The notes under the pieces are model-generated. The model was not told where the DNA came from. It saw nothing but the letters and a program-made list of their open reading frames with translations, and did not search any database. From Smithella sp. UBA2180 (GTDB lineage Bacteria > Desulfobacterota > Syntrophia > Syntrophales > Smithellaceae), in NCBI GenBank assembly GCA_002327415.1, contig DCVU01000079.1, forward strand, positions 1-37,353: a DNA stretch of 37,353 bases, in the 5' to 3' direction. Positions 1-37,353 of this stretch are shown piece by piece. The translations under genes and the position numbers were made by a program. Numbering within the stretch: the first letter of the stretch is position 1; each line of letters begins with the position of its first letter.

Positions 1-147
1 GACACTCAGATGCACTCTCTTTTAATATTTCTTTCTACACTCGGCGGAATAGCTGCTATGGGATTTTCCGGTTTTATCCTGGGACCGGTTATCGCTTCTC
101 TTTTTCTCGCCGGTTGGAAATTATTCCCGGAAATTTATCAGAAATAA
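1..147 (+). CDS. C-terminal end of a membrane protein, likely AI-2E/PerM-family transporter (5' partial, runs off window)
   Basis: Frame 1 is open from base 1 to TAA at 145-147. Translation is DTQMHSLLIFLSTLGGIAAMGFSGFILGPVIASLFLAGWKLFPEIYQK, a hydrophobic Gly-rich last TM helix typical of the AI-2E family C-terminus. Confidence 0.4.
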   Translation, partial: DTQMHSLLIFLSTLGGIAAMGFSGFILGPVIASLFLAGWKLFPEIYQK

Positions 148-211
148 AAGTATCAAAGAATTTTCAGACTATTGAATCTAGTGTAGTGTTTCATAAATAT
201 CTATACAATAT

Positions 212-294
212 GTCATTCCGAATCCCGCGTGCGGGTGAGGAATCTTTTAAGATTTCTCGTTGTCCCGACACATGTCAGGACTCCTCGAAATGAC
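212..294. repeat. Intergenic palindromic repeat, family 1 copy A (GTCATTCCGAA...CTCGAAATGAC)
   Basis: Inverted termini GTCAT(T/A/G)(C/T)CGAA / TCGAA(A/G)TGAC and an internal AAGA(T/C)TTCTC box, both shared with 13505-13564 and 36030-36103. Internal hairpins CCCGC-GT-GCGGG and GTCCCGACA-CA-TGTCAGGAC. Confidence 0.7.
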
Positions 295-365
295 AGGGAT
301 GCTAAATTTAGAGGTTTAGAAAAATCATTATTGCGTAATCCGGGTTAATGAACATTTGGAATATT

Positions 366-935
366 TCAGGTTTTAACCAGAAATCGCCAGAGAGCGTCTC
401 TGTCTTTTGTCTTTGCGTAATCAATGCCTATCCGGGGAGTAATGATAATTGATTTAGCCGGAATCTTCCTGTAATCCTCCACCCACAATTCTTTGCCGCA
501 GGTCAAATCCCAGCCGTTCAAAGATTTGTCAATGCTCAAAGCCTGACAGAGCTTGGCCGGACCATTAGTTAACTCAGCGCCTTTTCTCTTCCTGCGTGCT
601 TCCATTTCTTCAATTCCGGCAAGTGGCACAACAGCGCGGATAAGCACGGCGCAGGGATTTTCCGCGGCTTCAGTCACGAGGTTGAGCATGTAGTGCATGC
701 CGTAAGTAAAATAAACGTAAGCATGACCGGGCTCACCGAACATGACTTTATTTCGCGGTGTCATGCCGCGATGGGCATGGCAGGCGCTGTCCGCTTGACC
801 ACAGTAAGCTTCCGTTTCCACGATCATTCCGGAAAGTTCAAGGCTATCTATTTGACGCACCAACTTTTGCCCCAAAAGAGACCGAGCCACCTGCAACGTA
901 TCGCGCCGATAAAATTTCCTATCCAGTATGTTCAT
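366..935 (-). CDS. DNA-3-methyladenine glycosylase (Mpg/AAG family)
   Basis: The ORF translation has family-typical blocks IVETEAY...DSACHAHRG.T.RN..MFG.PGHAYVYF.YGMH..LN.V. ATG at 935 is preferred over the TTG at 941 used by the ORF track. Confidence 0.85.
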   Translation of the reverse strand: MNILDRKFYRRDTLQVARSLLGQKLVRQIDSLELSGMIVETEAYCGQADSACHAHRGMTPRNKVMFGEPGHAYVYFTYGMHYMLNLVTEAAENPCAVLIRAVVPLAGIEEMEARRKRKGAELTNGPAKLCQALSIDKSLNGWDLTCGKELWVEDYRKIPAKSIIITPRIGIDYAKTKDRDALWRFLVKT

Positions 936-1178
936 GATCAATCTTTATTACCACAAAATACCGGAGACTTGAATCTGTTTTCCTATTGATTTTATAAAAC
1001 AAATTTGTTTTTAATTTTCCAAGAAATAAAGTATATTTTATAAAATTAAAATGCCAAGTTGGTATATTAAATGTTCCTCGGAGAGGAATAGAGGCATATG
1101 AAAGCCTTACTTTTCGGACACATGTAGCAAGATATAATCAAGATCGGAGTTTGAAACCACGGACCAAATATTTTTTGC

Positions 1179-1207
1179 TTGACAAACTACAATTACTATC
1201 GTATAAT
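1179..1207 (+). promoter_or_regulatory. Consensus sigma70 promoter for the 1258 gene
   Basis: TTGACA (1179-1184), a 17-nt spacer, then TATAAT (1202-1207). It sits in an AT-rich intergenic region. GGAGG at 1248-1252 precedes the ATG at 1258. Confidence 0.7.
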
Positions 1208-1257
1208 ATGTGCTATGAAGTATGTAGTAGTTAAGTACGTCAAGCAAGGAGGAAACA

Positions 1258-1716
1258 ATGGCGGTCTATAAGATTGATGTAGACGAAGAGGTTTGGCAGT
1301 TCTTGAAGAAGAACGCGGATCCATTTGAAGATACCCCAAATTCAGTTTTAAAAAGACTTCTATTTGGAAGAACTGAAAACCGAACTGAAAGCCCCGTAAA
1401 AACCCATACGGCAAACGATTTTCCCACCTTTCCGGCATCTGTGCCAAAGGCTTTAGCTCAAACTCTCGAAGTTATTTATGGAGTCAAGAAGCTCGGATTG
1501 TCGAGAAGACAGGCAACGAACATGGTAGCCAAGAAACGTAATATAGCGCCTCAAACCGTTATTGACAAGTATTGTCGCCAGCTTGATAAGCGGGCTTATG
1601 ATGTAGAACGGCTACTAGAGTCAAAAAGCTCAGAAGGAATTGAGGGGTTACTTTTGGAAAAATTCAGAAACAATAGAGATGTTGTCCGAGACTTTTTTCG
1701 GACATTGGTGGCATAG
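1258..1716 (+). CDS. Hypothetical protein; the N-terminus resembles a small ribbon-helix-helix/SeqA-N-like DNA-binding motif
   Basis: 152-aa ORF with a strong SD and a consensus promoter. N-terminal motif YKIDVDEEVWQFLKKNADPFEDTPNSVLKRLL. I recognise no family for the remainder. Confidence 0.6.
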   Translation: MAVYKIDVDEEVWQFLKKNADPFEDTPNSVLKRLLFGRTENRTESPVKTHTANDFPTFPASVPKALAQTLEVIYGVKKLGLSRRQATNMVAKKRNIAPQTVIDKYCRQLDKRAYDVERLLESKSSEGIEGLLLEKFRNNRDVVRDFFRTLVA

Positions 1717-1807
1717 GTAACAGGAATCGATAACGACGCCATGCAGCGAATCGCGGAAAAACCCGCTCCCGCTGATGTACGACATTAGACTATTAACGGA
1801 GGTGATC

Positions 1808-2188
1808 ATGAAGAGAATTGGTATGTTGTTAGTGTTTGCCATTACCGTCCTTTTTCTGGCCGGATGTGCGACGAGTAAATTCACACAGACCGGAGAGACA
1901 TATCCCCCTTACAAAGGACCAGTCAAGGTCTTGACTGAACCACCGAAGGATAAGAAGTACATTGAAGTGGGCTGGGTTGCTTCCTCTGGAGGAATGATTC
2001 ATGAATGGACGGACTTGATTGAAGCTATGCAGAAGAAAGCCGCTTCCAAAGGCGCAAACGCAATCATTCTGAACCAAGCAGACAAGACAAACAGCAGCAT
2101 GATCACATACAATCAGCAATTCGGGCTTATCGGAGGCTCGGGTACGCAAAAATCCCTTATGGCCATAGCCATAAGAATACTTGAATAA
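1808..2188 (+). CDS. Small lipoprotein, unknown function
   Basis: MKRIGMLLVFAITVLFLAGC is a signal peptide plus lipobox (LAGC). SD GGAGGTG lies 4 nt upstream of the ATG at 1808. The ORF-track start at 1775 was rejected in favour of this one. Confidence 0.7.
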   Translation: MKRIGMLLVFAITVLFLAGCATSKFTQTGETYPPYKGPVKVLTEPPKDKKYIEVGWVASSGGMIHEWTDLIEAMQKKAASKGANAIILNQADKTNSSMITYNQQFGLIGGSGTQKSLMAIAIRILE

Positions 2189-2203
2189 TAAGGAGGGCAA
2201 CAT

Positions 2204-2530
2204 ATGTTCGATTTGAAAATTTTTTCTGACGGCATTTCCCTCTTTGAAAAGGTGGTGTCCGCAGTCAAATCAATTGTCGATATGCTACCTAAGCGGGAGA
2301 AGGAGGACGTTTCTCGGAAACTTCTTGAAGTTGAGGAAAAGCTACAGGCAGCTGAAGCTCAGATAGCCAAAGGATTAGGATATGAGCTGTGCAGATGCAC
2401 TTGGCCGCCCCAAATTATGTTGCATGCAGGCGAGGCGGAATATGGTGAAAAATTTCGTTGCCCTGTTTGTAGTCGCGTCGTCTCACCTGATGATATGCCT
2501 CCTTTGAATAATAACTGGCGTACGATTTGA
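2204..2530 (+). CDS. Hypothetical protein: coiled-coil N-terminus plus C-terminal Cys-rich (CxC...CPVC) zinc-ribbon-like motif
   Basis: 108-aa ORF starting 15 nt after the lipoprotein gene, SD AAGGAGGG upstream. Contains CRCTWPP...FRCPVCSRV. Confidence 0.5.
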   Translation: MFDLKIFSDGISLFEKVVSAVKSIVDMLPKREKEDVSRKLLEVEEKLQAAEAQIAKGLGYELCRCTWPPQIMLHAGEAEYGEKFRCPVCSRVVSPDDMPPLNNNWRTI

Positions 2531-2560
2531 TGTTGACTATTCCTTCAAAGACTATGAACA

Positions 2561-2662
2561 GACAAAGGGCTAACAACCGCATTAACTCGGACTGACAATT
2601 CCGCTGCGCTCCATTGCCATCCGGTTATGCGGAGCGTTCGGTAGACATCCACGCCCTTTGTC
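2561..2662. repeat. Nested imperfect palindrome of about 100 bp between convergent genes (REP/MITE-like; possible bidirectional terminator)
   Basis: Outer arms GACAAAGGGC (2561-2570) and GCCCTTTGTC (2653-2662) are perfect complements. Inner arms are AACAACCGCATTAACTCGGA versus TCCGGTTATGCGGAGCGTT, and GACAATT versus CATTGCC. Confidence 0.6.
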
Positions 2663-2716
2663 ATCCTTATCCGAATAACGAAGAGAATTCGATGAACGTA
2701 AATTCAGATCTTCCCT

Positions 2717-2995
2717 TTACTTTCTAATCGACATTTTCCCTTCATTATATTTATGAATCAACATGGAAATGAGGGACTGATACGGAATACCTTCTTCAAT
2801 GGCTTTTGCCCGGATTTTCATTAAATCCCTTTCGGTCATCCGGATATTGATCCGCATTTGCTTGTTCAGGCTATAGCGCGCGGAGGCCTCGTATTTCTGC
2901 TTTTCTTTTTTAGGCAGATCGGAGACCCATTCTTCATTTTCCAGGGATTCCGCCAATTTTTTTTCATCGTCGTCTAAATACACATTTTTTTTCAT
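2717..2995 (-). CDS. brnA: BrnA-like (CopG/RHH) antitoxin
   Basis: 92 aa. C-terminal INIRMTERDLMKIRAKAIEEGIPYQSLISMLIHKY matches the BrnA-type antitoxin pattern. It has a 4-nt ATGA overlap with the upstream BrnT gene, and the toxin-first order is typical of BrnTA. Confidence 0.75.
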   Translation of the reverse strand: MKKNVYLDDDEKKLAESLENEEWVSDLPKKEKQKYEASARYSLNKQMRINIRMTERDLMKIRAKAIEEGIPYQSLISMLIHKYNEGKMSIRK

Positions 2996-3270
2996 TGCTT
3001 ATCTCCCAGATACTTCTTTGTTGCTTTTCTGTTGGGTATGATTGTTTTCAGAAATATTTTTTCATGATCCTCAACATAAGGCACTGAATAGATGTAATCC
3101 GCAATCCTTACTAAAAATACTTTTTGCTTAGGATATTTTGCCGGATTCGGATGCGTTAAACGGTCTATTAAATCACCGGTTGCAATGGCTAATTCAACCT
3201 GTTCAAATGATACGCCGCGCAATTGCTTAAGCGTTTCATTTTTTTCGTCATTCCAGTCAAAATATTTCAT
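2992..3270 (-). CDS. brnT: BrnT (DUF497) family toxin
   Basis: 92 aa. The N-terminal FDWNDEKNETLKQLRGVSFEQV and the C-terminal IFLKTIIPNRKATKKY fit the BrnT/DUF497 pattern. Confidence 0.75.
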   Translation of the reverse strand: MKYFDWNDEKNETLKQLRGVSFEQVELAIATGDLIDRLTHPNPAKYPKQKVFLVRIADYIYSVPYVEDHEKIFLKTIIPNRKATKKYLGDKQ

Positions 3271-3438
3271 AAATGTGTGCCTATTGCATTCTTTTTGCTA
3301 AAATAACAGTGAATGATATTTCTGTCAAATAGTATTTTTCGTCACACCTATTCAAATTGATAAATATCAATTCCAGTGCTATATTGTTACAGTAAATTGC
3401 TTTAAAAGTATAAAAAAGCGGTAGAAAGATAAAATTCA

Positions 3439-3948
3439 ATGGTCAGATTACGGACAATTCAGGCAAATATTGTTACCCTTTCGGTTGATGCGATTGTCAA
3501 TGCAGCGAACTCATCGCTTCTTGGCGGAGGTGGAGTTGACGGCGCAATCCACCGCGCCGCAGGCCCCGAACTGCTTGAGGAATGCCGAAAGCTTGGCGGA
3601 TGCAAAACCGGAGAAGCAAAGCTGACAAAGGGCTATAAATTGCCCGCACGATTTGTCATCCATACTGTGGGACCGGTTTGGAAAGGCGGGGGGAAAGGTG
3701 AGCCACAACTGCTCGCTTCCTGTTACCGGAATTCTTTAGCCATCGCTAACAAACAAGGATTTAAAACGATTGCTTTCCCCGGTATCAGCACCGGTGTTTA
3801 TGGATATCCCTTTGAACTGGCGGCTCGAGTTGCCGTAGACACAGCCGCTGAAGTGGTTCAAAAATCGTCGAAGTTAGAGGAGATAATTTTCTGCTGCTTT
3901 TCGCCTGACGATCTTGCCGTCTACGAATCTCTTCTTTCTAAAAGTTGA
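3439..3948 (+). CDS. Macro-domain protein (O-acetyl-ADP-ribose deacetylase, YmdB/MacroD-like)
   Basis: [34 protein letters not shown]...[10 protein letters not shown]...[14 protein letters not shown] are canonical macro-domain motifs. Confidence 0.9.
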
Positions 3949-4009
3949 ACAAACGAAGAGACCAAAGAGAAATTAAGTTTAGTCGCCATTAAAGGCAAAA
4001 AAATATTCT

Positions 4010-5059
4010 CTATATTTTTTCTTTTCCATCACTAATGGATTTAAACAGCCTGCCGAATACCGGATGCCTCTGTGCTGCCATCTTGACTATTAAACTGCCC
4101 ATCTGTCCGTAACTGATACCGGCCACTTCGGCGGCGCACGCCATGCTGGCATCAATGCTGATATCCGCGTTAGGGTTAACATCCAGAACATAAAATATGT
4201 TATCCCGCAGTCGGACATCCATACGGGCGTAATCCCGGCATCCTAGAGCATGATAAGCTTTTTTGCAGACCGACTCCATATCCTCCTTTTCATCATTGGT
4301 CAGAGGAGCGGGCAGGAGCGTTTCTATTTTTGTATAATGTTCGGAGCCGGGAATAAATTTCGCATCATAGGTGCACAACCTGTCTTGGACATTACCGAAA
4401 AATGAAAAATCCATTTCCGCGGCGGGTAACACCGTCAGGTTTTCATTGCCTAAAACGGAAACATGAAATTCGCGCCCGTCAATGAAATCCTCCACCAAAG
4501 CCGGCTGGGAATATTTATCAAGAACGAAGGATATGCGATTTTTCAATTCCGTTTGATTAAATACTACGGAGTCTTGTGTAATGCCCATGGAACAATGTTC
4601 ATTTATCGGCTTAACAATTGCCGGGAATATATTCCAGTCGCCCGGTTCGGGAGAATGAAATACACGCCAGGCCGGTGTGGGGATACGAGCCTGATCGAGA
4701 AGGACTTTCACACGGTATTTATCATACGCCAGATCCAGTGTGCCGGAATCCGCGCCGGTAAAGGTAAAGCCGAGCGTATCGAGTCGTTTTGCCACCAACC
4801 CTTCACTGCGCTCTATCCCGGGAAGTCCTTCGCACCAGTTAAAAACAATATGGCCGGCAGGATCGAAGCAATTGAGATATTTGGCGATATCGTCATCCTC
4901 GATGGGGACAAAAACCAGAGGATACCCCATATCAATAAGCGCTTGACCAAGCTGTGTGGTCAGATGAATCACTTCATCTTTTTCAACTTGCGTCCAGTCC
5001 GGATCAACACTGTAAAGTAATATAACCGGAATTTTCGCGGGCTCGATGTCCATCGGCAC
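4010..5059 (-). CDS. ATP-grasp protein of the D-alanine--D-alanine ligase family
   Basis: 349 aa. DKYRVKVLL...PAIVKP..E.CS.GI...VEDFIDGREF.V.VLGN...ARMDVRL...FYVLDVNPN are ATP-grasp/Ddl-like blocks. Confidence 0.75.
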   Translation of the reverse strand: MPMDIEPAKIPVILLYSVDPDWTQVEKDEVIHLTTQLGQALIDMGYPLVFVPIEDDDIAKYLNCFDPAGHIVFNWCEGLPGIERSEGLVAKRLDTLGFTFTGADSGTLDLAYDKYRVKVLLDQARIPTPAWRVFHSPEPGDWNIFPAIVKPINEHCSMGITQDSVVFNQTELKNRISFVLDKYSQPALVEDFIDGREFHVSVLGNENLTVLPAAEMDFSFFGNVQDRLCTYDAKFIPGSEHYTKIETLLPAPLTNDEKEDMESVCKKAYHALGCRDYARMDVRLRDNIFYVLDVNPNADISIDASMACAAEVAGISYGQMGSLIVKMAAQRHPVFGRLFKSISDGKEKI

Positions 5060-5082
5060 TAGGTCTCCTCCACAATTTTAAA

Positions 5083-5114
5083 GACCCCGACCTTCGAGAA
5101 TAAAGGTCGGGGTC
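5083..5114 (-). terminator. Strong hairpin downstream of asd (terminator or attenuator ahead of the ATP-grasp gene)
   Basis: Perfect 11-bp stem GACCCCGACCT / AGGTCGGGGTC with a 10-nt loop. On the minus strand it is followed by TTTAAAATT. It lies between asd (ends 5125) and the next gene (starts 5059). Confidence 0.5.
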
Positions 5115-5124
5115 GTGTGGTAAA

Positions 5125-6225
5125 TTATTTAACCAGTTTCAGATAATTCTTGACCAGATATTCCGCTGTTTGCAGAGCGCCTTTAGCCGCTCCCAGCTTG
5201 GTGTTATGGGCCAGGCAAACATATTTGATCCCGTTTTCAATAATCGGATCTTTACGGATACGGCCGACAGTCACCGTCATACCACCGCCCTTGTCTCTGT
5301 CCATTCTCGGCTGAGGACGGAAAGGATCATCGGTAACATCAATCAGATGCGCCGGTGAGCTGGGAAGTTCAAGATCGACAAAATCCTTGCCGAAATTCAC
5401 CATTGCCTTTTTCACTTGCTCCGGCGAACAGGGTTTTTCTGTTTGCACAAAAGCACACACTATATGACCGTCAAGCACAGGTACACGGGTGCATGTCGCC
5501 GTAATGCCAAAAGGCGCATGTCTGATATTATTGCCGGTAAACTTTCCCAAAATTTTTTGCGGCTCGGTCTCCACTTTTGGTTCCTCGCCAGCTATATAAG
5601 GGATGACATTTTCCGTCATATCCATAACGGATAAGCCCGGTGTTCTTCCCGCACCGGACATGGCTTGTAGCGAAGTCATCACTACTTGCTTTACTCCAAA
5701 AAGCTCCTGAATTGGTTTCAAAGAAACCACTAAACCGGCAATCGTGCAATTCGGTTTAGGAGAAACAAATCCCTTCCAGCGGCGGTTTTTCTGTTGGACC
5801 GCGAGCAATGCCGCGTGATCCATATTCACCCCACCAACAAGAATTGGTGTATCATCTTCATAACGAAACGCCGAAGCCGTGCTGATAACCGGTGTAGTTT
5901 TGGCATACTTCGGTTCCAGTTCTTTGGCGGCACCAGCATCCATTGTGGAAAAAATAATATCAACCGATTTAGCATCGAAAGAAGCCGCTTCTTCCACGAC
6001 CATCTTAGCGATATTATCAGGCAACTCTTCTGTGCACCACCAGCGCGAAGAGCCATTGGCATCTTTAAGAGCTTCAATATATTTTTTTCCCGCAGACCGC
6101 TCCGAAGCTACTAATTTTGTTATTTTAAACCAGGGATGCCCAATCAGGCTGACAATCGCCTGCTGACCGACTATCCCGGTTGCACCGACAATAGCAATTC
6201 TTAACATCTTTTTACTAACCTCCAT
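5125..6225 (-). CDS. asd: Aspartate-semialdehyde dehydrogenase
   Basis: 366 aa. N-terminal Rossmann motif IAIVGATGIVGQ, active-site PNCTIAGL, and TCTRVPVLDGH near the C-terminus. Confidence 0.85.
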   Translation of the reverse strand: MEVSKKMLRIAIVGATGIVGQQAIVSLIGHPWFKITKLVASERSAGKKYIEALKDANGSSRWWCTEELPDNIAKMVVEEAASFDAKSVDIIFSTMDAGAAKELEPKYAKTTPVISTASAFRYEDDTPILVGGVNMDHAALLAVQQKNRRWKGFVSPKPNCTIAGLVVSLKPIQELFGVKQVVMTSLQAMSGAGRTPGLSVMDMTENVIPYIAGEEPKVETEPQKILGKFTGNNIRHAPFGITATCTRVPVLDGHIVCAFVQTEKPCSPEQVKKAMVNFGKDFVDLELPSSPAHLIDVTDDPFRPQPRMDRDKGGGMTVTVGRIRKDPIIENGIKYVCLAHNTKLGAAKGALQTAEYLVKNYLKLVK

Positions 6226-6239
6226 CTAAATTTCCTTTG

Positions 6240-7181
6240 TTATTTATTTTCAATATTCTTAAGCAAAATTGATCTTGCCTTTTCTACATCCGCCGCAATC
6301 TGCTTCTTTAACATTTCGGGACTATCAAATTTGATAATGTCCCTAATCTTCTCCACAAACTCCGTATTTAATCTTTTGCCTCTGAGATCACCGGAAAAAT
6401 CAAGCATATGAACTTCAAAAGTAGAAGTATAATCAGCGAAGGTTGGTTTCTCGCCGATATTTAAAGCCGCCATATAGCGCTTTCCTTCAACATTCGCAAA
6501 TGCGGCATATATTCCCGCGGGCGGCAGTAATTCTTTTTCCGGCTCTATGTTGGCCGTGGGAAAGCCAAGACCAACACCGCGCCCTCTTCCCGAAACCACA
6601 ATACCGGCAATATTATAACACCTTCCCAGAAGCTTGGTCACTTTTTTAACGTCGCCTTTGATAATCAAATTCCTTACAAGCGTGCTGCTGATAATATCCT
6701 CTCCCTCTTTAACAGCGTCAACAACTTCTACAGTAAATCCCATTTCATTCCCGCAGGAAATCAAATAATCGCTGTTGCCTTCTTTGCCCTGACCGAAAGT
6801 ATAATCATGGCCGACAATAATTTTTTTAATAGCCAGTTTTTGTCCGAGGAATTCCCGGACAAATTGTTCGGCAGTCACCTTGGAATAATCCAGGGAGAAA
6901 GGAATCACTAACGTGCCGTCAATCCCGCAATTTTCCAGCAATTTCAGCTTCTCATCTAAAGTAGTGATCAGATAAAAAGGCCGGATCCCAGGATGAAGAA
7001 TCATCTTGGGATGCGGGTCAAAAGTAATAACCAGCGATTTCGTTCCGGCCTTTTTTGCCTCGTTAGCAAGTTTACGGCAAATGAATTGATGGCTCAGATG
7101 CACGCCGTCAAAGTTGCCGATCGTCACAAATGATCCGCGAAAATCTTCAGTTATGTTTTCTATTCCCTTAAATATAATCAT
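6240..7181 (-). CDS. ribF: Bifunctional riboflavin kinase / FAD synthetase
   Basis: 313 aa. GNFDGVHLSHQ (FAD synthetase) and GRGRGVGLGFPTANI...EVHMLDF (riboflavin kinase). Confidence 0.9.
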   Translation of the reverse strand: MIIFKGIENITEDFRGSFVTIGNFDGVHLSHQFICRKLANEAKKAGTKSLVITFDPHPKMILHPGIRPFYLITTLDEKLKLLENCGIDGTLVIPFSLDYSKVTAEQFVREFLGQKLAIKKIIVGHDYTFGQGKEGNSDYLISCGNEMGFTVEVVDAVKEGEDIISSTLVRNLIIKGDVKKVTKLLGRCYNIAGIVVSGRGRGVGLGFPTANIEPEKELLPPAGIYAAFANVEGKRYMAALNIGEKPTFADYTSTFEVHMLDFSGDLRGKRLNTEFVEKIRDIIKFDSPEMLKKQIAADVEKARSILLKNIENK

Positions 7182-7256
7182 TATTTTCCACTAACCATTA
7201 AGATAATTGGCTTGCTAACATAGCATTTTGGGGATTAAATTCAAGTTCATTTTATC

Positions 7257-7284
7257 TTGACAATAAGATGATGATAGGTATAGT
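7257..7284 (+). promoter_or_regulatory. Sigma70-type promoter of tRNA-Leu
   Basis: TTGACA (7257-7262), a 16-nt spacer, then TATAGT (7279-7284), ending 14 nt before the tRNA 5' end. Confidence 0.6.
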
Positions 7285-7297
7285 GCACTTTTTGCGT

Positions 7298-7384
7298 GCC
7301 GAAGTGGCGGAATTGGTAGACGCGCTAGGTTCAGGGTCTAGTGGGTGTACGCCTGTCCGGGTTCAAATCCCGGCTTCGGCACCA
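7298..7384 (+). tRNA. tRNA-Leu (anticodon CAG), class II with long variable arm, encoded CCA
   Basis: Acceptor stem GCCGAAG / CTTCGGC, anticodon loop TTCAGGG (CAG), long variable arm, T-arm GGGTTCAAATCCC, then ACCA followed by a T-run. Confidence 0.9.
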
Positions 7385-7492
7385 TTTTTTTGTCCGCATT
7401 AATTTTAATATGTTATATCCAAATGAAAGCTTTTAACTTGACGCTTCGAAGCAATTTTTTTATCCTGTAAAAAAAACAAAGGCAAAGCACTA

Positions 7493-8209
7493 ATGATCGA
7501 AAACTTGGTAAACAATCTATCTTTATACTTGCAGGGTTCAGTGTTTTTAGCTTTCCTTGCAGCATATCTGGGCGGAGTGGTAATAAGTTTCACTCCATGC
7601 ACTTATCCTTTAATTCCGGTAACTGTCGGATTAATCGGCGCGCAGGGTTCATCATCCAAACTCCGCGGATTTTTTCTTGCACTGTTTTATGTTGGAGGAA
7701 TCTCATTTACCTATTCCATTCTGGGCGGAATAGCGGCCTTATCGGGCAGACTTTTCGGGCAGATGCAAACGACGCCCTGGACATATTTCATTATGGCAAA
7801 CCTTTGCCTTTTTATGGGTCTGTCCATGCTCGATGTTTTCCATATTTCTCTTCCAGTTCCGCAAAAATTCATGAAGATCCCCGTCCAAAACAATAATAAA
7901 GGATTTTTAGACAGCTTTTTAATCGGCGCCGTATCCGGCGTTGTTATCGGACCCTGCACCGCTCCCGCGCTGGCCGTTTTACTGGGCTATGTGGCGGTAA
8001 AAACGAATCTTTTGCTGGGTATGAGTCTGCTTTTTGTTTTCGCCTTCGGCATGGGAACGCTGTTGATTATCGCCGGCACATTCGCCGGCGTTATCGCCGC
8101 TTTGCCCAGATCAGGCACATGGATGATAAAAATAAAATTCATTTCCGGGCTGATATTGATTGGCGCGGCGGAATATTTCCTGTATATTGCTGGTGCTTTA
8201 TCAACATAA
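7493..8209 (+). CDS. ccdA: Cytochrome c biogenesis / thiol-disulfide transporter CcdA (DsbD transmembrane-domain family)
   Basis: 238-aa polytopic membrane protein with the paired motifs SFTPCTYPLIP and GPCTAPAL characteristic of CcdA/DsbD-beta. Confidence 0.85.
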   Translation: MIENLVNNLSLYLQGSVFLAFLAAYLGGVVISFTPCTYPLIPVTVGLIGAQGSSSKLRGFFLALFYVGGISFTYSILGGIAALSGRLFGQMQTTPWTYFIMANLCLFMGLSMLDVFHISLPVPQKFMKIPVQNNNKGFLDSFLIGAVSGVVIGPCTAPALAVLLGYVAVKTNLLLGMSLLFVFAFGMGTLLIIAGTFAGVIAALPRSGTWMIKIKFISGLILIGAAEYFLYIAGALST

Positions 8210-8225
8210 GAAAAAAGAGGGTGCA

Positions 8226-8732
8226 ATGAATAAAAAAATACTATTGTTGATTCCGGTTATTTTATTTCTCTGTGTTTCCGCCGCCTTGTCGTTCGGGCAA
8301 TCCGGACCTCCCTTTAAACAGGAGAAGATTGCGGCGCCGAACTTTTCATTGGATGATGTTCAGGGAAAAACATTTAAACTGAGCAGTCAACGGGGAAATC
8401 CGGTAATAATATTTTTCGGGGCGACTTGGTGCCCTGCCTGCCGCGGCGAAATGCCCAACTACAAAGCTCTGTATGATAAATACGCTAAAAGCGGGCTGAA
8501 ATTTATTTATATTGATATAAACGAATCGACCAAAAAGGTGGCTCGTTTTGCCAAAGAAAATTCATTCCCTTATCTTGTTTTGGTGGACTTAGACGGCAGT
8601 GTCGCCAATGACTACGAGATTATCGGGGTGCCGACATTAATTCTCGTGGATAAGCAGGGAAACATCATCGGCGTAAGCCACCGTACTTCGGATTTGCCGC
8701 TGGATAAGCTTTTCCCGGCTAAAAAGAAATAA
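8226..8732 (+). CDS. TlpA/ResA-family periplasmic thiol-disulfide oxidoreductase
   Basis: Signal peptide MNKKILLLIPVILFLCVSAALS, then a thioredoxin fold with WCPAC. SD AGAGGGTG precedes the ATG at 8226, so the 8160 start was rejected. Adjacent to ccdA. Confidence 0.85.
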   Translation: MNKKILLLIPVILFLCVSAALSFGQSGPPFKQEKIAAPNFSLDDVQGKTFKLSSQRGNPVIIFFGATWCPACRGEMPNYKALYDKYAKSGLKFIYIDINESTKKVARFAKENSFPYLVLVDLDGSVANDYEIIGVPTLILVDKQGNIIGVSHRTSDLPLDKLFPAKKK

Positions 8733-8762
8733 CCCGATAAAATATTTTTTAGAGGTGAAGCA

Positions 8763-8981
8763 ATGACACAGGACAATTGGCTGAGAGCTTTTACAAAATC
8801 GGACAAGGACCGCTGGCTGGGCGGCATCTGCGGCGGTTTGGGCGAAACCACGCCTCTCCCTTCCTGGGCATGGCGTCTGATGTTTGTTTTACTCGTTACT
8901 ATTTACGGCACAGGATTATTCATCTATATTTTACTGTGGATATTCGCACCTAACAAACCAACGACAGAGGATCAAGAATGA
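8763..8981 (+). CDS. PspC-domain membrane protein
   Basis: 72 aa. DRWLGGICGGLGE followed by a TM helix is a PspC-domain signature. Confidence 0.7.
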   Translation: MTQDNWLRAFTKSDKDRWLGGICGGLGETTPLPSWAWRLMFVLLVTIYGTGLFIYILLWIFAPNKPTTEDQE

Positions 8982-9643
8982 GATTAAAAAACGATATTTA
9001 TATTTACGAATGGACCAATCCTTACGAAAATAACTGCAACAGCTACTTTATCGGCGGCAATGTCAACGCCTTGATCGATCCGGGGCTGACCGGTTATGTG
9101 CCCAATTTGCTTAGCCGGATGCTGGACGACGGCATCCAAAAAGAAGATATTCGCTACGTCATCAACACCCATTCTCACCCCGACCATTTTCAGGGCTCGG
9201 AAGTTTTTGATCAGGAAAAAGTCAAGGTCGGCCTGCATGTCAAAGAAATCGAATTTTTACACGGAGACGGCGGCGAGTTGTACAGCCTTTTCGGAATCAA
9301 CGCCCCCCGGATGAACGTAAATTTCCCGCTGGAAGAAGGCAATGTGGTTTTAGGAGACCAGACCTTCAAGATAATTCTTGCTCCCGGCCATTCCCCCGGT
9401 TCTATCGGCCTTTACTGGCCGGAACAAAAAGCTCTTTTTTGCGGAGACGTGGTTTTTGATCAAAGCGTCGGACGCACTGACTTTCCCGGCGGCAATGGCG
9501 CTCTTTTGAAGAAGAGCATTCTTGCTTTTTCCAAACTTGATCTGGAATGGATTTTACCCGGACACATGGGCACCTTGCATGGGGAAGGAAATATTCAGAA
9601 GAATTTTAATTTAATTATTCAGGGAATATTCCCTTATATTTAA
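8978..9643 (+). CDS. MBL-fold metallo-hydrolase
   Basis: 221 aa. Contains the HSHPDH metal motif, PGHSPGS and a later LPGH. Overlaps the upstream gene by 4 nt. Confidence 0.85.
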   Translation: MRLKNDIYIYEWTNPYENNCNSYFIGGNVNALIDPGLTGYVPNLLSRMLDDGIQKEDIRYVINTHSHPDHFQGSEVFDQEKVKVGLHVKEIEFLHGDGGELYSLFGINAPRMNVNFPLEEGNVVLGDQTFKIILAPGHSPGSIGLYWPEQKALFCGDVVFDQSVGRTDFPGGNGALLKKSILAFSKLDLEWILPGHMGTLHGEGNIQKNFNLIIQGIFPYI

Positions 9644-9674
9644 ATGCCACTTTGATTTCAAAAAATAACGAGGC

Positions 9675-9741
9675 GGCAAGGAGGATGCTCCGCAGGCGTA
9701 TTTCTAATACGTTGAGGAAGCTGACGACGAAGCCAACAAAG
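9675..9741. repeat. Repeat family 2, copy X (upstream of ettA)
   Basis: GGCAAGGAGG, then hairpin CGTATT-TCT-AATACG, then TTGAGGAAGCTGACGACGAAGCCAACAAAG. The reverse complement recurs at 11592-11659. Confidence 0.7.
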
Positions 9742-9795
9742 TTAGTCAAAGAAAGCGTAGTGGCATAAAATCTGTTTTGCGGAGAAAACTCTTTT

Positions 9796-11481
9796 ATGGC
9801 CAATGAAGGAAACAAGGTAATTTACTCCATGATCGGGGTAAGTAAGATCTACGAAAAAAAACCGGTGCTCAAAGACATTTATCTGTCTTATTTTTACGGA
9901 GCTAAAATCGGCGTGATCGGTTTGAACGGTTCCGGCAAAAGTTCTCTTTTAAAAATTCTTTCCGGCTTGGATACGGATTTTCTGGGTAAGACTATTCTGT
10001 CGGCAGGCTATACTGTCGGCTATCTGGAGCAGGAACCGCGTCTGGATGAAACCAAAACCGTGCGGCAGATCGTCGAACAGGGTGTGCAGAGCACCATGGA
10101 TTTAATTCACGAATACAATGAAATAAACGAAAAGTTTGCCGAGCCGATGTCGGATGACGAAATGGCCAAGCTTTGCGATAGACAGGGCGTCGTGCAGGAA
10201 AAACTCGACGCACTTGACGCCTGGGACATCGATTCCCGTCTGGAAATGGCCATGGACGCGCTGCGCTGTCCGCCCGGTGATACGCTTGTCAAGGTTCTCT
10301 CCGGCGGCGAACGACGCCGCGTCGCGCTGTGCCGTCTGCTTCTGCAAAAACCGGACATCCTGCTTCTGGATGAACCGACTAACCATCTGGATGCCGAATC
10401 CGTCGCCTGGCTGGAACATCATCTGCAAAAATATGAAGGCACCATCATCGCCGTCACTCACGACCGTTATTTTCTGGATAACGTCGCCGGATGGATTCTG
10501 GAACTGGACCGCGGGCAGGGCATTCCCTGGCAGGGCAACTATTCTTCGTGGCTCGAGCAAAAGCAAAACCGCCTGAAAAATGAAGAAAAAGCGGAGGGCG
10601 ACCGAATCAAAACACTGGAGCGCGAACTGGAATGGATTCGCATGTCGCCCAAAGGCCGGCACGCCAAATCCAAGGCGCGCATCAGCGCTTACGAGGAACT
10701 GCTGGGAAAAAATGCGGAAAAAGAATCTGGCACGCGGGAAATCTTTATCGCGCCGGGACCCCGTCTGGGCGATCTGGTGATTGAAACCAAAGATGTCAAC
10801 AAAGGTTACGGGGAAAAGCTGCTGGTGGAAGGCATGAGCTTCGCCTTGCCGCCCGGCGGCATTGTTGGTGTTATCGGTCCCAACGGCGCGGGCAAGACCA
10901 CACTTTTCCGCATGATTACCAAACAGGAAAAACCGGATTCCGGCTCTATCCGTATCGGCGAAACGGTAAAGCTCGCTTATGTCGATCAGAGCCGCGATTC
11001 GCTCGATCCCGATAAAAATATCTGGGAAATGATTTCCGACGGACAGGATATCATCGCCATCGGCAGCAGGCAGATCAATTCCCGAGCGTATGTTTCGAGG
11101 TATAATTTTTCCGGCACCGATCAACAGAAAAAAGTGGGAACACTCTCCGGCGGAGAACGCAACCGCGTTCATCTGGCGCGCATGCTCAAGGAAGGCGGCA
11201 ATGTTCTGCTGCTTGACGAACCGACCAATGATCTGGATGTCAACACGCTGCGCGCGCTGGAAGACGCGCTAGAAAATTTTGCCGGATGTGTTGTCGTTAT
11301 CAGCCACGACCGCTGGTTTCTGGATAGAATCTGCACACACATTCTGGCATTTGAAGGCGACAGCAAAGTGCTATTTTTTGACGGCAACTATTCGGAATAC
11401 GAGGAAGACCGCAAGAAAAGATTAGGATCTGCCGCCAGCCAGCCCCACCGCATTAAGTACCGGCAATTAACCAGAAAATAG
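9796..11481 (+). CDS. ettA: Energy-dependent translational throttle protein EttA (ABC-F ATPase)
   Basis: 561 aa. Two ABC cassettes (GLNGSGKSS / LSGGERRR / LLLDEPTNHLD and GPNGAGKTT / LSGGERNR / LLLDEPTNDLD). The N-terminus and length match EttA. Confidence 0.9.
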   Translation: MANEGNKVIYSMIGVSKIYEKKPVLKDIYLSYFYGAKIGVIGLNGSGKSSLLKILSGLDTDFLGKTILSAGYTVGYLEQEPRLDETKTVRQIVEQGVQSTMDLIHEYNEINEKFAEPMSDDEMAKLCDRQGVVQEKLDALDAWDIDSRLEMAMDALRCPPGDTLVKVLSGGERRRVALCRLLLQKPDILLLDEPTNHLDAESVAWLEHHLQKYEGTIIAVTHDRYFLDNVAGWILELDRGQGIPWQGNYSSWLEQKQNRLKNEEKAEGDRIKTLERELEWIRMSPKGRHAKSKARISAYEELLGKNAEKESGTREIFIAPGPRLGDLVIETKDVNKGYGEKLLVEGMSFALPPGGIVGVIGPNGAGKTTLFRMITKQEKPDSGSIRIGETVKLAYVDQSRDSLDPDKNIWEMISDGQDIIAIGSRQINSRAYVSRYNFSGTDQQKKVGTLSGGERNRVHLARMLKEGGNVLLLDEPTNDLDVNTLRALEDALENFAGCVVVISHDRWFLDRICTHILAFEGDSKVLFFDGNYSEYEEDRKKRLGSAASQPHRIKYRQLTRK

Positions 11482-11591
11482 CCCTGCTTCTGAAGGAAGT
11501 TTTTGCCATGCTGGCGAAAATTATCGGCAAGGTAATGTCATCTTTATTATGCGCTCTCCTCACGGGAATGCGCTTCCGATCAAAGCACTAT

Positions 11592-11659
11592 CTTTGTTGG
11601 CTGCGTCGTCGGCTTCCTCAATGTATGTACACAATACACCTCGTCACCTCCTCCTTGCC
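11592..11659. repeat. Repeat family 2, copy Y (downstream of ettA, inverted relative to X)
   Basis: CTTTGTTGGCTGCGTCGTCGGCTTCCTCAA matches the reverse complement of 9712-9741 at 28 of 30 positions. Then a short hairpin TGTAT-GTACACA-ATACA, then CCTCCTTGCC, the reverse complement of GGCAAGGAGG. Confidence 0.7.
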
Positions 11660-11676
11660 CCGCTTAAGAGGGACAG

Positions 11677-11764
11677 TTTCCAATAGCCAAAGGCTATTGG
11701 ATAATTCGACTTACAAAATTCAGTTCACTTTGCTCCTGAATTTTGAGTCTCATTACAACTAACG
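11677..11764 (+). repeat. Repeat family 3, copy 1: two-hairpin element with a conserved 3' tail
   Basis: Hairpin CCAATAGCC-AAA-GGCTATTGG, hairpin CAAAATTCAG-(12 nt)-CTGAATTTTG, and tail GAGTCTCATTACAACTAACG. Homologous to 34131-34218. Confidence 0.7.
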
Positions 11765-12072
11765 AATCCCCGTTTACTGTGTAACTGAAATTCGGGTTTC
11801 ACTGCCGCCGCGATATCATCTTTGATTGAGAAGCAGAAATAATTCCATTATTCCGATTGGTATTTTTATTCCTGGTTTTTCTTCCCTAACCCATCTTCCA
11901 ATCTCCTCAACTGCGGAAGATGGGTTAAAGGTCACACGTAAATCAAAGTTGTCGAATAAAGATTCAGAAACGGATATATAAGCATATGATTTTACAGTCC
12001 AAGTCAGAATAATCAACTTAACTGGATTGCGAAGTTAAAACGGACAATGTCTAAATGGCATTTAAATTATCA

Positions 12073-12381
12073 TTAGATAATTTGGGGGATTTTAATTTTT
12101 CTTTTTTGGGGATCTGGATGCTGACGGTAGAAAATGGCTATGTTCCCGATAATCTCTACCACTTCGCTTTTTGTCGCGTGCGCGATCTGGGCGGACATCT
12201 TTTTTTTATCTTCTTTGAACTCGCCGAATTTTACCTTGATGAGTTCATGATCTTTCAGCGCGAGATCCACCGAACCGATGAGTGTATCCGTCAAACCTTT
12301 TGCACCGATAATCACCAACGGATTTAAATGATGCGCCTGCGAGCGCAGATATTTTCTTTGTGAACCTTTAAGTTTGTCCAT
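12073..12381 (-). CDS. yhbY: Ribosome assembly RNA-binding protein YhbY (CRM domain)
   Basis: 102 aa. LKGSQRKYLRSQAHHLNPLVIIGAKGLTD...ALKDHELIKVKF is the YhbY/CRS1 signature. Confidence 0.85.
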   Translation of the reverse strand: MDKLKGSQRKYLRSQAHHLNPLVIIGAKGLTDTLIGSVDLALKDHELIKVKFGEFKEDKKKMSAQIAHATKSEVVEIIGNIAIFYRQHPDPQKRKIKIPQII

Positions 12382-12536
12382 TAATTTTCCTTGTATTAGT
12401 GTATTAAGTGTATTAGGCAGTCTTTATCACAATTAAGCCTAATAATAAACATTTATCATGATATTTTTTAGACTTTACAAAACGCATTTATCCTGATTAA
12501 AGTAAGGGCAGAAAATTCAAGGAAGGAGCATTTTTC

Positions 12537-13499
12537 GTGAGCAAGTTCAATTTGCCGGAATATGATTATGATGCAATTATTATCGGAGGCGGGCCGGCCG
12601 GCTATACCGCAGGAATCTATGCCGCCAGGAGCGGCCTTAAAACATTGCTCGTGGAAGGCGCTGCAACGGTAAGCCAGATAACTATTACCGATTTAATCGA
12701 AAATTATCCGGGTATTCCTGACGGCATCAACGGCTTTGATCTGATGCAGTTATTTAAAAAACAGGCTCTTAATTTCGGGCTGGAAATAATAACCAATGAT
12801 GTCTTGGCAATCAAAAATAATATCGCAACACCTTTTATCTGGGATGTTACGTTAGAAGATAAATCCTTTAAGGCTCTAAGCGTAATCGCGGCAACCGGAG
12901 CGAGATGGCGCAACCTGGAAGTCCCTGGAGAACAGGAATTTGCAGGGAGGGGAATTTCCTATTGCGCCACGTGCGACGGGCCATTTTATCGCAACAAGAA
13001 CGTGGTAGTTGTCGGCGGCGGCGATACGGCACTTCAGGAAGCTCTCTTTCTGACTAATTTTGCCAGTAAAGTTACCATAATCCATCGCCGCAACCGTTTG
13101 CGCGCCGCCGAAATCTTGCAGAAAAGATCTTTTACCGAAAAAAAGATCGAATTTGTCTGGAATGCAAAACTAATAGAAGTTACCGGTCAGGAATTTGTTA
13201 CCGGTGTAAAAGTAGCCGATGTTGAATCAGGCAATATTAACGAAATTGAAGCGGAAGGAGTTTTTATATTTGTCGGCCGAATTCCTCATACGGACATTTT
13301 CCGAAATATCTTAAAACTGGATGCGGGCGGCTACATTATAACAGATGAAAACATGCGCACATCAGCAGCAGGAATATTCGCCGCCGGTGATTGCCGCGCC
13401 AAACAGTTCCGACAGGTGGTAACAGCTGCGGGCGACGGAGCCAATGCCATTTACAGCGCCGAGTTATACGTCGAAGAACTCAAAGGCGAATCATACTAA
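12537..13499 (+). CDS. trxB: Thioredoxin-disulfide reductase
   Basis: 320 aa, GTG start after AAGGAGC. Contains GGGPAGYTAGIYAAR, redox-active CATCDG, GGGDTALQEA and AAGDC. Confidence 0.9.
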   Translation: MSKFNLPEYDYDAIIIGGGPAGYTAGIYAARSGLKTLLVEGAATVSQITITDLIENYPGIPDGINGFDLMQLFKKQALNFGLEIITNDVLAIKNNIATPFIWDVTLEDKSFKALSVIAATGARWRNLEVPGEQEFAGRGISYCATCDGPFYRNKNVVVVGGGDTALQEALFLTNFASKVTIIHRRNRLRAAEILQKRSFTEKKIEFVWNAKLIEVTGQEFVTGVKVADVESGNINEIEAEGVFIFVGRIPHTDIFRNILKLDAGGYIITDENMRTSAAGIFAAGDCRAKQFRQVVTAAGDGANAIYSAELYVEELKGESY

Positions 13500-13504
13500 A
13501 GGCT

Positions 13505-13564
13505 GTCATATCGAACGCAGAGAGATATCTTAAAAACAAGACTTCTCCCTTCAGTCGAAGTGAC
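13505..13564. repeat. Intergenic palindromic repeat, family 1 copy B
   Basis: GTCATATCGAAC...GAGATATCTT...AAGACTTCTC...GTCGAAGTGAC. Same termini and internal box as copies A and C. Lies 5 nt after the trxB stop. Confidence 0.65.
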
Positions 13565-13612
13565 AAAGTCTTTAGTTTAACTTAACAAACGATTGGAAAG
13601 TATAATTAATTT

Positions 13613-14458
13613 ATGGAATCTTTCATCAATGCCTGGCAGCAATTACCTTCGCAGATAAGCCCATCTCTTTTCAGCGTAGGTTCATTTCAATTACGTTACT
13701 ACAGTTTGATGTATCTTGTTGCATTCGCCATCGTCTATTTTCTTAGCATCTATCGTCTTAAAAGTGAAATTTACGAATATACGGCGGAAACGGTGCAGGA
13801 CTATCTTGTCTGGGCAATGCTTGCCATGATTTTAGGCGGCCGGTTTGGTTACGCCTTATTTTACAATTTCAGTTATTATTTACAGCATCCCCTGGAAATA
13901 ATTCTGCCCTTCGATTTTTCCAACGGAATTAAATTTGTCGGGCTCAGCGGCATGTCTTATCATGGAGGACTTATTGGCATTGTTATTGCCACTATATCAT
14001 TTTGCCGTAGACGCAAGATTAATCTTTGGCATTTCGTTGATCTTTTCTGTCCGGCCATACCGCTGGGTTACACTTTCGGTCGAATCGGCAATTTCATCAA
14101 TGGAGAATTATATGGCCGTATGACCTCTGTGCCTTGGGGAATGTATTTCCCCTTAGATTCGACACACAGCCTGCGCCACCCTTCCCAGCTTTACGAAGCG
14201 TTCTTCGAAGGAATTGTTCTCTTTGTTCTGCTGTGGATGATTAGAAAAAAGAAAAGTTTTGATGGACTGCTTCTGGGTACCTATATTTGCGGTTACGGTT
14301 TCGTGCGTTTCTTCATTGAATTTTTCCGTGAACCCGACTATCAACTTGGTCTAATTTTAAGTTTTATGAGTATGGGACAAGTCCTGTGTATATTGATGAT
14401 GATGGCGGGTATTGCTATTATCCTCTGGCGCAGGCAAGCATCATCTTCATCAAAATAA
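13613..14458 (+). CDS. lgt: Prolipoprotein diacylglyceryl transferase
   Basis: 281-aa polytopic protein with YHGGLIG and GRIGNFINGELYGR motifs. Confidence 0.9.
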   Translation: MESFINAWQQLPSQISPSLFSVGSFQLRYYSLMYLVAFAIVYFLSIYRLKSEIYEYTAETVQDYLVWAMLAMILGGRFGYALFYNFSYYLQHPLEIILPFDFSNGIKFVGLSGMSYHGGLIGIVIATISFCRRRKINLWHFVDLFCPAIPLGYTFGRIGNFINGELYGRMTSVPWGMYFPLDSTHSLRHPSQLYEAFFEGIVLFVLLWMIRKKKSFDGLLLGTYICGYGFVRFFIEFFREPDYQLGLILSFMSMGQVLCILMMMAGIAIILWRRQASSSSK

Positions 14459-14471
14459 CGCGGGAGGTTTT

Positions 14472-15797
14472 ATGGGAAAGAATCTGGTCATTATCGGCGG
14501 CGGCGCGGGCGGGGCCTCCACAGCCGCTGAAGCCAAACGAGATGATCCTTCTTTGAATGTTATCATTCTGCAAATGGGAAAATTTGTTTCTTACGCGTCC
14601 TGCCCAACCCCCTATTACATAGGCGACTTGATTAAGGATGAGAACAAACTAATTGCACGCACGCCGGCAAAATTCAATGAGGACGGAATCGGCGTGCAGC
14701 TCAACGCGGAAGTCATCAACATCAAGGAAAATATTGTTGAAATAAAAGACCGTCGTCAGGTCCCCTATGACATTCTGGTTATGGCCACAGGCACATCCGC
14801 AATTGTGCCGAACATGCCCGGCATCGATCTGCCCGGCGTTTTTTCGCTAAGAAATCTCGAAGACGCAATTCATATCAAGACGTGGCTGCGGGAGAAAAAC
14901 GCCAAACGCGTCATTATTATCGGCGGAGGCTTTATCGGTTTGGAAATGAGCGAAGCGCTGCATGCCGCAGGCATTAAAACAACGATCATTCATAAAGACG
15001 CAATGCCTGCCAACCGCTGGGACGCGGCACTGTCATCCATTATGCTTGAAGAACTTCAGACGCATGGTGTGGAATTTGTGGCTAATGCCACTGCACAGGC
15101 TATTGAAAAAGGAACGACGGCACTTCTAAGAGTAACTACCGATAAAGGCGCGTGGGATGGCGATCTGGTATTGCTGGCTATTGGCGTCAGACCGGATGCA
15201 CAACTGGCAAAATCCATCGGTTTTAACATCGGCAAAACCGGCGCGATTGCCGTCAACTTCGCCCAGCAAACATCCATGGAAAATGTTTATGCCGTCGGTG
15301 ATTGTTGTGAATCATGGCATCGCGTCAGCCGCCGCTGGGCAAATATTCAGCTTGGCGATATAGCCAACAAACAGGGACGCGTCGCGGGACGAAATATCGG
15401 CGGAAGACCGCTGACCTTTGACGGCATTGTCGGAGCACAATCCTTCCGGCTGTTTAATCTGGAATGCGCGGCCACGGGACTTTCGGAAAATGAAGCGCTT
15501 GCCGCCGGATACGCTCCGGTCAGCAACATCACATGGGGCAGCGCAATGGCTCCCGCGCCGGGAATGAGAAAAATAGGGCTGAAACTTATTGCCGATAAAT
15601 CATCAGGTAAACTGCTGGGAGCTCAGGCTGTCGGTGTTGCCGGCGTTGTGGGTAGAATTAACGCTCTTTCCGTAGCGCTCTGGGCAGGATTGAATATTGA
15701 TGAAATCGGTTATCTTGATCTGGCTTACGCGCCACCTTTCAGCGCGGCATGGGACATAATTCACAATTCCGCTCAGGCACTACGCCGAATGATCTGA
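14472..15797 (+). CDS. FAD-dependent pyridine nucleotide-disulfide oxidoreductase (CoA-disulfide reductase / NADH oxidase family)
   Basis: MGKNLVIIGGGAGG dinucleotide fold, single redox Cys in SYASCPTPYY, second Rossmann fold IIGGGFIGLE, and GDC. SD GGGAGG precedes the ATG at 14472, so the 14412 start was rejected. Confidence 0.85.
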   Translation: MGKNLVIIGGGAGGASTAAEAKRDDPSLNVIILQMGKFVSYASCPTPYYIGDLIKDENKLIARTPAKFNEDGIGVQLNAEVINIKENIVEIKDRRQVPYDILVMATGTSAIVPNMPGIDLPGVFSLRNLEDAIHIKTWLREKNAKRVIIIGGGFIGLEMSEALHAAGIKTTIIHKDAMPANRWDAALSSIMLEELQTHGVEFVANATAQAIEKGTTALLRVTTDKGAWDGDLVLLAIGVRPDAQLAKSIGFNIGKTGAIAVNFAQQTSMENVYAVGDCCESWHRVSRRWANIQLGDIANKQGRVAGRNIGGRPLTFDGIVGAQSFRLFNLECAATGLSENEALAAGYAPVSNITWGSAMAPAPGMRKIGLKLIADKSSGKLLGAQAVGVAGVVGRINALSVALWAGLNIDEIGYLDLAYAPPFSAAWDIIHNSAQALRRMI

Positions 15798-15858
15798 ACT
15801 ATTACTCCGGCGGCTAAATCATGGGTGTTCTTTCCCTGAAATTTCCAATATTTATGGA

Positions 15859-15888
15859 ACAATTATTAATAACACAATTATTAATAAC
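15859..15888. promoter_or_regulatory. Two perfect tandem 15-bp copies (ACAATTATTAATAAC), each holding the palindrome TTATTAATAA, abutting a promoter
   Basis: Copies at 15859-15873 and 15874-15888. Immediately downstream are the putative -35 TTGCCT (15891-15896), a 17-nt spacer, and -10 TAATAT (15914-15919), ahead of the 15959 gene. Confidence 0.5.
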
Positions 15889-15958
15889 TATTGCCTTATT
15901 CATACTTATCACGTAATATGCGCGCCAATTTACTTTTGATTGAAAAGGAGGAACACAT

Positions 15959-16519
15959 ATGTCGGATTTGGGAAAAATAAATGATCTTGAGGAACAGTTT
16001 TTTTTCAAGGAAAATCAGAAGATGGCGGAGAAATACCGCGCTATGCAGCAGATGAAGGAAACCAAAGAGGCGCTCGCAGTAGTGTCGGGAATTGACGATG
16101 ATCTGATACTGGAAAAATTCATTGCCCTGAATCTACGCCCGGAAACTCTCGCGTCGATTTCACTGGTACCACTTATTGAAATTGCCTGGGCTGATGGGAA
16201 TGTTGATCCGAAAGAGAAGGATGCGATCCTTAATGCAGTGGGCAAGTTCGGCTGGTCGCCGGATAGTCTTAACTACGATTTGCTCAATCAGTGGCTAAAG
16301 AACAAGCCTTCCTCTTCACTGTTAACGGCATGGAAACATTATGTGGACGCGTTATGCCATAAGATGACCAATGAAGAAGTAGCGCATTTTAAGAAAGAAA
16401 TTATGGCGCATGTTACCGTTGTCGCTGAAGCGGCCGGCGGCTTTTTGGGTATCGGCAGAATCTCTGCAGAAGAACGAAATATGATTGCTCAACTGGAAAA
16501 CACATTTTGCAACAAATAG
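15959..16519 (+). CDS. Hypothetical protein, TerB-like helical fold suspected
   Basis: 186-aa ORF with SD AAGGAGG. Contains LVPLIEIAWADGNVDPKEKDAIL, resembling TerB/DjlA-N type metal-binding helical modules. Ends 31 nt upstream of the P-type ATPase. Confidence 0.55.
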   Translation: MSDLGKINDLEEQFFFKENQKMAEKYRAMQQMKETKEALAVVSGIDDDLILEKFIALNLRPETLASISLVPLIEIAWADGNVDPKEKDAILNAVGKFGWSPDSLNYDLLNQWLKNKPSSSLLTAWKHYVDALCHKMTNEEVAHFKKEIMAHVTVVAEAAGGFLGIGRISAEERNMIAQLENTFCNK

Positions 16520-16550
16520 CGTAGACTACTACAATTGATCAGGAGCCCCC

Positions 16551-19220
16551 ATGCAGGAAATCAACAATATAAAATTTCATAGCTTTAGTGTCGCCGAAGC
16601 GTTTACCCGGTTGAGTTCAACTGAGACAGGATTGCCGGAGGAAAAATCCAACGAACGCATTGACACCTTTGGATTCAATGAAATTACCGAAACAAAAAAA
16701 GAGCCGGCATGGAAGAAATTGCTCGGGCAGTTTGCTAATTTGCTGATCATGATTCTGATAACAGCGGCAATCATCTCGGCTTTGATGGGCGATATCATTG
16801 AAGCGGTATCGATTGTTGTCATTGTGCTCTTGGCCGGAATATTGGGTTTTATACAGGAACATCAGGCCCAGAAGGCGATTGAATCCCTCAAAAAGATGGC
16901 GGCGCACAGGGCGCTTGTGCTGCGCAACGGCATAGAGCACTTGATTGAAGCGCGGTTGCTGGTGCCGGGAGATGTTGTCGTACTCAAGACGGGCGACACG
17001 ATTCCGGCGGATGCCCGTCTGATCGAAGCGGCCAACCTTACGCTTGAGGAGGCGGCGCTTACGGGCGAATCGCAGGGCGTTGTCAAAAATGCCGAAATGA
17101 CCTTTCCTGAAAATTGTGCGGTTGGTGACTGTCTCAATATGGTGTATGCAGGAACCGCCGTGTCCAACGGACGTGGTAAGGCGCTGATTTGCGCAACCGG
17201 CTCGCACACTGAATTCGGCAGAATCGCCGAGATGCTTCAAAAGGAGCCGGAGAAGAAAACCCCTTTGCAACAGAATCTCGATGCGCTGGGCAGCCGGATC
17301 GGCATCTTTGCGCTGGTAGTTGCCGTCATCATGAGCGCCGGCGGAATATTAAAAGGATACGCGCTGGTGAAGATGTTTATCTGGGGCGTTGCCTTGGCGG
17401 TGGCCGTTATTCCGGAAGCGTTGCCGGCGGTGGTAACTATCTCGCTTGCGCTGGGGGTACGCCGTATGGTGAAACGTCGCGCCTTGGTGCGCAAACTGCC
17501 GGCGGTGGAAACGCTCGGCGCTGTTAATATCATCTGCAGTGACAAAACCGGCACACTCACCGAAGATCAGATGACGGTGCGCCGTATTTATGTTGACGGC
17601 AAGATTGTGTCTGTAACCGGCGGTGGATATGACCCGGTTGGTGAGCTGAAGTGTAATGAAGTGGCGTATGACACCGGCAATGTTGTCCTGGCGCAACTAA
17701 TACAAATCGGTTCGCTATGCAACGACTCTCGTCTGGTTAAAAAAGACACGTGGATGATTACCGGTGATCCTACCGAAGGTGCGCTGGTAGTTCTGGCTGC
17801 AAAAGCCGGTTTGAACAGCGATACGCTGCGGTGTGATATCTCACGTATTGCGGAAGATCCGTTTACCTCGGAAAAGAAACGCATGACCACCTACCACTCA
17901 ATTAATAACGAAACTTTCGCTTACAGCAAAGGCGCCGGAGAAGTAATGCTTGGTTGTTCAACGCAAATCATGACATCGCAGGGCATAATTACGATCACCG
18001 ATGAAATACGGACGCATTTACAAAGCACGATCAGACAGTTTGCCGAAGATTCTCTCCGCGTGATCGGATTTGCTTATAAGAAGATAGATTCTTTCACGAA
18101 AGCGCAGCCGGAAGACGGGATGATATTTGTCGGATTTGCGGGTATGATCGATCCGCCTCGCGCCGAAGTTTTTGCAGCGATCCGCCGCTGTGAAAGCGCC
18201 GGCATCCGTCCGGTAATGATCACCGGCGATCACAAGATTACCGCAGTAGCGATTGCGCGGGAGATTGGCATATTGAAAGACGGCAGCGCCTATTCCGGTG
18301 AGGAGATCGAACAGATGAGTGATGAGACCTTCAACCACGTTGTCAACGAGGCAAACGTTTTTGCCCGCATTTCGCCGGCACACAAGTACCGCATCGTTGA
18401 AGCGCTGATGGCGCAGGGCAATATTGTAGCAATGACCGGTGACGGCGTTAATGACGCACCGACGCTCAAGAAGGCCAATATCGGCATCGCAATGGGAATC
18501 ACCGGAACGGACGTAAGCAAGGAAGCAAGCGACATGATTCTCACGGATGATAACTTTGCTTCGATCGTTTCGGCCGTGGAAGAGGGGCGAACGATATTTG
18601 AGAATATCAGAAAATATCTGGTGTATCTGCTCAGCGGTAATATGGGAACAGTGATTGGCATCGTCATCGCAATGGTTGCGGGACTTCCCCTGCCGTTAAC
18701 GGCAGTGCAGATATTATTCATCAATTTTGTCATGGATGGACTGGTTGCCATTGCGCTGGGTGTTGAAGCACCGGAGCCGGGAATCATGGACAAGAAACCG
18801 CGCACAGTTAAGGAAGGGATATTAAATACTTCGGCATTATCAGAAATTATCCTTGTCGGGGTATGGATTGCTCTCCTGACAACAGCGGTTTACGCATATG
18901 CACTGCATAACGGCGCGAGTGATCTAAAGGCCGGTACGCTGTTTTTCACCGCACTGGTATTTGCGCGACTGGTAAACGGCTTTACATGCCGCTCGCTGCA
19001 TCAGAGCGTTTTTATTATGCATCCGTTTTCCAATCGTGCGTTTGTGGCTAGTGTGCTCGTTACAATAATAATAGTTATTGGTATGCTTAATCTGCCAGTA
19101 CTGCAAACGGCATTTGGCCTGACAACTCTTGTCAATTATGACTGGCTGCTGGTAACGTTGCTGCCATTGACGCTCCTGATATTTACCGAAGCGATAAAAT
19201 TTATCAAGCGTAGAATGTAG
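16551..19220 (+). CDS. Cation-transporting P-type ATPase, P2 (Ca2+-ATPase-like)
   Basis: 889 aa. Contains TGES, the phosphorylation site CSDKTGTLT, the hinge [22 protein letters not shown], and IPEALPAV in M4. Confidence 0.9.
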
Positions 19221-19355
19221 GGGGCATTCTTATACCAGTAGCGGCCTCTCTGATTGTAATCTCCTCTATTCTTATTATATCTGTTGTAGCGTCCATAAGC
19301 TGGCCGGATACAAAGTATGAAGATATTCCTCAGATAACTATAGAGAAGTAATATT

Positions 19356-20135
19356 ATGCAAACAGAATATTTAAACGCTTCTCAAGCGCAGTTGAAAAAA
19401 TGGGCAAGGCTTGACGACACCAGGGTGCGGCAAGAGGAAGGAATCTTCCTGGCCGAAGGCATCAAGGTGGTTGAAGAACTACTGACTAGTGACTGGCAAA
19501 TAAAAGCAATACTGGTTATGCCCGAAAAAATACAATACTGGGAGAACCTCGCACTACCAGCCTCCAAAGATATTCCCATTTATCAACTCACACGTTCCCA
19601 ATGGCAAAAAATCGGACAGGACAGAGAACCGGAAGGCATCATGGCTGTAGCCGCCATAAAACGGGCGCCGGATTTTCCTGCATGGCTTATGGAAACTTCC
19701 GGCAACATTATTATTTTGCATGAAATAAACAATCCCCTCAACCTTGGAGCGCTAACCAGAAGCGCGCGATGGTTCGGTTTTGACGGAATAATTTTAAGCG
19801 CTAATTCGGTGGATTACACCAATCCGAAGGCCGTGCGCGCTTCCATGGGCAGTATTTTCCATTTGACAATTATCCCCGGCATTGATTTATCCACTGCATT
19901 GCCCGAGATTAAAAAAAGCTTTTTTCTCATCGGCTCTGATGTGCGCACCGGGTTACCTCCTCATCCTGTTAAAAAAAAGGCAGCCCTCCTTCTGGGCAAT
20001 GAAAGCCATGGCCTGCCGGAAGATATTTTACGAATGGCCGATGAAAAATGGAGCATTCCCGGAAGCGGCAAGGCGGATTCCTTGAGTTTGCCGCAGGCGG
20101 CAGCGATAATGATGTACGAATGCGTGAAACAATGA
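19356..20135 (+). CDS. TrmH/SpoU-family RNA 2'-O-methyltransferase
   Basis: 259 aa. Contains NPLNLGALTRSARWFG, LLLGNESHGLPEDIL and SLSLPQAAAIMMYE (SpoU motifs 1-3). Confidence 0.85.
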   Translation: MQTEYLNASQAQLKKWARLDDTRVRQEEGIFLAEGIKVVEELLTSDWQIKAILVMPEKIQYWENLALPASKDIPIYQLTRSQWQKIGQDREPEGIMAVAAIKRAPDFPAWLMETSGNIIILHEINNPLNLGALTRSARWFGFDGIILSANSVDYTNPKAVRASMGSIFHLTIIPGIDLSTALPEIKKSFFLIGSDVRTGLPPHPVKKKAALLLGNESHGLPEDILRMADEKWSIPGSGKADSLSLPQAAAIMMYECVKQ

Positions 20136-20449
20136 AATCCTACATTCAAATATCCACGACAACCGAAACCAAAGAACAGGCGGAAAGCATTGCTCAATAT
20201 TTAGTGGAGCAAAACCTGGCCGCCTGCGTACAGATTACCGGGCCGATAACCAGCATTTATCGCTGGAAGGGCAAAGTTGAAAATGCGCAAGAATGGCTAT
20301 GCCTGATTAAAACGCGGGACGAATTATTTGAAAAAGTGGAGGCCGCAATCAAAAAACTGCATCCCTACGAAACTCCGGAAATTATCGCCGTGCCGGTTGT
20401 GAAGGGAAGCAAAGAATATCTGAACTGGCTTAATTATGAACTAAGCTAG
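20132..20449 (+). CDS. cutA: Divalent-cation tolerance protein CutA
   Basis: 105 aa from the ATG at 20132, which forms an ATGA overlap with the TrmH-family stop. Contains LAACVQI.GPI.S.YRWKGK and HPYE.PEI. Confidence 0.85.
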   Translation: MKSYIQISTTTETKEQAESIAQYLVEQNLAACVQITGPITSIYRWKGKVENAQEWLCLIKTRDELFEKVEAAIKKLHPYETPEIIAVPVVKGSKEYLNWLNYELS

Positions 20450-20473
20450 CACAAAAATCAGCCTCGATAGCTA

Positions 20474-21025
20474 TCAGGCCGCGTGCTTTTTCACCCACGC
20501 CACATACTTATCCATCCAGTTTTGCAGGAATTGTTTGCTGTCTTTGCCTATATTGCCGGCGTCATCAAACAATCCTTCCTTCATCTGAATAAAAGCTTCC
20601 GGTTGGCAAAGCGTTGGTACGTTCAGAACTGAGAGAATGTTGCGCAAATGCTGTTGCGCCGCCGCCGTGCCGACAGGGCCTGAAGAGACGCCCAAAATAC
20701 CAGCTGGTTTGCCGGTCCAGGCGCTCTGCCCGGGAGGGCGCGAAGCATTATCGATGGCGTTCTTGAGTACACCGGGTATCGAACGGTTATACTCGGGGGT
20801 AACGAACAAAATGCCCTGAGCGCTCTTGATTTCGTTCTTAAGCCGCTTAACAGACTCGGCCTGGTTCGCGTCGTCGTCCTGATTGTAGAGTGGCAGGTCG
20901 CTGATCTGCACCTGCTGAAAGGAGAACTCCGGCGGCGCCAGCTTCACAAGGGCATCAGCCAGTTTGCGATTGAATGAATCCTTACGCAGGCTTCCGACTA
21001 CAACGTCGATTTGATATGTACTCAT
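20474..21025 (-). CDS. NAD(P)H-dependent FMN reductase (YieF/ChrR-like)
   Basis: 183 aa. Contains GSLRKDSFNRKLA and VTPEYNRSIPGVLKNAID. Confidence 0.85.
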   Translation of the reverse strand: MSTYQIDVVVGSLRKDSFNRKLADALVKLAPPEFSFQQVQISDLPLYNQDDDANQAESVKRLKNEIKSAQGILFVTPEYNRSIPGVLKNAIDNASRPPGQSAWTGKPAGILGVSSGPVGTAAAQQHLRNILSVLNVPTLCQPEAFIQMKEGLFDDAGNIGKDSKQFLQNWMDKYVAWVKKHAA

Positions 21026-21054
21026 TATTATCTCCTTTTAAGGTTATCAAAACA

Positions 21055-21396
21055 TCATGCATTAACGCCGGTAATATCGCATGAATGTATGAAGCTGTCC
21101 AGTTGCCCTTCGGTAAGTCCGCTGCCCAAAATCCCGTCCAGACGCTTGACCACTTTTCCATTCTCAAAAAAGATTACCGTCGGTACTACTTCAATGTCAT
21201 ATGTATCTTCGCACTCGCTCATTTGATCGGTCATCACCCGGCAAAATTGCTGATCGTTGCCAAGAGCATAGTTTTCGAAGATCGGCAGAAATCTGCGTGA
21301 GTGAGGGCACCACGAAGCATAGAAAAGAACCAGAACCCGCGGGCACTTTTTTAACATAGCATCAAGACCGGCTTCAGTTTCAATAACCCTGCTCAT
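21055..21396 (-). CDS. Thioredoxin-fold protein with a monothiol WCPHS motif
   Basis: 113 aa. VLVLFYASWCPHSRRF sits where thioredoxins carry WCGPC, with the second Cys replaced by Ser. Contains VPTVIFFENGK. Confidence 0.75.
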   Translation of the reverse strand: MSRVIETEAGLDAMLKKCPRVLVLFYASWCPHSRRFLPIFENYALGNDQQFCRVMTDQMSECEDTYDIEVVPTVIFFENGKVVKRLDGILGSGLTEGQLDSFIHSCDITGVNA

Positions 21397-21407
21397 AACA
21401 CCTCCAA

Positions 21408-21551
21408 TTAACCTATTTGGACAACAAGCACAGCCTTGGGGCGTGGAATTGATTTGCCGATGGAAGTCCAGCGCTCCGTGTAGCTATTCTTCGACAACGC
21501 GTTCATCGGATTGCCGTGTCCGAAGAAAATTGTGGGCATTAAACTGATCAC
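21408..21551 (-). pseudogene. Remnant of a YgiD/LigB-type 4,5-DOPA extradiol dioxygenase gene (43-47 codons left)
   Basis: The minus-strand frame reads (VISL)MPTIFFGHGNPMNALSKNSYTERWTSIGKSIPRPKAVLVV-QIG-stop. The first ~40 residues match the conserved YgiD N-terminus (MP.LF.GHGSPMNAL.DN.YT..W..LG...PRP.A..VVSAHW), but the frame ends instead of continuing with SAHW. SD GGAGG lies 7 nt before the GTG at 21551. Confidence 0.6.
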
Positions 21552-21656
21552 TGTAACGCCTCCTTTTTACTAGAGTGATATGCACTGCTAATTTTTTCCC
21601 GCGCCCCTCTTGCCACCATTGCCATGACAGCGCTGGCAGCCACCTAATTATTAGTT

Positions 21657-22712
21657 CTATCTAAAAACATTCTGTGCGTCACACGCTTCGAGAAATGGCT
21701 TTCTTAAAAAATTAGTCTCTGAATAAGGAGATTTTTCGGCCTCGCGGAGTTTACCTTGAAAAATAACATTTGGTGCAAGTCCATAGTTTTGACATTCGTC
21801 TGTTATTTGCGTCAGCCAATACTTCGCATCTTCACTGCAACACTTGGCCTTGTAGCGTTCTTCAATTCCGAATAGTTCATTCCATGTTCGGATTTCGTCT
21901 GACAAATTGGCAGGCCCAAAAGTAATAGATATATCCTGCGGGGTTAATTTTAGAATATCGAGTGTATTGATTTGGATCTTAATTTCTAATTTGTATGAAA
22001 TTGTATTATAAGCGTAAAACGATTTACGTCGGTTTCCATTTTTATCGTGAAGAGGGTCGTTTGCGCCCTTGTTTCCTTTATTGCATTTGTCGCAAATCGG
22101 CGCCAAGTTTTTAAAATTTATTGAGGAAAAAGGATATTTGCTTTTCGGTAAGTAATGATCATACGCATCACGGGTATGAACATACTGACCGTCGATGGGA
22201 AGCAATCCGCAAACAGGGCATTTCCCTTTAGAATTTTTTTTTACAAATTCTTTATAGTGTTCATTAATTGTTCCAATGCGTTGTTGCACCGCTTTTAAAT
22301 TAATGACACTATCAAAAAGGCTTTTAAAGAACTTTTCAAGTTCTATTTTTAGTGTAGCATTTAATTTGTCCAGATCACTGTAAAGAAAAGGGGTGTATCC
22401 TGCTGTTCCCTTGCATAAATCTTCAATTGCATTATTATCTTTATAATTTTTTACTAAAGCATTTTTTTCTGTCTGATTCATCGACTGGAATATTTTGTAA
22501 ACTCGTTCAATTGGGCCGTAGAAATAATCTTCTTTTATTTTGTCATCATTATAAATCTCTAGAGTAATTTTTTTAATTTCATCTGGCAATAAATCAATAT
22601 TGTACTCGACTGAAGGATTTGCATTACACCAAACATCAAGAAATATTTGGTCAACCCATTGCTGGAGCTTATAAATGCTATGATTTGGCAAATATACATA
22701 AGGAAATAGCAT
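21657..22712 (-). CDS. HNH (beta-beta-alpha-Me) zinc-finger nuclease-like protein with large unassigned N- and C-terminal regions
   Basis: 351 aa. Core at residues 165-215 (nt 22068-22220) is CPVCG...AYDHYLPKSKYPFSSINFKNLAPICDKCNKGNKG, i.e. CxxC...DH...N...N...CxxCN. The start codon overlaps the stop of the upstream ATPase (TAATG). Visibly AT-rich. Confidence 0.75.
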   Translation of the reverse strand: MLFPYVYLPNHSIYKLQQWVDQIFLDVWCNANPSVEYNIDLLPDEIKKITLEIYNDDKIKEDYFYGPIERVYKIFQSMNQTEKNALVKNYKDNNAIEDLCKGTAGYTPFLYSDLDKLNATLKIELEKFFKSLFDSVINLKAVQQRIGTINEHYKEFVKKNSKGKCPVCGLLPIDGQYVHTRDAYDHYLPKSKYPFSSINFKNLAPICDKCNKGNKGANDPLHDKNGNRRKSFYAYNTISYKLEIKIQINTLDILKLTPQDISITFGPANLSDEIRTWNELFGIEERYKAKCCSEDAKYWLTQITDECQNYGLAPNVIFQGKLREAEKSPYSETNFLRKPFLEACDAQNVFR

Positions 22713-24505
22713 TAGTTATGCTCCATACTGTCAAGGATCGTTTTTATCAGCAATACTTTCTCCACCGAATCGCCCAGTTGCTGGTTAATTTCGGCTAGGA
22801 GCTGCTCTTTGTCTTCTCCCTGTTCGAAGCGCTGCCGTAAGCCTTCAAGCATTGTCTGAGCGCGAAGACCTATGGTCTCACGCTTGTCGAAGGTGGCCAT
22901 GGTGATCTTGTTGATGGATGCGCCCAGAGTATTGTATTCGGGATGTTTGACCGAAACCGTGCCGTCTTCTTTTTTGAACACAAGCACCTTTTCCGGCTTA
23001 CTGTCGGAAATAAGAAAGGGTGTGTGGGTGGTGACCAGCATCTCGTGGCCTTCACTGCCGTCGAAACAATCGTGCAAGCGGGTAACGAAATTGGCGCGCC
23101 AATCGGGATTGAAATGAGTCTCCGGCTCATCGAGTAAAAAAAGGCTTTGGGTGTTCTTAAAAAGCCGGCAAAGGCCAAGCGTGTGTAGCAGTTGGTGTTC
23201 CCCGTCGGAGAAACTTTTCAGCAGGATGGGTTCGCTTACATCCGTCTTGGTTACCCAGAAGTCTTTAAAACGCATGATACGTTCATCCGAAGCCAGAGTC
23301 GGAACCGTCTCGCTGACATACAGACTGTCAGATTGATAGAGGTCTTTTTTCAGATTATGGCTTACAGAAAACAGATTAAGCGTAAGCAATACCTGAAAGG
23401 CTTGGAACAGCTCAACCGGCGACTTATTAGCATCAAAATCAAAGTTTTCGCTGAAGGCTTGCCGGGTTGCGTCATTGATAAAGTAATCGAGATAGAGTGT
23501 ATCGCTGGCTTCATCAATATACCAGCAGGTAGCGCAGCGTGTCAGCCGATTAATGATTCCATCAATTCTTGGGGAAATATTTTCATCACCTTCCAACAGT
23601 TTGATCAGATTGCATCTGAAGCTTTTGTTGTCGCTATCACTACCTTCGACAACGGAAAGTGCCGGATGATTTTTTGCAATTTCAAGTGCATTCTCAAATT
23701 CCGGACTGTGCCCGGTAACAAAACTGAAGACTTCATCCGGCAAGACCTCAATGCTGCGCCTGATGATAATGCGGAACTCCGTGAGTTCCTGGATTTTTAT
23801 TTCTTCTCGGAACGACTGGAGCGCGTCGGTTTCATGATACAGCAGGTTGCAAAGCAGGATCGCTTGGCTAAAACCGCTGTCGAGGTAGACCAGACGTGAT
23901 TCTGGGCGGCCGGGATAGGACAACTGCTGTTTCAATGCTTCCCAGTATTCGTCAAACTGAATGAAGCGCATTTTGAAAAACGGCAGGCTGAGGATTTCGT
24001 TTTCACCGGAGGAATACCCCAGGATGTATTCCGGCATAAGTTGACGCCCAATGTTTTTTCCGACAACTTCCTCCTCCTCATAGAATCCGTCTTCGTGCTT
24101 GAGCCAATACCACTTTGGCGTTTCGCCGGTTTTTTTGACGATTTTGACGTGTGCACGCCTGTCTGGGCCACTGATCTTGAGGTCATCTTTCGGCTGGATA
24201 AGGTACTCGATTTCAAAACCGTCAGGAATACCTTTATCACCTCGAAACCCTTGTGGATTCGCCTGCTCCTCGTAGCGAAAACTATCCGGCAGGTTTGTGA
24301 GATAGATGCACTCCAGATGATAGAAGATTGCCGCCAATACCTCCAGCAGGTTCGACTTGCCGCTGCCGTTAGGACCGGCGCAGACAAAAGGCGCAAAGCC
24401 CTGTTCCCCCTGCAAATCCCATTCGCTGCGGAAGCGATACTCGAAGCCGGCTTGCAGGCTGCGAAATCCCTTCGGGTCGGTGATTTTAAGGCGAAGCAGT
24501 TTCAT
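22712..24505 (-). CDS. ABC/SMC-type (AAA_15/21-like) ATPase linked to the restriction system
   Basis: 597 aa. Walker A GPNGSGKS (res 44-51, nt 24350-24376), signature-like SDGEHQ (~res 433), Walker B LFLLDEPE (~455-462), H-loop VTTHTP (~res 494). A long helical insert separates the N- and C-terminal half-sites. Starts 6 nt after the hsdS stop. Confidence 0.8.
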   Translation of the reverse strand: MKLLRLKITDPKGFRSLQAGFEYRFRSEWDLQGEQGFAPFVCAGPNGSGKSNLLEVLAAIFYHLECIYLTNLPDSFRYEEQANPQGFRGDKGIPDGFEIEYLIQPKDDLKISGPDRRAHVKIVKKTGETPKWYWLKHEDGFYEEEEVVGKNIGRQLMPEYILGYSSGENEILSLPFFKMRFIQFDEYWEALKQQLSYPGRPESRLVYLDSGFSQAILLCNLLYHETDALQSFREEIKIQELTEFRIIIRRSIEVLPDEVFSFVTGHSPEFENALEIAKNHPALSVVEGSDSDNKSFRCNLIKLLEGDENISPRIDGIINRLTRCATCWYIDEASDTLYLDYFINDATRQAFSENFDFDANKSPVELFQAFQVLLTLNLFSVSHNLKKDLYQSDSLYVSETVPTLASDERIMRFKDFWVTKTDVSEPILLKSFSDGEHQLLHTLGLCRLFKNTQSLFLLDEPETHFNPDWRANFVTRLHDCFDGSEGHEMLVTTHTPFLISDSKPEKVLVFKKEDGTVSVKHPEYNTLGASINKITMATFDKRETIGLRAQTMLEGLRQRFEQGEDKEQLLAEINQQLGDSVEKVLLIKTILDSMEHN

Positions 24506-24511
24506 CCGGCA

Positions 24512-26026
24512 TCATCCCTTTGACGCCGTGATCTGAACACGGTTGTTGGCGTCATCGTAGGTCTGGGTCAGACGGCCTTGTTCCAGAGCCTCAAATACCC
24601 AGGCTTTGAGTTCGTCATATTCCGCCACGCTCCAGTCCGGCGCTTCGTCTTCCGTCAGCTGCCACAACCACTGTCGGCTGGTCTCCATAAAGGTCTGAGC
24701 CTCAAACGGTTTATCGCCTAACTGCTCCAGCCAGGAGGTCAACCACTTGCCTACCAGCGTCTTGCGCCCATCAGCGGATTGAAGCAATATGGCAAGTTCT
24801 TCAGGTTCAGGCAGTTCGAATAATGGCTCTTTAGGTTGTTTTTCCTCTGCTTCGAATTTTACTTTCTCCGCTTTGTCAGGTCCTTCTGCCGGCAGCGGCA
24901 CACGCGACAAATCCAAATCGCCTTTGAAGGCTTTCTGGCTCAATGCGCCATATAGATCTTCCAGATCGGTCAGGCTTTGTTGATAGCGGGACTTGAGGCC
25001 TTCGACTTTTTCGACGATTGCGCTGAATTGATTTTGGTGTATTTCAGGTGGCGTGGGAATAAACAGCTTCTGCATCGCTATTGAATCGAACCTACGAGTT
25101 CCGTGACCAGCCGTTGAAATCAACTTGAGAATTTGGCGTTTTAGGGAAACAAGGCAGTTCTGCAAATATATGACGTTCATCCCCTTGATTGGCTTGATTG
25201 CCTTCATATCTTGGTTAATCGCAATCTCTACAGCGTTAATTGCCACGGGAAATGAATGGGCTAGGATCATACCACGCACAACTATTAATAAATGACCTGG
25301 AGCAATCCGCTTAAGGGATGTTTCCTTAAATACTTTTTCAGAAATATGGTCGGCAGCATTTTTAATCTTTGAAACTTTCATGTCCTTAGGACTGACCCAT
25401 GGGAAATTACCGTCCCAGAAGTCGTCTCTGCTTTTACTTGGTGTGCCACCACTTATAAACTGGCCTACCCTGTGGAATGGTAAAGTGTCCCACCCCTTCT
25501 CGTTCCGCACCGGATCGCCAAACATCTCCAGAAAAACACTTTTGAGCAGGTTGTCTAGTTGTTTTATGTGTTGTTTGCGCCGGGCGATCAGCCCTTCCAC
25601 ATTGTCTAGCAGATAGGCAATGCGCTTTTGGTCGCTGAGCGGTTGAATTGGTATTGAACAACGTTTAACCTCCGGAAAATGGTCTGCATAACCACGGCTC
25701 TTAATTTGAAGCTCAGTAAGGAAGTAAAAAAGATATTTATGATCAATCTGCGCCTTTTCTTTCGCCTCCAGAATTTTGACATTGGGGCCGGGAACAAAAG
25801 GTTGATCGACATATTTGGCTCTACGAGTATGACCACCATATAGAACCATACTTGGTGCGGGTCTGATTACCAAATCATCCCTGTTTGTCCATCCTTCAAT
25901 ATAAGAAGCACCCTGTCCTATGACCGGGTACTTTCCTTCATCATGCCATTCAGACTGTGCAAGGCCTTGGATACCTGACCCATGAGATTTAATGGCATTA
26001 CTAAACAATACGAGTTCAGTAATCAT
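24512..26026 (-). CDS. hsdS: Type I restriction-modification specificity subunit HsdS with an extra C-terminal domain of about 133 aa
   Basis: 504 aa. Two target-recognition regions are separated by the central conserved helix LIARRKQHIKQLDNLLKSVFLEMFGDP and closed by the distal helix LKSRYQQSLTDLEDLYGALSQKAFKGDL. An acidic, Trp-rich tail follows. ATGA overlap with hsdM. Confidence 0.85.
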   Translation of the reverse strand: MITELVLFSNAIKSHGSGIQGLAQSEWHDEGKYPVIGQGASYIEGWTNRDDLVIRPAPSMVLYGGHTRRAKYVDQPFVPGPNVKILEAKEKAQIDHKYLFYFLTELQIKSRGYADHFPEVKRCSIPIQPLSDQKRIAYLLDNVEGLIARRKQHIKQLDNLLKSVFLEMFGDPVRNEKGWDTLPFHRVGQFISGGTPSKSRDDFWDGNFPWVSPKDMKVSKIKNAADHISEKVFKETSLKRIAPGHLLIVVRGMILAHSFPVAINAVEIAINQDMKAIKPIKGMNVIYLQNCLVSLKRQILKLISTAGHGTRRFDSIAMQKLFIPTPPEIHQNQFSAIVEKVEGLKSRYQQSLTDLEDLYGALSQKAFKGDLDLSRVPLPAEGPDKAEKVKFEAEEKQPKEPLFELPEPEELAILLQSADGRKTLVGKWLTSWLEQLGDKPFEAQTFMETSRQWLWQLTEDEAPDWSVAEYDELKAWVFEALEQGRLTQTYDDANNRVQITASKG

Positions 26027-27636
26027 TCAATCATCCCCCTCAATTCCAGAAGCTCGCGCACGATGCCGTGCTGCACCTTGGCAAGGTCTGAGTCTACCGC
26101 ATCGCCAACCTCTTCTTGAATCAGTCGATCCAGAATCACACTCGGTGGGTCGTAAGGCACTTCCTCGAACACGTCTTTCTTATAGCGGGAGAGCGAGAGG
26201 TCATAATTGCTTTCGTCGCTGGCGATATCGGCGCGAGGCACGAAAAAGCACTTCTGTGTGCGGTCGGTTTCGGTTTCGGTATTGCGGGCGTGGTACTTGG
26301 CAACGATATCCTGTAAATCACCATAGCCTTCCTGCTTGGTGCGCTTGTCGTCCAGCGAATAGCCATCGGCCTGCATTTCGTAGAACCAGACATTTTCTGT
26401 TTCACCACCTTTGGTAAAGATCAAAATGGCGGTGCTGACGCCTGCGTAAGGTTTAAATACTCCGCTGGGCATGGTTATGACGGCTTTAAGTTCGCATTTA
26501 TCGACTAATATTTTTCTTGCTTCAACAAAGGCTTTTCCGCTACCAAACAAAACACCCTGCGGCACAATCATACCTGCCGTGCCACCCATTTTGAGCAGAT
26601 TGTAAATTTGTTCTACAAAAAGTAATTCAGTTTTAGTGGTTGCTAATTTGAGCGATTCGTTGATATCGCCCTTGTCAATGCTACCGGTAAACGGTGGGTT
26701 GGCCATAATAATGTTGTATTGGTTCGACTCAGTAAAGCTTTTGCTCAATGTGTCTTTGTAATCAATGTGCGGCGTGTCTACACCGTGCATCATCAAGTTC
26801 ATCAGCCCCAAACGAACCATGGTTACATCAATGTCATAACCATGAAGGCTATCATTGAGAATGTCGCTGACTTTTTTATTCAACCGGCCACTTACTGAAT
26901 CACGAATAAAGCCATCTTCATCAGGTTGTAAGTTCTTTTTCTTGTCTTTATCCAAATTGCTCACCATGTATTGGTAAGCACCAAGCAAAAATCCGCCAGT
27001 ACCGCAGGCAGGGTCAGCAATCCGGTTGCCCAGTTGCGGCGCCACCAGTTCTGTAATGAGCTTGATGATATGCCGCGGCGTTCTGAACTGCCCGTTTTTA
27101 CCGGCTGTGGCGATTTCAGAAAGCAACATTTCATAAACATCTCCTTGAATATCCTGAAATGCATGCCCTCCTTCGTTGGCATCTTTTTCAATCTCCGCGA
27201 ATATCTCTTCGATGGTGGACATTGCTTCTACCAACAAAGCGGGTTTGGGGATAATAAATACCGCATCTTTCATGTAACGCGTGAATGGCGATTCGTTTCC
27301 ATTGAGTATTTTCAAAAAGGGGAATACTTTCGTTTGCACGTGGATAAGCATTTCCTCAGCCGCCATGCGTTTAAAATGGCTCCAGCGCAAGGTTTGTTTG
27401 TTCACTTTCTGGTTGGTTCCTGGAAGCGTAAACTCTCCATCAAACTTGGAGGTATACTTTTCGCTTGTAAATTTGGCATCTGCTTTGTTCTTGAGGTCAA
27501 GATCATCCAATCGCTTCATAAATAGCAGGTAGGTAATCTGTTCAATAGCAGTGAGCGGATTGGAAATGCCGCCGCTCCAGAATTTGTTCCAGAGTTGATC
27601 GATTTTACTTTTAAGTGCTGAGTTGTTTTGTAGCAT
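26023..27636 (-). CDS. hsdM: Type I restriction-modification N6-adenine DNA methyltransferase HsdM
   Basis: 537 aa. Has the HsdM N-terminal domain (LWNKFWSGGISNPLTAIEQITYLLFMKRL), AdoMet motif I IADPACGTGGFLL and catalytic motif IV NPPF. Confidence 0.9.
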   Translation of the reverse strand: MLQNNSALKSKIDQLWNKFWSGGISNPLTAIEQITYLLFMKRLDDLDLKNKADAKFTSEKYTSKFDGEFTLPGTNQKVNKQTLRWSHFKRMAAEEMLIHVQTKVFPFLKILNGNESPFTRYMKDAVFIIPKPALLVEAMSTIEEIFAEIEKDANEGGHAFQDIQGDVYEMLLSEIATAGKNGQFRTPRHIIKLITELVAPQLGNRIADPACGTGGFLLGAYQYMVSNLDKDKKKNLQPDEDGFIRDSVSGRLNKKVSDILNDSLHGYDIDVTMVRLGLMNLMMHGVDTPHIDYKDTLSKSFTESNQYNIIMANPPFTGSIDKGDINESLKLATTKTELLFVEQIYNLLKMGGTAGMIVPQGVLFGSGKAFVEARKILVDKCELKAVITMPSGVFKPYAGVSTAILIFTKGGETENVWFYEMQADGYSLDDKRTKQEGYGDLQDIVAKYHARNTETETDRTQKCFFVPRADIASDESNYDLSLSRYKKDVFEEVPYDPPSVILDRLIQEEVGDAVDSDLAKVQHGIVRELLELRGMIE

Positions 27637-27637
27637 A

Positions 27638-30511
27638 TTATGCTGCCAACCTTTCTGTTAATTCTAAGATTTCATTTATTTCTGTCGTGGTAAACAAACC
27701 ACGGATTCCATCTGGATGTAATATCGTAAAGGGTGATTCAATCAGATCACGCTTTTGCACAGTCTCTTTTTGCAGAATGAATTCTTTAAGTAAATTTAGG
27801 AAATCCAGTTGCCGCGAACTCAGATTCGTATGATTTTGAATAAATTGTTCAAAGGACTTGCTAACTGTATCGGGGAAACTTTCTAATATTTCGAGGCCTA
27901 AAATATGTTTGATAAACTGAATGAATTTTGCCTTTCGGTTTTTATAAACATTTTTAAGCAAATCTTCGGTAATGTGTGGATGTGCATCGTGCAACAGGGT
28001 AGCAAGTTCCTCTGCCTCTGTTTCGGTAATCGCTTCTCCTGCTTTGATTTTTTGCAAAGTTGGATTACTCTCCGTCAACTCCAGAATTAATTTCTCTACC
28101 ATCTCACGATATTGAGAAACACTCACCGCCGAGTGTTCCGGCCCAAATTCCACCATTTCTTTTGTTTTCAGCAAATCGGTAAAATCAAACTGAGCAGGAC
28201 CCAGAGATTGAACATCACCATCGCGATATTTCATTAGGTGAGATAATTTTTCGGCAAGTTCATCAAAGGTGTCGTCAGTTGCCTTTGCCCAGTAATGATT
28301 AGTTTGGGCAAGCTTAATAGTCGCTTCTTCCTTGGCAACTACATTTACTGAAAGCGGTAGCTCACCTATTATTTCGACGATATTATCTTTTAAGGTCTCA
28401 TATTTTGCTTTTTCATTGGCCAACTTCGCCAAAGAGGTTTCCAATAGATCCTTCTGAAAACGCATTGACTTAAAATCAGTTTGTGAAACGGTTCTAAAAA
28501 GCGGTTTTATGGCGGCACTTAAAAATTCAATTTTTTCATGCGTTAATTTTGTCCAGAAATTTTCATCTTTGATCTTTTGTAATTCTACGGCTGATTCCTG
28601 AATGACAACTGAGTTCTGCGGCAGTTCCTGAATCTGCTGGCGCAGCTTAATAATTTCTTTTCCTGCAATAGCCTCGTTGTGCATATCGATTGCCTTTTTA
28701 ATTTTGTCAAGCCTGATTCCAAAAAAGCGCACCGGAAGCGGAATTTGCACAGTAGTTTCTTTGCCTTTGGGATTGAGTTTATAATATTCAAAATTATCCC
28801 AACAATCCAGAATGAGAAATTTGTCTTTCTGGGTGCACCAGGGTTTTATTTTATGCGACTCTAAAAGGCGTGTGCCACGGCCAATCATCTGCCAGAACTT
28901 GGTGTAGGAATAAACGGGTTTGGCAAAGACCAGATTTACAATTTCTCGAATATCAATACCGGTATCGAGCATATCGACGCTAAGAGCAATGCGCGGCAGA
29001 TCATTATTTTTAAATTGCGCCAAGAGCCCGCTCTTTCCATAAACGCGTGAATCTTCCGATACCATGACTTTCGCCAGTTCACCTTTATATTCAGGATAAA
29101 GTTTATCAAAAATGCCTTCTATTCTTCGCGCATGAGATATCGTGGAACAGAAAAATATTGTTTTACCGGGAAGTACACCATTTGTATCTTTTATGGATTC
29201 CTCCATGAACTCTTTGACAATAAGCGCATTGGTGCCTTTATTAGTGACGGTCTTTTCAATCTCGGTGCCTTCAAAATTGATCTCTTCTACTTCTTTACCC
29301 TCAAGGATCAATCGCTTTTGATCTTCCAGAGATATTGTTCGTTTACTGATACCTTCATCCTGAAATTTGGTGTGTATCTTCATCACTTGAAAATGGCACA
29401 AATAGGGAGGAATGTTATTAACCGCTTCCTCATACGTATAGGCAAACGTCGGCAGGCCGTCATCACAATTAAAAAGTTTAAACGTGTTGTGGTCAATCAT
29501 ATCTGTTGGTGTTGCGGTTAGTCCGAGACTAATAGCTTTGAAATAATCAAGCACTTCGCCGTAAGTATTATAAATAGAGCGATGACTTTCATCAATCACG
29601 ATCAAATCGAAGAAATGGGGTGAAAGGGCGTTTTCTTCATCTCTAATAATATTGAGCATGGTTGGATATGTTGAAACGTAGATACGGCGATCTTTGGCAA
29701 TAAGCTTTTCACCCTCCTTAGGCCAGCGTGGTTCATTGGGTAAATGTTCTTTAAAAGCCGCTAGTGCTTGTTCTCGTAAAGCGATTCTATCCACTAGAAA
29801 TAACACTCGTTCTGCATGGCCCGCACGCATGAGTGCATCAACAAGGGCTATACAGACTCGTGTTTTCCCTGTTCCGGTAGCCATTACCAGAAGAAAATTG
29901 CGTTGTTTCTTTTCAATGCCTTCCATAACCGCGCGGATTGCACGAATCTGATAATCTCTTCCGGCAATTTGTGTATTGATGAGTTCGTCAGCCAGTTGTT
30001 TTCTGTGTTCGCGAATATATTGAAAACGCTCTAAATCATCGCGGGTGGGATAGCCGAATACTTTTCGGGGCGGGTAATTTTCTAAATCCCAGAAATAAAT
30101 CTCAAGACCGTTTGTATAAAAACAGAAAGGGAGTTTATCACCATTTTGTTTTTGAATGTTATAACAATACTGCTTCGCCTGTTCTCTGCCTATTGCAGCA
30201 TCCTTGGAAGTCTTTTTAGCTTCAACAACAGCCAGCGGTTTTGCGTCTCTTCCTAATAGAACATAATCGCTGAATTGGTGGCCTTCATAAGGCGTGCGGG
30301 GTTCAGAAATACCTTCCGGCAAGGGAACAGAGATATCAAATTCTTGCGAAACATGGCTCAGACTATTAACATCCCAACCAGCAGCTTTGAGTTTTTGATC
30401 GATTAGTTCTTTTCGGGTTTCTGCTTCGCTCTTCACATTGCCTCGGTATTCCCCTCTTACGCCCAGCACTGATGCTGCGCGCTCTCGGATCGCGGGAATT
30501 TGGTACATCAT
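27638..30511 (-). CDS. hsdR: Type I restriction enzyme R subunit HsdR (nuclease + SF2 translocase + EcoEI-R-type C-terminal domain)
   Basis: 957 aa. N-terminal SEAETRKELIDQKL and PD-(D/E)xK-like DYVLL...VVEAKK. Helicase motif I MATGTGKT, motif II VIDESHR, and later TGIDI. The C-terminal helical region resembles the EcoEI R C-terminal domain. The stop is 1 nt from the hsdM start. Confidence 0.9.
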   Translation of the reverse strand: MMYQIPAIRERAASVLGVRGEYRGNVKSEAETRKELIDQKLKAAGWDVNSLSHVSQEFDISVPLPEGISEPRTPYEGHQFSDYVLLGRDAKPLAVVEAKKTSKDAAIGREQAKQYCYNIQKQNGDKLPFCFYTNGLEIYFWDLENYPPRKVFGYPTRDDLERFQYIREHRKQLADELINTQIAGRDYQIRAIRAVMEGIEKKQRNFLLVMATGTGKTRVCIALVDALMRAGHAERVLFLVDRIALREQALAAFKEHLPNEPRWPKEGEKLIAKDRRIYVSTYPTMLNIIRDEENALSPHFFDLIVIDESHRSIYNTYGEVLDYFKAISLGLTATPTDMIDHNTFKLFNCDDGLPTFAYTYEEAVNNIPPYLCHFQVMKIHTKFQDEGISKRTISLEDQKRLILEGKEVEEINFEGTEIEKTVTNKGTNALIVKEFMEESIKDTNGVLPGKTIFFCSTISHARRIEGIFDKLYPEYKGELAKVMVSEDSRVYGKSGLLAQFKNNDLPRIALSVDMLDTGIDIREIVNLVFAKPVYSYTKFWQMIGRGTRLLESHKIKPWCTQKDKFLILDCWDNFEYYKLNPKGKETTVQIPLPVRFFGIRLDKIKKAIDMHNEAIAGKEIIKLRQQIQELPQNSVVIQESAVELQKIKDENFWTKLTHEKIEFLSAAIKPLFRTVSQTDFKSMRFQKDLLETSLAKLANEKAKYETLKDNIVEIIGELPLSVNVVAKEEATIKLAQTNHYWAKATDDTFDELAEKLSHLMKYRDGDVQSLGPAQFDFTDLLKTKEMVEFGPEHSAVSVSQYREMVEKLILELTESNPTLQKIKAGEAITETEAEELATLLHDAHPHITEDLLKNVYKNRKAKFIQFIKHILGLEILESFPDTVSKSFEQFIQNHTNLSSRQLDFLNLLKEFILQKETVQKRDLIESPFTILHPDGIRGLFTTTEINEILELTERLAA

Positions 30512-30703
30512 TTTTTATCGCGTCGCCCTGTTTTGTTCTTAGGGAACTACTTCGGGACTTTATGCAATGACAATGCATCTAAATATAAATACTAAGCTAA
30601 ACTATTGTTTCTGACATATAATCTCTTAACATTTATTTTACAACATTTTTTCATCTTTCCGTATGAAACGTTGTCACAATTTATGTTATAGAAATAACCG
30701 TTG

Positions 30704-31393
30704 CTAATTCCTTATAGAATTTAAAAAGGTGTAGATCTTTTCTGAAGCTCCTTTTACGATTTTAATCAGATCTTTCTTCCATTTTTCAGACATGCTCAAA
30801 TATATTTCCCGCATCTTATTTTTTTGGCTTTCTTGATCTAAAAGATATTCGCCGAGTTGCCGGGCAGTTTCAATATCCTTCTCCCGTTTAAATGGTTTCT
30901 TGCGCCTGTTGCTTACTATGAACTTGTGCAAAACATATGCGGCTGGCTCCGGCACGTCGATTGAAACACCTTTGTAAGAAATTTTCATTGTGTGATTTTG
31001 CATAAGATCCAGATATCTCAATCCCTGGGCATTTATGTGGAGCTTATCAATTTTGTATGGTTTGCCTCTACCTCTGCCCCTTTCAGGTGTTAGAAATTCA
31101 ACTTCAAGATCAGGATGGACATACTTCTCGTAACCGTCAAGCAGCGATACTTTTCTGTCAAAGCCCAATTTTTCCAAGAGCAAGGAGACATCAACATCTT
31201 TATGTATGAGTGGAGGATTGGGTACCATGAGATCCAGATCGGCTGTTCGTTGCATGGAAATTTCCACCGGATTGCCAAAGTATTCCTTATAAACGAGAGG
31301 ACACCAGCCTCCTATTAGAATAATGTCCCGGAGAACCTCTTCCTTGTCGAGCTTTATCAATATGGTTAAAAATAAATCATTTTCTTTTTCCAC
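30704..31393 (-). CDS. Nucleotidyltransferase-fold protein (AbiEii/MNT-like; candidate toxin or effector)
   Basis: 229 aa, GTG start. Has the minimal NTase signature IGGWCPLVY...RTADLDLMVP (GG...DxD), then a helical C-terminal domain. Overlaps the upstream small ORF by 17 nt. Confidence 0.6.
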   Translation of the reverse strand: MEKENDLFLTILIKLDKEEVLRDIILIGGWCPLVYKEYFGNPVEISMQRTADLDLMVPNPPLIHKDVDVSLLLEKLGFDRKVSLLDGYEKYVHPDLEVEFLTPERGRGRGKPYKIDKLHINAQGLRYLDLMQNHTMKISYKGVSIDVPEPAAYVLHKFIVSNRRKKPFKREKDIETARQLGEYLLDQESQKNKMREIYLSMSEKWKKDLIKIVKGASEKIYTFLNSIRN

Positions 31394-31691
31394 GGAGAGA
31401 CCTTTTTATTTCCTTGAGATTTTCCTTCACCTGACGCAGTTTTGCCTGATATTCTTTTCTTTGTCGCATACGTTCACTAAGAGCATCCTGCACTTCGGGG
31501 ATATCTTTTCCAACATAGTCAAAAATTACCTTTTTATCTTCACGATGTGCCAGATAGATATATCGCCTTCCGCCTCTCTCCTTCACCGATATCGATCCGC
31601 GAGGAGCTTTTGAGATTTTTTCTTTATAGAAAACAGAAAGTTCTTCCAGTCTTTTGAGTTCTTCTTCTAATATGCCTTTTATGATGCTCAT
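31377..31691 (-). CDS. Small basic coiled-coil protein, candidate antitoxin/autoregulator of the NTase gene
   Basis: 104 aa, charged and helical (EELKRLEE...RMRQRKEYQAKLRQVKENLKEIKRSLRGKRK) with a central GSISVKERGGRRYIYLAHRE segment. Lies directly behind a promoter studded with repeated operator-like motifs. Confidence 0.6.
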   Translation of the reverse strand: MSIIKGILEEELKRLEELSVFYKEKISKAPRGSISVKERGGRRYIYLAHREDKKVIFDYVGKDIPEVQDALSERMRQRKEYQAKLRQVKENLKEIKRSLRGKRK

Positions 31692-31700
31692 ATCAAACCT

Positions 31701-31800
31701 TTGCCTAACAATGTTGCCTAATTATAAATATTGTTAGGCAACAAGTCAACAAAAATATTGCCTAACAATTTATTGTTATTAGTGTAATTGTTAGGCAATT
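31701..31800 (-). promoter_or_regulatory. Promoter with an array of 12-bp operator-like motifs (TTGCCTAACAAT) in both orientations
   Basis: Motif copies at 31701-31712, 31714-31721 (partial), 31729-31741 (inverted), 31758-31769 and 31788-31799 (inverted). On the minus strand: -35 TTGACT (31744-31749), a 17-nt spacer containing one motif, -10 TATAAT (31721-31726). Two more motifs lie between the -10 and the ATG at 31691. Confidence 0.65.
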
Positions 31801-32029
31801 GAGTGCGGATTATATGTCGGGAGAATACAGCGGCCTTGATCTTTCAAGAAAATATCTTTCAAGAAAAGTTTTAAATTTTTTTTAAATATGTTAGTACATT
31901 CATTATTCTTAACCATAATGTTTTGCGTTAAATGCTACAAGATTCAAGTTATTGATTTGCCGGTATTTTAATAAATAGATTGCCACGACGCGCAAGGCGC
32001 ATCTCGCAATGACAAATGAAGGAGACTTT

Positions 32030-34087
32030 ATGTCTGACAAAAACGAGTTAGAAAAAAAATGCATTGATACTATTCGTTTTCTGGCTGCAGATGCCATTGA
32101 AAAAGCCAAATCCGGGCATCCGGGTATGCCGCTGGGCGCCGCCGCCGCCGCTTTTACTTTGTGGACCAGACACCTGAAACATAACCCGAAAAATCCTCAA
32201 TGGCCGGATCGAGACCGCTTTGTTCTTTCTTCCGGCCACGCGTCCATGCTTTTATATTCTCTGCTGCATCTTACCGGCTATGCTCTGTCGCTCGACGATA
32301 TTAAAAATTTCCGCCAATGGGGCAGCCGCACACCGGGACATCCCGAATACAAACACACTCCCGGCGTGGAAGTAACCACCGGCCCACTGGGTCAGGGATT
32401 GGCCAACGCCGTGGGCATGGCCATTGCCGAAGCGCATCTGGCGGCGCGTTTCAATCGCGATGGCGCGAAATTGGTTGATCATTTCACATATGTCATGGCC
32501 GGAGACGGCGACATGATGGAAGGCGTTACTGCTGAGGCCTGTTCTCTGGCCGGACATCTGCGCCTGGGAAAACTGATCGTCCTTTATGATGACAATAGAG
32601 TCACGCTGGCCGGTTCCGCCGCGCTTTCCTGCACGGAAAATATTGAACTTCGTTTCAAAGCTTACGGCTGGCAGGTGCAAAAAGTTGCCGACGGCAACGA
32701 TGTTGCCGCCGTTGACCGGGCAATCAAGAAAGCCAGGCGCGAAACCGAAAAACCATCGCTTATCTGCGTGCAATCGACAATCGGCTATGGCGCGCCCGGC
32801 AAACAGGGATCCTGTGACGCACACGGCTCGCCTCTGGGAGAAAAAGAACTGCGAGGCGCGAAAGACAATTGCGGCTGGCCGGTCGAAGAACCCTTCCGCG
32901 TTCCCGAGGATGTTCAAAAATATTTCCGCAAAGCGCTTTCACGCGGTAAAAAATCGGAGAAACAATGGCAGGACCATTTAGATAACTGCAAACAAAAAGA
33001 TCCGGCAATTACGGCGGAGTTTGAACGAATCACACGCGGCGAATTACCCGAAAATTGGGAATCAGCCTTGAGCAAATTCCCCAACGGGTCAAAAGATGTG
33101 GCGACGCGCAAAGCGGGAGAAATAGTCATGCAGGCTATCGCCGCTAAAGTTCCCGAACTTGCCGGCGGTTCGGCTGATCTTAATCCTTCGACATTTACCT
33201 GGCTAAAAGGCATGGGGGATTTTCAAAGTCCTGCTTTTTCCGTGGAAGGTTTGCACGGTATGGTTGGCGGCCCGTGGGGATACGAAGGACGCAACATTCA
33301 TTTCGGGGTTCGCGAACATGCGATGGGCTCGATTGCCGTTGGCATGGCTCTGCATGGCGGCATTATTCCCTACACGGCAACATTCCTGCCCTTTGCCGAT
33401 TACATGCGCCCGCCGATGCGTCTGGCCGCGCTGATGGGTGTGCGCGCTGTCTTTGTTTTCACGCACGACAGCATCGGCGTGGGAGAAGACGGTCCCACAC
33501 ATCAACCCATTGAACAGATCATGAATCTGCGCCAGGTGCCTAACATGACGGTCATCCGTCCCGCTGACGCCAACGAAACACTGGAGGCCTGGCGTCTGGC
33601 CCTCACTAACACCAGCGGCCCCACCACCCTTGTTTTCAGCCGCCAGAATCTGCCGGTGCTGGACAGAAGCATATACAGCGCCGCATCCGGCACGCAAAAA
33701 GGCGGTTATATTCTGTGGGAATCAGCGCCAAATCCTGAATTGATTTTAATTGCCACAGGCTCGGAAGTTTCTCTTGCGCTTTCGGCTGCCCGCAGGCTCG
33801 CGGAGAACGGCACAAAGGTTAGAGTTGTCTCTCTGCCCAGCTGGGAAATATTCGACCGCCAGCCGCAGGAATATCGCGACAGCGTTTTGCCTCCCGCTGT
33901 AACTGCCCGGATTGCCGTGGAAGCTGGAATCAAACTGGGATGGGAACATTACACCGGTCTACAGGGAAAAATAATCGGCATGGAAACATTCGGCGCCAGC
34001 GCTCCGGGACCGGTTCTCTATGAAAAATTCGGTTTCACCGTCGAAAAGATTATAGCGGCAGCGGAAGAATTGCTCCATCGCTCCTAG
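32030..34087 (+). CDS. tkt: Transketolase
   Basis: 685 aa from the ATG at 32030, with SD GAAGGAG 6 nt upstream. Contains [41 protein letters not shown] and the ThDP/pyrimidine-binding blocks. Confidence 0.9.
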
Positions 34088-34130
34088 TGGGGTGAAAATC
34101 ACGGGTATTAAACCCGTTTATACGGGATAA

Positions 34131-34218
34131 TTTCCAACAACCAAAGGTTTTTGGATAATTCGGCTAACAAATTTCATTGCGCTGCGCTTATAAAATTTGA
34201 GTCTCATTACAACTAACG
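34131..34218 (+). repeat. Repeat family 3, copy 2: two-hairpin element with a conserved 3' tail
   Basis: Hairpin CCAACAACC-AAA-GGTTTTTGG, hairpin CAAATTT-(18 nt)-AAATTTG, and tail TTTGAGTCTCATTACAACTAACG identical over 23 nt to 11742-11764. Confidence 0.7.
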
Positions 34219-34265
34219 TTTCCTATAGTCATCGATTCTCATTATAATTGGAGGTTCAACAATAA

Positions 34266-35960
34266 ATGGATGATGTTCGCATTACTTATTCTCTTGGAGA
34301 ATATAAAGACTCAATTATAAGCGCGTTGGGCACAATGCACCGGGACAATATTATCGAACGTATCCGGGCGAAAGATTATACCGTCTGGAAACCGGCGCCG
34401 AATGAGATTACCAACCGGCTAGGCTGGCTTGACGCTCCCTCGGAAACCTTAGAAAAGATAAATTATATTCGAGCCACCCTTGAACTTTTTACCAGCGGCA
34501 GCATTAAAGATGTTGTTTTACTGGGAATGGGTGGATCTTCTCTTGCCGCTGAAGTATTCAATAGAATATTCGGCAGTGAGGCTGGTCATCCCCAATTGCA
34601 TATCATGGATACCACCGACCCGGTTTTAATTTCCCAACTTACTCAACGTCTGGATTTAGAAAAAACTCTTTTTATTGTTTCCTCGAAATCTGGAACAACA
34701 TTGGAGATCACTTCCCTCTTTCACTATTTCTATAACTTGACTCTGAAAAAAACGGGCAGTTCCACCAACCGTCACTTCATCTTTATTACCGACAAAGGCA
34801 GTTCCCTGGAGAAATTAAGCAAAAAACTTTCTTTACAGCATGTATTTTTAAGCGATTCAAATATCGGAGGACGCTATTCGGCGCTTTCCATACCGGGAAT
34901 AATTCCCGCGGCGATTATCGGCGTTGATGTGGAAATACTCCTGATAAATGCAATAGCCGCGGCACAAAGAGAAAAAACTGAGAAATTTTCCGGCGCGCTT
35001 AATGACACAAGTGCCACTTTGGGCGCAGTTTTGGGCACATTGGCGCAGAAAGGACGAAACAAAATCACCTTCATCACGTCGCCGAAGTGGGCTCCTTTTG
35101 GTAACTGGCTGGAACAACTTGTCGCGGAGAGCACCGGCAAGGAAGGAAAAGGAATCCTGCCTGTTTTAGATGAACCATTGGCAGACCCGCGTGTTTACGG
35201 TAATGATCGCTTATTTGTCTTTTTTCAAAATGCAGCCGTCGATAATTTGCCAAAGATCGCCGGCCTTGCCGCAGCCGGACATCCTGCAATTACTATCAGG
35301 CTTGATGATCGTTACGATTTGGGCAGTCAAATGTTTCTTTGGGAAATGGCCATCGCCGTAGCCGGGCACCTTTTGGGCATTAACCCTTTTGATCAACCGG
35401 ACGTGGAAGTAACAAAGGCGTATACCCGCAGGACGATTGCGCTTTACCGCGAAAACAAAGAGCTTCCTTATGAGTTACCTTCATTGACAACTCCGGAATG
35501 CATCATTTATGGTGGGCCGCAGGCTACTACTTTTGCCGACACGTTGAAAATTTTTCTTTCTGAAGCGGCTAAAGATGATTATGTTTGTTTGCAGGTTTAT
35601 TTAAGCCCGACGCCGAAAGTGGACGAAGCGCTGCAAAAGTTGCGCGAGACGATTTTTGCCAAACATGGATTTGCGGTAACAATTGGTTACGGGCCAAGGT
35701 ATTTGCATTCCACCGGACAATTACACAAGGGCGATTCCGGAAATGGATTATTTATTCAGTTAACCGCTGATGATTTGCTGGACATAGATATACCCGACCG
35801 TATCGGCGTTGCGGATTCAACACTTACCTTCGGCGCGCTGAAAGCCGCTCAGGCTCAAGGCGATTGGCAGGCGCTAAAAGATGCGGGGCGGAGAATCATC
35901 CGTTTTCACTTTCGGGCAAACCCCGCCGCCGGTTTAAAAACCCTCGCCAACCTTCTTTAA
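34266..35960 (+). CDS. pgi: Glucose-6-phosphate isomerase
   Basis: 564 aa. Contains LGMGGSSLA, SKSGTTLE and GGRYS (SIS/PGI motifs), plus the C-terminal PGI blocks NPFDQPDVE and GYGPRYLHSTGQLHKG. Confidence 0.85.
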   Translation: MDDVRITYSLGEYKDSIISALGTMHRDNIIERIRAKDYTVWKPAPNEITNRLGWLDAPSETLEKINYIRATLELFTSGSIKDVVLLGMGGSSLAAEVFNRIFGSEAGHPQLHIMDTTDPVLISQLTQRLDLEKTLFIVSSKSGTTLEITSLFHYFYNLTLKKTGSSTNRHFIFITDKGSSLEKLSKKLSLQHVFLSDSNIGGRYSALSIPGIIPAAIIGVDVEILLINAIAAAQREKTEKFSGALNDTSATLGAVLGTLAQKGRNKITFITSPKWAPFGNWLEQLVAESTGKEGKGILPVLDEPLADPRVYGNDRLFVFFQNAAVDNLPKIAGLAAAGHPAITIRLDDRYDLGSQMFLWEMAIAVAGHLLGINPFDQPDVEVTKAYTRRTIALYRENKELPYELPSLTTPECIIYGGPQATTFADTLKIFLSEAAKDDYVCLQVYLSPTPKVDEALQKLRETIFAKHGFAVTIGYGPRYLHSTGQLHKGDSGNGLFIQLTADDLLDIDIPDRIGVADSTLTFGALKAAQAQGDWQALKDAGRRIIRFHFRANPAAGLKTLANLL

Positions 35961-35991
35961 TGAACTTATTTAAAAATCCTTATTCCGTGTC

Positions 35992-36014
35992 ATTACCCAA
36001 CAAGATTGGGTAAT
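35992..36014 (+). terminator. Hairpin downstream of pgi (possible intrinsic terminator)
   Basis: Perfect 9-bp stem ATTACCCAA / TTGGGTAAT with a 5-nt loop, starting 32 nt after the pgi stop. A T-rich tract (CTTTCTTTTT) follows a few nt later. Confidence 0.4.
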
Positions 36015-36029
36015 CCAGTCTTTCTTTTT

Positions 36030-36103
36030 GTCATGTCGAACCACAGGGAGACATCTTGTCTTTAAATAATAAGATTTCTCTTCGCTTCGCTCATCGAAAT
36101 GAC
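36030..36103. repeat. Intergenic palindromic repeat, family 1 copy C
   Basis: GTCATGTCGAAC...GAGACATCTT...AAGATTTCTC...ATCGAAATGAC. Shares its termini and internal box with copies A and B. Confidence 0.65.
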
Positions 36104-36123
36104 ATGGTCGTCTTTTCTGTGCT

Positions 36124-36693
36124 TCAACTGACTATCTTGAGAATTTGGGGAGCATGCCGCTCCGAGGTTGCGGGAATTTCTTTCGGATAGCCGATAATAA
36201 CAGGCGCAACAATCCGGCAATCATCAGGGATGCCTATTTCCGCTTTAATTTTCGGATCTCTGATCTGCGCTCCCAGGGCAATCCAGCAGGTGCCTAAGCC
36301 CCTCTGTGCCGCCGAAAACATCATATAGCTGACCGCCAGCGCGCAATCCACATCGAGAGACCGGACGTTTACAGAACCGACAACGTAAATCAAACAGGGA
36401 GCGTTATAATAAACATTAAAGTTTTCATCCTTCATCAGCGCTTCGTAGGTTGGATTAAGGGAAGCAGGGTTTTTGAAAAAATCCTGCAGGAGATTTTTTT
36501 TGCTTTCGTCAGAAAGTTTTTTAATTATCTGCTTATTGTTAATGATAATAAATTGGCAGGGCTGGCCGTTGCTCGCTGACGGCGCCAGACATGATTCTTT
36601 GAGAATTTCTTTTACTATTTCCAACGGAACATCTTTGGCCTGGAAATCACGGATTGCTCTTCTGTTTTTTAACAACTCTGTAAATGTCATCAT
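36124..36693 (-). CDS. Nitroreductase-family protein
   Basis: About 189 aa from the ATG at 36693, with SD AGGAGG 9 nt upstream. Contains LLKNRRAIRDF and PSASNGQP, and is nitroreductase-like throughout. Confidence 0.85.
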   Translation of the reverse strand: MMTFTELLKNRRAIRDFQAKDVPLEIVKEILKESCLAPSASNGQPCQFIIINNKQIIKKLSDESKKNLLQDFFKNPASLNPTYEALMKDENFNVYYNAPCLIYVVGSVNVRSLDVDCALAVSYMMFSAAQRGLGTCWIALGAQIRDPKIKAEIGIPDDCRIVAPVIIGYPKEIPATSERHAPQILKIVS

Positions 36694-36748
36694 AACAATA
36701 TTTCCTCCTGTCAGTAATGATCTCATCTCGTAGATTATCTATCACTTA

Positions 36749-37353
36749 TCAGGGCAAAAAAACAGAGATAACAGTCAAAATTATATATTGAAACAAGTTT
36801 ATCACCGGATCAAGAGCGCCTAAAAAGAGCAGCCCGATAACAATAAAAAATCCAAAAGGTTCAATTTGATTCAGTGCCCGATTTACAGATTCCGGCGCGA
36901 AACCCATGAGAATTTTAGAGCCATCAAGCGGCGGAATCGGAATTAAATTGAACGCGGCCAATATAATGTTAATCCTGGCCAGCAGAAAAAGGATTTGTTC
37001 AGCCATCCCTGAAGGTTCAGATGAAATCAGCCTTAATAATAAAAGCGCGGCAAAGGCGCAAATAATGTTCGCCGTAATACCGGCCGCCGATACTAAAATA
37101 AGACCCTTGCGTCTTTTACCTGCGGGAATATTTTCCAGATTCACGGGAACTGGTTTTGCCCAACCGAAACCCACAATCAATAGCATCAACGCTCCGATAG
37201 GATCAATATGCTTGATAGGATTGAGCGTCAGCCTTCCTAACCATTTAGCCGTTGGATCACCCATTTTATAAGCAACCCAGCCGTGAGCTAACTCATGAAA
37301 TATCACCGAATATAGCAGGAGAACCGACAATATTACAAAAGCCGCCGGATCTT
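36749..37353 (-). CDS. Site-2 protease (peptidase M50) family membrane protein, probably 5'-partial at the window edge
   Basis: Contains the HELAHG zinc motif and NLIPIPPLDGSK. The track's start at 37330 is a TTG, and the frame stays open to the end of the window, so the true start may lie outside. Confidence 0.8.
   Translation of the reverse strand, partial: DPAAFVILSVLLLYSVIFHELAHGWVAYKMGDPTAKWLGRLTLNPIKHIDPIGALMLLIVGFGWAKPVPVNLENIPAGKRRKGLILVSAAGITANIICAFAALLLLRLISSEPSGMAEQILFLLARINIILAAFNLIPIPPLDGSKILMGFAPESVNRALNQIEPFGFFIVIGLLFLGALDPVINLFQYIILTVISVFLP

Follow-up and report, generated by a model that had tools for sequence, protein, structure and literature searches.

It is still largely an open question how infection is sensed by ABC-ATPase/nuclease modules such as those of Septu, PARIS, Gabija and PrrC. 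In Septu, an ATPase (PtuA) acts with an HNH nuclease (PtuB), and what PtuAB relatives cut differs between systems (dsDNA, ssDNA or tRNA-Tyr); in type I-A retrons (Septu type II, composed of RT-msDNA, PtuA and PtuB), a partner encoded alongside PtuAB keeps it inactive until a phage trigger arrives (PMC12673091). The AriA scaffold of PARIS (AriA + AriB) likewise holds a nuclease and frees it on anti-restriction proteins such as Ocr (10.1101/2024.01.29.577857). PrrC sits inside EcoprrI and is activated on inhibition of that enzyme (PMC12707154; 10.1101/2024.01.29.577857), and its linkage to type I restriction-modification (R-M) is described as near-exclusive (Payne et al.). PDC-M01 and PDC-M62, R-M-associated two-gene candidates in PADLOC that comprise an ATPase and an HNH-like protein, were derived from "guilt by embedding" in BREX, DISARM and type I R-M. 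Finally, NCBIfam TIGR04435, "restriction system-associated AAA family ATPase", is a hypothetical equivalog, that is, a curated name without a function; our literature search on this family found no paper mentioning it.

Here we analyze a type I R-M operon whose hsdS gene is followed by a TIGR04435 ATPase and an HNH protein. It lies in a window (the whole stretch of DNA that we analyzed) of 37,353 nucleotides from Smithella sp. UBA2180, contig DCVU01000079.1.

The operon and its two terminal proteins

The operon consists of five open reading frames, all on the minus strand, in the order hsdR, hsdM, hsdS, ATPase, HNH:

27638..30511, minus strand: hsdR (957 aa), type I restriction subunit with a ResIII/DEAD helicase core, an EcoEI_R_C C-terminal domain and an N-terminal PD-(D/E)xK motif
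26023..27636, minus strand: hsdM (537 aa), type I N6-adenine DNA methyltransferase
24512..26026, minus strand: hsdS, whole gene (504 aa)
24905..26026, minus strand: hsdS core (aa 1-374), two target-recognition domains and conserved helical regions
24512..24904, minus strand: hsdS C-terminal tail (aa ~375-504), with a ~95-aa winged-helix-like domain after an acidic linker
22712..24505, minus strand: ATPase (597 aa), TIGR04435, ABC-type, a distant PtuA relative
24353..24376, minus strand: Walker A motif GPNGSGKS (aa 44-51, including K50)
23192..23209, minus strand: ABC signature variant SDGEHQ (aa 433-438)
23120..23143, minus strand: Walker B motif LFLLDEPE (aa 455-462)
23018..23029, minus strand: H-loop THTP (aa 493-496; coordinates derived by counting from the start of the gene)
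21657..22712, minus strand: HNH nuclease partner (351 aa), of a very distant PtuB-like family
22080..22220, minus strand: HNH catalytic/zinc core CPVC...DH...N...CDKCN (aa 165-211)

These genes and coordinates agree with those of an earlier, sequence-only reading of the locus, and matches to Pfam, PADLOC and NCBIfam across the five-gene set back their identities. HsdR matches ResIII (146 bits) and EcoEI_R_C (88 bits) in Pfam and REase_I (549 bits) in PADLOC, and its nuclease motif (SDYVLLG...AVVEAK, at 30215-30271) is intact, as it is in at least 90% of 43 cassettes. HsdM matches N6_Mtase (196 bits) and HsdM_N (63 bits) in Pfam and MTase_I (560 bits) in PADLOC, and the HsdS core matches Methylase_S in Pfam and Specificity_I in PADLOC (306 bits, aa 8-371). 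The host operon thus brings together an HsdR with helicase and PD-(D/E)xK, an HsdM with N6_Mtase and an HsdS with two Methylase_S domains, as a type I R-M system does. Its four junctions are exactly those read earlier: TAA-t-ATG between hsdR and hsdM, an ATGA overlap between hsdM and hsdS, TGA, 6 nt and ATG between hsdS and the ATPase gene, and a TAATG overlap between the ATPase and HNH genes. These junctions suggest one transcript for all five genes; a promoter and terminator scan of the operon gave counts equal to the shuffled expectation.

The ATPase matches TIGR04435 end to end at 820.7 bits, well over the cutoff of 300 (aa 1-595 on positions 1-568 of 568), and PGAP and IMG already give this name to many of its homologues. 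The term "undescribed" used in the sequence-only reading therefore does not hold for the ATPase at database level; we found no functional study of this already named family, and the HNH partner is uncurated. The R-M association recorded in the family name applies here, with the ATPase directly after hsdS in the window and in 64/64 informative loci, whereas the HNH partner, the HsdS tail and the behavior of the module lie outside a family that covers the ATPase alone. Walker A, the SDGEHQ signature, Walker B and the H-loop are located where they had been placed, and the protein contains an insert of ~380 aa. It matches AAA_21 in Pfam (56 bits, with weak SMC_N/RecF matches), and its similarity to other families is partial or weak: the PADLOC PtuA model PDLC00293 (176 bits, split over two stretches of which aa 413-578 is the better), NCBIfam retron PtuA NF041760 (45 bits, cutoff 500) and, in the C-terminal region only, PDB sequences of PtuA, retron PtuA and AriA (E 1e-4 to 1e-2; PtuA 8ee4, E=5e-4). 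Its closest named relatives, PtuA, AriA, PDC-M01A and HEC-01A, are all phage-defense ATPases.

The HNH protein matched no family in Pfam or NCBIfam. Its AF2 model (pLDDT 88, pTM 0.84) comprises an N-terminal helical domain, a zinc-finger HNH core, a small beta unit and a C-terminal helical domain. The HNH core is complete, as described earlier, and its residues (C165xxC168, D185-H186, N202, C207xxC210-N211) are invariant in an alignment of 21 sequences from several phyla. We found 1080 homologues with length conserved at ~350 aa, and the family forms 330 clusters (50% identity) at E<=1e-30. In PADLOC, PDC-M01B (53 bits) and PtuB (37 bits; aa 151-220) match in the HNH core only, and PDC-M62B matches aa 70-288 (49 bits; model positions 41-255 of 328). 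A profile search of the PDB matched nothing, and the best Foldseek match there, PtuB 9nnb_J, is non-significant (E=1.1, TM 0.27/0.38); across PADLOC, the PDB profile search and Foldseek, no significant similarity to PtuB was found outside the HNH core. Residues 84-313 align at 26% identity to a standalone Bacillus PtuB-like/PDC-M01B HNH protein, an alignment that shows distant homology, and resemblance to PtuB is weak. The size of the partner had been regarded as distinctive; it is not, because the HNH protein of a standalone ATPase+HNH pair in Bacillus cereus has 354 aa.

With Septu the pair shares two-gene logic, gene order and HNH core: an AAA_15-21-type ATPase with intact Walker A/B and signature is encoded immediately upstream of an HNH gene, and the nearest defense models of the ATPase are PtuA models. 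The Septu logic proposed earlier is thus supported by motifs, which point to a Septu-superfamily ABC ATPase beside an HNH protein predicted to be catalytically complete. Also as anticipated, profile and structure searches gave no full-length match of either protein to characterized PtuA/PtuB. A true member serves as comparison. A Pantoea eucalypti plasmid carries hsdS-PtuA-PtuB-hsdM with full-length PADLOC PtuA/PtuB and a long HsdS (538 aa), and its PtuA matches PDLC00293, also the best PADLOC PtuA model for the window ATPase, over its full length at 651 bits, compared with the partial 176 bits of the window ATPase. The window HNH protein matches PtuB in a ~65-aa core alone (37 bits), with a non-significant fold match; the window proteins are longer than the solved chains (597 aa versus 465-552 aa for the ATPase, 351 aa versus 211 aa for the HNH protein); and pairs of the window type were never standalone in our survey. 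The Pantoea arrangement, with PtuA/PtuB between hsdS and hsdM, also means that embedding in a type I operon cannot be claimed as a unique trait.

Other systems resemble the pair in part. We know of no HsdS extension for PrrC. PrrC/EcoprrI and RloC share with the pair an ABC-type ATPase-controlled nuclease linked almost exclusively to type I R-M, PrrC in a backup role, but PrrC combines its anticodon-nuclease domain and an AAA_13 ATPase in one polypeptide, encoded between hsd genes, whereas the nuclease here is a separate HNH protein. We rejected the single-polypeptide PrrC/RloC type on these grounds (two proteins, an HNH nuclease) and because the pair yielded no Pfam AAA_13 match and no PrrC model among the best 25 of 103 PADLOC matches. 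Both window proteins match PDC-M01 and PDC-M62 weakly; membership was rejected since the matches are partial (49-53 bits for the B proteins, 44-50 bits for the A proteins, with PDC-M01A at 50 bits and PDC-M62A at 44 bits confined to the C-terminal part of the ATPase). Unlike those candidates, the window pair is terminal rather than between system genes, and so it may fall outside the definition of the embedding screen. PARIS has an ABC ATPase, AriA, that is among the weak sequence relatives of the window ATPase, but its nuclease is TOPRIM rather than HNH, obligate hsdS linkage is absent and the similarity is distant. MADS was rejected on scores (MAD3 29.7 bits versus a cutoff of 420, MAD2 117 bits versus 720).

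Related loci and the HsdS tail

We surveyed the best 80 loci picked by HNH similarity and the best 80 picked by HsdM similarity. Upstream of HNH in the HNH-selected set, the ATPase was present in 72/72 informative loci, HsdS in 64/64, HsdM in 59/59 and HsdR in 52/53. Every informative locus was therefore co-located with type I R-M genes, which extends the proposed tie of the pair to type I R-M to other genomes and amounts to a near-exclusive linkage like that of PrrC. More distant relatives, beyond the best 80 loci per survey, might lack R-M. The ATPase and HNH genes overlap by 1 nt in 62/77 of these loci, and hsdS and the ATPase gene by 4 nt in 38/63. TIGR04435 genes adjoin R-M genes on annotated plasmids as well, and divergent TIGR04435 clades (25-30% identity) with other type I backbones still show a long HsdS, then the ATPase, then an HNH-like protein. 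With hundreds to thousands of homologues for both proteins, and with gene order and overlapping junctions recurring elsewhere, the module is far beyond chance. The cassette gave 316 matches among representative genomes of 185,579 species, in at least 10 phyla.

The extra HsdS domain noted in the sequence-only reading is present, and it tracks the pair almost perfectly. The tail had no Pfam match and was found in 60/60 cassette HsdS sequences. Its AF2 model, of low confidence (pLDDT 64), has four helices and a beta-hairpin, and its Foldseek matches are all winged-helix domains and all non-significant; the linker is probably disordered. Of the HsdM-selected loci, roughly one in four is without the pair, and in these HsdS is short: 374-453 aa, against 479-665 aa (plus one 206-aa fragment) with the pair. 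Co-occurrence of a tail HMM match with a downstream ATPase was 35/0/1/13 (Fisher p=5e-11, without phylogenetic correction); one locus, L098, has the ATPase and no tail HMM match. The HMM was trained on pair-bearing loci, and the split in HsdS length is an independent measure that gives the same answer. On the HsdM tree, presence of the pair switches at least 10 times, and the HsdM of pair-less loci is in some cases up to 95% identical to that of pair-bearing ones, so tail and pair go together repeatedly. Divergent clades (Priestia, Sphingobium, Hymenobacter) have long HsdS tails without detectable homology to the present one. We propose that the tail is an adaptor for the ATPase/HNH module.

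In pair-less relatives, the slot directly after hsdS holds full-length Gabija, PDC-S06 (AAA_13, PrrC-related), LmuB-like ATPases, PDC-S42 or PDC-S14, often overlapping the hsdS stop; the PDC-S06/PrrC-related protein occupies it in a sister locus of the same R-M lineage (L127). The pair is a swappable 3' module that this R-M lineage does not need. Position by itself is no sign of a physical link, given that Gabija and PDC-S06 are also translationally coupled to hsdS, with no tail present.

A proposed tethered effector and its alternatives

On balance, we lean toward reading the pair as an R-M-dependent accessory effector of the Septu kind, tethered via the HsdS tail; tethering, trigger, substrate and defense phenotype, and with them the mechanism, are what we infer. 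HsdS tail, ATPase and HNH protein would travel as one 3' unit on a conserved hsdR-hsdM backbone. The HsdS linker and winged-helix-like domain would tether an ATPase dimer with its HNH protein to M2S or R2M2S, and the ABC ATPase would regulate the bound nuclease in the style of the Septu superfamily, its nucleotide state acting as the gate as in Septu and type I-A retrons. Three loci with hsdM-hsdS-ATPase-HNH and no hsdR within 5-10 kb fit a docking site on the methylase and specificity subunits. Whether the R-M complex has stalled on unmodified DNA, or has been put out of action by an anti-restriction protein, would then control nuclease firing, and the outcome would be a second defense line comparable to PrrC on EcoprrI or to PtuAB restrained by retron RT-msDNA. 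Restraint by a third co-encoded component is the likeness to type I-A retrons; the partner here, by analogy, would be type I R-M instead. The earlier suggestion that the pair may sense the R-M complex, or be restrained by it, is better motivated now, with indirect support from the way the HsdS tail varies together with the pair.

A bolder version, which we put forward tentatively, is that these loci constitute a five-component class of type I R-M, in which an HsdS adaptor physically couples the recognition complex to a Septu-type effector and the state of the restriction enzyme gates a second nuclease. The adaptor, a flexible linker with its winged-helix-like domain, might then dock on the ABC head as kleisin winged helices do on SMC heads, and the gate would respond to engagement of the restriction enzyme with unmodified DNA or to its blockage by a DNA mimic.

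Among the alternatives, the pair could simply be a co-restriction nuclease: the HsdS tail would bring ATPase and HNH to sites recognized by M/S, where the HNH protein would cut unmodified foreign DNA as a supplementary or substitute restriction nuclease, with no guard or abortive role. Placement of the module after HsdS, the DNA-recognition subunit, suits this idea, as do the resemblance of the tail to the winged helix, a common DNA-binding fold, and the degradation of DNA by Septu PtuAB (PMC12673091), and the three hsdR-less loci could work as methylase + nuclease units. Such loci are rare, however, at 1/53 within the close clade, and decay may explain them. Moreover, no nuclease function is missing where HsdR keeps its own PD-(D/E)xK motif, as in at least 90% of cassettes, about a quarter of close relatives live without the pair, and the target of some PtuAB relatives is tRNA, not DNA (PMC12673091). 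We consider co-restriction rather unlikely.

Less probable still is an autonomous Septu-like pair that uses the type I 3' end for co-expression and co-transfer alone, with neither a physical nor a regulatory tie to the R-M enzyme. The post-hsdS slot is indeed one where autonomous systems generally land, among them Gabija, likewise coupled to the hsdS stop, defense genes are commonly embedded in type I R-M, and the ATPase gene by itself has recently moved between diverged cassettes. Yet the pair was never met without hsdS in the HNH-selected survey (64/64 with HsdS), which argues against autonomy, and just 0.7% of Septu is embedded in Hma (Payne et al.). The tail also comes and goes with the pair over at least 10 transitions, and divergent clades keep the HsdS-ATPase-HNH order on different type I backbones. 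A housekeeping role in R-M, such as repair or processing of type I breaks in host DNA or control of restriction alleviation, recalls the work of SMC/Rad50/RecF-kind ABC ATPases in DNA repair, the weak SMC_N/RecF matches and an unusually high ATPase conservation (68-78% identity across phyla), but is very improbable given closest named relatives that all serve phage defense, sister loci that fill the same slot with defense modules and a patchy gain and loss typical of defense genes.

Consequences for annotation and for a possible effector coupling

In annotation pipelines, the HNH partner goes under "hypothetical" or as a generic HNH endonuclease, and the ATPase is named no more precisely than "restriction system-associated". 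Because PADLOC models match both proteins partially, defense censuses may miss the module or log it as partial Septu. To our knowledge, PrrC-EcoprrI is the sole well-studied effector wired to a restriction enzyme. The loci described here offer natural controls, in the form of nearly identical hsdR-hsdM backbones with and without tail, ATPase and HNH protein, and the HsdS tail is a concrete candidate for a physical link, so that coupling can be tested directly. If the five-component class proves true, it would provide a general and structurally tractable counterpart to the PrrC-EcoprrI paradigm.

The ATPase-HNH pair in type I restriction-modification operons

The sequence-only reading described five co-directional genes, among them an ABC-type ATPase and an HNH protein with their motifs, joined by four tight junctions. 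All of these are present in the window, and the junctions read exactly as claimed: from hsdR through the HNH gene they are, in order, TAA-t-ATG, ATGA, TGA followed by 6 nt and ATG, and TAATG.

Genes of the operon in the window
27638-30511, minus strand, hsdR, 957 aa
26023-27636, minus strand, hsdM, 537 aa
24512-26026, minus strand, hsdS, 504 aa
22712-24505, minus strand, ATPase gene, 597 aa
21657-22712, minus strand, HNH gene, 351 aa

The identities of hsdR, hsdM and hsdS, assigned by sequence, are solid. The ATPase carries Walker A GPNGSGKS (aa 44-51), SDGEHQ (433), LFLLDEPE (455) and THTP (493), and the HNH protein has the core residues C165xxC168, D185-H186, N202 and C207xxC210-N211. A scan for promoters and terminators returned counts equal to the shuffled expectation, and so speaks neither for nor against a single transcript. 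GC3 shifts sharply from segment to segment across the operon (hsdR, 0.37; hsdM, 0.52; hsdS core, 0.44; hsdS tail, the extra C-terminal part, 0.57; ATPase, 0.57; HNH, 0.31).

Two small overlapping minus-strand genes lie 5' of hsdR (30704-31691), preceded by a sigma-70-like site (11/12) at 31749-31721. One encodes an NTP_transf_8 nucleotidyltransferase of 229 aa (Pfam, 87 bits), the other a 104-aa protein without a family; together they look like a toxin-antitoxin-like or minimal defence pair, and they were ruled out as part of the system because no homologues occur in 80 related cassettes. Between the HNH gene and a thioredoxin-like gene is a 47-codon minus-strand ORF (VISLMPTIFFGHGNPMNALSKNSYTERW...; 21411-21551) without a Pfam match, which is likewise annotated as a gene of 47 aa on a near-identical JGI contig, L172. 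In sequence it looks like the N-terminal end of an extradiol dioxygenase (LigB/YgiD type), and it may be a remnant cut short by insertion of the cassette.

We surveyed the neighborhoods of HNH homologues by scanning one genome per species (185,579 species), in which 316 stretches encode an HNH relative, and analyzed the best 80 of these loci (38-66% HNH identity). Co-directional genes were counted, and loci with enough upstream DNA served as denominators. Upstream of the HNH gene, the ATPase was found in 72/72 loci, HsdS in 64/64 informative loci, HsdM in 59/59 and HsdR in 52/53. The ATPase and HNH genes overlap by 1 nt in 62 of 77 loci, and hsdS and the ATPase gene by 4 nt in 38 of 63. Hosts of the cassette include Desulfobacterota, Bacillota, Bacteroidota, Alpha-, Beta- and Gammaproteobacteria, Verrucomicrobiota, Planctomycetota, Cyanobacteria and Nitrospirota, among others. 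Across the 42 loci with all five genes intact, mean pairwise identity was 0.75 for HsdR, 0.73 for HsdM, 0.57 for the ATPase, 0.51 for HNH and 0.31 for HsdS, and the identity matrices of the ATPase and HNH proteins correlated with those of HsdM and HsdR (r=0.83-0.89). Comparative genomics lends good support to the proposal that a Septu-like module is coupled to type I restriction-modification (R-M).

The 3' pair does not vary across this sample, though inserts between the hsd genes, carried by some cassettes, do. Such cargo includes a ~460-aa Schlafen AlbA_2 + HATPase_c_4 + wHTH protein in at least nine loci (e.g., L001 4056-5432, L020 3603-5000, L014 5977-7344), Bro-N proteins (L065 4051-4908, L055 3569-4462), KilA-N proteins (L009 5883-6692, L050 3900-4745) and a YhcG/DUF1016 PDDEXK nuclease (L059 5450-6586).

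Two simple accounts of the cassette can be set aside. Replacement of a degenerate HsdR nuclease by the HNH protein is ruled out, since the PD-(D/E)xK motif is kept in at least 90% of cassettes. A phage origin is likewise ruled out, as one viral contig in 2.9 million carries the cassette. That contig, L169 (IMG/VR UViG_2706794637_000004), holds all five genes at 2139-11086, with an HNH protein 37% identical to that of the window, and may be a true prophage or a misbinned host fragment.

Co-variation of the HsdS tail with a facultative pair

The survey above selects loci by their HNH gene. We also scanned metagenomes for loci with HsdM 67-88% identical to that of the window (80 loci). The ATPase was absent from 14/54 of these and HNH from 11/42, and HsdS was short in every locus lacking either. 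This R-M lineage thus does not need the pair, and obligate fourth and fifth subunits are ruled out, the 14 ATPase-less loci being scattered over the HsdM tree. On plasmids, both records with HsdM 60-69% identical carry the pair, annotated as "restriction system-associated AAA family ATPase" and "hypothetical protein"; the next-best HsdM matches are at most 47% identical, and of these, two were inspected, both with M-S-R order, an HsdS of 375-416 aa and the pair missing.

The short HsdS proteins lack the tail (aa ~375-504 in the window). Scored with a tail HMM, the tail was present in 35 loci with a downstream ATPase and in none without one; where it was absent, the ATPase was present in one locus and absent in 13 (Fisher p = 5e-11, in a test that ignores phylogeny). 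HsdS measures 374-453 aa in pair-less loci and, one 206-aa fragment excepted, 479-665 aa where the pair follows. L098, the sole discordant locus, has an ATPase behind a 479-aa HsdS that does not match the tail HMM; its tail may be divergent.

A neighbor-joining tree of 106 HsdM sequences has 13 pair-less tips, which require a minimum of 10 state changes, compared with a mean of 12.5 for shuffled labels, and HsdM of some pair-less loci is up to 95% identical to that of pair-bearing ones. From this scatter we infer that the tail-ATPase-HNH unit was gained, lost or replaced many times on a conserved hsdR-hsdM backbone, the tail moving with the pair at each change. Although phylogeny is not accounted for in the Fisher test, the association is robust because the independent transitions are many.

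All 60 HsdS sequences from cassettes have the tail, and its conservation is moderate, above that of the target-recognition domains and below that of the core helices. It has no Pfam match, and its close homologues are HsdS fragments. An AF2 model of moderate to low confidence (pLDDT 64) gives four helices and a beta-hairpin, which come after an acidic, disordered linker. Foldseek found no significant match to this model; the non-significant list consists mostly of winged-helix domains, among them those from kleisin C-termini in complex with SMC heads, and a kleisin-like analogy for the tail would be speculation, useful as a lead only.

Relationship of the pair to Septu and other systems

NCBIfam TIGR04435, named "restriction system-associated AAA family ATPase", matches the window ATPase from end to end (820.7 bits, cutoff 300), and public pipelines already apply this name to homologues of the protein. 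The R-M association is therefore already recorded in a curated family name, and the module, which the sequence-only reading put forward as undescribed, is not wholly so. The HNH protein matched no Pfam or NCBIfam family. A literature search found no paper on TIGR04435 or its name, and nothing on this arrangement of Septu, HNH or ABC ATPase genes with hsd genes. An earlier description may stand in Krishnan et al. 2020 (NAR 48:10045), a classification of ABC ATPases that is the likeliest place for a mention of this family and lay outside the search.

Among defence models, PtuA models score best against the ATPase, but only partially (PADLOC PDLC00293, 176 bits; NCBIfam PtuA, 45 bits, cutoff 500), and its similarity to solved chains of PtuA, retron PtuA and AriA is limited to the C-terminal region (E 1e-4 to 1e-2). 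Matches of the HNH protein to PADLOC PtuB and PDC-M01B are confined to the ~65-residue HNH core, and PDC-M62B reaches 49 bits over aa 70-288. The HNH family is large and of constant length (~350 aa), with 1080 homologues in a word-indexed search and 330, 849 and 3117 clusters at 50% identity for E<=1e-30, 1e-10 and 1e-3, respectively; an N-terminal MLF-Y and every catalytic and zinc residue are invariant in its alignment. One representative, the 587-aa protein P0310, has the family region (profile positions 108-353) at residues 339-583 and may result from a fusion or from an error in gene calling. In the confident AF2 model of the HNH protein (pLDDT 88, pTM 0.84), the HNH unit, followed by a small beta unit, lies between helical domains at the two termini. 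The closest fold in the PDB, that of PtuB in the retron Ec78 complex, falls short of significance (E=1.1, TM 0.27/0.38), and a profile search of PDB sequences gave no match. A standalone ATPase-HNH pair of Bacillus cereus, beside McrBC, includes a 354-aa HNH protein 26% identical to aa 84-313 of that in the window, so size alone does not set the pair apart.

Membership in canonical Septu is not accepted on these partial, core-only or non-significant matches. Membership in MADS, PrrC or PARIS was likewise rejected on weak or partial matches, as was membership in PDC-M01 and PDC-M62, candidates of Payne et al. that the window proteins match in part. The partial PtuA/PtuB resemblance and the Bacillus alignment instead place the pair as a deep, separate branch of the Septu superfamily.

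Similar arrangements recur further afield. Divergent TIGR04435 members (25-30% identical) on Priestia, Sphingobium and Hymenobacter plasmids each lie behind a long HsdS (497-555 aa) and before an HNH-like protein, and the Sphingobium and Hymenobacter type I backbone is different (HsdM 28-29% identical). The Pantoea eucalypti plasmid pEuc2 (L088, 2461-8159) has the order hsdS (538 aa)-PtuA-PtuB-hsdM, and its pair matches PADLOC Septu models end to end (PtuA, 651 bits; PtuB, 293 bits). Here a long HsdS followed by an ATPase recurs with a different ATPase clade. Because the Pantoea PtuA model is PDLC00293, also the best PtuA model for the window ATPase, the nearest recognized Septu clade likewise occurs inside type I operons. 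In three loci (L012, Clostridiales UBA6114; L082, Priestia aryabhattai plasmid; L086, Hymenobacter swuensis plasmid) the order is hsdM-hsdS-ATPase-HNH and hsdR was not detected within 5-10 kb; these systems have either decayed or form a unit of methylase plus module that works without HsdR. The divergent cassette of the Sphingobium yanoikuyae plasmid (L085) has an 8xMP membrane protein and a GIY-YIG nuclease between hsdM and hsdS (4710-6427).

The ATPase is strongly conserved, its best 120 matches being 68-95% identical across distant phyla. The metagenomic cassette L170 (6364-10873) shares 93% nucleotide identity with the window across 1907 nt, from ~110 nt before the hsdS stop through the end of the ATPase gene; the ATPases are 95% identical, while HNH (42%), HsdM (69%), HsdR (72%) and HsdS (39%) have diverged, which implies a recent exchange of the ATPase gene between diverged cassettes. 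Comparison of window 21657-26026 with L170 points to exchange of the ATPase gene alone, and such exchange implies that one ATPase works with very different HNH partners; the ATPase is much more constrained.

A shared slot behind hsdS

In sister loci of the same hsdR-hsdM lineage with a short HsdS, other defence modules sit directly after hsdS, and the first gene often overlaps the hsdS stop.

Modules directly 3' of hsdS in pair-less relatives
L140 12867-16477, full-length Gabija (GajA 1085 bits, GajB 872 bits)
L127 9519-11927, PDC-S06, a PrrC-related AAA_13 protein (1047 bits)
L112 5154-7760 and L089 4322-5383, LmuB-like SMC-type ATPases
L100 11561-12517, PDC-S42
L090 3127-3822, GIY-YIG/RAMA, PDC-S14

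This use of the slot ranks the pair, by position, among defence modules; of the modules found there, only the TIGR04435/HNH module is accompanied by the HsdS extension. Payne et al. (bioRxiv 10.1101/2024.01.29.577857) treat Hma, BREX, DISARM and type I R-M systems as hosts of embedded defence genes, with ABC ATPase-effector pairs stressed and PrrC found almost exclusively in type I R-M, and in reviews PrrC and PARIS are cast in the role of R-M guardians (PMC12707154). The DNase activity of Septu PtuAB is inhibited by ATP, and its retron relatives cut tRNA-Tyr or ssDNA; in retron-Eco7, RT-msDNA restrains PtuAB and a phage nuclease releases it (PMC12673091).

What is new is a universal HNH partner family, a dedicated HsdS tail that co-varies with the pair, a tail-ATPase-HNH unit that is facultative and swappable, and a slot shared with Gabija, PrrC-like and LmuB-like modules. 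In the mechanism we propose, the HsdS tail would tether the ATPase and HNH proteins to the R-M complex, and the nuclease would be gated by ATP and by the state of that complex.
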